Part shown: positions 1 to 64,000 of the stretch, piece by piece | Layout: each line of letters starts with the position of its first letter | How positions within the stretch are numbered: the first letter of the stretch is position 1 | Origin: Candidatus Poribacteria bacterium | Lineage (GTDB): Bacteria > Poribacteria > WGA-4E > WGA-3G | Assembly: GCA_965197475.1 (NCBI GenBank) | Contig: CBDANF010000003.1 | Span: 864,001-928,000 of the forward strand | DNA length: 64,000 nucleotides | Direction of reading: 5' to 3' | Program-made: the position numbers and the translations under genes | Notes under the pieces: generated by a model | Database searches by the model: none | Seen by the model: only the letters and a program-made list of their open reading frames with translations | What the model was told of the DNA's origin: nothing

Positions 1-486
1 GAACGTATCCAACCCGACACCACTGAAGTAGAAAAAATGGTTGCTGAACACGGAGAATACCTCTTTTTTGACAGCAAAGCAAAACAGAAGTACTGCTGTG
101 ACATCCGCAAAATCAAACCCATGCAACAACTTTTAGAAACATTAGATGTGTGGATTACTGGCACGCGGAGAGATCAATCTGAAACACGACAAAATTTCCA
201 GAAGGCAGAAGTCATTTCATCTACAATGCATTCTATCCTTAAGGTGAGTCCATTAATTCACTGGACAACTGAACAGGTGTGGGAATTTGTGCGTGAAAAC
301 GATGTTCCTGTGCATCCGCTTTTTAAACCGGATGCACACGGACACTACTTTGAATCACTCGGATGTATGACTTGTACAACGCGAATCCAACCGGGCGAAC
401 CTAAACGTGCAGGTCGATGGCGTTGGCAAAACGCAACAGATACTGATGAAAACAGTAAAGAGTGTGGATTACACTATGCTATTTAA
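1..486 (+). CDS. cysH: PAPS/APS reductase, 5'-truncated by the window edge
   Basis: Motifs CCDIRKIKP, WITGTRRDQS, SLGCMTCT, RAGRW and C-terminal ECGLH. The frame is open from base 1. The CC...CxxC cysteines suggest the Fe-S (APS reductase) type. Confidence 0.9.
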   Translation, partial: ERIQPDTTEVEKMVAEHGEYLFFDSKAKQKYCCDIRKIKPMQQLLETLDVWITGTRRDQSETRQNFQKAEVISSTMHSILKVSPLIHWTTEQVWEFVRENDVPVHPLFKPDAHGHYFESLGCMTCTTRIQPGEPKRAGRWRWQNATDTDENSKECGLHYAI

Positions 487-577
487 TATCTAAACACTAC
501 GGCGGATTTTCGTGCCGCCATTATGATACATAACATAAAGGATGGTGTCAGTAACTGACCCGATAAAGGAGGAAAAT

Positions 578-865
578 ATGGCTATCACAGTTCGTATTCC
601 AACCCCGCTGAGACGTTTGACACAGAATCTCGCGGAGGTTGAAACAGAAGGTACCAATATTCATGCCATCATTGAAAATTTGGACTCAGATTATCCAGGG
701 ATGAAAGAACGTCTCTGTGATGAGGACGGAAATATCCGTAGGTTTGTGAATATCTATCTCAATGACGAGGATATCCGTTTTCTTGATGGAAAAGAGACAC
801 CTGTATTAGATGGAGCTGAAATTTCAATAATTCCTGCCATTGCTGGTGGAAGAAACCTTTCTTAA
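578..865 (+). CDS. MoaD/ThiS/CysO-family ubiquitin-like sulfur carrier with a C-terminal extension after GG
   Basis: VRIPTPLR...RRFVNIYLNDEDIRFL...IIPAIAGG-RNLS. AGGAGG RBS at 567-572 supports ATG 578. Confidence 0.9.
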   Translation: MAITVRIPTPLRRLTQNLAEVETEGTNIHAIIENLDSDYPGMKERLCDEDGNIRRFVNIYLNDEDIRFLDGKETPVLDGAEISIIPAIAGGRNLS

Positions 866-915
866 ATAGTATTTCGTGTAAGGGCGGATCTCCTATCCGT
901 CCTTATGCGATTAAT

Positions 916-1956
916 AGACATTATAACTAATTAGTTGTCCGTTTGGTTAGTCTCTATTATACTTATTACAATCGGACAATAGGAGGCTAACTCATGATAA
1001 GTTTTCAAGAACTAAGGGACAAACCTGATACGCTCCTGTCCCTCACCGGATATACCTTAGAAGATTGGACTGAACTATCACCTTATTTTACTAAATGTTT
1101 TTTAGAGTATGTTCAAACACATACCCTTGCAGGAAAACCGCGCAAAAAACGGAGATATAAACCGTATAAAAATAGTCGTTTTGATACACCTGAAGATATG
1201 TTGCTATTTATACTGATTTACCTTCGTGAAGCACCGAAACAAGTGCTATTCGGTGCGCTCTTTGGCATGTCTCAACCTCTTGCTAATAGATGGATTCACT
1301 TGCTTTTATCGATATTGAACAAAGCATTAGCAGAACTTGGAGAGTTGCCATCTCGGGAAACAGACCCCGCCCCTATATGTGCTCCATCAAAAGTATCAAC
1401 TCAAAATCAAGAAGGAGAACATTTTTTTCATGATAGCACCGAACGCCCGATACGACGCCCAAAAGACCCGTCAACTCAAAAGGCGTATTATAGTGGTAAA
1501 AAGAAATGCCATACAGTGAAAAATAATCTGATTATCAATGAGACCTGCAAAGTCGTCCTATTGACACCTTCTTTTGAAGGAAGACACCCTGACAAACACA
1601 TAGCCGATATGGTGGGCTATTGTGTGCCACAGGGTAGCACATTGTCCCAAGATACCGGTTTTCAGGGTTTCGTTCTCCCGGATATAAACATCATTCAACC
1701 GAAGAAAAAACCGAGAGGTAGAGAACGGACGAATGAAGAAAAAGAAAACAATAGAAAGATAGCGTCTATACGCATACGCGTTGAACATGCGATTAGTGGT
1801 GTCAAAAGATGCCGCATTGTCAAAGATAAACTCAGGAATTGGAAGAAAGGGTTTTGTGATTTAGTTATGGAAACTTGTTGTGGTTTACACAACTTCCGAC
1901 TAAACTTTAGACCCTCGCGTTATGAAACTCCTGTTATTTAAATCATTATAATGTCT
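916..1956 (+). mobile_element. IS5-family (ISL2-like) insertion sequence, 1041 bp
   Basis: Inverted ends AGACATTATAA (916-926) and TTATAATGTCT (1946-1956), flanked by AAT on both sides, enclosing a DDE transposase. Confidence 0.85.
994..1941 (+). CDS. DDE transposase (HTH_Tnp_4 + DDE_Tnp_4 type)
   Basis: DSTERPIRRP, YYSGKKKCHTVK, QDTGFQG and RIRVEHAI; the DDE triad appears intact. Confidence 0.9.
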   Translation: MISFQELRDKPDTLLSLTGYTLEDWTELSPYFTKCFLEYVQTHTLAGKPRKKRRYKPYKNSRFDTPEDMLLFILIYLREAPKQVLFGALFGMSQPLANRWIHLLLSILNKALAELGELPSRETDPAPICAPSKVSTQNQEGEHFFHDSTERPIRRPKDPSTQKAYYSGKKKCHTVKNNLIINETCKVVLLTPSFEGRHPDKHIADMVGYCVPQGSTLSQDTGFQGFVLPDINIIQPKKKPRGRERTNEEKENNRKIASIRIRVEHAISGVKRCRIVKDKLRNWKKGFCDLVMETCCGLHNFRLNFRPSRYETPVI

Positions 1957-1980
1957 AATACATAAGATTATCACAATAAT

Positions 1981-2694
1981 ATGGTAACTTTGCTTCCGAA
2001 AACCCTTGATGATATCTGCGACCACGCTAAGAAACAATTTCCTGATGAATGCTGCGGTGTAATATTGCAGGCAGGGACGCATGAATTTGTCAGACCGTGC
2101 CGCAATATTCAAAATGAGATGCATAGGGACGACCCTACTGCATATCCGCGCGATGCTCGTACAGCCTACTTAATGCACCCCGATGATTTAATTTCTATCC
2201 ATAAAGAGGCAGAAACACAACAGCGACCGATTAAGGCGTTTTACCATTCCCACCCGAACCACGAAGCATACTTCTCTGAGAAGGATAAATCGGACGCAAT
2301 GATGCGGGGGGAACCCGCATATCCAGGTGTAGCATATCTCGTCATCTCTATTTACGAAGACACAATTCGCGTTGTCAAAGCTTTTGAGTGGGACGAAGTC
2401 GCATCGGATTTTATTGAGACTCCAGTCCAAACGATTCCATCCGGAGCGATCCAAGCGACCTCTTTAAAGGTGCGTCTGACTTTTCCGCCCGAAAAAATCA
2501 CTGAACCTATTATTTACAACATCGGACAACAATTCCGTGTAGTTACCAATATCCGTCGCGCTAACGTGACAGAGGAGTCGGGGTGGATCATGTTAGAAAT
2601 ACGTGGTTCTTCCGATGAAATTGAACGTGCTATTGATTACCTAAAAAACATCAATGTCCAGGTTGAGCCTGTTGAAGGCGATGTTGTCCAATAG
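1981..2694 (+). CDS. JAB/MPN+ (Mec-like, M67) metallopeptidase fused to a C-terminal NIL domain
   Basis: PDECCG and HSHPNHEAYFSEKD (JAMM motif). The C-terminus VRLTFP...EPIIYNIG...VTNIRRANV...GWIMLEIRG is NIL-like. Confidence 0.85.
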   Translation: MVTLLPKTLDDICDHAKKQFPDECCGVILQAGTHEFVRPCRNIQNEMHRDDPTAYPRDARTAYLMHPDDLISIHKEAETQQRPIKAFYHSHPNHEAYFSEKDKSDAMMRGEPAYPGVAYLVISIYEDTIRVVKAFEWDEVASDFIETPVQTIPSGAIQATSLKVRLTFPPEKITEPIIYNIGQQFRVVTNIRRANVTEESGWIMLEIRGSSDEIERAIDYLKNINVQVEPVEGDVVQ

Positions 2695-2854
2695 GTCATT
2701 ATTCCTGAATGTTCCCAAGTTCCGTTATAACCCATCAAAATTCACTTTTTTTCTTGAATTTAATATGAAAATAAGTCATAATTAAGATCGAATCTAACAC
2801 ATTGTTCCGAAAAACAACGAATTTGACTTAATCACTACCATTACGGAGCGGATA

Positions 2855-3475
2855 TTGAAAAATAGGTTGGGAGTAATCCAATTTCTATTATGTCTCATCA
2901 TCAGCAGCAGTTTCGTAGGGTGTGATGCTCCTAACACCAAAAAACAACCTTACGAAACACTCGTTTTTAATGTTGATGAAACCCAACTTGAACCTGTGAT
3001 AACGGATACAGTCCTCAAGATCAAAATAGCCTCACCGAAAAATTGGAAGATGATTGACAATTCAATGCTCACGCAAGTTGTTAACGAGTTGGATACCCAA
3101 CTCATGGGTGAACTAAAACTCGTTCCACGATGGATATTTTTAAATGAAGGTTCGCGTGCGATGTGTGTCGTGTCAAAGTTGGATGGTGTGGATATCGCGC
3201 CAGACGATAATTTATTAAAAACCCTTACGACTGCTTACCAAAATCAATTTCCAAATGCATTGGTTAAGCAAACAATTTTTATGAAAGATGCTTTCCGCGT
3301 CCATCAATTAATGGTTATTGCTACCGATTTTGTACTCATCAAACTGATTTGTGATGCACCCGAAACCCTCGTTTTTGAGGTTGATTACCGCATTCCTAGA
3401 GATGTCTACCAAATTGAACTGAAAGCAATTGAATCATCAATTGGTTCTATCAACCTAATCCAAAAACACCGGTAG
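2855..3475 (+). CDS. Hypothetical lipoprotein
   Basis: 206-aa ORF with a hydrophobic signal ending in FVGC; GGAG upstream of a TTG start. Confidence 0.6.
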   Translation: MKNRLGVIQFLLCLIISSSFVGCDAPNTKKQPYETLVFNVDETQLEPVITDTVLKIKIASPKNWKMIDNSMLTQVVNELDTQLMGELKLVPRWIFLNEGSRAMCVVSKLDGVDIAPDDNLLKTLTTAYQNQFPNALVKQTIFMKDAFRVHQLMVIATDFVLIKLICDAPETLVFEVDYRIPRDVYQIELKAIESSIGSINLIQKHR

Positions 3476-3512
3476 ATGTGCTTTGAAAGCACTTCGCCGA
3501 AAGGAGAAACTT

Positions 3513-3806
3513 ATGTTCAGAAAACTTTCTGCTGTCCTGCTTATCGTAGTTATCTTGTTTGTCATTGGTTGTGCCACACATGTTCACCAAGTCGGGAACG
3601 GTGCGCAAGGCAATGAAACTATGGAAGCACGTCAATGGTATATCTTGTGGGGGCTAGTCCCGATTAACAACGTCGACACAAACACCATAGCGGCTCAGAC
3701 AACCGATTATGAAATCACGACTTCAATGACACCAGTTGATTTCATCATCAATGTGGTTGCTGGTTCCATCACAGTCAATTGCAGGACGGTTATCGTTCGG
3801 AAATAA
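3513..3806 (+). CDS. Bor/Iss-like small lipoprotein
   Basis: Lipobox VIGC, WYILWGLVP motif and C-terminal RTVIV; AGGAG RBS before ATG 3513. Confidence 0.65.
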   Translation: MFRKLSAVLLIVVILFVIGCATHVHQVGNGAQGNETMEARQWYILWGLVPINNVDTNTIAAQTTDYEITTSMTPVDFIINVVAGSITVNCRTVIVRK

Positions 3807-3825
3807 CCGATAGCAGATTCGAGAT

Positions 3826-3880
3826 ATCAAAGGACAGAGCAAATGTCTGGTTTGTTTTGAAATTTGCTCTGGCCTTTGAT
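3826..3880. terminator. Long hairpin (19-bp stem, one mismatch) after the lipoprotein gene; terminator or REP-like
   Basis: ATCAAAGGACAGAGCAAAT...ATTTGCTCTGGCCTTTGAT. Confidence 0.5.
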
Positions 3881-4070
3881 TAAGCCTGCAACTATATTTA
3901 AAGAACCGTTTTCGTGCCGATATGTTATAATTGAGATAGAATAATTTGTAAAACTATTACTGCACCAATTGAACCTGAATTAAATCTGAAACCTTCTGAA
4001 CATTGCCTAAACATAACAACTTGAGTTATTTATTAAACATTAAATACTGTAGTACCATTAACATGAAAAT

Positions 4071-6386
4071 TTGATGCACATCCTGCAACCAGGACGGTTT
4101 CGTTCCCTCCAAAGATTTCTACCAGATTTTAATATAAGTTACAGTGTTCACCTCCGTCCTTACGTGCACATTATAACGATCTCAGCATTTTCCCTTGCAA
4201 TCGGATTAGGAATAGCACTTCACAACTATCTCGTATTTGAATTCCATGACAATTCGGGTGTAGTCGGGTGGGTAAGTGTTCACCAGTATCCAAAACAGCA
4301 AGAATTTTTATACTACCTACTCGCGCTTGTAGGAATTCCCATCATTATTTGGCTTTATTGGTTTGGATGGCTTACGTATTCACAATGGGCTGCCAAAGTA
4401 ACTAATCAATCGATACACCGTGTGTTGAGACTAAATGCACTTGCCTCAGTGCCATTGTGGTTAAGTTGGCTACAGATTTATAACTTTGATCAAGCAGGTT
4501 TTTTAGGATTAACGCTTCCAATCGGGTTAACGCTCTTATTTAAATTGGTTCTATTCGGTCTCAGGTTTCAGCCTATCGAAGGAAAACGCGATACGGTATC
4601 ATCAGAACCGCTCACCCTTCAAGATGGGAAAACGTCCACAATGCCGAGAGGTCTACGTTTACTTCTCCGCGGGTGTGAATACATTCTTCTCCCCATTTTT
4701 ATCTACTTGCTCATGTATAACGGTAATATTAATGGGGGCATTGATATGTTCCATGAAGGTGAGCGGCTTGCCCCTCTGAATGAGATGCTCCATGGTGGAG
4801 TAGTCTTCAGTGATGTCTATGTCCAACATGGGCTTTTTCAGAATGCGTATTTAGCGTGGTTTGGCAGTAAAATCTTTGAACCGACACTGATGGGGGTGCG
4901 CTCTATGGAACGCGTCTTGGGTCCACTCGGTTACATTGCGCTATATCTGCTCGGTTTGCAAGTATTTCGTGGAAGATTTTTAACCGCCTTTATCTGTTTC
5001 CTCATCGCTTCTGGAAGCAATTTTTCAGTATCACCAAGACATTGTCTCGGTTTACTCAGTTTCGTTTGTGTTGCTAATTATCTAACGTCCCATCGCGAGA
5101 AAGGACTTTTTCTCCCTTGGCAACGCAATTTGTCTGAAAAACCGACATGGGTCTCGTTTCTCTTTAAGTTTGGTTGGAAACTTATTCTGGCGGGATTTTT
5201 TACAAGTTTGGCGTTCTGGTACAGTACTGAAGTTGGCTTGTATACGCTCGGTGCTATCAGTCTTTTTCTGATGAGTTACTGCTTACAACGTAGGATTCAA
5301 ATACACCTACGACCTTTGCCGTTAATCAGTTATTATAGTGGACTTCTATTGGGTTTTCTTCCAGTGGCAATCTATTTTCTGGCACACGGTGCGTTGGACG
5401 ATGCTATCTGGAATTCGTATATTCAGTGCAAATACCAGATTGCCACGTGGGGTCTCAAATTTCCATCTCTATCGGGAACCCTCTCTATCTTATTAGAAGA
5501 AGGATGGCAGGCGTTTTTCCTCAGCGGAGGATTTCGATGGTATCTTCCGATCTGTATTTTCATGTTTACTGCGGCATTCCTTACATATCGACGGTTATGT
5601 AGAAGTAATGTACCCCCAGACGACGCGCTGAAACTTCTACTCCTGTTACTTGGCGGTATTGCATTTTTCCGTACTGCGCTCGGTAGATCGGATGGCGGAC
5701 ATTTAAATTTTGGTGCTACCTTTCTGTGGCCGCTCTGTCTGTTCCCGTTAGACAGAGGTATATCAGAAATGCTCAGCAAACTTTTTGGTGGAGAAATGGG
5801 AGAAGGTTTTCGTTCGCGTCTCTCTTTACTGACAGATAAAGCGCGCTGGCAACGTGCCTTGAAAGCAGCGTGGATACTTATTCCAACAGCAATGTGTATC
5901 TGGTATGTTGGCGCGGTTCATCATCCACTGAATGGTTTTAGCAACAAATGGGATCGGATGCTTGCAAACCAATTTAAACAGAGCATTGCAACTGAGGAAT
6001 TGGAACGCGCAGGGAACGTTGATCTCCCGGATAATCAGGTTGAACAGATTCAAAAGGTGGTGGCTTACATTCAGGAAAACACTGCGTCAGATGAAAAAAT
6101 CTTTGATTTTACAAGTCAGGGGGCATATTTTTTCTTTGCAAACCGACCAAGTGTCACCCGATTTCACATGGTCTCGTATGCATCAACACCAGGGATGCAG
6201 CGCGAGGTGATCTCATCCTTGGAAAGCGATCAGACGCGGTTGGTTATTTTCAAGACAGGGGGTTGGTTTGACAATGTAGACGGTATCCCTGTTGAGGAAC
6301 GGCATCCACTTATCGCACAATACTTGGAAGATAACTATGAACTTGCTATTGATATTAATGGGGCAGAGATTTTGTTGCGCAGATGA
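4071..6386 (+). CDS. Large polytopic membrane protein, possibly GT-C glycosyltransferase-like
   Basis: 771 aa with many TM segments, a DMFHEG loop motif, ALGRSDGGH, and a soluble C-terminal domain. Confidence 0.55.
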   Translation: MMHILQPGRFRSLQRFLPDFNISYSVHLRPYVHIITISAFSLAIGLGIALHNYLVFEFHDNSGVVGWVSVHQYPKQQEFLYYLLALVGIPIIIWLYWFGWLTYSQWAAKVTNQSIHRVLRLNALASVPLWLSWLQIYNFDQAGFLGLTLPIGLTLLFKLVLFGLRFQPIEGKRDTVSSEPLTLQDGKTSTMPRGLRLLLRGCEYILLPIFIYLLMYNGNINGGIDMFHEGERLAPLNEMLHGGVVFSDVYVQHGLFQNAYLAWFGSKIFEPTLMGVRSMERVLGPLGYIALYLLGLQVFRGRFLTAFICFLIASGSNFSVSPRHCLGLLSFVCVANYLTSHREKGLFLPWQRNLSEKPTWVSFLFKFGWKLILAGFFTSLAFWYSTEVGLYTLGAISLFLMSYCLQRRIQIHLRPLPLISYYSGLLLGFLPVAIYFLAHGALDDAIWNSYIQCKYQIATWGLKFPSLSGTLSILLEEGWQAFFLSGGFRWYLPICIFMFTAAFLTYRRLCRSNVPPDDALKLLLLLLGGIAFFRTALGRSDGGHLNFGATFLWPLCLFPLDRGISEMLSKLFGGEMGEGFRSRLSLLTDKARWQRALKAAWILIPTAMCIWYVGAVHHPLNGFSNKWDRMLANQFKQSIATEELERAGNVDLPDNQVEQIQKVVAYIQENTASDEKIFDFTSQGAYFFFANRPSVTRFHMVSYASTPGMQREVISSLESDQTRLVIFKTGGWFDNVDGIPVEERHPLIAQYLEDNYELAIDINGAEILLRR

Positions 6387-6465
6387 AGGTTGAACTTGAT
6401 AGGGTGGGAATTCGTGGGAAGTGAGCGGATAAAGCCGCGCTTGCAGAAAAGTAAACTGTCTGCTG

Positions 6466-7536
6466 CTATATGTTCTCTTGTTGTGCGACAAAAATGCGGT
6501 AGATGTCTTCAAACAGTCTCACATCTGTTAGGGTATCTTCAGCAGATGAACGGAACGGTTCGGGGTTGTGTAGGTTTTTAATGAAATATTCCGCTTCTCT
6601 ATGATATGCCCATGTCCAGGAGGGTCTGGGAATTGGTCGTGTAACCTCCTGCTCTTCTCCAGCGCGATAAATTTCAACCTCTGCAGGTGTGTTCTTCAGC
6701 AACAGCGGCGGTGCCCAAGTATGAATCCACCCGTGCTGAAAGTAAATCTGTGAATGCTCATCCCAACGGTAATGCGAAACATGCCCGGTTTCCAGTGTTA
6801 CTCGTGTGCCACCCATATCAAAAATTACAACGCCTGTATATCCGTTTTCATTCAAATCAACCGCTTTCACGGTAACATTGTCACCAGCATCAAGAAGCCA
6901 TCGCATTAGATTGATATTGTGCGTGTACTGCTGAAGGTATCCGATGTATGCTCCCCTCCATTTTTCTGGAAGCCAGTCGGGGAATTTCTGCGGTGCGCTC
7001 GGTTTCGGTTCATCCGTACTGTCCATAGGCGTATCAAGATTGCACACCCAATCCCCGCCAAAGCCGTGATTTCGTGCATAAGTTAAGCGTCCGAGTTCAT
7101 CGGTTTCACGGAATTGGGTGATCTTCGCCTTGACAATCTCGTTGCCAGCATCATAACGTTTCATGTAGCCTACCATCAGCTTTTTACCGGATTCTTTTGA
7201 GGCATCAACAATCGCCTGTGCTTGTTCAACTGAAACAGCCATCGGTTTTTCCATAAAGACGTGTTTTCCCGCACGCAAGAGGTCTTTTGCAATCTCACCC
7301 TGCAAGGCGAAATCGGCGGAAACTGCAACCGCTTCAATATCGGCGTTTTGGGCAAGTTCAGTGTGGTCTCGATAGAGATGCGGAATTCCGAACCGCTTTT
7401 GGACTTTTTCACCGAGTTCAGAACGCATCTCTGCAAGTCCAACAATTTCACACTCAGGAATACTCGCAAAATTTGGGATATGCACCTTCTGTGCCATAAA
7501 CCCACAGCCGATATAACCGATTTTAACTTTTTCCAT
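6466..7536 (-). CDS. Gfo/Idh/MocA family oxidoreductase
   Basis: IGYIGCGFMA, GKHVFMEKPMA, VGYMKRYD. Confidence 0.9.
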   Translation of the reverse strand: MEKVKIGYIGCGFMAQKVHIPNFASIPECEIVGLAEMRSELGEKVQKRFGIPHLYRDHTELAQNADIEAVAVSADFALQGEIAKDLLRAGKHVFMEKPMAVSVEQAQAIVDASKESGKKLMVGYMKRYDAGNEIVKAKITQFRETDELGRLTYARNHGFGGDWVCNLDTPMDSTDEPKPSAPQKFPDWLPEKWRGAYIGYLQQYTHNINLMRWLLDAGDNVTVKAVDLNENGYTGVVIFDMGGTRVTLETGHVSHYRWDEHSQIYFQHGWIHTWAPPLLLKNTPAEVEIYRAGEEQEVTRPIPRPSWTWAYHREAEYFIKNLHNPEPFRSSAEDTLTDVRLFEDIYRIFVAQQENI

Positions 7537-7980
7537 TTAGCGGTCTCCTTCGTCCACAAGCGATTCTATCTGATCTACTGCTGTTTGCGCACCTTCCCGC
7601 ACAAGCGCGGAGGCATCATTCTGTGCCAGCTGCTTGAGTTTGTTGAGGCTAAGCTTAGCTTCCAATTTGCCGAGTGCAACCGCAATGAAATAACGAACAT
7701 CAGCATCCTCATCGTCAAGAGCGTCAAGTAGTGCTTCTGTATCAGAAAGAGAGGCAAGATGCCGTTCCACATCACCGATATTAATCAACGATTGTGCCGC
7801 TATACGTCGAGAGTGGATATCACCATAACGTAAGGACACAAGTAATTCGTCATTACCCGCGGAAATTGTCTTAAGAGTATCCCAATCACAATCCAAACAA
7901 AACCATGAATTTCCGCCTAACTGCTGGACGTTTGCATTGCCACACTTAGGGCATTCCCCAAATTCCTGTTGTCGATTCAT
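7537..7980 (-). CDS. Zn-ribbon + HEAT-repeat protein
   Basis: CPKCG...WFCLDC followed by HEAT-like LDDEDADVRYFIAVALG. The ATG at 7980 overlaps the upstream stop (ATGA). Confidence 0.7.
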   Translation of the reverse strand: MNRQQEFGECPKCGNANVQQLGGNSWFCLDCDWDTLKTISAGNDELLVSLRYGDIHSRRIAAQSLINIGDVERHLASLSDTEALLDALDDEDADVRYFIAVALGKLEAKLSLNKLKQLAQNDASALVREGAQTAVDQIESLVDEGDR

Positions 7981-8369
7981 GAGGGACCTATTGCCTCCAA
8001 TTCTGGTAAATCTCGCCAAATTTCTGGACCTTCTGGCTTGAAATTAATTGTTGCGATGAACTGCATGCCGTGATAGAAGTTGATTTTGAACTTGCCGCCG
8101 CCGAAATTCTGTTTGAGGTAATCCAAAGGTGCATCAATTAGCGGACCCATTTCATCTGCGTAATAGAAAACGAGCGGTTTGAACCGAACAGTGTTACCTA
8201 CAGGTTCTTGCACCAAAAGCTGCGCGGAAGTGGCAGGAAAGAGCACCTGAAAGGCATCCCATAGATCAGCAACAGTAGGGTTCGGTTTCCCGATTCGCTT
8301 TTTGAAATCGTTTTCAAGATATTCAGAGAACGTGTTAAAAACCCAGTCCATGATTTGTGTCCTTTTCAA
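7977..8369 (-). CDS. Hypothetical protein
   Basis: 130-aa ORF coupled to the downstream gene. Confidence 0.6.
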   Translation of the reverse strand: MKRTQIMDWVFNTFSEYLENDFKKRIGKPNPTVADLWDAFQVLFPATSAQLLVQEPVGNTVRFKPLVFYYADEMGPLIDAPLDYLKQNFGGGKFKINFYHGMQFIATINFKPEGPEIWRDLPELEAIGPS

Positions 8370-8394
8370 GTAATACCAATGGGATTTCGAGGTA

Positions 8395-8974
8395 TCAATC
8401 GAAATTAACGCGTGTATAGATGTCGCGCAAAGATAGTTTGCATCCGATGGAAGAGAGTGTTAGCGTGTCTTGAAGCGCGTGAAATTCCTTCGACTTCCAC
8501 GCTGCACCTTGAAGACGATGATGTTCAACATGCACCTTGTCTTGTGAAACGAGGATATATTCTTTCAGGATACTGTTGATAGTATTCGAACTTCTCACTT
8601 CTGTCATAAACTTCGGTTGAGGGTGAAAGCACCTCTATGATAACAACTGGATTGAGAAGTGTGTCAAAGGTTTCATCTTCAAATTCTGGTTCGCCGCAAA
8701 AAACGACTACATCCGGATAGAAATAGGAAACCATCGGACTTGTCTTCACACGCATATCGTTGGTAACAACTTCACACTCCTATCCTCTTAATTGGATGTT
8801 AAGTTCAGTGGCTATATCCAACGTAATGCGTGTATGCGCGAGACTTGCTCTGGACATCGCGAGTATCTCTCCGCTGAGGTATTCGCTTTTGAGCGTCTCC
8901 TTGCGTTCCAAAGACATATATTCCTCATGAGTAAAAAGGGTTTGTGCACCAAGAGATGACATGCGTGCCTCCAT
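8395..8974 (-). pseudogene. Uma2-family endonuclease pseudogene
   Basis: Three fragments (EYLSGEILAM; YPDVVV...IIEVLSPSTEVYDR; LKEYILVSQD) broken by an in-frame TAG at 8780 and a frameshift near 8575. Confidence 0.85.
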
Positions 8975-9126
8975 GGATATGATTATGGTCGATTATAAGA
9001 TTAAAGATACACGTTTGAATCAGCGCGCCTACCGGTATATGTAATATAACATTATAAGCCAGGAGCCTTCAAGAAGTCCTTCCAATCAAAATTCGGCAGA
9101 GGGAACTCCTCTGTAGCTTTACATTG

Positions 9127-9540
9127 TCAGAACGTGGCAGCTTTTTCAAAGAACTCAATATCCACGCGCTCAACTTGTGCGGAACGCGCATTCTCTGCCA
9201 CACGTTGAACCACCATCTCCCGCACAAACGGGATCGGAATCCGTTTAACCCGATGCACAACCTCTTCCGTACAAGGCACATTGGTGTTGTCAAGGAAAGG
9301 TCCATCCTGAGGGGCAACTTCAGCAGGATGATCACACGTCTCTGGCACAAGTTGCTGTAACCGCATAGAGACGTAATCGGTCACCCACTGTTGAAACTTT
9401 TCGGTGCTTTCAGATTCTGCAGCACTGACTTGTGGAGTCTGCTCCAACTTCTCATTAATACTGACAAGCAGATTTTCCAAACGTGCCAAACGGTCTTCAA
9501 CACTCGTGAGTCGTTCTTGAACGTTAATTTGGTCGCTCAT
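9127..9540 (-). CDS. Coiled-coil protein with a C-terminal PCP_red-like domain
   Basis: N-terminal heptads (ERLTSVEDRLARLE); C-terminal TEEVVHRVKRIPIPFVREMV...ARSAQVERVD. Confidence 0.7.
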   Translation of the reverse strand: MSDQINVQERLTSVEDRLARLENLLVSINEKLEQTPQVSAAESESTEKFQQWVTDYVSMRLQQLVPETCDHPAEVAPQDGPFLDNTNVPCTEEVVHRVKRIPIPFVREMVVQRVAENARSAQVERVDIEFFEKAATF

Positions 9541-9549
9541 GTTTCCTCC

Positions 9550-10269
9550 TTAAATTGTCCAATACTTCCAGAGGTCTTCTGGAATTTCATATCTAATTTC
9601 TTCACGCCGTTTATGGTGATAGCGTGCAAATATGCCGACACGTGGGATGTCCTTGATATTACCAGAACCTGTATGGCACAGATATGCGTGCCATAGCACA
9701 ACATCTCCAGCAGACGCTATAAATTCCCGCGCTCCCTCTGGCGATGAATCTGAAAAGATATTCCAACTCCAACCCTCAATATCTGTAAAACTACCATCAA
9801 CTTGTTCAGGATATTTAAGGAAGTATTGATGTGTTGTACGGTGGCTCTTAGGCCAAAAGACAAAAGCCCCACCACCGGGTTCAACATCGTATAGATAGGT
9901 TGTTGCTCCCATCATAAATGGACTCCATCCGCCGGGACCGTAAGCATCAATGTGTCCACCACCCGGCATTGACCATTCCGCATCCGGATTAGGCCATTTC
10001 ACAAGCGGTGCTCCGCCTCCACCTGTAAACTGACCGCCACCGAGTTGCTCAATAATCGCTTGCATTGCAGACAATTGTCCGAAATTTGGGGAAAAACCGA
10101 AGTTTTCCACCACATATTTGTCGGGCCAGGTGTCTGGAGTCTCTAAACTGGAATTGAAATGCTTCCAAATCTGTTCCCGCCACCCATCAATTACATCTGT
10201 ACCGATCAAGTTTTCAAGAATAAGATACCCGTTTTCCTGAAACAATTTCACCTGTTTTGCTGTTAGCAT
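9550..10269 (-). CDS. Phytanoyl-CoA dioxygenase (PhyH) family protein
   Basis: LTAKQVKLFQENGYL, HxD (HID), AGDVVLWH...HTGSGN...R. Confidence 0.85.
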   Translation of the reverse strand: MLTAKQVKLFQENGYLILENLIGTDVIDGWREQIWKHFNSSLETPDTWPDKYVVENFGFSPNFGQLSAMQAIIEQLGGGQFTGGGGAPLVKWPNPDAEWSMPGGGHIDAYGPGGWSPFMMGATTYLYDVEPGGGAFVFWPKSHRTTHQYFLKYPEQVDGSFTDIEGWSWNIFSDSSPEGAREFIASAGDVVLWHAYLCHTGSGNIKDIPRVGIFARYHHKRREEIRYEIPEDLWKYWTI

Positions 10270-10320
10270 ACAAGTTTCCTCTATTGTTAAGGCATAAGAG
10301 TTTTGACCTTGCCTAAAATC

Positions 10321-11625
10321 CTAACGCCGCGGTCGGAAAGAGGGAATGCCTGTTTTATCAAATCGCTCTTTGACCGCTTTCATAAGTTCAGACGTTATTT
10401 CGCGATACCCGTGTTCGCGAGCATATTTTTCAACACTTTTGACAACCATGCCCCGTGCAAATGAGGGTACACGCCTTAACCTTTCTTCCGCCGCATCATT
10501 CCACTTTAAATCGTAGTCCGGTTCCGTTCCAAAGGCAGTCCGTTTCTCAAACTGAACAGGTTGTTGTCCCTGTTGCCCGGGTTGATATTCACAAGATTCA
10601 TCTGCAGCAAGGTAGTTGCCAGTCGTAGCATACGCACGTGCTCTACATCCGCCACACACCTCTCTGAATTCACACGCGCCACATTTACCTTGTAGCATAT
10701 CCCGATCTCGCAACTCATGAAAAGTTTCCGACTCATTCCACAGTTTGACAAAACTCTCATCTTTGAGATTGCCAACGCTGACAGGTAGATACGGACACGG
10801 TGTCAGTTCACCTTCAGGACTGATGCGGCAATAATAGATACCACACGGGCACGTGCCACTCGGATAACCTTGTAGGAACGCAGAATCGGACTGCTGTTCA
10901 TAGATAACGCGTTTGTAGTGAGGCGCGCATTTCGCCGCGATGAGCATCTTACCGCTATATTCTGCCTGCAGTTGGAACATCGTCTCAAGCATCTTCTCAT
11001 ATTGTGCAGGCGTAATGTCCATTACCGTTTTGCCTCTCCCCGTTCGCACGAGAAAATAGAGATTTAGCACTTTCGCACCCAATTGATAGGCAAATTCAAC
11101 AATCTCAGGGATTTCGTCATAATTCCACTGCGTCACAGAGGTTTGGACGAGGAAGTCAAGTTGTGCACGCTTGAGTGATTCAACGCCGTTCATTGTGGCT
11201 TTCCACGCGCCTTCCATGCCGCGAAACTGATCGTGATTCGATGGTTGAATAGAATCAATGCTCAACCCCGCGCCAGTAACGCCGTGCTGTTGCATCTTTT
11301 CAACCACCTCGTCGTTCAATAGGACACCGTTTGTTCCCATCACAACAAGAAATCCGGTATCGGAAGCGTATTTTGAAATCTCAAGAATATCCGGACGCAA
11401 CAAAGGTTCACCGCCCGTGAGGATAAGAAGGATATGCGGATTGATTTCAGCTATCTCATCAATGACACGAAAACACTCTGATTGGCTCAACTCCGCATCT
11501 CTAAGATAACCGTGTGGGAACTCGTCTGTGTCTACAAATCCCGCAGGAAGATAGCAGTGCGTACATTTCAGATTGCACAATCTGGTAATATTCCATGAGA
11601 CTGCCTGAACTTTTGTGTTTTCCAT
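10321..11625 (-). CDS. Radical SAM/SPASM protein (AhbD/NirJ-like) with a C-terminal PCP_red-like domain
   Basis: CNLKCTHC, TGGEPLLRPD, CAPHY, SPASM CPCG...PCPY...GKCGACEFREVCGGCRARAY; tail WNDAAEERLRRVPSFARGMV. Confidence 0.85.
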   Translation of the reverse strand: MENTKVQAVSWNITRLCNLKCTHCYLPAGFVDTDEFPHGYLRDAELSQSECFRVIDEIAEINPHILLILTGGEPLLRPDILEISKYASDTGFLVVMGTNGVLLNDEVVEKMQQHGVTGAGLSIDSIQPSNHDQFRGMEGAWKATMNGVESLKRAQLDFLVQTSVTQWNYDEIPEIVEFAYQLGAKVLNLYFLVRTGRGKTVMDITPAQYEKMLETMFQLQAEYSGKMLIAAKCAPHYKRVIYEQQSDSAFLQGYPSGTCPCGIYYCRISPEGELTPCPYLPVSVGNLKDESFVKLWNESETFHELRDRDMLQGKCGACEFREVCGGCRARAYATTGNYLAADESCEYQPGQQGQQPVQFEKRTAFGTEPDYDLKWNDAAEERLRRVPSFARGMVVKSVEKYAREHGYREITSELMKAVKERFDKTGIPSFRPRR

Positions 11626-12084
11626 TTAATTTCTCAATAGCAACGCGAGCGCGAAAACAATTAATCCTGAAAAAAGTGTTAAATGTCCAAAAACATTGAT
11701 ATGACGGGGCACGGTAGTTTGACTATCGGGTTGTGCTGCCTCAAGGTGTCGCCGATAAAGTGAACTGTATAGTCCCCAAAAAAGTGCCATCAATCCAAAT
11801 GCAGCAAACTTTGCAGCAGAATATATCATATACTCCGATTTTAATTGCATATCGTTATTCCATGCAACAATAAAGATTACAATCCCGCCTGTAAGTAAAA
11901 GGACATTAATCATCACTTGCATCCAGTGGCGAAAGCGATTGTGTATTTCCAACAGGTCATGTGCTGGTAGGTTTTGCCGAACTATTGGCATTGCAATCAA
12001 GGTTGAAAATACAACCCCTCCGAACCAGATTATTGCTGCAATGAGATGAATACTTCGGATGAAAAGTTCTACGATATGGCGCAT
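11626..12084 (-). CDS. CopD/DUF4149-like four-TM membrane protein
   Basis: IHLIAAIIWFGG motif and four hydrophobic helices. Confidence 0.65.
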   Translation of the reverse strand: MRHIVELFIRSIHLIAAIIWFGGVVFSTLIAMPIVRQNLPAHDLLEIHNRFRHWMQVMINVLLLTGGIVIFIVAWNNDMQLKSEYMIYSAAKFAAFGLMALFWGLYSSLYRRHLEAAQPDSQTTVPRHINVFGHLTLFSGLIVFALALLLRN

Positions 12085-12086
12085 TT

Positions 12087-12818
12087 CTAACTCTGCACTG
12101 CAATTGACGTTGGGGTTCGAGAATCAACAATCCGAAGCAAATGACTCGCGAACATAATGATTTCTACTGCTTCCTCCGCTGTAACAGAAACATTTCGATG
12201 GCTATGCGGATTTTTGTAAAGTCCGATTGCTCCTGCCAAAAGATGTGCTGTGGCTTCTCTTTCCGGTTTAGACTGATTTTGATCTGTTAATGGCCCGTTA
12301 TCAACATGGAAAGCTTTTCGCATCAAATCAACGCCATAATCTACTGCAGTGTAGCCACCAGCATTCCGAACAGCTATTTCCACTGTTTTAAATGCTTCAA
12401 ATATAGCAGTGTCGTACTTACCTCTCAGAAAGTTTGAATTGACATCTTCGGCTATGGAAGAGTGAAGCAACTGTTTAGGTAATAGATTCGCTTTACGATA
12501 GGCTTCTAAAGCATCTGCGCTTTTTACGCCTTCTCCTTTTCTCGTAATGGAAACCATATCAGGATAGAATCCTCGTGTAGGTACAATAAAACCTTCTCTT
12601 TCTAACCATGCCCATGCTTCCCTAAGTGCCATCATAATTCTATCTCGATACTCACCAGGATATTTTTCAACAGTACGTCGCGAAGTGAAATTCTGTAGAC
12701 TAAACTGGTCGTCTGATTCAGGAAGGGATTGGAAGTGCTGCAAAACAAGCCCTGCTAATTCTTCAACTTCAAGATTTAGCAGAGTTTCAGGATCTGAAAT
12801 TAAATCGTAAAAAAACAA
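12087..12818 (-). CDS. TIGR02391 (Ymh-like) family protein
   Basis: EAWAWLEREG, YDTAIFEAFKTVE, GVDLMRKAF, GAIGLYKNPHSHR. Confidence 0.8.
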   Translation of the reverse strand: MFFYDLISDPETLLNLEVEELAGLVLQHFQSLPESDDQFSLQNFTSRRTVEKYPGEYRDRIMMALREAWAWLEREGFIVPTRGFYPDMVSITRKGEGVKSADALEAYRKANLLPKQLLHSSIAEDVNSNFLRGKYDTAIFEAFKTVEIAVRNAGGYTAVDYGVDLMRKAFHVDNGPLTDQNQSKPEREATAHLLAGAIGLYKNPHSHRNVSVTAEEAVEIIMFASHLLRIVDSRTPTSIAVQS

Positions 12819-12829
12819 CTTTAGTTCTC

Positions 12830-14794
12830 CTAAAGAGATAAGTGATTCTTATCTGGTATCTGTTGCTGAGACAAATCCCATAGTAGTATTATTCCGTCCC
12901 TACATCCACTGGCGAGTATTTGACCATCAGGACTGAACGCAACATCCTGGACAATACCAGTATGCCCAATGAGCGTGGATTCGCATTGTCCTGTAACAAC
13001 ATCCCATAAACCCACATTTTTACTCCCACTCACGAGAGTGGCACCATCTGGACTGAAACTCACACTACTGACTCCGCATTCAAATCCTGTGAAAATAGTT
13101 TTGTTTGCTCCAGAAACACTATCCCATAACCGCACTGTGCGGTCATTTCCCCCACTAGCGATCATGTGACCATCAGGGCTAAAAGCAATACTCCAGACAC
13201 AACCTGTATGCCCAATGAGGGTAGTTTTATGTACTCCAGAAACACTATCCCATAACCGCACTGTCTGATCATCACTTACACTAGCGAGTATGCGGCCATC
13301 TGGACTAAAACTGACATCCGTAACTCCGTTTTCATGCCCTATAAGAGTAATTATTTCCTGTCTATTAAGAACATCCCATAATCGTACCGTGTTATCTGGA
13401 TAATTTCCCCCACTAGCAAGTATGCGGCCATCAGGACTGAATGCAACACTTGATACAATGCCTGAATGCCCCTTAAATAGTCCTCCAAATAAGGTTTTTT
13501 GTTGTTCTGTAACTGTATCCCATAACCGTACTGTGTGATCCGAACCCCCACTGGCAAGTGTGCGGCCATCAGGACTGAACGCAACACCATGAACACTGAC
13601 TGTATGTCCTATAAGTGTAGACATATGCTGTCCTGTAGATGTGTCCCACAATCTAATTGATTCGTCCCAATCCCCGCTGGCAAGTATGCGGCCATCAGGA
13701 CTGAATGCAACGCTATTAACACTGGGCGTATGGCCTGCAAATATAACTTTAAGTCTTCCACTACCAGCGTTCCAGATTCGTACTGTGCTATCTGTTCCCC
13801 CGCTAGCTATTGCTCGACCATCAGTCGTAAAGGTGACATCTGTAACAATGCCTGTATGTCCAGTGAGTGTTTTACACTTTTTGCCAGTGAAAACATTCCA
13901 TAGCCGAATTTCGCTAGCACTTGCAACTGCAAGTTTAGTACCATCAGCACTAATATCAAGACTTTCAACACCATGCGGATGTTCTATTTCAAGTGTAGTT
14001 TTGCGTTGTCCTGTGGTCACGTCCCACAGAAGCAACATATTTTTTAACTTTCTTTCCCAAATTTCAATTGGATCATGTGAAAAAAAAGTATTACTTCCAC
14101 TTGCAAGAGTTTTACAATCAGGACTAAAGGCTATGCTGCATATTGAACTCATATGTCCTACAAGTGTAGTTTTGGGTTTTCCTGTGGATGTCTCCCATAA
14201 TCGCACTGTTTTATCTGAACTTCCACTTGCAATGGTAGCACCGTCGGATGAAAATGCAACCGCAGAAACACTATCTGTATGTTCAGTGAGTGTAGTCTTT
14301 AGTTTTCCTGTAGATACTTCCCACAACCGTACCGTGTTATCCAAACTCCCACTAGCAAGAATACTACCGTCGGGTGAAAATGCAACCGCAGAAACACTAT
14401 CTGTATGTTCAGTGAGTGTAGTCTTTAGTTTTCCTGTAGATACTTCCCACAACCGTACCGTGTTATCCGAACCACCACTCACTAGAAAATTACCATCGGA
14501 ATTAAAGGCAACACTTAATACCTCTCCAGTGTGTCCAACTAATAAACTAAGCTCTCCACCGGTACGTGCGTCATACATCCAAATCCCAATTGCACTAGAG
14601 ACAGCGAAGCAAGTACTATCAGGTGAACAAGCAATATTACCAGTAATTTTCCCTTTACCGAGCCGTGCTTTGACACCTTGAGGTAAATACCACTGCGGAG
14701 AATCTTGGGATAAAGTAGTTTGTAACCCGAAGAAAGAAGTGATGGATCGGTTAAATCGAGAAGAAAAAGTTGGTTTCATTGAGTAATCGTCCAT
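12830..14794 (-). CDS. WD40-repeat protein
   Basis: About 14 GH...VAFSPDG...ASG..D.TVRLWD repeats; N-terminal LPQGVKARLGKG. Confidence 0.95.
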   Translation of the reverse strand: MDDYSMKPTFSSRFNRSITSFFGLQTTLSQDSPQWYLPQGVKARLGKGKITGNIACSPDSTCFAVSSAIGIWMYDARTGGELSLLVGHTGEVLSVAFNSDGNFLVSGGSDNTVRLWEVSTGKLKTTLTEHTDSVSAVAFSPDGSILASGSLDNTVRLWEVSTGKLKTTLTEHTDSVSAVAFSSDGATIASGSSDKTVRLWETSTGKPKTTLVGHMSSICSIAFSPDCKTLASGSNTFFSHDPIEIWERKLKNMLLLWDVTTGQRKTTLEIEHPHGVESLDISADGTKLAVASASEIRLWNVFTGKKCKTLTGHTGIVTDVTFTTDGRAIASGGTDSTVRIWNAGSGRLKVIFAGHTPSVNSVAFSPDGRILASGDWDESIRLWDTSTGQHMSTLIGHTVSVHGVAFSPDGRTLASGGSDHTVRLWDTVTEQQKTLFGGLFKGHSGIVSSVAFSPDGRILASGGNYPDNTVRLWDVLNRQEIITLIGHENGVTDVSFSPDGRILASVSDDQTVRLWDSVSGVHKTTLIGHTGCVWSIAFSPDGHMIASGGNDRTVRLWDSVSGANKTIFTGFECGVSSVSFSPDGATLVSGSKNVGLWDVVTGQCESTLIGHTGIVQDVAFSPDGQILASGCRDGIILLWDLSQQQIPDKNHLSL

Positions 14795-14924
14795 GTTTAT
14801 TCAGACAGGATTTAAGAATGTTCGGAATCGTCTAATTCTGACTCAAAGTGTTTGTCTAAAGAATTTGACAAAAAGTAGTATAAATATATTCGTTCTTTTC
14901 AATACATAACGTAATCATGTGAAA

Positions 14925-15238
14925 TTATACGTCCTTACATCGTTCATAAAAGTTCACGCCAACTCGCTCAATTTGTGCAACCATATCAGGATTTCCTATC
15001 TTGCTGAAAACAGAGAGGTCAATCGTATAAGGTAAAAGCAAATCGTCAAGATCGATGTCAATTTTAGAAAGCACGTTATGTGTTACCCCCTCACCGCAAA
15101 GGGTTAGGTCAAGTCCGAACCGTTTCGATATGTGCCTGTGGCGCGTGAACCGTACAAAATCGCCCTCTCAATCTGCGGATACTGCTTGAAAACCTCGTGT
15201 ATTTTTTGGAGAGTTCGGTCTGATAAGCCGTATTTCAT
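14925..15238 (-). pseudogene. Minimal nucleotidyltransferase (MNT) pseudogene, not in the ORF track
   Basis: MKYGLSDRTL...ILYGSRATGTYRNGSD, then a 1-nt deletion in the DxD motif near 15111, continuing DLTLCGEG...LDDLLLPYTIDLS...IERVGVNFY to a stop at 14925. Confidence 0.8.
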
Positions 15239-15300
15239 AGCGACTCTTCCTGTTTTAGGTGTTCTATTTTTGTCAACAACGTCTCAAATTCTGAGTAATA

Positions 15301-15422
15301 CAGGACTTACGCATTCCCCCTTGATAAGGGGGGTTAGGGGGTTAAAAAGGCGTTATTTTAGCTATTTAACCCCCTAAATCCCCCTTATCAGTGGGACTTT
15401 AAGAAAAAATGCGTAAGTCCTG
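15301..15422. mobile_element. MITE with TIR CAGGACTTACGCATT and an internal GC-rich palindrome
   Basis: CAGGACTTACGCATT (15301) and AATGCGTAAGTCCTG (15422); TAATA on both flanks; internal TGATAAGGGGGGTTAGGGGGTTAAA / TTTAACCCCCTAAATCCCCCTTATCA. Confidence 0.8.
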
Positions 15423-15520
15423 TAATATATGTTGAGAATTGCCGAAACAACCTCTTCGGCGGTATCCTCATTGTGCGCGCTCTTTTTTGGTGGTTCTAAG
15501 AAATTGCGTTGATTAGGATA

Positions 15521-16246
15521 TTAAGTGCGTGCTTGCAAACGTGCGATCTCTTCTCGGAGTTGTGCGACTTCTGCTTCCGCTTCCTGTCGTGCGGAGGCTT
15601 CCCGTTCTGCGCGTTCCTCGGCAGTATCCGCACGTATTGTCTCAGCTTCTGCACGTGTTCGCACCCACTCACTCGCAACCGGATCATAGATACCTATTTC
15701 CTGATGCCTTATGCGGAAATCTAAACCCAAGGACGATGAACGCAAACCACCATTCTCGCCAGGCGGAACCGGCACGTAGATGCCATCAACTAACTCAAAA
15801 CCCATTAGCGGTGATGGCAAATACAGACCCTCGGCATCATACAAGAAATAGTCTTGTATCTTGAGTGACGCGTAGATATCCATCTTGTCAGTTAAGTCAT
15901 TCTGATATGTGTTTTTGCTGCTGAACTCCATTACGAATTCTGGCACTTTACCCTCTTCCCACACCAAGTATGTCCGCCTTGCCTTCATTCCTATTCCGAA
16001 AGAGACAAGAACATCTGGAGATATAGACTTATTAGGTGAACCTTCCACATAATACATCAGAATATCACCAGAGATATAGACAGACGGGTTATGTGAGAAA
16101 TGTGCCTCAAGTGCTTCTAATGTCCAAAACAACTGATGCCTATGCAGATCGCTTGCTGCCATCGGTTTTCCATCCTCTTCAGGATAAAGTGTCAATGCAT
16201 CTGTGGGGACATAAGAGACCTGTTCCTTTTCTGCGTTAGTTGCCAT
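15521..16246 (-). CDS. Uma2-family endonuclease with an acidic coiled-coil tail
   Basis: YPEEDGKPMA, SPDVLV, VWEEGKVPEFVMEFSS, DYFLYD; tail RAEAE... Confidence 0.9.
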   Translation of the reverse strand: MATNAEKEQVSYVPTDALTLYPEEDGKPMAASDLHRHQLFWTLEALEAHFSHNPSVYISGDILMYYVEGSPNKSISPDVLVSFGIGMKARRTYLVWEEGKVPEFVMEFSSKNTYQNDLTDKMDIYASLKIQDYFLYDAEGLYLPSPLMGFELVDGIYVPVPPGENGGLRSSSLGLDFRIRHQEIGIYDPVASEWVRTRAEAETIRADTAEERAEREASARQEAEAEVAQLREEIARLQART

Positions 16247-16359
16247 AATGTTCTCCTTTACCAAAAGATGCGTGAAAACAACGGTTAAGATTTTTTGTGC
16301 TGTCTATATTGTGTCTTAATTATAGCCGAAAACTGAGAGGGTATCAAGCATTTAAGGTT

Positions 16360-16869
16360 TTAGAACTGCGCGGGAAAGTTTCCGCGTGCGGCATCCATCA
16401 CTTCGCCAGTAATTTCGGTATGCCCGTTATCTTTAGCAAAACTTTCAATTCCCATCTTTGCCATCGGACGGACAAAACTTGGGATGCGTTCTAAACGCTC
16501 GAGTGCTTCAGGTGTCCATGTGAGACCATCAGGTTCAGGTTCAGATTTTTCCTCAAAAGCATCCGAGATAACTGAGGTGAAGGGACATTTGCCTCCCTCA
16601 GCAGTTTCTGATGGCATGTTCGGCATTGAATCCTGCTTTGCAGTCTCTAACTGCGAACGAACCATCTGCATCGGTTGTGCCGCTTCGCTACTACCGCCGA
16701 GTTGAAGGTCCAAGGATTTTAGCATCTGTGTTTCCGATGGATTGAGAAACATGGCAATTTCTGTAAAGCAGTCGGGACATTCAAAAACAGCCGTGACAGA
16801 ACCCTGTTCAGGATGGGTTATGTCTTTAAATTTCATTGCTGTGTCGCAGTCTATACATAAGAATTTCAT
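16360..16869 (-). CDS. CxxC..CxxC metal-binding protein with a C-terminal PCP_red-like domain
   Basis: CIDCD...ECPDC, a CPF motif, and WTPEALERLERIPSFVRPMAKMGIE. Confidence 0.8.
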   Translation of the reverse strand: MKFLCIDCDTAMKFKDITHPEQGSVTAVFECPDCFTEIAMFLNPSETQMLKSLDLQLGGSSEAAQPMQMVRSQLETAKQDSMPNMPSETAEGGKCPFTSVISDAFEEKSEPEPDGLTWTPEALERLERIPSFVRPMAKMGIESFAKDNGHTEITGEVMDAARGNFPAQF

Positions 16870-16908
16870 CGTTTAATCTCCGTATTTTAGCGTGGAAAGT
16901 GACCTATG

Positions 16909-17790
16909 TTATGTATTAAAGAAATCTTGAATCTTTTGCGCTACCTCTATAATTGTTCTGCTTGCGGGGGTATCGGGGTGTTCATTAACATAAGGTGTGC
17001 CGTTGTCGCTACAACTTGATAATTTTGGATCGAAGGGGATTTTGCCGAGCGTTGTTAACTGAAACAAATTATCAGGGGTTTCCTCAGTAGAAAAAAGTGG
17101 TTCGTATTCACCGCAGTGTTTACACACATAGAACGACATATTTTCAACAACGCCTATAATCGGTACCTTGAGAATGTCTCTCGCCATCGTAATAGATTTT
17201 TTGACAATCAGGTGTGAGACTTCGGAGGGGATTGTTACGACGACCACGCCACCAAGGTTTGGGATAAGTTCAGCCACATTCGGCAGACGATCAGAACCTG
17301 GTGGCAGATCAAGCAGAAGATAATCCAATTCTCCCCATTCGGTATCACCGATGAACTCCCGCAGTGCGCCTACCTCCATTGTGGAACGCCATGTGAAAGC
17401 ATCCTTTTGGGTGTGTGCATTCCACAGCACCGGTGCGTCATCTTCAGACAGGAGCAGATCCATTGAGATAATCTTTACACCAAGGAAACTGATAGCCGGT
17501 TTAACACCTGATGATGTGTATTCAAGCGTTGCGTTGCGAACCCCCATCATCTTAGCAATCGTTGGACCGTTGATGTCTGCATCAACAACTCCGACAGCAT
17601 AACCTGCCAACGTTAGTGCGGTAGCGAGGTTTGCAGTAATAGCACTTTTACCGACACCGCCTTTTCCGCTCATTATCACGACTGTCTGTTTTACCGAAGC
17701 GAGGCGTTTGCTAATGCGGTTCGCTTGTGCTGTGACTTGCCCTATAATGTTGGAACCGGCATCATCCGGGAGTTCCTTGTAACTTTTCAC
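16909..17790 (-). CDS. Mrp/ApbC/NBP35 Fe-S carrier ATPase
   Basis: SGKGGVGKS, DADINGP, WGELDYLLLDLPPG, ENMS..VCKHCG. Confidence 0.9.
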   Translation of the reverse strand: MKSYKELPDDAGSNIIGQVTAQANRISKRLASVKQTVVIMSGKGGVGKSAITANLATALTLAGYAVGVVDADINGPTIAKMMGVRNATLEYTSSGVKPAISFLGVKIISMDLLLSEDDAPVLWNAHTQKDAFTWRSTMEVGALREFIGDTEWGELDYLLLDLPPGSDRLPNVAELIPNLGGVVVVTIPSEVSHLIVKKSITMARDILKVPIIGVVENMSFYVCKHCGEYEPLFSTEETPDNLFQLTTLGKIPFDPKLSSCSDNGTPYVNEHPDTPASRTIIEVAQKIQDFFNT

Positions 17791-19061
17791 TTTTTCTGGC
17801 TGATGGCGTATAAAGCATCATAACTGCGCAAATAGAGAGTACCATCTGCGATTACCGGCGATGCAGCAACGGTTTCGCCAATTGAATTGGTAGCCACGAT
17901 TTCAAATTCTCGCCCTGCCTTAACAACATTGACGACACCGTCCCGTGCTGTTAAATAGATATAGCCATTTGCATAGACAGGCGAAGAGCGATGCCGTTGC
18001 CGGTGCGTTCGGTGCTCATAAAGTTGTTCTCCTGTTTTGGCATCAAGGCAGATAAGAACGCCGTTTTCTCTACATAGATAGACGAGACCGTCGTGAATAA
18101 GTGGAGATGGCACGTCTGGTGTGCCTTGTGGGAGTTTCCAGATTTGCCACTTGGAATCTGTAATATTGCCTGTTCCCGATGGGTCTAAACCCAGAACAGG
18201 CCCGTTTTTAGCAGAGGGGACGACAATAAGACCTTCCGTTGCTACAGGAGAGGCTACAAGCCGGAACGATGGGTTATACCTTTCTCGCGAATTCAAACCG
18301 CCACATCGCCAAATTTCCCTGCCATCTTCAAGATTATGTGCCGTGACATAGTCTGCGCCATGCACAACAAGGAATTCACGTTGCGTATCACGGTAAAGAA
18401 TTGGAGAAGTATAGGCGTGTTCACATTCTCTCCTTGCATCACTTTTCCTGTCATGCTTCCAAACTTCTTCGCCAGTCATCTTGTCAAGTGCAAGGACTAA
18501 CCATGCGTTGCTGTGAATAAGTTGAATGTATAATTTATCTTTGTCCAGCAGCGGTGTCATTGACATAAGAAACTCGAGTCTAAACTTACCGTAACGTTCC
18601 TCCAGATTTGTCTGCCAAACCGGGTTTCCTTCAAAATCGTAACAAGCGAGATCGCCCGTTCCGAGAAACGCCCAGACATGTTCACCATCAGTTGTTGGTG
18701 AGGGTGCAGCGAAGTTGACTTCATCGCCGTGATCAGAACGGTTACCTTGTGCTAAAGAGCGTTTCCACAGTTCCTCACCTTCTGTGGTGACACACATTAG
18801 AACAAGTTCTCTTCCGTCAGCGGATGTCAGGAAAATCTTATCTCCCCAGACAATAGGTGTAGAGGCACCCTCGCCCGGTAGTGGTAGCCGCCATCGCACA
18901 TTTTCGGTTTGGCTCCACTGGATTGGCACATCAGCTTCTTGGCTTATGCCGTCGTTGTTTGGTCCCCGCCACTGGTGCCAGTTTTCGGCGGAACCGTTGC
19001 TAATTAGAATAAGAAACGCAAGTAGAAAAATTAACGCGCGACTGACAATGTGTTTTTGCAT
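17787..19061 (-). CDS. Exported PQQ-like beta-propeller protein
   Basis: Signal peptide, ENWHQWRGP and repeated SP..W motifs. Confidence 0.85.
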   Translation of the reverse strand: MQKHIVSRALIFLLAFLILISNGSAENWHQWRGPNNDGISQEADVPIQWSQTENVRWRLPLPGEGASTPIVWGDKIFLTSADGRELVLMCVTTEGEELWKRSLAQGNRSDHGDEVNFAAPSPTTDGEHVWAFLGTGDLACYDFEGNPVWQTNLEERYGKFRLEFLMSMTPLLDKDKLYIQLIHSNAWLVLALDKMTGEEVWKHDRKSDARRECEHAYTSPILYRDTQREFLVVHGADYVTAHNLEDGREIWRCGGLNSRERYNPSFRLVASPVATEGLIVVPSAKNGPVLGLDPSGTGNITDSKWQIWKLPQGTPDVPSPLIHDGLVYLCRENGVLICLDAKTGEQLYEHRTHRQRHRSSPVYANGYIYLTARDGVVNVVKAGREFEIVATNSIGETVAASPVIADGTLYLRSYDALYAISQKK

Positions 19062-19152
19062 TATGGGTCTCCATTTTCATTGAACCTTGTGGGTTCCGTT
19101 GTGTAGTGTGTACCTCTTGCATGGCGTGTCAACAATTTATGCATTGTGAAGT

Positions 19153-19404
19153 TCAACGATTCTCATCTGTCCATAAGCCCCGATCAGGACCGTTCCATTG
19201 GTACGGAACTATTTTTGATAAAGTTCCCACATTATACTCTGGGAACTTACACCCTGTCTCTATTACATAACCTTCATTTGTGAATATGGGGAACTCTAAT
19301 TTGGTGAGAGAAGTAACAGGTTCGATTTCCAGCCATACGTCAAGATCACCGATTACTGTTTTGTAGAAAAAGTCGGCAGAATGGCTTTCATGTTTCAGAA
19401 TCAT
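19153..19404 (-). CDS. Short hypothetical ORF or gene remnant
   Basis: 83-aa ORF only. Confidence 0.3.
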   Translation of the reverse strand: MILKHESHSADFFYKTVIGDLDVWLEIEPVTSLTKLEFPIFTNEGYVIETGCKFPEYNVGTLSKIVPYQWNGPDRGLWTDENR

Positions 19405-19557
19405 GATTACGCCAGATTGTTTAACTTCTCCGTTAATAGATTTTTAGCGCGGGGTTTACCCATTTTCGCGGGATGCCGATAAAAGTAACAATTTCATTAT
19501 CTCTACCGTCATCAGTTTGTGTTTCTGTCACCGAAGGTATTCCTTCATGATGTTATA

Positions 19558-19718
19558 TTATAGTAGATTTTAGAATTACTTGGACATTGTTATAGGTCCA
19601 GTTGGGAAACAGTTCCTACCGCATATTTTGTAGCACAAACTTTTAGTTTGTGTCGTCCTTGCGCAAACTGAAAGTGGACGCTACAGCAGTGTCCAGATAA
19701 TTACAGATTTTACTATAA
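19558..19718. mobile_element. MITE, TTATAGTA-ended family (copy 1)
   Basis: Imperfect ~28-bp TIR, TATAGTAGATTTTAGAATTACTTGGACA / TGTCCAGATAATTACAGATTTTACTATA, with internal GTAG...CTAC hairpins. Confidence 0.7.
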
Positions 19719-19752
19719 GATAGCATATTCTACACGAATATGCTATCTTTTT
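19717..19752. terminator. Hairpin with T-tract, probable intrinsic terminator
   Basis: AAGATAGCATATTC-TACAC-GAATATGCTATCTT followed by a T run. Confidence 0.55.
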
Positions 19753-19821
19753 TAATACAGTTAACACTAAAACCTGATGCGAAGAACTTAGAGGAAGATA
19801 CTTGCCACACCATAACCCAGC

Positions 19822-21753
19822 CTATTTTGGATCTGCTGGTTGTTTACCTTGATAATACTCACCCAACACCTCATTGGCAAGACTTCTGCCATCCTCAATG
19901 ACACGTGCAGCGAAATCAAGTGTGACTTGCGAAATACGAGCTTCTTGTGCGCGCTGTTCAATACGGGTTTGAGTGATATTTCGCATAAAACCGGCAGGGA
20001 CTAAATTCAACCGTTCTATAGCATCTTCTGTCCATTCAAGGACACTTTCAATGTCAAAAGTCCTTTCAGTGTTTTGAGATTCAGTTTGCGCTTGCATGGC
20101 TCTGAGTTCGGGAGCATCTTCACGGACTGCTGCTGCTTCACCCATGCTGTCATCAATGATCTGCGTGGCGAAATCATTTGTGATAGTACCGATCTTTTGG
20201 GAACGTGCGGATTTTTCGATTCGCGCTTTCACATTGCGCCGCATATAGCCGCGTGGCACGGTGCGCAGTGCTTTCTTTGCTTGGTCTGACCATTGCAATC
20301 GGACACCATCAAATGTCTCCTCTTCTGCAGTACCGCCTTCGTCAATAGCGATGTGCTCAATGGAATCTTTGTCAACCATCTGGAAACGTTCTGGCGGCGA
20401 ACTACAAACAGGACATTGGACGGGTTGTTGGTCATGTGCTGCGTAGCCACATTCGCCACAGATATAGGTTTGCACGGCACCCGCTTCCAAAACCTTCTGC
20501 TCAGCCATCTCTTTAGCGACTCGTGTTAGCTTTTCAGAAGCGCGTTGTGGCATAATCGCTTCCATCGCCTTGTCAATCACACTTTCGGTTATAACAGAAT
20601 GTCCACGCTCAATAGCAAACCGATGCACTGCGGTCTTCGCGATGCCACGCACTAGCGGGGGTGCTTTCTCCATCCGATCCATTGCCTCTTGTGTCCAAAC
20701 GAGGGTTTCTTCCGCTTTTACATCAATTTGGGGAAAATAACGTTGGCTTGACAGCAGCACGTTACAGGGAGCAAGACGTAAGAGGTTTTCAGCTGTACTG
20801 CCGATGTCCGAATCTTGTTCATTATGGACACCAATTCTGCCTAAAACGAGGAGCCACGGGTTAGTTTTACGGGTGTATTGTAGTATTTTTTCATAAGCTT
20901 TTCCATCGAGGAGTGTGATTTTTAGTTGATAGTCGTGTTCTTCTTTTGCTATAGAACGGGCAACTTCAAGGTGCGATTGATATATTTTTGCAAGCCCGGT
21001 ATCTATTACCTCTTCATGCAGCTGCTCCTGCTCTTTAAATCTGAATGTTCTCGCGGCTCGTTCAGTTAGCACATTTACAACGGAATTGAAAACGATATAG
21101 TGTAGATAGGGATCATATACGCCTACGGCTTCCACCTGTCTGTTGAACTTTTGCCCAAGGTAGATAGCGGTTTTCAACCCAGAAAAAGATTCAGGACTCC
21201 CGTCAATTCCGACGAGGATATTTCCGCTTTGTTCTTCAATAGGTTCAAGGTTTCGGACAACAAGCGTATCGGTAGTGATACGGCGGACAACACGTTCACA
21301 TACGCCACCGATTAGGCTATCCTTAACAGCACCCATACCGAGTGCGCCCATAATAACCAGATCGTAATCGCTTTCTTGAATGTCCTCAACCAGTTTGATG
21401 TAGTGCTTGCCTTCAGGCATTTTCGGTTCAAATGGAATGTCATGTTTTTCGCACTTCAGTTTCATTACCTCAAGATAGGAATCTGAAATAAGTTGGAGTC
21501 CCATGGTAATGAGTGTGTCATGGATGCGGCGCTGCTTTTCGAGTTCAACCTCATCCTGATACTCCTCCGGCAAGGTATACTCCATCTGTTTGAAGCGTAC
21601 ATCGTGCATTTTTGCAGCGTAGACGTGTGAACCAACCAGCTGCGAATTAAATTTTTTTGCGAATTCAACAGCTAAGTCTATACTGGCATCCGAATAGTCA
21701 GAATTATCTACCGGCACATAAATTTTTTTCATAATCTTTTTCTCACTTGTCAT
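19822..21753 (-). CDS. Tandem universal stress protein with three PCP_red-like domains and a rubredoxin-like domain
   Basis: Two USP domains (IYVPVDNSDYS...DLVIMGALG; ILVGIDGSPES...GSTAENLLR), three W-T/S-x-x-A...P..(V/M)R modules, and CGECG...CPVC. Confidence 0.85.
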   Translation of the reverse strand: MTSEKKIMKKIYVPVDNSDYSDASIDLAVEFAKKFNSQLVGSHVYAAKMHDVRFKQMEYTLPEEYQDEVELEKQRRIHDTLITMGLQLISDSYLEVMKLKCEKHDIPFEPKMPEGKHYIKLVEDIQESDYDLVIMGALGMGAVKDSLIGGVCERVVRRITTDTLVVRNLEPIEEQSGNILVGIDGSPESFSGLKTAIYLGQKFNRQVEAVGVYDPYLHYIVFNSVVNVLTERAARTFRFKEQEQLHEEVIDTGLAKIYQSHLEVARSIAKEEHDYQLKITLLDGKAYEKILQYTRKTNPWLLVLGRIGVHNEQDSDIGSTAENLLRLAPCNVLLSSQRYFPQIDVKAEETLVWTQEAMDRMEKAPPLVRGIAKTAVHRFAIERGHSVITESVIDKAMEAIMPQRASEKLTRVAKEMAEQKVLEAGAVQTYICGECGYAAHDQQPVQCPVCSSPPERFQMVDKDSIEHIAIDEGGTAEEETFDGVRLQWSDQAKKALRTVPRGYMRRNVKARIEKSARSQKIGTITNDFATQIIDDSMGEAAAVREDAPELRAMQAQTESQNTERTFDIESVLEWTEDAIERLNLVPAGFMRNITQTRIEQRAQEARISQVTLDFAARVIEDGRSLANEVLGEYYQGKQPADPK

Positions 21754-21886
21754 TTATAGTATAATCTAAAAGTATGTGAACATTCCCATGGTAGGTACGT
21801 TTCCTAACCGCACCATTTACTCAATCCCGGTACGGTTAGGAAACCGCACCTACCACAGTGTATAATAATTATGGATTTTACTATAA
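21754..21886. mobile_element. MITE, TTATAGTA-ended family (copy 2)
   Basis: TTATAGTATAATC...GGATTTTACTATAA with internal inverted repeat GTAGGTACGTTTCCTAACCGCACC / GGTACGGTTAGGAAACCGCACCTAC. Confidence 0.7.
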
Positions 21887-21887
21887 A

Positions 21888-22103
21888 AACCCAAGTTGCC
21901 ACCTTTGCCACCTATACCATGAAAAACGTCATCTACACAGAATTTTCAGATAAGTACTGCTCACAGTTACTGGACATACCACCCTGCTGGAGTGGAAGAA
22001 AGGACTAGCTTTTTTCTATAAACATATCGCTCCGCTGGAGCGAAAGATTAAACACCCTAACCATAAGGGAATTGATCGATTTTCAAAGGTAGCAACTTGG
22101 GTT
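21888..22103. mobile_element. MITE (216 bp) with 20-bp TIR and 5-bp target duplication
   Basis: AACCCAAGTTGCCACCTTTG and CAAAGGTAGCAACTTGGGTT (19/20 match); ATAAA on both flanks. Confidence 0.8.
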
Positions 22104-22118
22104 ATAAAAGAAAGGAGC

Positions 22119-22391
22119 TCACTCTGTTTCCGTATTATCAAAAGGCTTGTAGCGAGCACCAATGATACCTCCAAGGATGTGTGCTATCAGGACTGCTGGC
22201 CATAAGTACACCATAGCTGTTTGCCATTGCCAGTGGAGAATAAAACGCCGCACAACAATATTAAGCACAATCGGAATATATAAACATCTGCTCCAAGGAC
22301 GACTGAATTTTTTATACCGTACACGAAAAAATCCAAACGGGAAATGAACCACAAATGCTGCGATGGAAATTAAGAGGTTCAGATCCTTCAT
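22119..22391 (-). CDS. Small membrane protein
   Basis: 90 aa, three hydrophobic segments, overlaps the SCO stop codon. Confidence 0.65.
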   Translation of the reverse strand: MKDLNLLISIAAFVVHFPFGFFRVRYKKFSRPWSRCLYIPIVLNIVVRRFILHWQWQTAMVYLWPAVLIAHILGGIIGARYKPFDNTETE

Positions 22392-23023
22392 TTTCCGAGA
22401 AGTGTTTTGACATCCTTACGTAAACGTGTCATCATTGGTTTGCTGCGACTATCGTAATAGCCGTGAATGTTTCCATCTGGTGCAACGAGAACAAACCTTG
22501 TGCTATGGGGAAACGCACCTTCGTGATGTGCAGCAGCTAATTTAAAACCTTTGTTAGCCAATTGGTAAATTTGTTCCTTTTCACCCGTTAGGAAATGCCA
22601 TCGTTGTTCGTCTGCACCATATCGCCCCGCATAACGCGAGAGAACTTCTGACGTATCTCGCTCCGGATCCACTGTGAAAGAAACAAAATAGACAGGTTCT
22701 GAGTCAAATTCCGATTGCAGGTTTACCATTTCCTGCGTCATCACAGGACAAATCGTAGGACAGTGGGTGAAAATAAAATCTGCAACCCAGATCTTTCCCA
22801 CCATATCAGATAAGCCTAACGGTTGTCCTTGCTGGTTCATCAGACTAAAATCGGGAACCTTCGCTGCAACAACATCAGTCCCAGAATCCGGTTTTTTATT
22901 GAAGACTGACCATAAATTGAGAACAGCAATACCGATTATGATGACACCCAACACGACCCACAACAGTGTGATCTTTTCAAGTCTGCGTTCGTCTTGATCA
23001 AGGTTGTCAGTCTGATTCTCCAT
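22388..23023 (-). CDS. SCO1/SenC copper chaperone
   Basis: FIFTHCPTICP, VSFTVDPERD, HSTRFVLV. Confidence 0.93.
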   Translation of the reverse strand: MENQTDNLDQDERRLEKITLLWVVLGVIIIGIAVLNLWSVFNKKPDSGTDVVAAKVPDFSLMNQQGQPLGLSDMVGKIWVADFIFTHCPTICPVMTQEMVNLQSEFDSEPVYFVSFTVDPERDTSEVLSRYAGRYGADEQRWHFLTGEKEQIYQLANKGFKLAAAHHEGAFPHSTRFVLVAPDGNIHGYYDSRSKPMMTRLRKDVKTLLGK

Positions 23024-23068
23024 AATTGCCGCGCCTACAGCGGACAGGATTAAGTAACTGTCCGTACC

Positions 23069-23410
23069 TTAGTGAGAGTTCGTATCAACAACTTCTGCCG
23101 GTTTTTCAACGCCTGCGTGCCGTGTTTTTGAAGTTAGATCGGGCATCAGCATAATGACAAGGAAAACACAGATGAGAAAAGGTGTAATAACGATAACCGC
23201 CAAAGTGCGCTTTTCAAACTTTAGATGCATGAAATAAGTAGCAACTAAGAAAGCCTTACTGCATGCCAAACCGATAAGTAGTATGACTTTGAGGGCGGTA
23301 GGGAAATCCGGGATAACTATGAGAACCTCAACGACTGTCAACCCAGCAAGCCACCAAAAAATAGTCATGTACTTCGGATGCTCATTATGTCCGTTCTGTG
23401 CCATATTCAT
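23069..23410 (-). CDS. Cytochrome c oxidase subunit IV
   Basis: LTVVEV...KAFLVATYFMHLKFE. Confidence 0.88.
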   Translation of the reverse strand: MNMAQNGHNEHPKYMTIFWWLAGLTVVEVLIVIPDFPTALKVILLIGLACSKAFLVATYFMHLKFEKRTLAVIVITPFLICVFLVIMLMPDLTSKTRHAGVEKPAEVVDTNSH

Positions 23411-23416
23411 GTCCTC

Positions 23417-24067
23417 CTATATTAAATAGATAAAGGTGAAAACCATAATCCAAATAAGGTCAACGAAGTGCCAATAAAGCCCAACAATTTCCACTTCATG
23501 GTTAAACTCGGCAGTATAACGCCCCGACCATCCGTTTCTCAATATAACGATAAGATAAATCACGCCACCGGTTACGTGTAGCCCGTGGAAACCTGTGATA
23601 GCGTAGAAAGTAGGACCAAAAAGCGTAGAGCCGCTAATTACCGCATCAGATAGACCATGTTCAGGAATTCCAGTAAGCGTCAATCCGTGTTTAATTAAAT
23701 GATACCATTCATACGCCTGCAATCCGAGGAAGATAATACCACCTAAAATCGTTAAACCCAGAAAATCACACATTCTACCGACGTTGCCTTTTTGAATTGA
23801 CTCTAACGCTTTAACCATTGTGACGCTACTACAAATCAAGAGGAACGTCATAAAAGCAGTCAAGGAAATACCGAGTATTTCGTTTGGTGGGACCCATCCG
23901 ATTACACCTGCACCTATTCGGATTGCTGCATAAGCCGCGAGCAATGCGCCAAATGACATTGTATCGCCAATCAGGAAAACCCACATGCCGAGTTTTCCAA
24001 GGCTATCAGGCGTAAGCGATGGTTCGTATATGTCTTCAGTATGTTCTAAAGTGGTAGCTTGTTCCAC
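23417..24067 (-). CDS. Heme-copper oxidase subunit III
   Basis: KLGMWVFL, TFLLICSS, FYAITGFHGLHV, GLYWHFVDLIW. Confidence 0.92.
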   Translation of the reverse strand: MEQATTLEHTEDIYEPSLTPDSLGKLGMWVFLIGDTMSFGALLAAYAAIRIGAGVIGWVPPNEILGISLTAFMTFLLICSSVTMVKALESIQKGNVGRMCDFLGLTILGGIIFLGLQAYEWYHLIKHGLTLTGIPEHGLSDAVISGSTLFGPTFYAITGFHGLHVTGGVIYLIVILRNGWSGRYTAEFNHEVEIVGLYWHFVDLIWIMVFTFIYLI

Positions 24068-24236
24068 TATACTAAGCTCCTTTTCTATAATTTATACACT
24101 GTGGTAGGGCGGTTTGAAACTGCGCCTACAATGGATTCACATATTTTTTGATTTTACTAATTTGATTAGAAGTTTTCTCATAAAGTGCGTGTTTGCGAGG
24201 CTTAGAAGACCTCGCGCTACAACGAGTGATTAGGGA

Positions 24237-25106
24237 TTAATGCGTGCCTACTTCAATTCGGGCATCCGCAATTGCTGCAATCTCACTGTCAATCTCAAAT
24301 CCGATAAAATCTCGTCCTTCCTTACGCGCTGCTATCCCAGTAGAACCTGACCCTGCAAAAGGATCGCAGACGACAGAACCTTCAGCAGAGAAAATTCTAA
24401 TTAAGTGTCGCAACAAAGGAACTGGTTTGGCAGCAATGTGCCCAAATTTCTCACGCGGTTTAGAAACGGGAATGACAGTTCCAGGAAAACGGTGTTTTTC
24501 AACAACCGGATCAGATACGTCAATCAGTCCAGTCTGATGTTGAAGCCAATTGTCCACGAACGTCCCTTCACGCGGGGACTGTGCCAAGATAACAAGTTCC
24601 ATCTGTGGCTTGAGTTGTGGTGTTTTCCTACCGCCCAAAGCCTTAATTATCCTCTCTTTTTCATCAACCGGCAGATCACGTTTGCGGACGAAGTGGTCTT
24701 GTGTAAACGCTTTAGCTTGTCCCTCATATCGCCACGCCAACATATCCCGTATTTCAAAACCTGCATCCTCTATAGCGAGTGTCGCTCGATGCGAAAGTCT
24801 TGGGTGCGAAAAACATAGCACAAACCCGCCCGGTTTGATAATTCTAAACCATTGTTCTGCTATCGGTTTTAAGAATCGATATAGATTATGTCCTTGAGCT
24901 CGGTCAAACTTCATCCCGACAGGCAACCCGCCCACAACACCTTTTTTCTGCCTGGATCGTATTCGTTGTGTATCCCAACTGTCATCCATTCCATCAAGGA
25001 AATAGGGCGGGTCAGTTAAAATGAGAGACACACTTTGCGGTGCAACTTTTGACATCCCTTTTCGGCAGTCTATACACTCGATCCGGGAGTCAAAACTTTT
25101 TTTCAT
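24237..25106 (-). CDS. Orphan beta-class N4/N6 DNA methyltransferase
   Basis: TDPPY precedes H...KP and DPFAGSGSTG. Confidence 0.9.
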   Translation of the reverse strand: MKKSFDSRIECIDCRKGMSKVAPQSVSLILTDPPYFLDGMDDSWDTQRIRSRQKKGVVGGLPVGMKFDRAQGHNLYRFLKPIAEQWFRIIKPGGFVLCFSHPRLSHRATLAIEDAGFEIRDMLAWRYEGQAKAFTQDHFVRKRDLPVDEKERIIKALGGRKTPQLKPQMELVILAQSPREGTFVDNWLQHQTGLIDVSDPVVEKHRFPGTVIPVSKPREKFGHIAAKPVPLLRHLIRIFSAEGSVVCDPFAGSGSTGIAARKEGRDFIGFEIDSEIAAIADARIEVGTH

Positions 25107-25148
25107 TATTGCACCGCTAAAATTAAATTTCCTTCAGAGGAATATGCC

Positions 25149-25388
25149 TTATGCTTTCAAATCTTTGTTAGCACGCCGGAAATGATAGAAAACGCTGCCG
25201 CCAACAATACCGAAAACCGTGAACGGCATCGCCATCATAAAAAGCACACTCCAATTAAAACCTCTGGCAATCGGTTCATCAAGGTTTTTACAAGCGGGAC
25301 ATGCTTCAAGGGTGGCAGGAATAATTGAACTCACAAATCCGATAATGAGAACCCATAAAAGAATTTGGCGAATCATACGCGTCTCCAT
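25149..25388 (-). CDS. Small membrane protein with an ACPAC motif
   Basis: TAATG overlap with the upstream stop; signal-like N-terminus, CxxC, one TM helix. Confidence 0.6.
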   Translation of the reverse strand: METRMIRQILLWVLIIGFVSSIIPATLEACPACKNLDEPIARGFNWSVLFMMAMPFTVFGIVGGSVFYHFRRANKDLKA

Positions 25389-25981
25389 TAAGCGATATAT
25401 ACCAAGAAGTAGAGGATCGGCCACAACGCGACCACAAAAATCCAATAAATCGTACAGGTTTCAACACCAGTATAACTAACAGCGGAAAACCTTCCTGCAA
25501 CCGCCATACCAACAACAATCACCAGCCAAATTACTGCTCCTAACACATGAACCGCATGACATCCGATAAGCACATAAAAGATACCACCATACACGCCAGA
25601 CTGCAGCGTCAATCCGTTTCGGACAAGTTGTACCCATTCACTCCCTTGGATTACCAGAAATAGCAATCCTAACGTCCCTGTGAATATCAACCAATTGCGA
25701 AGTTGCTTCACTCGATCTTTCTGAATTGCACACAGTGCCTGAAACATCGTATAGCCGCTTATAATTAGCAGTACGGTATTGATACCTGTTACTACGCGTG
25801 GTAGTTGGATGTCAGCGTGCGACAATGGGGGCCATGTAACATTCCCCATCCGAAATACCAGAAATGCCCCGATCAAACCGACGAATAACATCGTCTCAGC
25901 ACCGAGTAGGATTAAAACTGCCAATTTAGCGTTACTCAATGGGCGATTTTTGGTGATTTCCATTTCACTCTGTACCATCAT
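25388..25981 (-). CDS. Heme-copper oxidase subunit III, second paralog
   Basis: AETMLF, NTVLLIISG, FYVLIGCHAVHV, YWIFVVALW. Confidence 0.9.
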   Translation of the reverse strand: MMVQSEMEITKNRPLSNAKLAVLILLGAETMLFVGLIGAFLVFRMGNVTWPPLSHADIQLPRVVTGINTVLLIISGYTMFQALCAIQKDRVKQLRNWLIFTGTLGLLFLVIQGSEWVQLVRNGLTLQSGVYGGIFYVLIGCHAVHVLGAVIWLVIVVGMAVAGRFSAVSYTGVETCTIYWIFVVALWPILYFLVYIA

Positions 25982-26214
25982 CCACGGATTCTACTTTTTA
26001 CAATTTTAACGATAACCTCAATAAGTGCAGCACCTATCAGACAGCATCCGATAATACCTGCTATTACTGTGGTCACCACGGAAACAACTTTTTTTACGGA
26101 AGGCGGTGCTTCAAATCCCACCACTAACGCTAACGTTGTGATGGAAAACAATCCGATAAACAGTAAACACAATATAATGCCTACTTTGCGATTTCGTTTG
26201 CGGCGTTCGTTCGC
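25978..26214 (-). CDS. Small two-TM protein; start codon uncertain
   Basis: The open frame ANERRKRNRKVGIILCLLF... runs back to the stop codon of the DUF805 gene. Confidence 0.45.
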   Translation of the reverse strand, partial: ANERRKRNRKVGIILCLLFIGLFSITTLALVVGFEAPPSVKKVVSVVTTVIAGIIGCCLIGAALIEVIVKIVKSRIRG

Positions 26215-26559
26215 TCATGAGTTCTCCAAGGGATCTGGCCCATAACGGTTTGCACCATCTGTTCCTTTAAGAAATCCCAATTCAACAAGGGTCCAAATGG
26301 CCCCTATAATTGGGATAAACCCGATCAATATCCACCAAGCTGATTTATCACGATCATGCCAGCGTTTCGCGGATATTGCTAAGCCTGGCCAAATTGCTAT
26401 GATAGAATAGAGAATGTAAAGGACCATTCCAACTTCACCAATTGTGACAGACAGAAGTAAGACGATAAACGGAGCAACACTTAATATCAGAACCATCAAC
26501 CAGTATTTTGCGCGATTGATTCTACCATTAAATGAAAACAGCAACTCGTTAAGACTCAT
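26215..26559 (-). CDS. DUF805 family membrane protein
   Basis: FSFNGRINRAKYW, KRWHDRDKSAWW, GTDGANRYGPDP. Confidence 0.9.
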   Translation of the reverse strand: MSLNELLFSFNGRINRAKYWLMVLILSVAPFIVLLLSVTIGEVGMVLYILYSIIAIWPGLAISAKRWHDRDKSAWWILIGFIPIIGAIWTLVELGFLKGTDGANRYGPDPLENS

Positions 26560-26588
26560 ATTGATCTCCTTTTCACTAGTAAGTTTGT

Positions 26589-27512
26589 TTATATTTTGTC
26601 AATTGCCATCGTAATAAATATTAGCGGCAGATACAGTAGAGATGCGTATAGTACATATCGTGCTGCTTTCACTGAGTGTGTTTTTTCTAAATAGATGCCA
26701 CTCGCCAGAAACATACCACCTATTAATAGCGCAGCGAAAAAGTAAATTCCTCCTGCAATGTTGAAAAGCGTAGGAAGAAGACCGATACCGAATAGTGCAA
26801 GGCAGTTGATTACAATCTGACGGCGTGTGCTTGTTCCATCAGGGTGTATAACTGGCAACAACTTCAATCCAGCTTTTGCGTAGTCCTCACGGTATATATA
26901 TGCTATTGCCAGAGAATGCGGAAGTTGCCATAAAAAGAGAATGGCAAATAATACCCATGCTTGACTTGTTAGCGTGTCTCGGGCTGCAACCCATCCAACG
27001 ACAGGTGGTAAAGCACCAGGAAACGCCCCGATAATGGTGCACAACGATGTTTTCCGCTTGAGCGGTGTATATACAAACAGATAACTGACCACTATTAGGG
27101 AAATAACAAACCCGCTAAGCGGATTTACGATAAACGTCAAGTAAAGCATACCACTCCCTGTAAGCCCTATACAGAAAAGCAGTGCTTCTATCGGACGCAT
27201 CCTTCCTGCTGGAAGGGGTCTTTGCTGTGTTCGTGGCATCTGAGAATCTACATCACGTTCCAGATATTGGTTAAGACCTAAGACACCTGCTGCTGTTAAC
27301 CCCGCACCAATAAGCGTGTGTAGAAAGAGCAACCAATTTACCGCATTATGTGTGCCGAGATAAAAACCTGCAGCGGTCGTAACCAATATCATCAGTACCA
27401 ATCGCGGTTTGATGAGTTCCAGATAATCTTCTGCTCGCCTCACGAAAACTGAGGATCTTGAAGGTGGATTTGCCACATCTCTATTTTCAGGTAATACTGC
27501 TGTTGAACGCAT
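26589..27512 (-). CDS. ctaB: Protoheme IX farnesyltransferase (heme o synthase)
   Basis: ELIKPR, NQYLERDVDSQMPRTQQRPLP, YTPLKR, WQLPH, YREDY. Confidence 0.95.
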   Translation of the reverse strand: MRSTAVLPENRDVANPPSRSSVFVRRAEDYLELIKPRLVLMILVTTAAGFYLGTHNAVNWLLFLHTLIGAGLTAAGVLGLNQYLERDVDSQMPRTQQRPLPAGRMRPIEALLFCIGLTGSGMLYLTFIVNPLSGFVISLIVVSYLFVYTPLKRKTSLCTIIGAFPGALPPVVGWVAARDTLTSQAWVLFAILFLWQLPHSLAIAYIYREDYAKAGLKLLPVIHPDGTSTRRQIVINCLALFGIGLLPTLFNIAGGIYFFAALLIGGMFLASGIYLEKTHSVKAARYVLYASLLYLPLIFITMAIDKI

Positions 27513-27522
27513 TTTAATTATC

Positions 27523-28476
27523 TCATTCTGTAACCAGCGTATTGCTGACAGGGGTTTCTATAGGAATTGACGTATCTGTAAATCGGAAAATTTTCAATGT
27601 AATCACAAAACTACTCACCAACATCAGTGCACCGACTGCTACATGAGCAGTCGTAATAATATCTGTGAGTAGTGCTGATGCTGTTGCACCAAAAGCAGTT
27701 TGTTTGGTAATATAGGCTCCAACACCGAGCATCAACTGTACTGCAAGTAAACCAAGCAATAGCAAAGGCAACGACTGACCAATACTTTGGGTGTCCCCGC
27801 CCGGACTAAAGAACCGTCTTGCCAATAAGAAAATATGAAGTGCTACCAAGAATGCAAAAAGAAGATGTGCATCAAGTCTATTTCCTGTATGCCGTAAAAC
27901 TGCACCGAAGATGAGCTGAACATATATCAGGCAGGTTGTAATTAGGCTTAACCTTCTTAATTTTTTTGCGAGAACGTCTTCTATTTGTCTTTCGGGTTGG
28001 TTTTCAAACCAATCTCGTGAGGTAAACCAACATATTCCGCATAGCAGCGCAAAAAATGTTTGTGCCAGACACGCATGCACAATAGCTAAATTAAGATTAA
28101 GCTTCGTAACTCGGAGTCCACCAAGGACTCCCTGCACGCTCACACCGATGAGTGCTGCAAGTCCAAGCCATTTTATCCACCTGCGTGAGTCTTTCACTAT
28201 CAGCATGATAAACAGGACTATCGTTAACAGTCCAACTAACGAACCCATCAAGCGATGGCTATGTTCATATAGGATGCCACCCACCATCTCTGATAATGGA
28301 TAGTCAAACATGTTATATCCGAAACTCGTCGGCCAATCTGGTACTGCCAATCCTGATTCCGTGCTTGTAACAATCCCTCCAATAACAATCAATAGAAAAG
28401 TTGCCCCTGCGGTGAGGAGTGCTATCCGATAAAGCCAAGGGCTATAACTGATTTGCTTCTTCATGCTAATTTCCAC
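27523..28476 (-). CDS. ctaA: Heme A synthase (CtaA/COX15)
   Basis: SGLAVPDWP, EHSHR, QGVLGGLRV, HACLAQ. Confidence 0.92.
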   Translation of the reverse strand: MEISMKKQISYSPWLYRIALLTAGATFLLIVIGGIVTSTESGLAVPDWPTSFGYNMFDYPLSEMVGGILYEHSHRLMGSLVGLLTIVLFIMLIVKDSRRWIKWLGLAALIGVSVQGVLGGLRVTKLNLNLAIVHACLAQTFFALLCGICWFTSRDWFENQPERQIEDVLAKKLRRLSLITTCLIYVQLIFGAVLRHTGNRLDAHLLFAFLVALHIFLLARRFFSPGGDTQSIGQSLPLLLLGLLAVQLMLGVGAYITKQTAFGATASALLTDIITTAHVAVGALMLVSSFVITLKIFRFTDTSIPIETPVSNTLVTE

Positions 28477-28541
28477 CGAGGTGGCTTCCTCTGGTAGGCT
28501 CGGTCTTTAACCGCGCCTATTCTACGACGTGCCTATCTCAG

Positions 28542-30503
28542 CTAATCTCCTGCACTTGCAGGCGAATGTTCAGGCTGCGCTTGCGGTATCCAATCGGATT
28601 CTTCACCGGGAACGCTGTATTCATAGGGACCACGGTAAACAGTTGGAATTTGGGCAAAATTGCCGTGTGGCACGGGTGTCGGTGCCTCCCATTCCAACGT
28701 GTTGACATGCCATGGATTCTTTTCAGCGACCTTACCACGGTACATGCTCCAGAAGAAGTTAAACAGCAAAATAAGTTGAACTGCTCCGAGTGTAAATGCA
28801 CTCATCGTAATAAAGATATTCATTCCTTCAAACCCTTGTAGATACTCGGTCTGTAACGGATTATCTATGCGGCGTCTATGTAAACCTACGCCGAGAATGT
28901 GCATAGGAAAGAAGGTACAGTTGAAGGCAATGAACGTCAACCAAAAATGAATTTTGCACAATAAATCGTTCATATAGCGACCATACATTTTCGGGAACCA
29001 GAAGATGATACCGCCAAAGATCGCAAACAAACTTCCGCCAAAAACGACATAGTGAATATGTGCCACAATGAAGTATGTGTCGTGGATAGCAATATCAACA
29101 GGTGTGTTTGCCATATAGATACCACTGAGTCCGCCAATCACAAACATGGACACAAATGCTATAGCGTGAAGCATCGGCGTTGCAAACCGAATTGAACCGC
29201 GGTACATAGTGCCAAGCCAGTTAAATGTCTTAATGGCTGAAGGCACCGCGATGAGCATCGTTGTGGTCATAAAGAAAGCACCCATTCCGGGTTGCATGCC
29301 ACTTTGGAACATGTGGTGTCCCCAGACAACCCATCCCAAAAACGCAATTGCGATCATCGCGTAGACCATAGACCGATAACCGAAAATCGGTTTACGTGAA
29401 AAGACTGCTACCAATTCGGAAGCAATACCCATCCCCGGTAGAATGAGGATGTATACTTCGGGGTGACCAAAGAACCAGAACAAGTGTTGCCAGAGGAGCG
29501 GATCACCACCTCCTTCAGCCGTAGGGGTGAAGAATGTGGTTCCCGCAAGTCTATCGAAAATGAGAAGTGCTAAAGCGGAAGACAGGACGGGGAAAGCAAG
29601 AAGCAACAGGATCGCAACGATGAAAAGTGACCAAATGACCAACGGAAGTCTAAAGAACGTCATCCCCGGTGCGCGCATGTTGATAATTGTGGTGATATAG
29701 TTAATTGAACCCACTAATGAAGAGAATCCTTGTATCAACAAACTGATTGCCCATAAGTTCATCCCCCAACCAACACCTGTCCATGTTGGATCAACCGATA
29801 ACGGCGCATAACCTGTCCAACCCGCTGATGCATGACCACCCGGCACGAAAAACCCTGCTACCATGACGATTGCAGCAAGCACGGCAAGCCAAAAAGAGAG
29901 CATGTTGAGAACAGGAAACGCCATATCCCGTGTGCCGATCATCAGTGGAATCAGGAAATTTCCGAAGGCACCAACCAAAATGGGCACAACTACAAAGAAC
30001 ACCATTATGGTCGCATGCATCGTAAACAACATGTTATAAAATTCACCCGTCATCACCCCGCCCGGAAGGTACGCCTCAATCCATTCTGTTTCCTCGGATT
30101 CAAAAATATTTGTCCACATTCTGTCAGCCCAGGTTACGGCTTCACCGGTCTCCTGAAATTCATCAGAGACACCGATGATAGGTAACGGTTTTGCACCCCT
30201 TCCTGGCTGTCCTTCTAACTCCGGTATTTCTGGGTATGCGAGTTGCCATCTAAAGAGCATCGCAAGTCCGCCGCCAAGAAACAACATTAGCAGCCCATAA
30301 ATCAGGAACTGCTTACCGATCATCTTGTGGTCAAGCGAAAAGATATATTTTCTAATAAAACCTTCTTCATGATGATGTGCATGGGCATCGTGATGGTCAC
30401 CATTATGCTCAGGAGCATGCGCTGCTACGTCATTATCTTCATGCACAGCATCATGATTTTCATCGTTGTCGTGTTCATGTGACATATTTTCGTTTTCTTG
30501 CAT
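28542..30503 (-). CDS. ctaD: Cytochrome c oxidase subunit I, type A1, with a His-rich N-terminus
   Basis: DHKMIG, TMHATIM, GHPEVY, WGHHMF, HDTYFIVAHIH; AAGGAG RBS before ATG 30503. Confidence 0.96.
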   Translation of the reverse strand: MQENENMSHEHDNDENHDAVHEDNDVAAHAPEHNGDHHDAHAHHHEEGFIRKYIFSLDHKMIGKQFLIYGLLMLFLGGGLAMLFRWQLAYPEIPELEGQPGRGAKPLPIIGVSDEFQETGEAVTWADRMWTNIFESEETEWIEAYLPGGVMTGEFYNMLFTMHATIMVFFVVVPILVGAFGNFLIPLMIGTRDMAFPVLNMLSFWLAVLAAIVMVAGFFVPGGHASAGWTGYAPLSVDPTWTGVGWGMNLWAISLLIQGFSSLVGSINYITTIINMRAPGMTFFRLPLVIWSLFIVAILLLLAFPVLSSALALLIFDRLAGTTFFTPTAEGGGDPLLWQHLFWFFGHPEVYILILPGMGIASELVAVFSRKPIFGYRSMVYAMIAIAFLGWVVWGHHMFQSGMQPGMGAFFMTTTMLIAVPSAIKTFNWLGTMYRGSIRFATPMLHAIAFVSMFVIGGLSGIYMANTPVDIAIHDTYFIVAHIHYVVFGGSLFAIFGGIIFWFPKMYGRYMNDLLCKIHFWLTFIAFNCTFFPMHILGVGLHRRRIDNPLQTEYLQGFEGMNIFITMSAFTLGAVQLILLFNFFWSMYRGKVAEKNPWHVNTLEWEAPTPVPHGNFAQIPTVYRGPYEYSVPGEESDWIPQAQPEHSPASAGD

Positions 30504-30574
30504 AGTTATTTTAACTCCTTCTGCGACCCAGGCAAGCATAAGGTTAGCTTGGTTTTAGGTCATCTCCGCAGAAT

Positions 30575-31435
30575 TTACTGAGGCCACCTTTCTGCTTTCC
30601 AAGCATCGTAGCCAGCTTGCGTATGTACATTGAGGTATCCAATCATCCCGGAGTGTCCAAATCCACAGAGTTCGGCACACGGAATTTCATAACGCCACAC
30701 CTTTACATTGAGTTGTTTCACATCTGCTTTGTTGTAAGTATTGAGTTCGTCAGCAACCTTGAGTGTCAAGGTATCATCAGTTTCCAGAACAATGTTACCG
30801 GTTACTGGCGGCGTATTCGGATCAGCGAACGTTAGCGTTCCCGTATAGCATCCTTTCTTTCTCACGTTTTCGAGGTTTACAATCGGTCCCTCCTCCAAAT
30901 CTGTATCAAACCAAACATTAATAGATCTGCCGGGAAGTGCGTCCTGTTTCAGGCGCAATTGCGGCACGAAAAAACTGTGGATAACATCTTTAGCGGTTAA
31001 ACGGACATGTACGATCTTATTAGCAGGTACATGCAAGTGACTTTCCAACTCAAGGTCGTCATCCGTTCCTAATTCGTTATCCGGACCGGGATAGATCATA
31101 TACCAATTAAATTGCTCACCTCTGACTTGAACCACAACATCGGGATTCTCAGGAAACTCCGATGGAGATTTAATCTTATTCCACTGTGGATAACTAAGCA
31201 TCGCCAATCCGAACACAATTACAGTAGTAGCCGCAGTCCAGATGATTTCAAGCTTCGTACTTCCTTCAATGTACTCAGCGCGATGTCCTTCCCGATGACG
31301 GTATTTAATAAGGAATGTTATAAGTGTCACCATCACAAGGACAAACGCTACCAAGGTGATCCAATAAATAAGTGTGAAGAGGTTATCAACGCCCTTCCCG
31401 AACGTTGAAATGTTTTCTGGGAGCCATCGAAGCAT
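30575..31435 (-). CDS. ctaC: Cytochrome c oxidase subunit II (CuA) with an inserted domain
   Basis: LEIIWT, DVIHSF, KQDALPG, CAELCGFGHSGM; about 65 extra aa before the CuA motif. Confidence 0.93.
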   Translation of the reverse strand: MLRWLPENISTFGKGVDNLFTLIYWITLVAFVLVMVTLITFLIKYRHREGHRAEYIEGSTKLEIIWTAATTVIVFGLAMLSYPQWNKIKSPSEFPENPDVVVQVRGEQFNWYMIYPGPDNELGTDDDLELESHLHVPANKIVHVRLTAKDVIHSFFVPQLRLKQDALPGRSINVWFDTDLEEGPIVNLENVRKKGCYTGTLTFADPNTPPVTGNIVLETDDTLTLKVADELNTYNKADVKQLNVKVWRYEIPCAELCGFGHSGMIGYLNVHTQAGYDAWKAERWPQ

Positions 31436-31516
31436 TAAATTCTCCTTAACAGGTGCGCAAAAGGCGAGTTTTACAGCCTCATTCGGAAAAAAGCGCACTA
31501 AAATTATTCTTATAGT

Positions 31517-32299
31517 TCAATTCGTTTGGGAGGACGCAGTAAACGTAGCCCCCAAATAAGTCAATACACAAAACACACCGGTAATCATTATAGAGAGCGT
31601 CCACGACGGCATTTCGCCAACCGTCGTTAAGGTATTTTTGTAAAGGCTATGGCGAAAAGCTGCAAGTCCATAAGTTAAAGGATTCAGTTTCATTACCCAT
31701 CCCAACCAACCGGGCGTTCCAGCACTTGGAAAAAACGCACCGGACAACAGCCATATCGGAATGAGTATCAGGTTCATAACAGCATGAAAACCTTGCGTAG
31801 AGTCCATTCTCCAAGCAATCAGTAAACCCAGGTTTGTCAAACCAAAGGCTAAGAGGGTCATCACACCTAATGTAGTGAGAAGTGATGTTACCCCAAATCG
31901 GATTCCAGTTAGTGGGGCAAGGAATAACAAAAGTAATCCTTGAAGTAATGCTAAAGTCGTTCCTCCTAATGCTTGCCCAAGGACAATACCCCATCTCGAC
32001 ACTGGCGCAACGAGTACACCCTGCAAAAATCCTTCTCGCCGCTCATTCACAACCGAGATTGTAGCAAAAATGGCTGTAAAAAGCAACACTAAAACAACGA
32101 TACCAGGGTAGAAATACTCTATGTAACCTTGTTTCTCTGAATCTCCAAATGGTTGGAATGATGCACTCAAACCACTTCCGATTAGAATCCAAAATACTAA
32201 GGGTTGTGCAATCGCACTAAAGAGTCTGCTCCTTTGTCGAAAAAACCTGATGATCTCACGCCACCATATCGTTGTAACTGGTAGCAAAACGCTCAACAT
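31517..32299 (-). CDS. ABC-2 type transporter permease
   Basis: ERREGFLQGVLVAP, LSGAFFP, NPLTY. Confidence 0.9.
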   Translation of the reverse strand: MLSVLLPVTTIWWREIIRFFRQRSRLFSAIAQPLVFWILIGSGLSASFQPFGDSEKQGYIEYFYPGIVVLVLLFTAIFATISVVNERREGFLQGVLVAPVSRWGIVLGQALGGTTLALLQGLLLLFLAPLTGIRFGVTSLLTTLGVMTLLAFGLTNLGLLIAWRMDSTQGFHAVMNLILIPIWLLSGAFFPSAGTPGWLGWVMKLNPLTYGLAAFRHSLYKNTLTTVGEMPSWTLSIMITGVFCVLTYLGATFTASSQTN

Positions 32300-32310
32300 T
32301 TCGCTATCCC

Positions 32311-33231
32311 CTAAACAAAAGGGTTTCCTGTTAACTTGATGAATACGTCCTCTAATGTCGGTTTACCGAACCGAACCGCTTGAATCTCATCAGGGAATGC
32401 TGCGACAACATCTCTAACAAACTCATGTGCACTTTCACATTCAATGCGCAAACAGTTCTCTGTTAATACTGGAAAAACATCAAACCTGTCAGCAATTGCG
32501 GTACTGAGTGTTTCGCTGTTATCGCTTTCTATCAGAACAACATCACCACCAATTTGAGCCTTGAGTTCGTCAGGTGTTCCGAGGGCAACTAACCTACTGC
32601 TATCCAAAATACCTACTCGGTTAGACAACTCCGCTTCATCCAAAAGATGTGTTGTCAGTAGAACAAGGATATTTTCCGTTTTCACAAGTAAACTCAGATA
32701 GTCGCTCAGTTGTCTTCGGACACCAACATCCAGTCCACTACTCGGTTCATCAAGAAGCAAAACGCGTGGGGCATGGAGCATCGCTTTTGCGATTTCAACC
32801 CGTCTTTGTAAACCTCCGGACAACTCTTCAACAAGGTCATCTGCTCTATCTTTGATGTCAAACTTTTCAAGAAATTCTGAAATTCGGTTGTTCAGATTTT
32901 TACCTTTTAATCCATAGAGATGACCGTGATGTCGTAAATTCTCCTTAACAGTGAGTTTGACATCTAATCCGGGACGTTGAAAAACAACCCCTAATAATTT
33001 CCGAATTGCTTTTGCGTCAATGCTCAAGTCGTGTCCGAAAATTTTCACACTCCCGGACGTTGGCGGCATCAATGTAGACAGAATCTTAAAAAGAGTTGTT
33101 TTTCCACTACCGTTCGGACCGAGAAAACATAAAATCTCGCCACTTGATACGGTGAAACTTACATTGTCCAATGCACAACGTGTGTCGTAGGTGTGCGTCA
33201 GATTTTCGACCGTAATCGTATTTTCACTCAC
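32311..33231 (-). CDS. ABC transporter ATP-binding protein
   Basis: GPNGSGKTT, LSGG, LLLDEP, TTH, PTLEDVF. Confidence 0.93.
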   Translation of the reverse strand: MSENTITVENLTHTYDTRCALDNVSFTVSSGEILCFLGPNGSGKTTLFKILSTLMPPTSGSVKIFGHDLSIDAKAIRKLLGVVFQRPGLDVKLTVKENLRHHGHLYGLKGKNLNNRISEFLEKFDIKDRADDLVEELSGGLQRRVEIAKAMLHAPRVLLLDEPSSGLDVGVRRQLSDYLSLLVKTENILVLLTTHLLDEAELSNRVGILDSSRLVALGTPDELKAQIGGDVVLIESDNSETLSTAIADRFDVFPVLTENCLRIECESAHEFVRDVVAAFPDEIQAVRFGKPTLEDVFIKLTGNPFV

Positions 33232-34022
33232 TTAGATTCTTTTAGTTTTAGCGTGAAATCCAGCTTGACCTCTCCACCAGCAGCGATCGTGACAGTTTGA
33301 GGTTCCTTGTTATTGGTACCGCATGCTTCATGCCAATAACCTAATTTATAGGTTCCTGGTGGAACATCTTTAAGTGTGAATTCACCCTTTTCGTTCGTCA
33401 CAGCAAAGTAGGGGTGTGGGACATAAGCGACCCAAGCCTTCATCCAGCCATGGATATCACATTTCACTTCAACTGGACCTTCCGCTTTGGCTATACCTTT
33501 GAGTCGTAACTTCTTGATCATCCTCGTCTGCTGTTTATTAATATCATCATCAGCAAGCGTGATATGCACATTATGAGTAACCTTATCGTTATTCAGCATC
33601 GTGAGGCGAGCACCGACAGGAATGATCTGGACGTGCGGGGTGAATTTACATCCTTTCTGATCAATTTCTGGTTTTTTCGCTTCAGCGTCAAAGTCTTTGC
33701 CTGCTGAAATGTTCATCAGATAGACGACCGTATTTTTTAATGTTTTACCTTCACCGACAACAACAGATTCATCAAATTTTTCTGTAGCACCACAGACCAC
33801 TTCATCTTTCGTGATTTCCAGTTTTTTCATTTCAGGTACTTCGCCTTCAAACTTAACGACACCGCTGATTTTTCCACCATTGTTAACAGCCATGGTTTTA
33901 TATGATTTGGGAAAAACAATTTTATTCATATCTTCTTCTTTTTCGTGCTGGTCTGCAAACACAATCAGACCGAAGCAGCACGCGAGAAGAACTGTAAGAT
34001 ATGCGAACATTTTAGTTTTCAT
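33228..34022 (-). CDS. Exported cupredoxin-like / carboxypeptidase-regulatory-like domain protein
   Basis: Signal peptide, DQKGCKFTPHV, HNVH, CDIHGWM, VPPGTY. Confidence 0.75.
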   Translation of the reverse strand: MKTKMFAYLTVLLACCFGLIVFADQHEKEEDMNKIVFPKSYKTMAVNNGGKISGVVKFEGEVPEMKKLEITKDEVVCGATEKFDESVVVGEGKTLKNTVVYLMNISAGKDFDAEAKKPEIDQKGCKFTPHVQIIPVGARLTMLNNDKVTHNVHITLADDDINKQQTRMIKKLRLKGIAKAEGPVEVKCDIHGWMKAWVAYVPHPYFAVTNEKGEFTLKDVPPGTYKLGYWHEACGTNNKEPQTVTIAAGGEVKLDFTLKLKESK

Positions 34023-34177
34023 TTTTTATCTCCTTTATTGACGCACATATTTGAATCGCTGATTTCCCACCATACATCAGGTGATAATTTTGCGTCCAAT
34101 GGTGCATCTTGATGAAGTTCCAAAATATAATTAAGGTTAGGGAACATCGCTGCTCCAGTTATTTTGATTCAATTGAA

Positions 34178-35887
34178 TTATGTATTTCTTCGCTGTACGG
34201 ACTCTCGTAGACCAATCAGTAAACCAAAAGAAAGAAGAGCCACTAACGGGGGATAAATAAACCTTTTTGATGAAGGAACCGGTTCAAGAACAAAAGTATA
34301 CCAACTTGAGATAACTCGTTTCGTGTCAACATCACCATTTGCGCCATCCCAGGCAGAAAAGGCGATAGGCACAAATACAGCGGGTTCAATCTGTAGGTCT
34401 TTCTTATCATCTGTTTTCAAGGCACGTTTAACCCATAACCTATACTGTCCATCAGTATATTTACCCTCTATCTGAATGTCGCCTTGAACCTCTTGATCCT
34501 CAGCTTTGTTGATACCCTTTGCAGTGAGTTCCGTAATCTTATCAGCATCAGATGCTTTCCACTGCCACAAGTAGACCGGGAGTTTTCCGCCCCAAAGGAA
34601 ATAAGGTTTTGGATCTGTGGGACTTTTCGGCACCTTTACCGGAAACTGAATTGTCAACCCATCTACATAAATTTTGCCAATCTCTTCGTTCTCTTTGACC
34701 GCGGTATTGTGTGTTCTGTCATCCCATGTAAAAAGGAATGCGATCTCTGTGTCATTGTAAAAAGATTTGACGTTAACCGAGTCAATTGTCGGATTAAACT
34801 GTCTCGGTTCAATAATAATCTGCCCAACAAGTGGAAAGTAGCTTGAATCAAGCGTCCCCCAGGCAGCATCGGCTAATGCTGGCAAATCACCTGTAACGTA
34901 TTGTGATCTAAGCACGTTGTTGCCAATCGCTGGCTCAGGACGTTTTTCAGGGACAAGAGATTTGACATAGTTTGCAAGATGCCAACTTTTTTCATAGACC
35001 ACCTTCATTGCATCATCATAGATTTTTTGAGCTTCAGGGGTTAATTCCATGCCCTCAGCACGATCAAGTGCAGCGTCAATTGCGTTTTCAATTTTCTCTG
35101 AATACTTCTCGTATTCAGATTCCTCATCTGGGGTTATCTCATCTTTGTTCTCTAATTCTGCAACGCGTTTAGATTCTTCTGGTGTCAATCCGAAATGATA
35201 GAAACTGTCGCCTTCAAATGCGGGCATTGGCGACCCCGCAATTCCGCCGATGAATCGCTTAAAGATGTCTTCGGGATCAGACCCGCCCCGGTAATTCCAA
35301 CTCTCAGTAAGATTGGCAGGCCAGGTTTTGAAATCCCAACTATCTGTTAGTGTTGGTGCTGATGTACCATCGCCTCTTCCCACATTCCCATGACATTCAA
35401 TGCAACCGAGTTCGGTGTACAACACCTTTCCAATTTCCACACTCTCTTTAGAGTATGCAATTTTACCTTCCAAACTAATTTGCCGTGGTGGAGTTTCACG
35501 TTCCTTGAACCCATCATAAAAAGTTTTAATATATGCTACTACTTCCCAACGCTCGTTGGCACTTAGAGATGTTTCCCATTCCGGCATTGACGATCCGGGC
35601 ATTCCTTTGGTAATGATATCAAATAAATCCTGATCGGTTGGAAGTTGACCACTTTCTGTAGAGCGAATCTTATACAACCCACGTGTGAAATCTCTGGGTC
35701 TCGGTAACAGATTTTCAGCTGCGCTTCCATCTCCACGACCTTCCGTCCCGTGGCAATGTGCGCAACTTTCCTCATAAACCTCTTTTCCTTTCTCAGAGAC
35801 TTCAGGAGCATCCTGCGCAAATGTTACGTTAAAAACAGCAAGTAAACCTAAAATCATGACTAAGAGAATAACAATTTTGTTTCTCAT
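34178..35887 (-). CDS. Diheme cytochrome c fused to an ethylbenzene-dehydrogenase-gamma-like heme b domain, with C-terminal TM anchor
   Basis: CAHCH and CIECH, PRDFT and PANLT; C-terminal FTWDD...QFP...YLWQW...AFSAWDG. Confidence 0.8.
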   Translation of the reverse strand: MRNKIVILLVMILGLLAVFNVTFAQDAPEVSEKGKEVYEESCAHCHGTEGRGDGSAAENLLPRPRDFTRGLYKIRSTESGQLPTDQDLFDIITKGMPGSSMPEWETSLSANERWEVVAYIKTFYDGFKERETPPRQISLEGKIAYSKESVEIGKVLYTELGCIECHGNVGRGDGTSAPTLTDSWDFKTWPANLTESWNYRGGSDPEDIFKRFIGGIAGSPMPAFEGDSFYHFGLTPEESKRVAELENKDEITPDEESEYEKYSEKIENAIDAALDRAEGMELTPEAQKIYDDAMKVVYEKSWHLANYVKSLVPEKRPEPAIGNNVLRSQYVTGDLPALADAAWGTLDSSYFPLVGQIIIEPRQFNPTIDSVNVKSFYNDTEIAFLFTWDDRTHNTAVKENEEIGKIYVDGLTIQFPVKVPKSPTDPKPYFLWGGKLPVYLWQWKASDADKITELTAKGINKAEDQEVQGDIQIEGKYTDGQYRLWVKRALKTDDKKDLQIEPAVFVPIAFSAWDGANGDVDTKRVISSWYTFVLEPVPSSKRFIYPPLVALLSFGLLIGLRESVQRRNT

Positions 35888-35888
35888 T

Positions 35889-36665
35889 TTAGTGTCCCTC
35901 GGCGCGCGGCATATTTCCTGTATAGTCGGATAGGAACAGGATAACGTCCCAAATTTCGTCTTGAGTTAGGTGGTCTTCCCAGATAGGCATAGCAGAATTC
36001 CACGGCGTGCCAGATGGAGGTAACCCAGGCCCACCTTTACTAATTCGCCAAAAAAGATATGATTCCTGCAAAATTGGAATGATACCTACGTCTTGGAAAT
36101 TCGCTGGTAACGGATTCAGCGCGTGAGCAAAATGTCCTTGCCCATCAAGATGATCTCCGTGACAAAAAAAGCAGTTTTTATAATATACACTTCTTCCATT
36201 TTCCACATGTGACTTGAATTCTTCCGGGTTATCTTTTTCCAAATGCCGATAGGGATTCTCTACCTCCTGCATTGTCCCGATGACCTTATCTTTATATGTC
36301 AATTTGAATTCGGATGGTGGGGCGGGGTGTGCAACCCGTGGATCTCCCGCTGGATTGGCTTTTTGTGCGATATTTGTGTAGGTATATCCGAGCATAAGGA
36401 GCGGAATCAATACTGCCAAAACGATACGCCGAACACGACGGTTCTCATCAACGAGCGTCTCGTGAACGGGGCGGAGGAATTCCCGAAATCTTGTGTCTTC
36501 AACGGAGACATGCACCAAAATGGCGATGAGGACTAACCCCATATACATCGCTATCACGCTGCTCGGTATCGGTTTTGAGATAACACCGCCAATGACGAAC
36601 TCCAAAAACACCCAACATGCGATGAAAATTATGAAACATATTGTGAAAAGTGATAGCCTTTTCAT
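35889..36665 (-). CDS. Membrane-anchored monoheme cytochrome c
   Basis: Three TM helices, CFFCH, YLFWRI, SAMP. Confidence 0.85.
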   Translation of the reverse strand: MKRLSLFTICFIIFIACWVFLEFVIGGVISKPIPSSVIAMYMGLVLIAILVHVSVEDTRFREFLRPVHETLVDENRRVRRIVLAVLIPLLMLGYTYTNIAQKANPAGDPRVAHPAPPSEFKLTYKDKVIGTMQEVENPYRHLEKDNPEEFKSHVENGRSVYYKNCFFCHGDHLDGQGHFAHALNPLPANFQDVGIIPILQESYLFWRISKGGPGLPPSGTPWNSAMPIWEDHLTQDEIWDVILFLSDYTGNMPRAEGH

Positions 36666-36714
36666 GGTTCTTCCTCTTATGCGTTTTTATTACTCCAAAG
36701 AATGTGTTGTTTAG

Positions 36715-38244
36715 TTATTCTGTTGTGGCTTCGTTAGAATCAACTGATGCTTCAGTTGATTCTGCGGATGCGTCAGCTGTTGCTGTTTCGCCTGTCAATG
36801 TGCTTAAGAAAGCAAGTAGATTCGCCATATCCGATACCGATAAGATAATCGGAAAATTATCTGGCATTGGGGACTTAACAAGCAACCTTTTGCCAAAAGC
36901 GGCTGCTATAATAGCCTCTTCTATATCAAACGGATCGAAACTCTCTTCACTTCCATCAACCATTAAGACGATCTTGTCATCCGTTTCCGATACATATTCC
37001 CCGACAGTCTGTACACTATCATAATCCGTGAGAGTCATCTGCTTTTTCACATCAGTTTTAGACACTGTTTGGGTCTCATCTCCAACTTTGAGCGTCACAG
37101 CATCGTCGGATTCCTCAACGATTTCGCCACTTACGGGTGTGTCTGATCCTGTTGGTGTTAGCGTTAATGTGAAATATCCTTTATCCTTTAGATTTGCAAG
37201 GTCTTCAATCGGCTCCTCATCAAATTCACTGAACAAGATAGTGTGTTCTTCTTCTGTCCCATCGTCGGCTTTTGTGCGGACAACAATCTTTTCAGCATCT
37301 TGTGAAACAAGTGTTCCTTCGTAAGTTGTCCCTTTAGCTTTAATTTTAACCGTACCGTAACCACTAACAATTTCTGCATGCGGTTTTAGGATTGATTCTT
37401 CAATATAACGCGGTTCGTTAAATGCAGCAATCTCTGAGAGTTCTGGAGCTGTGACGACTTCAAAGTCTTCATTTCCCTCTCCAGCTTTCGGATTTTCTAC
37501 ACCTTTTATCTCATGACAAGAAATACAAGCTGCCTCTATAAAAACCTTCTTCCCAGCCTCTGGATCGCCAGTGAGTAAAGGTGGAAGTGCTTCTGCTGTT
37601 GTCCCTATGTCTGCTCTATTAATTGGTTCAGCAAAAGGTTCTGGGTCAATTTCACCGCCTTGGCTTTGTAGAAATGCGATGACCGCTTGAATCTCTAACT
37701 TTGTGAGTGCGATCGGATTTTTCCAAACCTCAGGCATTATTTTTCCGTATCCAGGCACCAAATATTTGCTTGGTTCATAAAGAGATTCAATCAGATACGC
37801 TTTCGCACCCATGCCGGGCTGGCGGTTCGCCGCGTTAATACCGATATCTGTCAAATCAGGACATCTACCTTTCGGCGCAGAGGTATCCAGGGTGTGGCAC
37901 GCGCTACACTGTCCTTTTGCATTAAAGATGGCTGCACCAATTTCAACCACCGCATCGGGGTCACTCCAGTCTAATTCAGTCACTGGTCCAGATGCTGTTG
38001 ATGTGTCCGGCACTAATCCTGCTATAAACGCGTAACACCATATTATACCAAGCGAGAACGACACCAATTTCATGACAGGGAACCACACCACCATGTTCAC
38101 CAAGACTGAAATCGTAAACCAGACCGACCACGGTAATAAGTTTTCAGAACCGATTGGAAAAGCGGGTGCTTTCGCAATATAGGCGATGAAACTTACCACC
38201 ATTAAGATTAAACCTGCGATTTTTATGAGTGTATTTCTTGACAT
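36715..38244 (-). CDS. Membrane-anchored diheme cytochrome c with three inserted small beta-domains
   Basis: CSACH and CISCH; ESIL.P...GY...SPMP architecture with a repeated G-x-L/I/Y-V-x-Q/E insert. Confidence 0.85.
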   Translation of the reverse strand: MSRNTLIKIAGLILMVVSFIAYIAKAPAFPIGSENLLPWSVWFTISVLVNMVVWFPVMKLVSFSLGIIWCYAFIAGLVPDTSTASGPVTELDWSDPDAVVEIGAAIFNAKGQCSACHTLDTSAPKGRCPDLTDIGINAANRQPGMGAKAYLIESLYEPSKYLVPGYGKIMPEVWKNPIALTKLEIQAVIAFLQSQGGEIDPEPFAEPINRADIGTTAEALPPLLTGDPEAGKKVFIEAACISCHEIKGVENPKAGEGNEDFEVVTAPELSEIAAFNEPRYIEESILKPHAEIVSGYGTVKIKAKGTTYEGTLVSQDAEKIVVRTKADDGTEEEHTILFSEFDEEPIEDLANLKDKGYFTLTLTPTGSDTPVSGEIVEESDDAVTLKVGDETQTVSKTDVKKQMTLTDYDSVQTVGEYVSETDDKIVLMVDGSEESFDPFDIEEAIIAAAFGKRLLVKSPMPDNFPIILSVSDMANLLAFLSTLTGETATADASAESTEASVDSNEATTE

Positions 38245-38328
38245 TTATACGAAACTCCGATAACGGTTTTGAGAGAACAACTTTCCTGATAAAATAATGT
38301 GCGGACGCTGCTGTATCCTTAATCGGGG

Positions 38329-38802
38329 TTACCAACGCCTTTCCGTAGCAATTCTTCCCGCAAAAGTTCCTAACACTGTCGCCCACGGTGTTGCAATGCA
38401 CCCTGCAGTGAGAACCCCGGCAGTACAACCGAGGGATGCTGCATTTAGTGCATCTGTATTCCTTTGCCCTTTATAGTAAGCTACATAAAGGGCAATATAT
38501 TCAGGTGATTTGCCAACAAGGCGTGTCGGTGCCGGTGATGGTTCATAAAAATAAGCCCCTACAATGCCAAGGGAACCTAACAAGCAGCCGCCGCCTATCC
38601 CTAAACACAATCCGCCCGAACACCATAGCCATCTTTCAATTTTGGCATCAACAATTGCATCTGCTTTGGCGGTTTCAATAATCTGATGCTCGCGGTTGTC
38701 AGTTGTCATATAGTAAGTATCGGGAACACACCCAACTATCGAAAGCAATAGTATACTGAAGGCTACCAAAAGAAGCAAACTAACATCTTTCTTCTTTTTC
38801 AT
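38329..38802 (-). CDS. Hypothetical Gly/Cys-rich lipoprotein
   Basis: Lipobox IVGC and two Gly-rich hydrophobic segments. Confidence 0.6.
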   Translation of the reverse strand: MKKKKDVSLLLLVAFSILLLSIVGCVPDTYYMTTDNREHQIIETAKADAIVDAKIERWLWCSGGLCLGIGGGCLLGSLGIVGAYFYEPSPAPTRLVGKSPEYIALYVAYYKGQRNTDALNAASLGCTAGVLTAGCIATPWATVLGTFAGRIATERRW

Positions 38803-38818
38803 TTCAGTCCTCTATTAG

Positions 38819-40753
38819 TTAGTCATCACTTTCCGCAGCGACTGCGGCTTCGCTGGGAACCGCCTGTTGCTTCTTTTTTTCACCCCACAAACCGAGCCAG
38901 AAAATAAACCCAACCAATGCGAAGAAGATTACCATTATGATCGCAACCATGTTTACGGCATCGCTCAGAGTAGGCGTGAAGGCATCGGGCGAAGTATCCT
39001 TCATAACACCAAAGATATGCCATCCCTCACGAAGGCCGGAGCGCGCATACCCCATCAAACCCATCAGCGAGGTAAAAGTAATTGCGAGCAGAATTAAAAC
39101 ATATTGAGACCTTTCTGTCATCTCTCCCCATTTGATAGTGCCTGATGTTGTTGCTTTTCGATACATAAAAATATCAATTATTGTCACGATAAACATAACA
39201 CTAAGTGCTATCATCACCTGCCAGGGTGTCAACACATTTTCGCGATAGAGGGGTGGAAGTTTCTTACTAAATCCAACGATACCGATAACGACAATTGAAA
39301 CCACGCCTAAAAAGAAAATTACCGAAATAATGATATTGCCCACGCTTTTCCAACTCGCCGTAGGTGTTTTACCGGAACGTCTATAAAAAAGAAAACTGAG
39401 GAAAGTTGTCAAAATAACGATATTTACCACAGTATTTTTGGCTGTCATCAACCCGAAAAATCCAAGGTGTGGATGGTTTGCCCCACCCATTGCACTCAGT
39501 TCAGATGCTGAGGAAATTGTTGATAGCGTCCGAGGAGTCATCCATACAGCCACACAGATTACAATGATTGCAATCATATATGGACGATAACGCGCATATT
39601 TCTCTGCCCCTTCAATTCTTCCCATCCCAGACCAAAGATAGTAGTTCGCACCTATAAAAAGCACACCAATCATTACCGCTTGAATGATAAATAGCCAAGA
39701 GAAGAGATTACCCATCATGTTGATGCCCATGGTGGTATCGAAATCATAGATTTCTTTACCTAACCAATAACCGGCGAAAGGCAGTGGAATCAGTCCGCAC
39801 AAAGCGATGAAGTTTCCGTTGTATCCCATCCAATCGTAGTGTGCTTTATCCTCTTTTGTTTTCGCAACGAGGTAGCGAAATGCAGCGTAAGCAGCCACAA
39901 TGGAACCGCCAAAAGCGATGTTTCCGATGAGACGATGAATATTGACAGGCATCCATGTAAAATTGTTGACTGCTTCCCAGACGTTCGCCAAGAATTCGCC
40001 TGTAGTTTCGTCGTGGAGTGAGATTACGGTTGCATCTATAACGCCTTCCAGTACTTCAGCGCGGGTTAATTCAGGATTCTGTGCTAAAGCTTGTTCTAAC
40101 CATGCTTCCTTGGTTTCATCAGATAACTTCCCGTATTGTGTCGCAGGACTTGTCTGATAGGTGAGCCACGTGTTTGAAACAAACATAATCGCAGTTCCCC
40201 ATACGTTTAAGAGAACACCGAGAAATAGGTGCCACCCTTTAAAACGTCCCTGCATCTTATCCCAACCGTAAGAATAGAGGTAAAGCGTAAACGTCTCTCC
40301 GAAAAACAAGACGACGTAGAAAATCATCGTCGGACCGAAGATTCCGCTCATCTTGCTCAATACTTTGGGATAACACCACACAAGGATAAAGACGAGAACG
40401 CCCCCAAGCAAAGCAGTCGTTGAAAATGCGCCCATACAGAGTTTGATAAACTCTTGTGCCATTCTGTCGTATCGTTCTTCCTTGGTCCGCCAACCGATAA
40501 ACTCAATGATAACAGCAAACATCGGCACACCAAGGATAAAGGAACCGAACAAAAGGTGCAGTTGTGCGGCAATCCAAGCAGCATTTCTGCTACCGATCTT
40601 CGGGAACGGACGGTATTCTGCATCCGTCATGTCTTCTGCAAATGCCGGCACAACTGCAAATAACACAAAACCGAGCAGCACAAAACCGAGTATGAGGTAG
40701 AGTCTCTTTTTAATAATAAGAGAGGAACAACAACGCATTTTCTTTTCTCGCAA
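38819..40753 (-). CDS. Cytochrome bd-like oxidase subunit I (CydA-like, Nitrospira/anammox type)
   Basis: QLHLLFGSFILGVP, RYDRMA, NIHRLIGN, GLMGYARSGLR; lacks the canonical GRQPW; many TM helices. Confidence 0.8.
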   Translation of the reverse strand: MREKKMRCCSSLIIKKRLYLILGFVLLGFVLFAVVPAFAEDMTDAEYRPFPKIGSRNAAWIAAQLHLLFGSFILGVPMFAVIIEFIGWRTKEERYDRMAQEFIKLCMGAFSTTALLGGVLVFILVWCYPKVLSKMSGIFGPTMIFYVVLFFGETFTLYLYSYGWDKMQGRFKGWHLFLGVLLNVWGTAIMFVSNTWLTYQTSPATQYGKLSDETKEAWLEQALAQNPELTRAEVLEGVIDATVISLHDETTGEFLANVWEAVNNFTWMPVNIHRLIGNIAFGGSIVAAYAAFRYLVAKTKEDKAHYDWMGYNGNFIALCGLIPLPFAGYWLGKEIYDFDTTMGINMMGNLFSWLFIIQAVMIGVLFIGANYYLWSGMGRIEGAEKYARYRPYMIAIIVICVAVWMTPRTLSTISSASELSAMGGANHPHLGFFGLMTAKNTVVNIVILTTFLSFLFYRRSGKTPTASWKSVGNIIISVIFFLGVVSIVVIGIVGFSKKLPPLYRENVLTPWQVMIALSVMFIVTIIDIFMYRKATTSGTIKWGEMTERSQYVLILLAITFTSLMGLMGYARSGLREGWHIFGVMKDTSPDAFTPTLSDAVNMVAIIMVIFFALVGFIFWLGLWGEKKKQQAVPSEAAVAAESDD

Positions 40754-40795
40754 CTGTTAGAATTACTTTATAAAGTCAAATAGGATCAAAAACAT

Positions 40796-41563
40796 CTATT
40801 TTTTCTTAGGCTTTTTAAAATCAGTGCTTTTGAAGTCCACCGAAATATCCCCACTTGCAGGCACTTCAACGGTTTTGTTTGCTGATCCGAGCGTTTCGTG
40901 CCATGCAATTACACGCGCTCTACCCGCTGGAACATCCTTTATACTATATTTGCCGGTGTCAGCAGACTTTTCGTAAGCATCCGGATGAATCCAGTTATCC
41001 TTATCATCTTTTTGCCCTGTTACTGTATAATAGTTACTACTAACAGCAACGATGTAACCACTCATCCAAGCATGAATATCACATGTCAACTTGATTGCTT
41101 CTGCTTTGGTGATTGTGTATGGGTAAACAGTCCCTTTTTGGGCAATCTGGATGTTAGGAGCTTCATTTTTCGCGGCATGTGAGTGAACATTATGCGCAAC
41201 TGGGTCACCAGAGGTAATATCAACGGTAGCACCTACAGGAACCACAAGAACATGGGGTAAATAACGGCAACCCTTCTGGTCAACTTTAGGATTTTCCTTT
41301 GGCATCTTTAGTTCTTGTTGTCCGCGAACGCGCGCATAAATCACAACATTCTGAATACCTTTTCCTTTTGAAACAACAAGTGCCTCTGATTTTGCACCTT
41401 TTGTAGCATCAATGCAGTGTTGTTCTTGCGTTTTAATTGTCAAGATTGGACGCGCTGGCGCATCGCCTTCATAGGTTACAGTTCCCGTGATATTTCCTGC
41501 ATAGGCAACACTTACCATTGTTCCACAAACAAGCAAGGCGATTATTGTCTTAAGATTTTTCAT
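40796..41563 (-). CDS. Exported cupredoxin-like protein, paralog of 33228-34022
   Basis: DQKGCRYLPHV, HNVH, CDIHAWM, VPAG. Confidence 0.75.
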   Translation of the reverse strand: MKNLKTIIALLVCGTMVSVAYAGNITGTVTYEGDAPARPILTIKTQEQHCIDATKGAKSEALVVSKGKGIQNVVIYARVRGQQELKMPKENPKVDQKGCRYLPHVLVVPVGATVDITSGDPVAHNVHSHAAKNEAPNIQIAQKGTVYPYTITKAEAIKLTCDIHAWMSGYIVAVSSNYYTVTGQKDDKDNWIHPDAYEKSADTGKYSIKDVPAGRARVIAWHETLGSANKTVEVPASGDISVDFKSTDFKKPKKK

Positions 41564-41641
41564 TGTTTTTCTCCTTATAGAATTCTTTATTTATTATATT
41601 AACACCTTAAGATTTGAAAAGGCAAACCGTTAAAAACAAAC

Positions 41642-41657
41642 ATCACGGATATCCGTG
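41642..41657. promoter_or_regulatory. Palindromic putative operator ATCACGGATATCCGTG (copy 1)
   Basis: The same 16-mer recurs at 47674; this copy is about 80 bp upstream of the start at 41563. Confidence 0.5.
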
Positions 41658-41661
41658 TGAA

Positions 41662-42018
41662 TTAAGGGCGGAAGGTCATCTTTATATATTCAAGAAGTTC
41701 CTGTTGCTCATCAACGTTAAGGTAGTAGTGAAAGGCGGGCATATCGTTTTTACCATCACGGATGCTTTTAAGTAGTTGCGCGTCGCCGTGCATCCCCCAC
41801 AAATTGATGTCGGTCAGGTCGGCAGGGTCTAATTTTTTGAAACGACCAATCCGTCCGTTGCCCTCACCACTGTTCCCATGGCATCCAGCACAGTATCTTA
41901 CATATTTGTATTCTATTTCTGTCCGATACTTCGTGCTGGGGTCAACTTGTTTCCCTAACCAGATGAACCCATTTAGCCACACAAAGATCATTACGATGAT
42001 GATAAGTAGATGTTTCAT
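41662..42018 (-). CDS. Small monoheme cytochrome c
   Basis: CAGCH, PADLT, DMPAF. Confidence 0.85.
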   Translation of the reverse strand: MKHLLIIIVMIFVWLNGFIWLGKQVDPSTKYRTEIEYKYVRYCAGCHGNSGEGNGRIGRFKKLDPADLTDINLWGMHGDAQLLKSIRDGKNDMPAFHYYLNVDEQQELLEYIKMTFRP

Positions 42019-42070
42019 ATAGGACGGAACCTCCCTCGGTAGGGTCGAATTGAATCCGTGCCTACACTCT

Positions 42071-45000
42071 TTAACGACCTAACGAAATCAGATAATCCCG
42101 AACCATTCTAATCTGCTTTTCGGCATCATCATCGGCATAACCCTCAACTGCCATGTGCTGTCCTCCGACGAGGGGCCATGCCTGCGGCATCGCAGTTCCG
42201 GGTTGGAACGTCTGCGGATCTTTCATCCAGTCAATAAGCCAATCTGCTTTAAGTCGTTGCTTCGCCATTGAGAGATCGGGTCTACCCGCTTTGTCGCTAC
42301 CATCAGGAATGACCTCGCCTATTGAAGGATGACATGAGTCGCATTTCAGTTCGTCAAAAATCTGTTTGCCAACTCGCAATTCCGCACTTGTAGACATAGG
42401 TGGTTCAAGCGTCTCATAAGGGAAAGGCTCATCGTCCAAAGTAGAGAAGTATTTAACAAGCGTAGTCGCTTCTTCATCTGACATACCGAATGTTGGCATA
42501 CGCACTTTGAGACCATAACGTATCTCGGAAGGCTCTTTGAGGAAATCAAACAACCAATCAGGATAAACTCTGGCACCTTCAGCTTTCAGGGTTGGTGGGG
42601 CAAACTGCTTCGCCGTGATCTCATCTAACCCTTCGTGTGGTATGATAACATCGCGGTAATAACTACCACCTTCACCTTCAATCTCATGGCACCCAGTACA
42701 GTTATATTTTTTGACGACTCGTCTGCCAGCATCAATTTGGTTCTGTTTCTCAACACGATGCGGTTCAACTGCATGCTCAAAGATATAATTGAGTGGGTAT
42801 TTCTGCGGTTGGAAACTTTTCAATAGCACGGCGATTGCCTTTGCGTCCTCGTCGTTGTCCTCATCGTTGAGTTTCTGGAAAACAGGCATACGTGAAACAA
42901 TCCGCCGCGTTTGGTAACGACGCGGGTTGGTAATCTTGCCAATTGTCCAAGCGTGCCAAGAATGGTGATCAATATCTACAGTGTCACCATAATCAAGTTC
43001 TTCAGCAAGTTTTGCACCGAATTCACCGAGATCAGCACCGACTTTGGATTCATTTTCAAACCCTGGTATTTCGTGGCAACCGAAGCACCCGTAAGTCCTA
43101 ACAAGTTTTTCACCTTCATCCGCATCTACTTTGCCTATTGAAGCAGTAACTGCAGTAGGTGTAGGTTTCTGTAGATTCATTAGATACGCTACGACGTTGT
43201 CAATTTCACTTTTGCTCAATCGCAAACTCGGCATAGCGGTATCAGGATCGTACGCTTTCGGATTTTCAATCCATTGCCGCAGATAGTTTGGTGTAACCTT
43301 TGCGCCAACACTGTCTAAAGCAGGGGCAAAATCCCTACCTAATTCGTCAACAGCATGGCATGTAAGGCATCCGACAGTTTTTACCGTCTCTTCGCCAGCC
43401 TGTATCGCACTTTCAGATTTAGAATATGTTCCCGGTGATTCATCTAAAGTTTGGTCGTTCATCTTCTGTGCGAGATATGCCGCAATAGATTTTACTTCGT
43501 CAACGACGCGTAAAACATCATCTTTCGGGTAGGGATATGTTGTGCCATCGTCTGTCTTTACAATGTAGCCTATGTCCGTTTCAGTGACAACCCCGGTGCG
43601 CTGTCCACCATTCTTAAAGTAAACGATTTGGCTCATCCCTTCTGCAGGGAAGAAGTTTGGCATAGTGGTATTCGGGAGATACGCTTCCGGTTTTTTTATC
43701 CAATTCTCAAGCCAAGCGACATCCTTCATTTTACTTCCGACCCTTTTTAGCGATGGTCCGACCTTCTCAATTTTTTCAAGCGCGCTGTATCCTTCTACTG
43801 CGTGGCATCCATGACATCCGAGGTCCTCAAAGAGTGCTAATCCTTTTGTAAGGTTCGGTGCATAGTCTACTGGTACGTTTGTTTCGGGATCCACGTCGAA
43901 ATCTAACTTCATTACACCGTCGTGGCAACGCCGACAGTTAGACTCCATGTATCCCTTTTTCTCTTCGGATGTTCTTTCCGTGACTATGCCTTTTTCGTCT
44001 TTGACTCTTTCCATCCCAAGCACAGGAGTAAGCCAGTACTCAGCATGCGTTAGCGCGTGGGAGGATTTTGCTGTCAATCCATGTCCTTGCCCGCCGTGGC
44101 AAGGCGTACAACCGAATCTTTTTACAGGATGTTTTGCAAGAAGTACATCACGATAGGGATGTGTTTGAAGGACCTGACGATACCCTGTTTTATAAGAAAT
44201 CTCTACTTCGCCAAAAACACCAGGGTCATTGAAAGTAAGGAGACCATTTTCTGACAATTCGTATTCATCTGCTTCAGTATCAAAGCCATCAATTACAATT
44301 GTCTCACTCCCAGGTTTAACTTTTGGATGTTTGAGTTGATATTTGACCAGATTTTCTCCATCGCCTTCAATTTCAAATGTCTCTTGCGCGTCGGTTTCAT
44401 AACCGCTCTTGTCAACTGCGAAATGACAAGTTTCACATCTATCAGCAGTATAATCAAACTCTTCAAGATAATATTGAACGATAGTGCGCGTCTCTCTAAA
44501 GGGGTTTTCCAGAAGACTGCCGAGGAAAGTTCGCTTAATACCACCGACATCCGCTAACTTCTCTTCAAGATGAGTTACAGCTTCATGTTGCGCTTTATTG
44601 GCTTCAAGGGATGCAAGTGCTTGTTGTGCTGCTGTAATACCATCAGCGATATCGGTATCTGTTGTCTTATATTTTTGTGCGACAAGGTAGGTGGAAAGTG
44701 CTTTGGCAGGGTCCCCACTGGTTTGATAAAAATCAGCAAGTGTTTTATTCGCATCCGCGAATTCAGTCTCAGCTTTAAGAATCGCAGATGTTAGTTCACC
44801 TTCAATTCGTCTTTCAAACTCATCTAATTTCTCTTTCCATTTTTGGACGGTTTCGGTGTTTTCCCCGTGTGCCTCGTGTAAACTATGTTGATATTTATAA
44901 TTAATCGCATCAGACTGGCTCTGTTCAAACTTGCGTTCTTGCATTGCCTCATTCAACTCAACCTGCTTTGTTTCCACAGCTTTTGTCAAGTTTCCCAACG

Positions 45001-45262
45001 CTTTCGCATCAATCTGAGGTTCGGAGGGTATTTCAGGCAAGTTTTTATTCGTATTTTCCAATTCTGCATTTGTCTTTTCATACTCATATTGATAGAAATC
45101 TTGTTGAATTTCTTTCCAAGGACGGCGGGTGATCATTTCATCCCAGAAACCCCATATCGTCACCAACCCTAACAGTGCTGACAGAATAAAGAACAAAACA
45201 GAATACGATTTATTTTCAGCGGGAATCTCTTTTTTGCTCCTCACGAAATCTATAACCTCCAA
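42071..45262 (-). CDS. Membrane-anchored octaheme cytochrome c of the Rieske/cytochrome b complex
   Basis: Eight CxxCH (CETCH, CTPCH, CRRCH, CHGCH, CLTCH, CFGCH, CTGCH, CDSCH); N-terminal TM helix plus coiled coil. Confidence 0.9.
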   Translation of the reverse strand: MEVIDFVRSKKEIPAENKSYSVLFFILSALLGLVTIWGFWDEMITRRPWKEIQQDFYQYEYEKTNAELENTNKNLPEIPSEPQIDAKALGNLTKAVETKQVELNEAMQERKFEQSQSDAINYKYQHSLHEAHGENTETVQKWKEKLDEFERRIEGELTSAILKAETEFADANKTLADFYQTSGDPAKALSTYLVAQKYKTTDTDIADGITAAQQALASLEANKAQHEAVTHLEEKLADVGGIKRTFLGSLLENPFRETRTIVQYYLEEFDYTADRCETCHFAVDKSGYETDAQETFEIEGDGENLVKYQLKHPKVKPGSETIVIDGFDTEADEYELSENGLLTFNDPGVFGEVEISYKTGYRQVLQTHPYRDVLLAKHPVKRFGCTPCHGGQGHGLTAKSSHALTHAEYWLTPVLGMERVKDEKGIVTERTSEEKKGYMESNCRRCHDGVMKLDFDVDPETNVPVDYAPNLTKGLALFEDLGCHGCHAVEGYSALEKIEKVGPSLKRVGSKMKDVAWLENWIKKPEAYLPNTTMPNFFPAEGMSQIVYFKNGGQRTGVVTETDIGYIVKTDDGTTYPYPKDDVLRVVDEVKSIAAYLAQKMNDQTLDESPGTYSKSESAIQAGEETVKTVGCLTCHAVDELGRDFAPALDSVGAKVTPNYLRQWIENPKAYDPDTAMPSLRLSKSEIDNVVAYLMNLQKPTPTAVTASIGKVDADEGEKLVRTYGCFGCHEIPGFENESKVGADLGEFGAKLAEELDYGDTVDIDHHSWHAWTIGKITNPRRYQTRRIVSRMPVFQKLNDEDNDEDAKAIAVLLKSFQPQKYPLNYIFEHAVEPHRVEKQNQIDAGRRVVKKYNCTGCHEIEGEGGSYYRDVIIPHEGLDEITAKQFAPPTLKAEGARVYPDWLFDFLKEPSEIRYGLKVRMPTFGMSDEEATTLVKYFSTLDDEPFPYETLEPPMSTSAELRVGKQIFDELKCDSCHPSIGEVIPDGSDKAGRPDLSMAKQRLKADWLIDWMKDPQTFQPGTAMPQAWPLVGGQHMAVEGYADDDAEKQIRMVRDYLISLGR

Positions 45263-45328
45263 GTCAGTCGATATTTTTGAACACGTTGAGAACAGAACGT
45301 TAATGTCTAATCTTTATGTCGTAAGAAA

Positions 45329-46195
45329 TTAGATGTTGAACCAAGGTGATACCCAAACGTATTTCACATTCAATGCCAAACGAAGAATCATTTTAATCGG
45401 CAGTGCCATCATACTTAAAAATAGAAATGAGACGATAACATATCTAATAAGTCCGAGTTCTTGTAAAAAGCGGCTACTTTTGCTTTTCCAGAAATAGAAA
45501 ATTGGTCCGAGCGCGAAATAACCTGCGATAACAGCAAACCCGAAGAAATTCGCTGTCATGTCATCGCGAATTCCGAAGAGGTAAGACAAGTTAACATTGG
45601 TTAGTGGTACGATTTTGTGCGGATCCCAATACTGCCACGGCATAAATATGTTCCATCCCGGACCTCTCAAAAAAGTCCCCACTATCATCAAGACAATCCA
45701 CAATATGATAAATCCGAAGCTGAACACTGCAAGCGCGAACGGCCGCTCCTTTATTGTATAATAGCCTTTTCCTTTAGGGTTGATGTCAATGTAGGGAATT
45801 GCTATAAGACCGGCAATTATGAGTCCGGGCAACACGACTCCTGCAATCCACGGATCAAAGTAGACCAACATCTCTTGAAGTGCAAGGAAGTACCAGGGGG
45901 CTTTGGAGGGATTCGGTGTTTTTGCAGGGTCACTCGGCTCCTCAAGCGGTGCGTCAATCATAATTGACCAAACGCCCAACACGAGCATCACGATTATCGC
46001 ACAGATAAATTCATTACGACACAGATATGGCCAAACATAAACCTTATCGTTTAGCACAGCATCCGAGGGGACACCTGTGCGGTCTGTCTGGCGCGCCTGT
46101 TTATATGATAGCCATAGGAAAAATGGTATCAAAAACAGAATAGCCAAAATCGGTACATTATCAGGTTTCGTTACCAGTAATAGAAAAAACTCCAT
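45329..46195 (-). CDS. Cytochrome b6 subunit IV-like (split cytochrome b C-terminal part)
   Basis: VWPYL, APLEEPSDPAKTPNPSKAPWYF (variant of the PEWY box), IPYIDINP. Confidence 0.85.
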   Translation of the reverse strand: MEFFLLLVTKPDNVPILAILFLIPFFLWLSYKQARQTDRTGVPSDAVLNDKVYVWPYLCRNEFICAIIVMLVLGVWSIMIDAPLEEPSDPAKTPNPSKAPWYFLALQEMLVYFDPWIAGVVLPGLIIAGLIAIPYIDINPKGKGYYTIKERPFALAVFSFGFIILWIVLMIVGTFLRGPGWNIFMPWQYWDPHKIVPLTNVNLSYLFGIRDDMTANFFGFAVIAGYFALGPIFYFWKSKSSRFLQELGLIRYVIVSFLFLSMMALPIKMILRLALNVKYVWVSPWFNI

Positions 46196-46254
46196 ATCTT
46201 ATTCCTATCTCTTTCTAAACGTAGATAATAACAATCACCGTTAATAATCAGATA

Positions 46255-47025
46255 TTATAGAGGTCCGGATATTCCGCCATCTTTACGGACACGCCAGAAA
46301 TGCAACGCCATCAGTAGACTTGCTACCAACGGAACAGCAACGCAATGCAAAATATAGAACCGTAACAAAGTTGACGGACCGACGATTGTGCCGCCAAGCA
46401 ACGCAAACCGCACATCGTTCGCTTGTGTAATATCAGGTGGCGCGAAAGGACCTTCATGTCCCAAAACAGGTGTGGCACGTGCCATGTTCGTTCCGACCGT
46501 AACTGCCCAATATGCAAGCTGGTCCCACGGAAGCAAGTAGCCAGTGAAACTCAAAAAAAATGTAATGAGCAACAAAATAACACCGACTGCCCAGTTAAAC
46601 TCACGCGGTTTTTTATAGGAACCTGTCAAAAAGACTCTGAACATGTGAAGCATTACTGAAATAACCATACCGTGTGCAGCCCAGCGGTGCATATTACGTA
46701 GGAGCATACCGAATGGTATGTCAAATTCAAGTGCCTGCACATCGCGGAATGCGTATTCGGCAGTTGGGCGGTAGTAAAACATTAACAGTACGCCTGTGAC
46801 AGCGGTCACGAGGAACATCAGAAAGGTGATTCCACCCATACACCATGTGAATCGGAAGTTAAGTGCGTGGCGAGAAATGCGCGGCGGATGCAAATGCAAC
46901 CATACGTTTTGCAGAACCTGTAATGTGTAACGGCGACCAATGTTTTCGTAACCGTGTCGGAAAATAGACTTCCAAATATCGGAATTTGTAATCTTTTCTT
47001 TTAGTCCTTTGCGTTCTTCGTTCAT
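46255..47025 (-). CDS. petB: Cytochrome b6-like subunit (cytochrome b N-terminal part)
   Basis: WCMGG (heme ci Cys), RNMHRWAAH, LHMFRV, YKKPREFNW, TGYLLPWDQ, RFYILH, GISGPL. Confidence 0.92.
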   Translation of the reverse strand: MNEERKGLKEKITNSDIWKSIFRHGYENIGRRYTLQVLQNVWLHLHPPRISRHALNFRFTWCMGGITFLMFLVTAVTGVLLMFYYRPTAEYAFRDVQALEFDIPFGMLLRNMHRWAAHGMVISVMLHMFRVFLTGSYKKPREFNWAVGVILLLITFFLSFTGYLLPWDQLAYWAVTVGTNMARATPVLGHEGPFAPPDITQANDVRFALLGGTIVGPSTLLRFYILHCVAVPLVASLLMALHFWRVRKDGGISGPL

Positions 47026-47087
47026 TATCTTCCTTTTTTAGTCTGATGATGCGCTGCATCTCCTCAGACGCGATTCTACCCCCTGAA

Positions 47088-47573
47088 TTAGACTTTCAAA
47101 GATGCGCCAGGGTCGCCCCATTGCCCTTTTTCACCTAAAAACTTAATTGATTTATCAATTTGAAGTTGTCCATCCTCGGCCAAGGTAATTTTCACACGTT
47201 CAAGCGGACGTGGTGCGGGTCCTTCATAATTAATCCCGTCACGGTCAAAACCGCTGCCATGGCAAGGACACTTGAATTTACTTTCAGAACCGAGCCAACG
47301 GGGTGTGCACCCCAAATGCGTGCAGGTTGTTAGAAGTGCGTAAAATATGCCATCCTCACGCCGTACAATCCAAACGCCAAAAGGCTCTTTTTTATATTTT
47401 TCGCTAACACTACCCGATGGATATTCTGCAGGAAAACCCGCTTTAAAAACAGATGAAGGTTCATACAGAACCCGCGGATAGAGATACCGCACTAACCCTG
47501 GACCGAAACATAATCCGAGTGCTGCTGTAAAACTCCCCCAACCGAGGGATTTGAAAAATTTACGTCGAGACAA
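47088..47573 (-). CDS. petC: Rieske iron-sulfur subunit
   Basis: Tat-like SRRKFF, CTHLGC, CPCHGS, GPAPRPL. Confidence 0.93.
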   Translation of the reverse strand: MSRRKFFKSLGWGSFTAALGLCFGPGLVRYLYPRVLYEPSSVFKAGFPAEYPSGSVSEKYKKEPFGVWIVRREDGIFYALLTTCTHLGCTPRWLGSESKFKCPCHGSGFDRDGINYEGPAPRPLERVKITLAEDGQLQIDKSIKFLGEKGQWGDPGASLKV

Positions 47574-47674
47574 CGTTTATGCCCCCTATCTACGAGTTAC
47601 AAATATTTATTTGTAAAAGTATATCACAATATAGAATTCTTTGCACGAAATTTGACCGCTTTAAAATTACTTTA

Positions 47675-47690
47675 TCACGGATATCCGTGA
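47675..47690. promoter_or_regulatory. Perfect palindrome TCACGGATATCCGTGA upstream of the respiratory operon (copy 2)
   Basis: About 100 bp upstream of the Rieske start; the minus strand has an extended -10-like TGaTATACT at 47618-47626. Confidence 0.55.
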
Positions 47691-47825
47691 ATTTTTGCGG
47701 TGTTGAAAATCGGCAAATGTGTTGCGGAAAGCGTCTCTTGACAAGCAATAGAAGCGAAGATTTCTAAGCAGAAGATCTGTGGCTTGGATAGAAAATGGGA
47801 CGAGTAGTCACCCGCCCCTCCATTT

Positions 47826-48879
47826 TCATTTGAGTTGTCCATTTTCTACATCAATAATTGCTCTTGCCAAAGCCCAATCTAATCGACGTCGGTAGTGTCC
47901 ATCGCGGCGTAATCCCTTGAACGCCGTCAAAAAAAATATCATGAGTTTTCTCACGGATCGTAGCTAAACGAACATTAAGTATGTCTATATCAACATGCCA
48001 CGGCACGCCAATTTTTGTAATTGAACGGCATTGGGTACGCACACGATACTCACCTAATTCTGCTGGGGCACAAAAACGGATAGAGGCAGAAACAGTATTA
48101 TCTATAGCGATGAGGCCTAAATTTCCTCTCGGTTGATTGAACACAATGCTACGATTGCAAGATGGCGGAGGCAGATGTTTCCTTAGTTCGCTGAGTTTTC
48201 CGAGTAGTTGATTGTTGCGCCACACCCTAATATCCGAGGTTACGTGCGGTGCAAACAGTGCAAGACCTACCGGATGTTCAGTGTCTTCAAACATATAACT
48301 TGTGTTTCTGCTTTTATTATCTTGCGTTGTTCCATTTTGTGTATGCGGAACTAAGGAGATAAAATCGCATAACCGATTCAGAAACAACCCACTCCGAATA
48401 AACGCCTCAGGGATAATTGCTGCGACCCATTCACAATGTGTTAAGCATTGCTCAAGAGCATATTTGTAAAGATCATCGTAGTTGGTCACTTCAGGAAATG
48501 GCAAACCGCGGCGTGTTGCGGAGTTGCGAGCAAGCCATGGCGGATTGGTAATACAAACATTAAATCCTTTTGGGAAGTCCGAGAGTGTATCACGTTGCAC
48601 GATCCCTTTTGCGCCTGGCTCAATATCGTAAAACACCCAATCTCGGCACCGCAAATGTGCTGAGTCAATTAATTTTGGAATATCCTTAGCACCTGCAAAA
48701 GGTTCTAAGGTGATCTGTTGTTCTAAATTTAACTCTTTTGCCCACGTCTGGAAAGATTTCAACTGAAACGGATTTCCGCGGGTGTAATAGCGTCCATTAG
48801 CACGTTTTCTGTCCATTTTGTTATCGTGTTGTTTATGCAAACTATATTTATATAATTGACCCTGGACAATTTCAAGCAT
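47826..48879 (-). CDS. Orphan amino-methyltransferase-like protein (gamma order), frameshifted near the C-terminus in a T8 tract
   Basis: GRYYT, LEPFAG, ITNPPW. With T7 the frame continues LTAFKGLRRDGHYRRRLDWALARAII to TGA at 47826. Confidence 0.7.
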
Positions 48880-49086
48880 ACTACTGTGAATGTAAAGGCA
48901 TCAAATGTCCTACGCACATTTAGTGTAGTGTTGATTTGGCAATAAAGTTTTCAAAATCAACAAGCACAGTAACCGAGAGAAAATGTATAGGTATTTCTAG
49001 ATCTTGCTATAGTTGAATGATCGTGCTTAGAAATAGGCATTGTAAATGTTGTTTAGGCAATCGGTCAAATGTATATTGCTAAAATA

Positions 49087-51573
49087 TCAACGAATAATCT
49101 TCACATTAATAACCGGACTATCCTGTTGAAAGGTTTTACCATTGATTATCGCTGTGGCGCGGAATCTAACTTGGTAAGTCTTCGGTTCAAGAGAACTAAG
49201 TGCCTCAAGCACAACCTCAACATCATTTTCGTTAATAGGAATCGTAGCGTCGGGAATAGTTATACCTTCTGGCACCACCGTTATCGGCTTAATGGTAACA
49301 ATGTCCGTAAAACTACCACGTCGAACAATACTCATTGTAAGTTTAGCGGATTTTTTAATCGTCTCGCTCTTTTCTGCGGTCTCTGGTTCAGCCTTTTCCG
49401 TTGGACTCGGGTTAGAGACAGCAACAGTTTCACCTTCACCTACAGCCGCCGCAGGTTCTGCTTCACTGACTGCCTTCGGGAAGACAATGCTAAAGCGTAA
49501 CGGTTCTATCGTAACAATAAATGGTGCTTCAACAACCGTCAATGGAATTGCAGGAGATGCCTCAGTATAGTTTTCTCGGTTGACAGATGCAGTTCCACTA
49601 ACGGAAATATAACTTGTGCCGGGTGTGGGGATAACAGAAAATTGTTCGCGTCGTTCAACGGTTCCCGCCCGGAGTGAAATCACAGCACTATTTTTGCCCG
49701 CAGGAATTGTGGCTTTTCCGCCTGAAATACGTGCTGGCATACCCTGTACCGAAAGACCGATAGGTCCATTAAAACCTTCTCGTCTATTGGCAATAACGTG
49801 AAAGTTTGTGGATTTGTTGTGCACAACATTGACATCAACATCTGCAAACGCGAGTGTAAATGGTGGTGCTTCCATCACTGTCAGTAAGATTTTTTTGGGT
49901 GATGTACTTGCTTCTATACGTCTGCCGCCAATTGCACCGACCCCAACGATGGAGAAAGGATACAGTCCAAGTGGCGCGTCCACTGGTGCAGTAATTGTCA
50001 ATAACGCTTGATTTTGACCGGGATAAAGAATTGTAGGACTAACCAGAAATCCTTTGGGAAGATCAGGTGAGTAGAAGCGGAGTGCGCCATTAAATCCATC
50101 CAGTCGTGCGGCAGAGACTGTCATCATGAAAGTGCCACCCCGACTAATACGAGGGTTATCGACATTAACATTTATGCGAAAACCGGGGTTCAATGGACGA
50201 ATGGTAAGCCTGTAAGGAAAATCTCCGCCCCCAGCACCATTTAGGTCTCGCACGGAAATACCGTAATCGCCTGTTTCTGGGAACGTAAAACTAAGCCGAG
50301 CATCTGTTCCGCTTGCATCATCGTTAACACTTAATACCTGTTCTTCAACGGTACCTTCTGCCTCGCCTTTTTTATGTGAATAGAGTGTCAGCAGTGGATC
50401 CAGTTGTGATCGAAATTCACGCGCTTTAACATCAAAAATTAAACTTGTTCCTTTTTCTACTTTGATGGAAAACCGATCCACATCACCAGGTTTCTCTATT
50501 TTTCCATTCACAGTTATCGGCGTTCCGATTTTGTTTTCTTGTGTTAAACCTTCATTCGGTTCCTTTTCAGTCGTCTCATTAAATTCACCGATGGCAAATG
50601 GGAATGGGTTCGTCTCTAAACCGTTTGGTGTACTCACGCGTAGTTCTTGAATCCCAAGTGATGCGTCCGGCGAGATGTCCAGTTGAATTGCATTCACTGA
50701 ACCCAAATTTGCGCCAGCGACATTAACATTGTTCGCTGCACCGCGTTTCCCACCGAGTGGAAAAACGCTCTGAAGATATGGCAACTCGCCTATACTTAAG
50801 CGATATAGGTAATTTCCGCCGCCTTGAAAGCGGATGTCGCGTAGGTGGAGCGTATATTCCCCTGCTTGTTGCGTTGTATAATCGATAAACGAATCTAATC
50901 CATTTCCATCCCTGCTTTTCGCTACCTCTGTGCCACTTGGGTCAAATAGGGTAATGTAGGAATCTAATGGCGATCCGATCCGTTGCGCGTGTATGTCACA
51001 AATAAGGCGCTCACCTTTTTTGAGTGTAAAACGGAACAGATCCACATCATCAATTGACGCAACTGTACCGTTGACAGTAGCAGGTAATTCAAGTAGGTTA
51101 GCCTCATCAGTTGTGGAATTCGGTTCCTGTTCCTTCATCTCAGGAAGGTCACCGACAATGAAGTTTTGTGGATTGGAAACACCATTTGGTGTGATAAGGC
51201 GAATCTGATGGTTGCCCAGCGGCGCATCAGACGCAATTTCAAACGATAGAACCAACTGTGGGTTGGTGGGAATGTTCCCAGAGATACCTGAACCGTTAAA
51301 ACGAACAGTTGCTGTAGGAGATTTTTTCTTTATTTCTGCCTTGATTCCCTCTTTGCTGAACCATATTTTTGCGTTTTCATTGATGTTTTTTCCATCTAAA
51401 GTAATTTCAATAGTCTGCCCGCGTTGTGCTGCACAAGGCGATATACTTGTCAGCTGCGGTGCAACCTGTGCATGCGCTATGCCTACAGCCAAGAAGAGAA
51501 TCAGGACTACTTGAATTAGGAACTGTTGTTTGTACCCTGTTTTTGTTTGTTTACAAAATAGTGTATCAGGCAT
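49087..51573 (-). CDS. Exported PPC (pre-peptidase C-terminal) domain protein, Planctomycete type
   Basis: Signal peptide AHA, AQRGQTIEI, EQEPN, DVDLFRF, GSPLDS, YRLSIG repeats. Confidence 0.8.
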   Translation of the reverse strand: MPDTLFCKQTKTGYKQQFLIQVVLILFLAVGIAHAQVAPQLTSISPCAAQRGQTIEITLDGKNINENAKIWFSKEGIKAEIKKKSPTATVRFNGSGISGNIPTNPQLVLSFEIASDAPLGNHQIRLITPNGVSNPQNFIVGDLPEMKEQEPNSTTDEANLLELPATVNGTVASIDDVDLFRFTLKKGERLICDIHAQRIGSPLDSYITLFDPSGTEVAKSRDGNGLDSFIDYTTQQAGEYTLHLRDIRFQGGGNYLYRLSIGELPYLQSVFPLGGKRGAANNVNVAGANLGSVNAIQLDISPDASLGIQELRVSTPNGLETNPFPFAIGEFNETTEKEPNEGLTQENKIGTPITVNGKIEKPGDVDRFSIKVEKGTSLIFDVKAREFRSQLDPLLTLYSHKKGEAEGTVEEQVLSVNDDASGTDARLSFTFPETGDYGISVRDLNGAGGGDFPYRLTIRPLNPGFRINVNVDNPRISRGGTFMMTVSAARLDGFNGALRFYSPDLPKGFLVSPTILYPGQNQALLTITAPVDAPLGLYPFSIVGVGAIGGRRIEASTSPKKILLTVMEAPPFTLAFADVDVNVVHNKSTNFHVIANRREGFNGPIGLSVQGMPARISGGKATIPAGKNSAVISLRAGTVERREQFSVIPTPGTSYISVSGTASVNRENYTEASPAIPLTVVEAPFIVTIEPLRFSIVFPKAVSEAEPAAAVGEGETVAVSNPSPTEKAEPETAEKSETIKKSAKLTMSIVRRGSFTDIVTIKPITVVPEGITIPDATIPINENDVEVVLEALSSLEPKTYQVRFRATAIINGKTFQQDSPVINVKIIR

Positions 51574-51713
51574 ATTTGATTACCTCTCTGCCAGTTCAGT
51601 TATTTACTGCGTTGGACAAATTGCTGCCTTATGTTACCACATCGTTATATATTATACACCTTGATTTGAAATTGGAAAATGATGTGAAAGAATAGATAAT
51701 TAATGCTACTGCC

Positions 51714-52547
51714 TTAGATCATTACCGAAGCTAACCCTTCTGAAAAATGCCATGCTTCACTAAATATCGGTTCAATAACCCACTCACCAGATTTGTCAAT
51801 GTACCCATATTTACCATTTTTTTTGACAGCCGCAAGTCCTTCAGAAAACATGTCGGCTCTATCAAATTGCGGTTCAATGACGAGTGCCCCAGTTTTATCT
51901 GCATATCCATATTTTCCGTTCACTTTAACGACAACCAACCCTTCAGAGAAATAGGGAACATACGCTTCAAATTCTAATTCAAGAACCACCTGACCGGTTT
52001 TATCAATAAACACATGCTTCCCATCTTTTGTTTTAACATAAGCGTAGTCCTCGGAGAAGTCCCATGTGTCTTTAAAATGAAGTGGAATTATTAATTTACC
52101 ATTTTTATCAATATATCCCTGATCACACTCATCGTCTAATCCCCAGACACGTGCCAATCCTTCAGAGAAAGAGAACAGGGATTCATAAGGCGGAATGAAT
52201 GCCCACTCGCCATCGGTGTTAATATAACCAACGGTCGTTTCGGTTCTTACGAGGGCGAGACCGTCTAAGAAGTTCTCAGCATCTTTGTACGTTGGCGATA
52301 TTCTCATGGTGCCATCCTTATTGATATAACCGTATTTATCATCTACGAAAATAGGAGCTAACCCGTTACCAAATGGATGAGCACACTTATATTGAAGGGG
52401 AATGGCAAAATCACCTTGTTTGTCAATGAACCCGTATACGCCATCAATCTCAACTGCTGCTAACCCTTCGGTATAGAGGCAGCAATAATCAAACTGTGGG
52501 GGGATAACGAGCCTCCCACTTTTATCAATATAACCGTATTTTGACAT
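51714..52547 (-). CDS. WG-repeat protein G13 (277 aa)
   Basis: Eight GYIDK.G..VI.P.F.....FSEGLA.V repeats. Confidence 0.9.
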   Translation of the reverse strand: MSKYGYIDKSGRLVIPPQFDYCCLYTEGLAAVEIDGVYGFIDKQGDFAIPLQYKCAHPFGNGLAPIFVDDKYGYINKDGTMRISPTYKDAENFLDGLALVRTETTVGYINTDGEWAFIPPYESLFSFSEGLARVWGLDDECDQGYIDKNGKLIIPLHFKDTWDFSEDYAYVKTKDGKHVFIDKTGQVVLELEFEAYVPYFSEGLVVVKVNGKYGYADKTGALVIEPQFDRADMFSEGLAAVKKNGKYGYIDKSGEWVIEPIFSEAWHFSEGLASVMI

Positions 52548-52555
52548 ATTCAAAA

Positions 52556-53389
52556 TTAGACTTGCACCGCAGCTAATCCTTCCGAAAAAGGCCAGGCTTC
52601 CTCAAATCTCGGTTCAATAACCCACTCACCCGATTTGTCAATATAACCAAACTTACCATCTACAGCGACAGGCGCAAATCCTTCAGAAAAACACTCAACT
52701 TTGTCAAATCGTGGTTCAATCGTGACTTTCCCAGTTTTATCTACGTATCCATATTTCTGACCGATTCTAACACCAATTAATCCTTCAGAGAAGTAGGGTA
52801 GATCGATTCTAAAGCCTAATTCAAGAACCACCTGCCCAGTTTTATCAATAAACCCGCGTTTCCCTTCCTTTGTTTTAACATAGGCATAACCTTCGGAGAA
52901 ATCGGATGTGTCTCCAAAATGTGGTGGAATGACCTCCGCTCCCGTTTTATCAATATACCCTTGATTGATTTCCTCGCCTTCCAGAGAAACTCTCGCCAAT
53001 CCTTCAGAAAAGGAGTACATGCATATATAAGGAGGTATGAGCACCCACTCACCATCGGTGTTAATATAACCTTCGGTTGTGTCAGTTCTTACATGGGCAA
53101 GACCATTGACAAAATCATCAACAGTACAAAAGATCGGCGAGATAACTACCTCTCCAGACTTATTGATATACCCCCACTTGCCATCTCTGGAAATAGGAGC
53201 TAATCCCTCACTGAAACAATATGCCCATTCAAATTGGAGAGGGATCACAAAATCCCCATGTGTGTCAATGAACCCGGATTTTCCATCAACCTCTACAGCA
53301 GCTACGCCTTCGGTAAAATAGCCGGGAGTATCAAACTGTGGAGGAATGATGAACTTTCCGCTTTTATCAATGTAACCGTATTTCGACAT
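52556..53389 (-). CDS. WG-repeat protein G12 (277 aa)
   Basis: Eight repeats; start placed at the MSKYG ATG. Confidence 0.9.
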   Translation of the reverse strand: MSKYGYIDKSGKFIIPPQFDTPGYFTEGVAAVEVDGKSGFIDTHGDFVIPLQFEWAYCFSEGLAPISRDGKWGYINKSGEVVISPIFCTVDDFVNGLAHVRTDTTEGYINTDGEWVLIPPYICMYSFSEGLARVSLEGEEINQGYIDKTGAEVIPPHFGDTSDFSEGYAYVKTKEGKRGFIDKTGQVVLELGFRIDLPYFSEGLIGVRIGQKYGYVDKTGKVTIEPRFDKVECFSEGFAPVAVDGKFGYIDKSGEWVIEPRFEEAWPFSEGLAAVQV

Positions 53390-53458
53390 TTTCAAGACCT
53401 TCTTGATTGGCAAAGCGGTTTCCATCGCGAACGGATTGTACGGATTTACACAGAAACA

Positions 53459-54292
53459 TTAGATTATTACCGAAGCTAACCCCTCTGAAAAAAGTCCGGC
53501 TTCCTTGAATCTCGGTTCAATAACCCACTCACCCGATTTGTCAATGTAACCGGACTTACCATCAACAGCGGCAGACGCAAGCCCTTCAGAAAAATCACCG
53601 ACTTTATCAAATTTCGGTTCAATGACAAGTGAACCAGTTTTATCTGCGTATCCATATTTCCCATCGATTTTAACAGCAACCAATCCTTCAAAAAAGTAGG
53701 GACGATACGTTTCAAATGCTAAATCAAGAACCACCTGACCGGTTTTATCAATAAACACATGCTCCCCATCCTTGGTCTCAACATAGGCGTAACCTTCGGA
53801 AAAATTGTAGGTGTTTCTAAAGTGAGTGGGAATCACCTCCGCTCCCGTAATATCAATATACCCTTCATTGGATTCCTCTCCTTCTACCCAAACTATCGCT
53901 AATCCTTCAGAAAATGAGAAACAGCATACATAAGGCGGAATCAATGCCCATTCGCCATCGGTGTTAATATATCCTTCGGTAGTTTCGGTTATTACATGGG
54001 CAAGACCATCGGAGAAGTAAGTAGCATATTTAAACGTCGGCGGTATCACCACGGTGCCAGCTCTATTGATGTAACCGTATTTGCCATCTATGGAAACAGC
54101 GGCTAATCCTTCACTGAAATCATCTGCATATTCAAATTGGAAGGGAAGTGCAAACCCTCCGTGTTTGTCAATAAACCCGCATTTTCCATCAATCTCTACG
54201 GCGGCTACGCCTTCGGTATGATAACCGGGAGTATCAAACTGTGGAGGAATGATGAACTTTCCGCTTTTATCAATGTAACCGTATTTCGACAT
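53459..54292 (-). CDS. WG-repeat protein G11 (277 aa)
   Basis: Eight repeats; near-identical to G3 except the last repeat region. Confidence 0.9.
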   Translation of the reverse strand: MSKYGYIDKSGKFIIPPQFDTPGYHTEGVAAVEIDGKCGFIDKHGGFALPFQFEYADDFSEGLAAVSIDGKYGYINRAGTVVIPPTFKYATYFSDGLAHVITETTEGYINTDGEWALIPPYVCCFSFSEGLAIVWVEGEESNEGYIDITGAEVIPTHFRNTYNFSEGYAYVETKDGEHVFIDKTGQVVLDLAFETYRPYFFEGLVAVKIDGKYGYADKTGSLVIEPKFDKVGDFSEGLASAAVDGKSGYIDKSGEWVIEPRFKEAGLFSEGLASVII

Positions 54293-54361
54293 TTTCAAGA
54301 CCTTCTTGATTAGTAATGCGGTTTCCATCGCCAACGGATTGTACGGATTTACACAGAGACA

Positions 54362-55273
54362 TTAGATTATTACCGAAGCTAACCCCTCTGAAAAAAGTCC
54401 GGCTTCCTTGAATCTCGGTTCAATAACCCACTCACCCGATTTGTCAATGTAACCGGACTTACCATCTACAAAAAGCCCGCCTCGCCTGAATTTCGGATCA
54501 AAAACCCATTCACCCGATTTGTCAAAGTAACCATACTTACCATCTACAGCAACAGGTGCAAGCCCTTCAGAAAACCTCTCGACTCTATCAAATCTCGGTT
54601 CAATCACGACGCTCCCGGATTTATCTGCAAATCCGTATTGATGATCGATATTAACACCGATCAACCCTTCAGAGAAGTATGGAGGATAAAATATTAACGC
54701 GGATTCAAAAACCATCTGACCCGTTTTATCAATAAAACCACGTTTTCCTTCCTTTGTTTTAACGTAGGCATAACCTTCAGAGAAAGCAGACGTGTCTGCA
54801 AAGTGAGTGGGAATAACCTCCGCTCCCGTTATATCAATATACCCTTGATTGATTTCCTCGCCTTCCAGAGAAACTCTCGCCAATCCTTCAGAAAAGGAGT
54901 ACATGCATATATAAGGAGGTATGAGTGCCCACTCACCATCGGTGTTAATATAACCTTCGGTTGTTTCGGTCATTACATGGGCAAGACCATCGGAGAAGTA
55001 ATCAGCATCTTTAAACGTCGGCGGTATCACCACGGTGCCAACTCTATTGATGTAGCCGTATTTGCCATCTATGGAAACAGCGGCTAATCCTTCACTGAAA
55101 TCATCTGCATATTCAAATTGGAGGGGGATCACAAAATCACCCTGTTTGTCAATGAACCCGCATTTTCCATCAACCTCTACGGCGGTTAAACCTTCGGTAA
55201 AATAGCCGGGAGTATCAAACTGGGGTGGAATAACAATACTCCCACTTTTATCAATGTAACCGTATTTTGACAT
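54362..55273 (-). CDS. WG-repeat protein G10 (303 aa)
   Basis: Eight repeats plus one 26-aa partial repeat. Confidence 0.9.
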   Translation of the reverse strand: MSKYGYIDKSGSIVIPPQFDTPGYFTEGLTAVEVDGKCGFIDKQGDFVIPLQFEYADDFSEGLAAVSIDGKYGYINRVGTVVIPPTFKDADYFSDGLAHVMTETTEGYINTDGEWALIPPYICMYSFSEGLARVSLEGEEINQGYIDITGAEVIPTHFADTSAFSEGYAYVKTKEGKRGFIDKTGQMVFESALIFYPPYFSEGLIGVNIDHQYGFADKSGSVVIEPRFDRVERFSEGLAPVAVDGKYGYFDKSGEWVFDPKFRRGGLFVDGKSGYIDKSGEWVIEPRFKEAGLFSEGLASVII

Positions 55274-55345
55274 TTTCAAGACCTTCTTCATTAGTAATGC
55301 GGGTTTTCTTGACAAAACGGGCACCTATAGATTTATACCACCACA

Positions 55346-56191
55346 TTAGATTTTTACCGCAGCTAAACCCTCTGAAAAACAAGTAGCGTACCTAAATATC
55401 GGTTCAATCATCCACTTCCCAGTTTTGTCAATGTACCCATACTTCCCATTTATTTTGACAGGCGCGAGTCCTTCGGAAAACAAGTCGGCTTTATCAAATC
55501 GTGGTTCAATGACGAGTGCCCCAGTTTTGCCTGCATATCCATATTTTCCGTTCACCTTAACGACAACCAATCCTTCAGAGAAATAGGGAACATACGCTTC
55601 AAATTCTAATTCAAGTACCACTTGACCGGTTTTATCAATAAACATATACTTGCCTTGTTTTGTTTCAACATAGGCATAACCATCGGAGAAATCCCACGTG
55701 TCTTCAAAGCGGGATGGGATAATTAATTCACCGGCCTTATCAATATACCCTTCATCATATCCACCATCTTTTTCATTTTGGATACCGATTTGGGCAACTC
55801 CTTCTGAGAAATCATATAAAATTGTTTCACCGGATGGCGTGAGTGCCCATTCACCCGTAGTGTTAATATAGCCTTCAGTTGTGTCAGTTTTTGCACGAGC
55901 CAGACCATCGGAAAATACCCACGCCTCTCGAAAGGTGAGTGGAATGATTACCTTTCCAGACCTATTGATAAAACCGCACTTTTCATCTATGCAAATAGGT
56001 GCTAAACCATCGCTAAACCAAAGTGCCCATTTATATTGGAACGGGATCGCGAAATTACCTTGTTTGTCTATGAACCTGTACACTCCATCAATCTCCACAG
56101 CTGCTACACCTTCAGAATAACCGTAGCAGTCATCAAACTGTGGTGGAATGATGAACTTTCCGCTTTTATCAATGTAACCAAATTTTGACAT
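55346..56191 (-). CDS. WG-repeat protein G9 (281 aa)
   Basis: Eight repeats with a divergent middle. Confidence 0.9.
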   Translation of the reverse strand: MSKFGYIDKSGKFIIPPQFDDCYGYSEGVAAVEIDGVYRFIDKQGNFAIPFQYKWALWFSDGLAPICIDEKCGFINRSGKVIIPLTFREAWVFSDGLARAKTDTTEGYINTTGEWALTPSGETILYDFSEGVAQIGIQNEKDGGYDEGYIDKAGELIIPSRFEDTWDFSDGYAYVETKQGKYMFIDKTGQVVLELEFEAYVPYFSEGLVVVKVNGKYGYAGKTGALVIEPRFDKADLFSEGLAPVKINGKYGYIDKTGKWMIEPIFRYATCFSEGLAAVKI

Positions 56192-56260
56192 TTTCAAGAC
56201 CTTCTTGATTGGCAAAGCGGTTTCCATCACGAATGGATTGTACGGATTTACACAGAAACA

Positions 56261-57172
56261 TTAGATTATTACCGAAGCTAACCCCTCTGAAAAAAGTCCG
56301 GCTTCCTTGAATCTCGGTTCAATAACCCACTCACCAGTTTTGTCAATGTAACCAGACTTCCCATCTACAAAAAGCCCGCCTCGCCTGAATGTCGGATCAA
56401 AAACCCATTCACCCGATTTGTCAAAGTAACCATACTTACCATCTACAGCAACAGGTGCAAGCCCTTCAGAAAACCTCTCGACTCTATCAAATCTCGGTTC
56501 AATCACGACGCTCCCGGATTTATCTGCAAATCCGTATTGATGATCGATATTAACACCGATCAACCCTTCAGAGAAGTATGGAGGATAAAATATTAACGCG
56601 GATTCAAAAACCATCTGACCCGTTTTATCAATAAAACCACGTTTTCCTTCCTTTGTTTTAACGTAGGCATAACCTTCAGAGAAAGCAGACGTGTCTGCAA
56701 AGTGAGTGGGAATAACCTCCGCTCCCGTTATATCAATATACCCTTGATTGATTTCCTCGCCTTCCAGAGAAACTCTCGCCAATCCTTCAGAAAAGGAGTA
56801 CATGCATATATAAGGAGGTATGAGTGCCCACTCACCATCGGTGTTAATATAACCTTCGGTTGTTTCGGTCATTACATGGGCAAGACCATCGGAGAAGTAA
56901 TCAGCATCTTTAAACGTCGGCGGTATCACCACAGTGCCAACTCTATTGATGTAGCCGTATTTGCCATCTATGGAAACAGGTGCTAATCCTTCACTGAACC
57001 AATGTGCACACTCATATTGGAGGGGGATCACAAAATCACCCTGTTTGTCAATGAACCCGGATTTTCCATCAATCTCTACAGATGCTATGCCTTCAGAATA
57101 TTCGTAGCAGTCATCAAACTGTGGTGGAATGACGAAACTCCCACTTTTATCAATGTATCCGTATTTTGACAT
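56261..57172 (-). CDS. WG-repeat protein G8 (303 aa)
   Basis: Eight repeats plus one partial repeat. Confidence 0.9.
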   Translation of the reverse strand: MSKYGYIDKSGSFVIPPQFDDCYEYSEGIASVEIDGKSGFIDKQGDFVIPLQYECAHWFSEGLAPVSIDGKYGYINRVGTVVIPPTFKDADYFSDGLAHVMTETTEGYINTDGEWALIPPYICMYSFSEGLARVSLEGEEINQGYIDITGAEVIPTHFADTSAFSEGYAYVKTKEGKRGFIDKTGQMVFESALIFYPPYFSEGLIGVNIDHQYGFADKSGSVVIEPRFDRVERFSEGLAPVAVDGKYGYFDKSGEWVFDPTFRRGGLFVDGKSGYIDKTGEWVIEPRFKEAGLFSEGLASVII

Positions 57173-57180
57173 TTTCAAAA

Positions 57181-58122
57181 TTAGACTTGTACCAAAGCTA
57201 ACCCCTCCGAAAAACACCAAGCTTCCTTGAATCTCGGTTCAATCACCCACTCACCCGATTTGTCAATGTAACCATACTTAGCATCTACAAAAAGCCCGCC
57301 TCGCCTGAATGTCGGATCAGAAACCCATTCACCCGATTTGTCAAAGTAACCATACTTAGCATCTACAGCAGCAGGCGCAAGTCCTTCAGAAAAATCTCCG
57401 ACATTATCAAATCGCGGTTCAATCACGACGCTCCCGGATTTATCTGCAAATCCGTATTGATAATCGATATTAACACCGATCAACCCTTCAGAGAAGTATG
57501 GAGGATAAAATATTAACGCGGATTCAAGAACCATCTGACCAGTTTTATCAATAAAACAACGTTTTCCCTCCTTTGTTTTAACATAAGCATAACCTTCGGA
57601 GAAATCGGATATGCTTTCAAAGTCGGGTGGAATGACTATTGTCCCCATCCTATCAATATATCCCATATCCTCCCAATCCGTTTCTTCATTCCAGACACCA
57701 TGCCGAGCGAGGCCTTCAGAAAAACCGTATAACATGTGATCATCAGTGAATGTTAATGCTTTTTCACCAGATGTGTCAATATAGTGCTCATGTATAGCAC
57801 CATCAGTTGCCTTAGTTCTTACAAGGGCAAGACCATCGGAGAAGTAATCAGCATCTTTAAACGTCGGCGGTATCACCACGGTGCCGGCTTTATTGATGTA
57901 ACCGTATTTGTTGCCATCTATAGAAACAGCGGCTAATCCCTCACTGAAATCATATGCCGAGTGAAATTGGAGGGGAATTACAAAATCACCCTGCTTGTCA
58001 ATGAACCCGTATTTTCCATCAACCTCTACGGCGGCTATGCCATCGTTATAAAAGCCGGAAGTATCAAACTGCGGTGGAATGATGAACTTTCCGCTTTTAT
58101 CAATGTAACCGTATTTCGACAT
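57181..58122 (-). CDS. WG-repeat protein G7 (313 aa)
   Basis: Eight repeats plus one partial repeat; TKATDGAIHEH block. Confidence 0.9.
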   Translation of the reverse strand: MSKYGYIDKSGKFIIPPQFDTSGFYNDGIAAVEVDGKYGFIDKQGDFVIPLQFHSAYDFSEGLAAVSIDGNKYGYINKAGTVVIPPTFKDADYFSDGLALVRTKATDGAIHEHYIDTSGEKALTFTDDHMLYGFSEGLARHGVWNEETDWEDMGYIDRMGTIVIPPDFESISDFSEGYAYVKTKEGKRCFIDKTGQMVLESALIFYPPYFSEGLIGVNIDYQYGFADKSGSVVIEPRFDNVGDFSEGLAPAAVDAKYGYFDKSGEWVSDPTFRRGGLFVDAKYGYIDKSGEWVIEPRFKEAWCFSEGLALVQV

Positions 58123-58191
58123 TTTCAAGACCTTCTTGATTAGTAATGCGGTTTCCATCGCCAACGGATTGTACGGATTTACACAGAGACA

Positions 58192-59181
58192 TTAGATTAT
58201 TACCGCAGCTAACCCTTCTGAAAAAGGTTCGGCTTCCTTAAATCTCGGTTCAATAACCCACTCACCCGACTTGTCAATGTAACCATACTTACCTTCTACA
58301 AAAAACCCGGTTCCCTTGAATCTCGGTTCAATAACCCACTCTCCTGATTTGTCAATGTAACCGGACTTCCCATCTACAAAAAGCCCGCCTCGCCTGAATT
58401 TCGGATCAAAAACCCATTCACCCGATTTGTCAAAGTAACCATACTTACCATCTACAGCAACAGGTGCAAGCCCTTCAGAAAACCTCTCGACTCTATCAAA
58501 TCTCGGTTCAATCACGACGCTCCCGGATTTATCTGCAAATCCGTATTGATGATCGATATTAACACCGATCAACCCTTCAGAGAAGTATGGAGGATAAAAT
58601 ATTAACGCGGATTCAAAAACCATCTGACCCGTTTTATCAATAAAACCACGTTTTCCTTCCTTTGTTTTAACGTAGGCATAACCTTCAGAGAAAGCAGACG
58701 TGTCTGCAAAGTGAGTGGGAATAACCTCCGCTCCCGTTTTATCAATATACCCTTGATTGATTTCCTCGCCTTCCAGAGAAACTCTCGCCAATCCTTCAGA
58801 AAAGGAGTACATGCATATATAAGGAGGTATGAGTGCCCACTCACCATCGGTGTTAATATAACCTTCGGTTGTTTCGGTCATTACATGGGCAAGACCATCG
58901 GAGAAGTAATCAGCATCTTTAAACGTCGGCGGTATCACCACGGTGCCAACTCTATTGATGTAGCCGTATTTGCCATCTATGGAAACAGCGGCTAATCCTT
59001 CACTGAAATCATCTGCATATTCAAATTGGAAGGGAATTACAAAATCACCTTGTTTATCAATGAAACCACATTTCCCATCAACTTCAACAGCAGCTACGCC
59101 ATCGGTATAATAGCCAGGAGTATCAAACTGTGGTGGAATGATGAACTTTCCGCTTTTATCAATGTAACCATATTTTGACAT
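58192..59181 (-). CDS. WG-repeat protein G6 (329 aa)
   Basis: Eight repeats plus two partial repeats. Confidence 0.9.
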   Translation of the reverse strand: MSKYGYIDKSGKFIIPPQFDTPGYYTDGVAAVEVDGKCGFIDKQGDFVIPFQFEYADDFSEGLAAVSIDGKYGYINRVGTVVIPPTFKDADYFSDGLAHVMTETTEGYINTDGEWALIPPYICMYSFSEGLARVSLEGEEINQGYIDKTGAEVIPTHFADTSAFSEGYAYVKTKEGKRGFIDKTGQMVFESALIFYPPYFSEGLIGVNIDHQYGFADKSGSVVIEPRFDRVERFSEGLAPVAVDGKYGYFDKSGEWVFDPKFRRGGLFVDGKSGYIDKSGEWVIEPRFKGTGFFVEGKYGYIDKSGEWVIEPRFKEAEPFSEGLAAVII

Positions 59182-59189
59182 TTTCAAAA

Positions 59190-60104
59190 TTAGACTTGTA
59201 CCGAAGCTAACCCCTCTGAAAAAAGTCCGGCTTCCTTGAATCTCGGTTCAATAACCCACTCACCAGTTTTGTCAATGTAACCGGACTTCCCATCTACAAA
59301 AAGCCCGCCTCGCCTGAATGTCGGATCAAAAACCCATTCACCCGATTTGTCAAAGTAACCATACTTAGCATCTACAACAACAGCCGCAAGCCCTTCAGAA
59401 AAATGCCCAACTCTATCAAATCTCGGTTCAATCACGACTCTTCCTGTTTTATCTGCAAATCCGTATTTCTGATCGATCTTAACACCGATCAACCCTTCAG
59501 AAAAGTAGGAATAACCATCGACCTTAAACGCTAATTCGAGAACCATCTGACCCGTTTTATCAATAAACCCGCGTTTCCCTTCCTTTGTTTTAACATAGGC
59601 ATAACCTTCGGAGAAATCGGAGGTGTCTCTAAAGTGAGCGGGAATAACCTCCGCTCCCGTTATATCAATATACCCTTCATTGGATTCCTCTCCTTCTACC
59701 CAAACTATCGCTAATCCTTCAGAAAATGAGAAACAGCATACATAAGGCGGAATCAATGCCCATTCGCCATCGGTGTTAATATATCCTTCGGTAGTTTCGG
59801 TTATTACATGGGCAAGACCATCGGAGAAGTAAGTAGCATATTTAAACGTCGGCGGTATCACCACGGTGCCAGCTCTATTGATGTAACCGTATTTGCCATC
59901 TATGGAAACAGCGGCTAATCCTTCACTGAAATCATCTGCATATTCAAATTGGAAGGGAATTACAAAATCACCTTGTTTATCAATGAAACCACATTTCCCA
60001 TCAACTTCAACAGCAGCTACGCCATCGGTATAATAGCCGGGAGTATCAAAACGTGGAGGAATGATGAACTTTCCGTTTTTATCAATGTAACCATATTTAG
60101 ACAT
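59190..60104 (-). CDS. WG-repeat protein G5 (304 aa)
   Basis: Eight repeats plus one partial repeat. Confidence 0.9.
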   Translation of the reverse strand: MSKYGYIDKNGKFIIPPRFDTPGYYTDGVAAVEVDGKCGFIDKQGDFVIPFQFEYADDFSEGLAAVSIDGKYGYINRAGTVVIPPTFKYATYFSDGLAHVITETTEGYINTDGEWALIPPYVCCFSFSEGLAIVWVEGEESNEGYIDITGAEVIPAHFRDTSDFSEGYAYVKTKEGKRGFIDKTGQMVLELAFKVDGYSYFSEGLIGVKIDQKYGFADKTGRVVIEPRFDRVGHFSEGLAAVVVDAKYGYFDKSGEWVFDPTFRRGGLFVDGKSGYIDKTGEWVIEPRFKEAGLFSEGLASVQV

Positions 60105-60174
60105 TTTCAAGACCTTCTTCATTAGTAATGCGGGTTTCCATCGCGAATGGATTGTACGGATTTACACAGAAATA

Positions 60175-61008
60175 TTAGATTTTTACCGCAGCTAACCCCT
60201 CTGAAAAACAAGTAGCGTACCTAAATATCGGTTCAATCATCCACTTCCCAGTTTTGTCAATGTACCCATACTTCCCATTTATTTTGACAGCCGCAAGTCC
60301 TTCAGAAAACATGTCGGCTCTATCAAATTGCGGTTCAATGACGAGTGCCCCAGTTTTGTCTGCATATCCATATTTTCCGTTCACCTTAACGACAACCAAC
60401 CCTTCAGAGAAATAGGGAACATACGCTTCAAATGCTAATTCAAGAACCACCTGACCGGTTTTATCAATAAACACCTGCTTCCCATCTTTTGTTTTAACAT
60501 AAGCGTAGTCCTCGGAGAAGTCCCATGTGTCTTTAAAATGAAGTGGAATTATTAATTTACCATTTTTATCAATATATCCCTGATCACACTCATCGTCTAA
60601 TCCCCAGACACGTGCCAATCCTTCAGAGAAAGAGAACAGGGATTCATAAGGCGGAATGAATGCCCACTCGCCATCGGTGTTAATATAACCAACGGTCGTT
60701 TCGGTTCTTACGAGGGCGAGACCGTCTAAGAAGTTCTCAGCATCTTTGTACGTTGGCGATATTCTCATGGTGCCATCCTTATTGATATAACCGTATTTAT
60801 CATCTACGAAAATAGGAGCTAACCCGTTACCAAATGGATGAGCACACTTATATTGAAGGGGAATGGCAAGATCACCTTGTTTGTTAATAAATCCGTATAC
60901 GCCATCAATCTCCACTGCTGCTAACCCTTCGGTATGACCGTAGCAATAATCAAACTGTGGTGGAATGACGAAACTCCCACTTTTATCAATGTATCCGTAT
61001 TTTGACAT
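60175..61008 (-). CDS. WG-repeat protein G4 (277 aa)
   Basis: Eight repeats; body like G13, C-terminus like G9. Confidence 0.9.
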   Translation of the reverse strand: MSKYGYIDKSGSFVIPPQFDYCYGHTEGLAAVEIDGVYGFINKQGDLAIPLQYKCAHPFGNGLAPIFVDDKYGYINKDGTMRISPTYKDAENFLDGLALVRTETTVGYINTDGEWAFIPPYESLFSFSEGLARVWGLDDECDQGYIDKNGKLIIPLHFKDTWDFSEDYAYVKTKDGKQVFIDKTGQVVLELAFEAYVPYFSEGLVVVKVNGKYGYADKTGALVIEPQFDRADMFSEGLAAVKINGKYGYIDKTGKWMIEPIFRYATCFSEGLAAVKI

Positions 61009-61016
61009 TTTCAAAA

Positions 61017-61850
61017 TTAGACTTGTACCAAAGCTAACCCCTCCGAAAAACGCCAAGCTTCACTAAATCTCGGTTCAATAACCCACTCTCCTGATTTGTC
61101 AAAGTACCCATACTTTCCGTCTACAGCAACTGCCGCAAGTCCTTCAGAAAAATCACCGACTTTATCAAATTTCGGTTCAATGACAAGTGAACCAGTTTTA
61201 TCTGCGTATCCATATTTCCCATCGATTTTAACAGCAACCAATCCTTCAAAAAAGTAGGGACGATACGTTTCAAATGCTAAATCAAGAACCACCTGACCGG
61301 TTTTATCAATAAACACATGCTCCCCATCCTTGGTCTCAACATAGGCGTAACCTTCGGAAAAATTGTAGGTGTTTCTAAAGTGAGTGGGAATCACCTCCGC
61401 TCCCGTAATATCAATATACCCTTCATTGGATTCCTCTCCTTCTACCCAAACTATCGCTAATCCTTCAGAAAATGAGAAACAGCATACATAAGGCGGAATC
61501 AATGCCCATTCGCCATCGGTGTTAATATATCCTTCGGTAGTTTCGGTTATTACATGGGCAAGACCATCGGAGAAGTAAGTAGCATATTTAAACGTCGGCG
61601 GTATCACCACGGTGCCAGCTCTATTGATGTAACCGTATTTGCCATCTATGGAAACAGCGGCTAATCCTTCACTGAAATCATCTGCATATTCAAATTGGAA
61701 GGGAAGTGCAAACCCTCCGTGTTTGTCAATAAACCCGCATTTTCCATCAATCTCTACGGCGGCTACGCCTTCGGTATGATAACCGGGAGTATCAAACTGT
61801 GGAGGAATGATGAACTTTCCGCTTTTATCAATGTAACCGTATTTCGACAT
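61017..61850 (-). CDS. WG-repeat protein G3 (277 aa)
   Basis: Eight repeats. Confidence 0.9.
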   Translation of the reverse strand: MSKYGYIDKSGKFIIPPQFDTPGYHTEGVAAVEIDGKCGFIDKHGGFALPFQFEYADDFSEGLAAVSIDGKYGYINRAGTVVIPPTFKYATYFSDGLAHVITETTEGYINTDGEWALIPPYVCCFSFSEGLAIVWVEGEESNEGYIDITGAEVIPTHFRNTYNFSEGYAYVETKDGEHVFIDKTGQVVLDLAFETYRPYFFEGLVAVKIDGKYGYADKTGSLVIEPKFDKVGDFSEGLAAVAVDGKYGYFDKSGEWVIEPRFSEAWRFSEGLALVQV

Positions 61851-61919
61851 TTTCAAGACCTTCTTGATTAGTAATGCGGTTTCCATCGCCAACGGATTGT
61901 ACGGATTTACACAGAGACA

Positions 61920-62858
61920 TTAGATTATTACCGAAGCTAACCCCTCTGAAAAAAGTCCGGCTTCCTTGAATCTCGGTTCAATAACCCACTCACCCGACTT
62001 GTCAATGTAACCGGACTTACCATCTACAAAAAGCCCGCCTCGTCTGAATTTCGGATCAAAAACCCATTCACCCGATTTGTCAAAGTAACCATACTTAGCA
62101 TCTACAACAACAGCCGCAAGCCCTTCAGAAAAATGTCCGACATTATCAAATCGCGGTTCAATCACGACGCTCCCGGATTTATCTGCAAATCCGTATTGAT
62201 GATCGATATTAACACCGATCAACCCTTCAGAGAAGTATGGAGGATAAAATATTAACGCGGATTCAAGAACCATCTGACCAGTTTTATCAATACACCCACT
62301 TTTTCCCTCCTTTGTTTTAACATAAGCATAACCTTCGGAGAAATCGGATATGCTTTCAAAGTCGGGTGGAATGACTATTGTCCCCATCCTATCAATATAT
62401 CCCATATCAAACGTATCTTCTTTTTCATTCCAGACACCATGCCGAGCGAGGCCTTCAGAAAAACCGTATAACATGTGATCATCAGTGAATGTTAATGCTT
62501 TTTCACCAGATTTGTCAATATAGTGCTCATGTATAGCACCATCAGTTGCCTTGGTTCTTACAAGGGCAAGACCATCGGAGAAGTAAGTAGCATATTTAAA
62601 CGTCGGCGGTATCACTACAGTGCCGGATCTATTGATGTAACCGTATTTGCCATCTATTGAAACAACGGCAAATCCTTCGCTGAAATCATCTACATATTCA
62701 AATTGGAGGGGAATCACAAAATCACCCCGCTTGTCAATGAAACCGCATTTTCCATCAATCTCTACAGATGCTACGCCTTCGATATGATAACCGGGAGTAT
62801 CAAACTGTGGAGGAATGATGAACTTTCCGCTTTTATCAATGTAACCGTATTTCGACAT
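61920..62858 (-). CDS. WG-repeat protein G2 (312 aa)
   Basis: Eight repeats plus one partial repeat; middle like G7. Confidence 0.9.
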   Translation of the reverse strand: MSKYGYIDKSGKFIIPPQFDTPGYHIEGVASVEIDGKCGFIDKRGDFVIPLQFEYVDDFSEGFAVVSIDGKYGYINRSGTVVIPPTFKYATYFSDGLALVRTKATDGAIHEHYIDKSGEKALTFTDDHMLYGFSEGLARHGVWNEKEDTFDMGYIDRMGTIVIPPDFESISDFSEGYAYVKTKEGKSGCIDKTGQMVLESALIFYPPYFSEGLIGVNIDHQYGFADKSGSVVIEPRFDNVGHFSEGLAAVVVDAKYGYFDKSGEWVFDPKFRRGGLFVDGKSGYIDKSGEWVIEPRFKEAGLFSEGLASVII

Positions 62859-62927
62859 TTTCAAGACCTTCTTGATTAGTAATGCGGTTTCCATCGCCAA
62901 CGGATTGTACGGATTTACACAGAGACA

Positions 62928-63839
62928 TTAGATTATTACCGCAGCTAACCCTTCTGAAAAAGGTTCGGCTTCCTTAAATCTCGGTTCAATAACCCACTCA
63001 CCCGACTTGTCAATGTAACCATACTTACCTTCTACAAAAAACCCGGTTCCCTTGAATCTCGGTTCAATAACCCACTCTCCTGATTTGTCAAAGTACCCAT
63101 ACTTTCCGTCTACAGCAACTGCCGCAAGTCCTTCAGAAAAATCACCGACTTTATCAAATTTCGGTTCAATGACAAGTGAACCAGTTTTATCTGCGTATCC
63201 ATATTTCCCATCGATTTTAACAGCAACCAATCCTTCAAAAAAGTAGGGACGATACGTTTCAAATGCTAAATCAAGAACCACCTGACCGGTTTTATCAATA
63301 AACACATGCTCCCCATCCTTGGTCTCAACATAGGCGTAACCTTCGGAAAAATTGTAGGTGTTTCTAAAGTGAGTGGGAATCACCTCCGCTCCCGTAATAT
63401 CAATATACCCTTCATCGAACTCCTCTCCTTCCAACGAAACTTTCGCCAATCCTTCAGAAAAGGAGTAAATATCTCCATAAGGAGGTATGAGTACCAATTC
63501 GCCTTCGGTGTTAATATACCCTTCGGTAGTTTCGGTTATTACATGGGCAAGACCATCGAAGAAGTAATAAGCATTTTTAAACGTCGGCAGTATCACTACA
63601 GTGCCGGATCTATTGATGTAACCGTATTTGCCATCTATGGAAACAGCGGCTAATCCTTCACTGAAATCCTCTGCATATTCAAATTGGAGGGGAAGTGCAA
63701 ACCCTCCGTGTTTGTCAATAAACCCGCATTTTCCATCAATCTCTACGGCGGCTACGCCTTCGGTATGATAACCGGGAGTATCAAACCGTGGCGGAATAAC
63801 AATTCTCCCACTTTTATCAATATAGCCAAATTTCGACAT
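62928..63839 (-). CDS. WG-repeat protein G1 (303 aa), first of the array
   Basis: GAGGT RBS before ATG 63839; eight repeats plus one partial repeat. Confidence 0.9.
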   Translation of the reverse strand: MSKFGYIDKSGRIVIPPRFDTPGYHTEGVAAVEIDGKCGFIDKHGGFALPLQFEYAEDFSEGLAAVSIDGKYGYINRSGTVVILPTFKNAYYFFDGLAHVITETTEGYINTEGELVLIPPYGDIYSFSEGLAKVSLEGEEFDEGYIDITGAEVIPTHFRNTYNFSEGYAYVETKDGEHVFIDKTGQVVLDLAFETYRPYFFEGLVAVKIDGKYGYADKTGSLVIEPKFDKVGDFSEGLAAVAVDGKYGYFDKSGEWVIEPRFKGTGFFVEGKYGYIDKSGEWVIEPRFKEAEPFSEGLAAVII

Positions 63840-63862
63840 CTTATGTACCTCTTTTTTAGCAA

Positions 63863-63895
63863 GCGGGGCGTAGCATCTGTGTCGCACGCCCCGCT
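63863..63895. terminator. Hairpin between the upstream gene and the WG array
   Basis: AGCGGGGCGT...ACGCCCCGCT; on the minus strand it is followed by TGCT and then an A run rather than a U tract. Confidence 0.4.
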
Positions 63896-63914
63896 TTTCA
63901 AACGTTAGAAGATT

Positions 63915-64000
63915 CTAAGGTGTTAGGATAAGCAACCCACCAACAGGTGCAGCAGGGGTGGGTAATAGCGCAATGCCAATGAGCGTTTTTCCACCTTTGT
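63915..64000 (-). CDS. Possible 3' end of a gene that starts beyond the window
   Basis: Open frame KGGKTLIGIALLPTPAAPVGGLLILTP followed by a stop. Confidence 0.3.
   Translation of the reverse strand, partial: KGGKTLIGIALLPTPAAPVGGLLILTP

Follow-up and report, generated by a model that had tools for sequence, protein, structure and literature searches.

Lamprey VLR assembly and the vlsE system of Borrelia have a single expression site, supplied from numerous silent, partial cassettes by conversion that is programmed and runs one way. The acquired interbacterial defence clusters of the Bacteroidales are made up of heterogeneous orphan immunity genes on mobile elements. Such gene clusters are mentioned in the part of PMC10470768 on which we draw, and the parts used here of a 2012 survey (Zhang et al. 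2012, PMC3482391) describe poly-immunity loci, in which SUKH, Imm or HEAT-type genes stand in tandem. The survey gives Imm32 as the partner of Ntox37 toxins (PF15535) and states that no beta-propellers had been found among immunity proteins.

The locus described here, an array of WG-repeat genes in a 64,000-nucleotide window of a Poribacteria genome, resembles the poly-immunity loci, as these parts of the survey portray them (PMC3482391), in having small genes, predicted to be cytoplasmic and without export signal, directly downstream of a C-terminal toxin domain, in its tandem arrangement of diverged paralogues, in its patchy phyletic distribution, and through relatives that carry orphan modules of toxin C-terminus and immunity gene (genome G045) or a WG gene accompanied by SUKH and Barstar genes (genome G032). 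It is unlike the loci portrayed there in that the putative immunity fold is an 8-bladed beta-propeller of WG repeats, in that 13 copies of a single family undergo gene conversion within the array, and in that the cognate toxin is broken here. As in the Bacteroidales clusters, immunity genes would have piled up without matching toxins in a dense host-associated community, but the WG array is homogeneous, recombining and drawn from one family, and it occupies a place in the chromosome where a sister species (genome G016) has one copy.

Array architecture and predicted fold

The array (51714-63839, minus strand) consists of 13 intact WG_beta_rep genes, head to tail on the same strand, and the longest open frames of these 13 minus-strand ORFs fill 51714-63887. 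It is exactly 13 genes long, with G1 as its last, and the 5.70 Mb assembly holds no further copy. All 13 ORFs match Pfam WG_beta_rep (PF14903; E 1.2e-76 to 5.8e-92). The original prediction held that every copy is intact and no two are identical, and this is what we find: there is no stop or frameshift in any copy, and any two copies are 68.3% to 96.9% identical in nucleotides. The same prediction gave all genes one 8-repeat frame on a KWG-Leptospira-type scaffold, and here the alignment and the profiles disagree with it. There are 8 units in six genes (G3, G4, G9, G11, G12 and G13), 9 in another six (G1, G2, G5, G7, G8 and G10) and 10 in G6, the extra ones being short units of 26 residues near the C-terminus, and the Leptospira KWG family is absent from the Pfam matches at E <= 0.01, which comprise only PF14903 and a sub-threshold or borderline EAGR_box.

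All 13 ORFs are complete and have individual starts, behind spacers of 69-72 nt (75 nt for G1) or 8 nt. The start MSK[YF]GYIDK is conserved across the WG proteins, and no signal peptide is visible there. Within the array, promoter-like sites (31 versus 29.7) and terminator-like sites (13 versus 11.1) are no commoner than in shuffled sequence. The 75-nt spacer that separates G1 from the toxin-like gene contains a putative G+C-rich hairpin (approximately 63860..63900, minus strand).

The AF2 model of G13 (pLDDT 96.5, pTM 0.90) matches the 8-bladed propellers BamB and DPP4 and the designed Tako8, Ika8 and Bagel8, with Z scores of 10-12.5 over ~255-269 of 277 residues. The WG proteins are predicted to be cytoplasmic 8-bladed beta-propellers. 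Variation is concentrated in the five residues ahead of each [FY]-S/T-E/D-G motif, a single loop in every blade, which supports the idea of a binding-type scaffold whose repeats each have one variable loop. The loops change roughly three times as fast as the scaffold: dN/dS is 0.83 over the 40 loop codons and 0.25 over the 301 scaffold codons. The scaffold is under purifying selection, and all 13 frames are open despite a dS of ~0.55; in the loops, dN/dS is above 1 in 22 of 78 pairs, and the overall loop value of 0.83 is no proof of positive selection.

Recombination among the copies

The alignment reproduces exactly the loop groupings that had been proposed for repeat 4 (ICMYSF in G6/8/10/12, VCCFSF in G3/5/11, ESLFSF in G4/13, DDHMLYGF in G2/7), repeat 6 (ALIFYPPYF in G2/6/7/8/10, FETYRPYF in G1/3/11, FEAYVPYF in G4/9/13) and repeat 8 (KEAGLF in G2/5/8/10/11, RYATCF in G4/9, KEAEPF in G1/6), and the 13 genes carry 13 distinct combinations of eight loops. 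Independent assortment of these alleles, also proposed, applies to distant loops only: the correlation of allele sharing is about zero for R8 against all others (-0.03 to 0.19), whereas near loops are strongly linked (0.93 for R5-R7, 0.67 for R5-R6).

All genes are on the minus strand. The mosaic can be followed from copy to copy. G1 (62928..63839; PF14903 E 2.3e-87), which begins at the conserved ATG and is the first copy after the toxin-like gene, is identical to G3 and G11 in columns 496-765 and to G6 at its 3' end. G2 (61920..62858) is mostly like G7 (57181..58122) and has a 113-bp exact tract in common with G6, G8 and G10, while G3 (61017..61850) is 96.9% identical to G11 (53459..54292). 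The clearest mosaic is G5 (59190..60104), whose columns 91-225 are identical to G6 (58192..59181; 8-nt spacer), columns 226-450 to G3/G11, columns 766-810 to G2 and columns 946-990 to G8. G8 itself (56261..57172; 8-nt spacer) clusters with G4, G9 and G13 in segment A (100%) and with G6 and G10 in segment C (98%), and has a 541-bp exact tract with G10 (54362..55273); G12 (52556..53389) is identical to G6, G8 and G10 only in columns 316-450. Lineage II includes G4 (60175..61008) and G13 (51714..52547), each with an 8-nt spacer and linked by a 394-bp exact tract, and the most divergent copy, G9 (55346..56191), which the 3' end of G4 matches.

Formal tests agree with this picture. The PHI statistic is 0.255, where permutations average 0.434 +/- 0.005 (z = -35, with the observed value reached in 0 of 2000), the longest identical run is significant at p <= 0.001 in 42 of 78 gene pairs, segment trees conflict with bootstrap support of 94-100%, and in AU tests each of four segments rejects the trees of the other three (12 of 12 at p < 0.001). 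There are 15 exact repeats of at least 150 bp. The longest, of 857 bp, spans a gene boundary in both its copies (minus strand), at 61141..61997 (the 3' end of G2, the spacer and the 5' 752 nt of G3) and at 53583..54439 (the 3' end of G10, the spacer and the 5' 752 nt of G11); as this tract crosses from G2 into G3, the identity tracts are not repeat-block cassettes. At least two old lineages (dS ~0.55) are mixed in the copies, which also bear perfectly identical tracts of 100-857 bp left by recent exchange. Thus the conflict of groupings along the gene, the contrast between shared blocks that are identical in DNA and alternatives that are distant, and the proposed origin of the mosaics by conversion or unequal crossover among the array's genes all stand on recombination tests and partial-gene trees.

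Ordinary gene conversion and/or unequal crossover in a tandem array accounts for the shuffling, and the outcome is the same as homologous recombination gives in any tandem array of similar paralogues. The likeness to VLR and vlsE that had been drawn is limited to variation in the surface loops of a repeat scaffold and to new combinations through segment copying between similar sequences; the WG array differs in being composed of 13 complete genes, with tracts over gene borders and no sign of a programme. The analogy is left unsupported because neither silent or truncated cassettes, nor a single expression site, nor a dedicated recombinase was found at the array, and no reverse transcriptase and no tyrosine or serine recombinase occurs among 56 ORFs scanned (those of at least 150 aa and the 13 genes). 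The statement that the window is free of recombinases and reverse transcriptases holds for those ORFs and has to be amended for a DDE transposase inside the window at 994-1941; an IS630-like transposase lies ~0.9 kb past the window's end.

A toxin-like gene next to the array and its recurrence in relatives

An Ntox37-like toxin frame of 324 aa lies directly upstream on the same strand and stops 27 nt short of the longest G1 frame and 75 nt short of the conserved ATG of G1. Its 3' end, including the stop codon, is at 63915..64000 (minus strand), and the frame runs on outside the window as far as G000:C3:928889. There it meets an IS630-like element and is left without a start codon and most of its signal peptide. 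Most of the gene lies outside the window, and for this reason the original prediction overlooked it. The domain in this frame scores 17.4 bits on Ntox37, under the Pfam threshold, and departs from the family in two columns that are nearly invariant. The four full-length homologues closest to it, at 54-61% identity over the C-terminal query, all have a precomputed PF15535 assignment, and one of them reached 37.4 bits in our own profile scan (cutoff 27.8). In an alignment of six sequences K210 and H219-x-D221 are invariant, in agreement with the Ntox37 signature, [KR] and Hx[DH], given in the part of PMC3482391 that describes it. Among metagenomic relatives (30 scanned of 80 found), Ntox37 is matched at E <= 0.001 in 28 of 30 and above the cutoff in 20 of 30, as a C-terminal domain in proteins of up to ~1800 aa.

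The Poribacteria branch shares with other Ntox37 toxins the conserved HGGPH[WY]DV core, preceded by a basic residue, and the C-terminal placement of the domain in secreted proteins whose genes are followed at once by a small gene. It departs from the usual type by an N-terminal PKD-like domain after the signal peptide, a hydrophobic tail of ~90 aa, the score of the window's copy below the Pfam cutoff, and a WG partner in place of Imm32 (as given in the consulted part of PMC3482391), HEAT, TPR or small unknown proteins. A tail stretch of ~45 residues in two hydrophobic segments is highly conserved in the toxin family, and the tail of one relative matches the pore-forming Tox-WTIP family.

Across 112 genomes of the family, a toxin C-terminus is followed by a WG gene within ~100 nt at seven of eight places: the single ones of this genome (G000), G016 and G007, and four of five in G045. 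The order recurs in four genomes of two genera with a conserved spacing of ~60-85 nt; the place in G007 is a remnant with a WG gene that contains a TAG. In G045 a full toxin and WG gene are succeeded by an orphan C-terminus with a WG gene and then by a tail remnant with a WG gene, and in G032 a WG homologue stands among SUKH-1, Barstar and HEAT-repeat genes. This recurrence of the pair points to what the "binding repertoire" first proposed may bind. The subfamily is present in 17 of the 112 genomes, with 13 matches here and at most five in each of the other 16; the expansion of the array is lineage-specific. WG copies without an adjoining toxin are 12 of the 13 here, three in G011, one in G007 and the one at the syntenic site in G016, which is a single gene between DUF1501 and a PPC-domain gene. 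The toxin-adjacent WG genes of G045 and G016 form a clade separate from both array lineages.

Further afield, the WG HMM has no match in 80 metagenomic Ntox37-like loci, and WG is therefore no general Ntox37 partner; the downstream slot of other Ntox37 loci holds repeat-protein or small immunity-kind genes (HEAT in 9 of 29, TPR in 1 of 29). Distant WG_beta_rep proteins from other families of the order have signal- or lipoprotein-like N-termini and unrelated contexts, so the WG fold is a generic scaffold. WG_beta_rep as a whole has at least 7700 matches at E <= 1e-10 among 8000 candidates scored, and no known function; in the literature searched, the term occurs only in tables of three papers.

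A poly-immunity reading and its rivals

We consider it somewhat better than an even bet that the locus, expanded and recombining, is a poly-immunity array built on a new immunity fold and directed against a Poribacteria-specific branch of Ntox37-type toxins. Its position directly behind a broken toxin gene makes a stock of antidotes against rivals' toxins the most likely role of the WG array. A WG protein would bind and block the toxin domain in the cytoplasm, and extra copies with different loop combinations could widen protection against toxin variants of competing strains in the sponge microbiome. Homologous recombination in the array would yield new combinations as a by-product, with no dedicated mechanism. 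The host's own toxin gene is presumably inactive now, so that the array would act as orphan immunity. A membrane-acting toxin, as the hydrophobic tail may indicate, would fit poorly with a soluble cytoplasmic antidote.

That the array is an ordinary set of paralogues under concerted evolution, unconnected in function with the toxin, with some other ligand such as a factor of the host or the symbiosis, a metabolite-related partner or a component of the cell envelope, and a toxin brought alongside by chance or IS rearrangement, we think unlikely, though several points favour it: the toxin-less single gene in G016, the size of a family with no known function, the secreted or lipoprotein-like distant members in housekeeping contexts, the lack of WG genes in the 80 other Ntox37 loci, and an IS right at the junction. 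Chance adjacency sits badly with the repeated toxin-then-WG order and its spacing, with the homologue in a SUKH/Barstar/HEAT island, and with a patchy distribution like that of accessory conflict genes, and the missing export signals speak against a role at the host surface. The WG proteins could also act as chaperones or adaptors, keeping the toxin until it is exported, for instance by shielding its hydrophobic tail; the conserved tail and the tight linkage of the pair would suit this, yet we find it improbable. The ordinary N-terminal signal peptides of the toxin homologues mean that no cytoplasmic holding step is needed, and such a role gives no reason for 13 diversified copies, for toxin-less orphans or for keeping the array after the toxin was broken. 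Adaptor genes, moreover, usually lie upstream of their effector. Least credible of all is a programme of the VLR, vls or DGR kind that deliberately assembles new binding proteins: it shares with the array the outcome, combinatorial loop alleles on a repeat scaffold, and is opposed by the complete copies, each with start and spacer, the tracts that cross gene boundaries, the age of the alleles (not newly mutated), the unremarkable promoter- and terminator-like counts and the lack of a reverse transcriptase or site-specific recombinase among the scanned ORFs.

The order of the 13 copies comes from one assembly, rated 6.97% contaminated, and exact repeats as long as those described could mislead an assembler, so that the order or some mosaics might be chimeras of strains co-existing in the metagenome. 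We regard this as improbable, since the array sits within a 4.17 Mb contig of a 3-contig assembly, mosaicism occurs inside single genes over less than a read length, and all frames are intact. Comparison with public runs was by short contigs: in the best-matching run, which may be the source sample and has contigs of no more than 576 nt among those listed for the array, 100 of 103 contigs are at least 99% alike and all 30 bins are covered. Contigs of that run diverge into unlike sequence at five places in the array, a point in favour of chimerism, and related variants therefore co-exist in the sample. Contigs from other studies carry other junctions, and the array is thus not identical everywhere.

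The tandem array and the predicted fold of its products

An ORF scan places 13 ORFs head to tail on the minus strand at 51714–63887, numbered here in the direction of transcription from G1 (62928–63839, minus strand) to the last array gene, G13 (51714–52547, minus strand). All 13 proteins match the Pfam family WG_beta_rep (PF14903; E 1.2e-76 to 5.8e-92), with scores of 252.7–301.7 bits against a gathering cutoff of 25.6 bits and six to nine matched stretches per protein. The original prediction had labelled the repeats as KWG-Leptospira-type, which is not borne out: at E ≤ 0.01 Pfam returns only PF14903 and a borderline EAGR_box on these proteins, and no KWG match. WG_beta_rep, which belongs to the large repeat families of bacteria, has at least 7700 matches at E ≤ 1e-10, and our literature search returned table mentions only, with neither an assigned function nor a solved structure. 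With PF14903 excluded, the best ESM Atlas match is DUF5046, whose 0.87 is too low to pursue. When all 13 proteins were searched by tblastn against the 5.70 Mb, three-contig assembly, no match was found outside the array, whose upstream end is exactly G1.

The start is conserved across the array, with an ATG and the motif MSK[YF]GYIDK, and there is no hydrophobic leader. Spacers fall into a long class of 69–72 nt (75 nt for G1), which carries an RBS-like purine run, and a short class of 8 nt, found upstream of G4, G6, G8 and G13. Promoter-like and terminator-like sites are no commoner in the array than in shuffled sequence. The spacer between G1 and the toxin-like gene upstream of it holds a G+C-rich hairpin (about 63860–63900, minus strand) that differs from the intra-array spacers and might be an attenuator or processing site. 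One RNA run with sequence words in common with the array is labelled as a sponge metagenome, and RNA-run contigs fall on G3, G4, G6, G11 and G13 (10 aligned, eight of them at ≥ 99%); since DNA can occur in such libraries, these contigs are only a hint of transcription.

Variation among the copies is centred on a stretch of five residues preceding each [FY]-S/T-E/D-G motif, giving one loop per unit. An AlphaFold2 model of G13, built from a 48-sequence alignment, is all-beta, with pLDDT 96.5 and pTM 0.90. Its best Foldseek matches are eight-bladed propellers (E 1e-9 to 1e-7, TM 0.5–0.64), and VIA-align against eight-bladed propellers aligns 246–269 of 277 residues at Z 10–12.5 and rmsd 3.6–4.7; the named structural matches are BamB, the DPP4 propeller and the designed Tako8, Ika8 and Bagel8. 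By sequence, no solved structure matches G13, the best PDB hit being at chance level (E 0.14). On the model of this eight-unit copy, the WG protein is predicted to be an eight-bladed beta-propeller. The variable loop links strands 2 and 3 of every unit, so that, judging by strand alternation, all eight loops should lie on the same face.

Recombination, selection and copy number

Every motif grouping on which the original prediction based its case for mosaic genes is correct in our alignment. Nucleotide identity between gene pairs ranges from 68.3% to 96.9%, and the nearest neighbour of a gene changes along its length, with tracts of 100% identity: in codon-alignment columns, G5 equals G6 at 91–225, G3/G11 at 226–450, G2 at 766–810 and G8 at 946–990. 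The PHI test, which had been proposed as a check, gives 0.255 where permutations average 0.434 ± 0.005, the observed value being reached in none of 2000, and the longest identical run has a permutation p ≤ 0.001 in 42 of the 78 gene pairs. Maximum likelihood trees of four segments conflict at 94–100% bootstrap. The 5′ end of G8 falls with G4/9/13 and its middle with G6/10; most of G4 falls with G13 and its 3′ end with G9. Consistently, each of the four segments rejects the trees of the other three in AU tests (12/12 at p < 0.001). The mosaic pattern itself is real, with overwhelming statistical support. The Hudson–Kaplan Rm of 68 was discarded as a count of events, being inflated by multiple hits at this divergence.

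Other parts of the prediction need revision. The genes do not have the same 8-repeat frame, as units number 8, 9 or 10, the extras being short units of 26 residues. These additional WG units occur at 58270–58430 of the window, within G6, and at the equivalent places in G1, G2, G5, G7, G8 and G10, and are without the SEGLAxV strand. Alleles do not assort independently either: loops 5 and 7 share theirs at a correlation of 0.93, and loop 8 correlates with the rest at about 0; this pattern is expected from conversion tracts of a few hundred bases. Nor are the exchanged pieces repeat-block cassettes, since the exact tracts located with an exact-match script are not repeat-sized: there are 15 exact repeats of at least 150 bp, some of them crossing gene borders. 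The longest, of 857 bp, takes in the end of G2, the spacer and part of G3, and recurs identically across the junction of G10 and G11.

We have very little doubt that the tandem copies recombine homologously, by gene conversion, mixing old alleles; unequal crossover is probably also at work. Five to eight alleles are found per loop, and the 13 genes have 13 distinct loop combinations. The 40 loop codons have a dN/dS of 0.83, exceeding 1 in 22 of 78 pairs, and the 301 remaining codons one of 0.25; the scaffold is under purifying selection in every copy. As dS is about 0.55 in loop and non-loop codons alike, the loop alleles are old; the tracts of perfect identity are recent. In trees built with relatives included, the array holds at least two deep lineages, lineage I with G1, 2, 3, 5, 6, 7, 10, 11 and 12 and the syntenic gene of a sister species (genome G016), and lineage II with G4, 9 and 13 and the copies of two further related genomes, G011 and G007.

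The mechanism of shuffling is ordinary, and nothing indicates programmed diversification. The scanned ORFs (≥ 150 aa, in the window and 8 kb beyond) include no reverse transcriptase family, as a diversity-generating retroelement would have, and no site-specific recombinase. The suggested likeness to VLR or vls systems is not supported, as each of the 13 units is a complete ORF with the common start motif and spacers, and there are neither silent partial cassettes nor a single expression site.

Within the family, the WG subfamily occurs in 17 of 112 genomes (E ≤ 1e-40), with 13 matches in the source genome, five in G045, four in G057 and at most three in each of the others. Full-length copies are present in three of 24 same-genus genomes when G6 is used as query on a set of 41 relatives. 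The sister-species order PSCyt2/PSD1, DUF1501, one WG gene, PPC-domain gene, Rieske equals the flanks of the array, so the 13 copies grew at a site that is single-copy in that species. The array is not identical across populations, as runs from two other studies contain different junctions. Both join the end of G8 and its spacer to a G1-like body, and one also joins a G2-like 5′ part to a G8-like 3′ part, indicating that the array is arranged differently in other populations. A joint from 53182 to 60181 was disregarded because one side has only 20 letters. Stretches of the array that lack cover in runs X4, X5 and X12 were given no weight. Contigs of the best-covering run agree with the assembly, 100 of 103 being at least 99% alike, and cover 30 of 30 bins; these contigs are short, and the run may be the source sample.

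The toxin-like gene upstream of G1

Upstream of the array on the same strand lies a 324-codon frame, mostly beyond the window's end, that stops 27 nt before the longest G1 frame and 75 nt before the conserved ATG of G1. This frame opens right at the stop codon of an IS630-like transposase, which has DDE_3 and HTH domains and is itself read in two frames, one for the HTH part and one for the DDE_3 part, just past the window's end (L002:1090–2195, which is G000:C3:928890–929995 of the source genome). No 12-nt terminal inverted repeat was found at the ends of this element, and the 200 nt upstream of it hold no signal-peptide-like frame that could be the missing 5′ piece. The four closest full-length homologues, of 334–341 aa and 54–61% identity over the C-terminal query, consist of a signal peptide, a PKD-like region, an Ntox37 domain and a tail; the window's copy is without approximately the first 13 residues of the signal peptide.

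Membership in Ntox37 (PF15535; gathering cutoff 27.8 bits) belongs to the relatives and not to the window's copy. That copy scores 17.4 bits (E 0.0068), under the cutoff, and its close homologue P0002 scores 37.4 bits, above it; PF15535 is precomputed on all four close homologues. A metagenome scan recovered 80 relatives of the toxin core, and among the 30 scanned with Pfam, 28 have Ntox37 at E ≤ 0.001 and 20 exceed the cutoff. These metagenomic relatives reach about 1800 residues with the Ntox37 domain C-terminal; its distance from the end is 0–73 residues in 78 of 80 loci and a negative offset in two. Within the core HGGPH[WY]DV...NV, the H, G, H, D, V and N are invariant across 37 sequences. 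K210 and H219-x-D221 are invariant in a six-sequence alignment, and wider alignments keep H and D invariant and K210 nearly so. PMC3482391 gives conserved E, [KR] and Hx[DH] as the Ntox37 signature, and the core appears to fit its [KR] and Hx[DH] parts. At D38 and W56 of the wider alignment (A5), both nearly invariant columns, the window's copy differs, which together with the lost 5′ end suggests that this gene is decaying.

In these genomes, the toxin family has a conserved hydrophobic tail in two segments. About one third of the metagenomic Ntox37-like relatives (L041:4824–5396 and others) have a hydrophobic tail of 60–70 residues after the core, and in one relative the tail matches Tox-WTIP (47.9 bits), a pore-forming toxin according to the available portion of PMC3482391, in which the combination of Ntox37 with a membrane tail was not found. 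A Foldseek search of the PDB with the model of the toxin C-terminus (pLDDT 85.9) returned nothing at E < 1. At E ≤ 0.01, the whole toxin frame has matches in 19 of 24 genus genomes, almost all of them due to the N-terminal PKD-like domain (residues 9–150). This domain follows signal peptides in many proteins of the genus (L016, L017, L018, L022), whose C-terminal parts are quite different and without a Pfam family; these could be further secreted proteins with variable C-termini.

Candidate function of the array

Among the 112 family genomes searched, the toxin C-terminus occurs at eight places in four genomes, and at seven of the eight a WG gene lies within about 100 nt downstream. These are the source genome, G016 (contig C192), G007, where a tail remnant precedes a WG gene that contains an internal TAG, and four of the five places in G045. 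As in polymorphic toxin systems, the full-length homologues are secreted multidomain proteins, the toxin domain of these and of the metagenomic relatives lies at the C-terminus or close to it, and at those seven places the position of the immunity gene, directly downstream, is held by the candidate WG gene. One G045 locus (L038) has a full toxin and WG gene, then an orphan 121-aa C-terminus and WG gene, then a tail remnant and WG gene, the arrangement of cassettes that is typical of polymorphic toxin loci. The window differs in repeating WG genes only, without orphan C-termini.

The likely function of the array is poly-immunity, provided by beta-propeller proteins, for a branch of toxins in sponge symbionts. 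The WG proteins would be cytoplasmic binders of the Ntox37-like toxin domain, with many diversified copies widening protection against competitors' toxin variants; as the cell's own toxin gene is now broken, the array would act as orphan immunity. We lean towards this combined explanation with modest confidence. Several observations count against immunity: the WG HMM has no match in any of the 80 metagenomic loci with Ntox37, the WG genes linked to the toxin in G045 and G016 branch as a clade apart from the two lineages of the array, the syntenic G016 site has one WG gene and no toxin, and more distant WG proteins have export signals and unrelated contexts. A complex prediction of G1 with toxin residues 170–285 gave no answer (0.03 against a mark of 0.32, with unfolded controls) and has no bearing on binding either way. 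If the toxin link is wrong, what is left is a well-documented and unsurprising case of concerted evolution in a tandem gene array. If it is true, WG_beta_rep gains its first testable function, the beta-propeller joins the known immunity folds, a clean natural case lets recombination within a poly-immunity array be followed at the level of single bases, and the locus points to toxin warfare between bacteria among uncultured sponge symbionts (Candidatus Poribacteria).

The original prediction of a shuffled binding-protein repertoire can be taken further, to an anticipatory germline repertoire of antidotes, where each set of eight loops would be a toxin specificity, conversion would make new combinations and selection would keep those that neutralise rivals' Ntox37-type variants. 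This we consider rather unlikely; were it true, bacteria would have here a counterpart of a recombining receptor repertoire, built on a beta-propeller immunity fold that had gone unrecognised. No immunity protein with a propeller fold appears in the titles or abstract openings of the literature matches listed, or in the available portion of PMC3482391, whose additional files may list further families, and none of the matches listed pairs Poribacteria with a polymorphic toxin, immunity protein or toxin-antitoxin. PADLOC assigned 0 families to two WG proteins, the toxin frame, the PPC protein and a methylase.

The slot behind the toxin in 29 other Ntox37 loci holds HEAT-repeat genes in nine, small unknown genes in 17 and TPR genes in one, plus two weak TPR cases. 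In G032, a genome of a different family within the order, a WG homologue lies among a SUKH-1 gene with two paralogues, a Barstar gene and a HEAT-repeat gene, a SUKH-like/Barstar/WG/HEAT group that looks like a heterogeneous poly-immunity island. The three paralogues, of about 200 aa (L028:4544–6192 and 13862–14458), have a common C-terminal motif, and only one passes Pfam SUKH-1. Near the toxin–WG modules of G045 are tandem paralogues of about 100 aa with a hydrophobic stretch, a Gly/Ala-rich end and often a terminal DSSS (L040:283–1623, L039:9510–10145), and a recurrent membrane-anchored protein of about 260 aa (L038:9211–9981, L039:6980–7750, L040:6238–7029); Pfam gave no family for the two proteins scanned from these groups.

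Elsewhere in the window, two DNA-methylase-like genes (24237–25106 and 47851–48879, both minus strand) lie inside an otherwise respiratory gene cluster, one of N6_N4_Mtase type between two COX3-like genes, the other weakly Eco57I-like between the Rieske gene and the PPC gene. The window also encodes a DDE_Tnp_4 transposase (994–1941, plus strand), a WD40 protein of 654 aa with 10 repeats (12830–14794, minus strand) and a Uma2-family putative endonuclease (15521–16264, minus strand).
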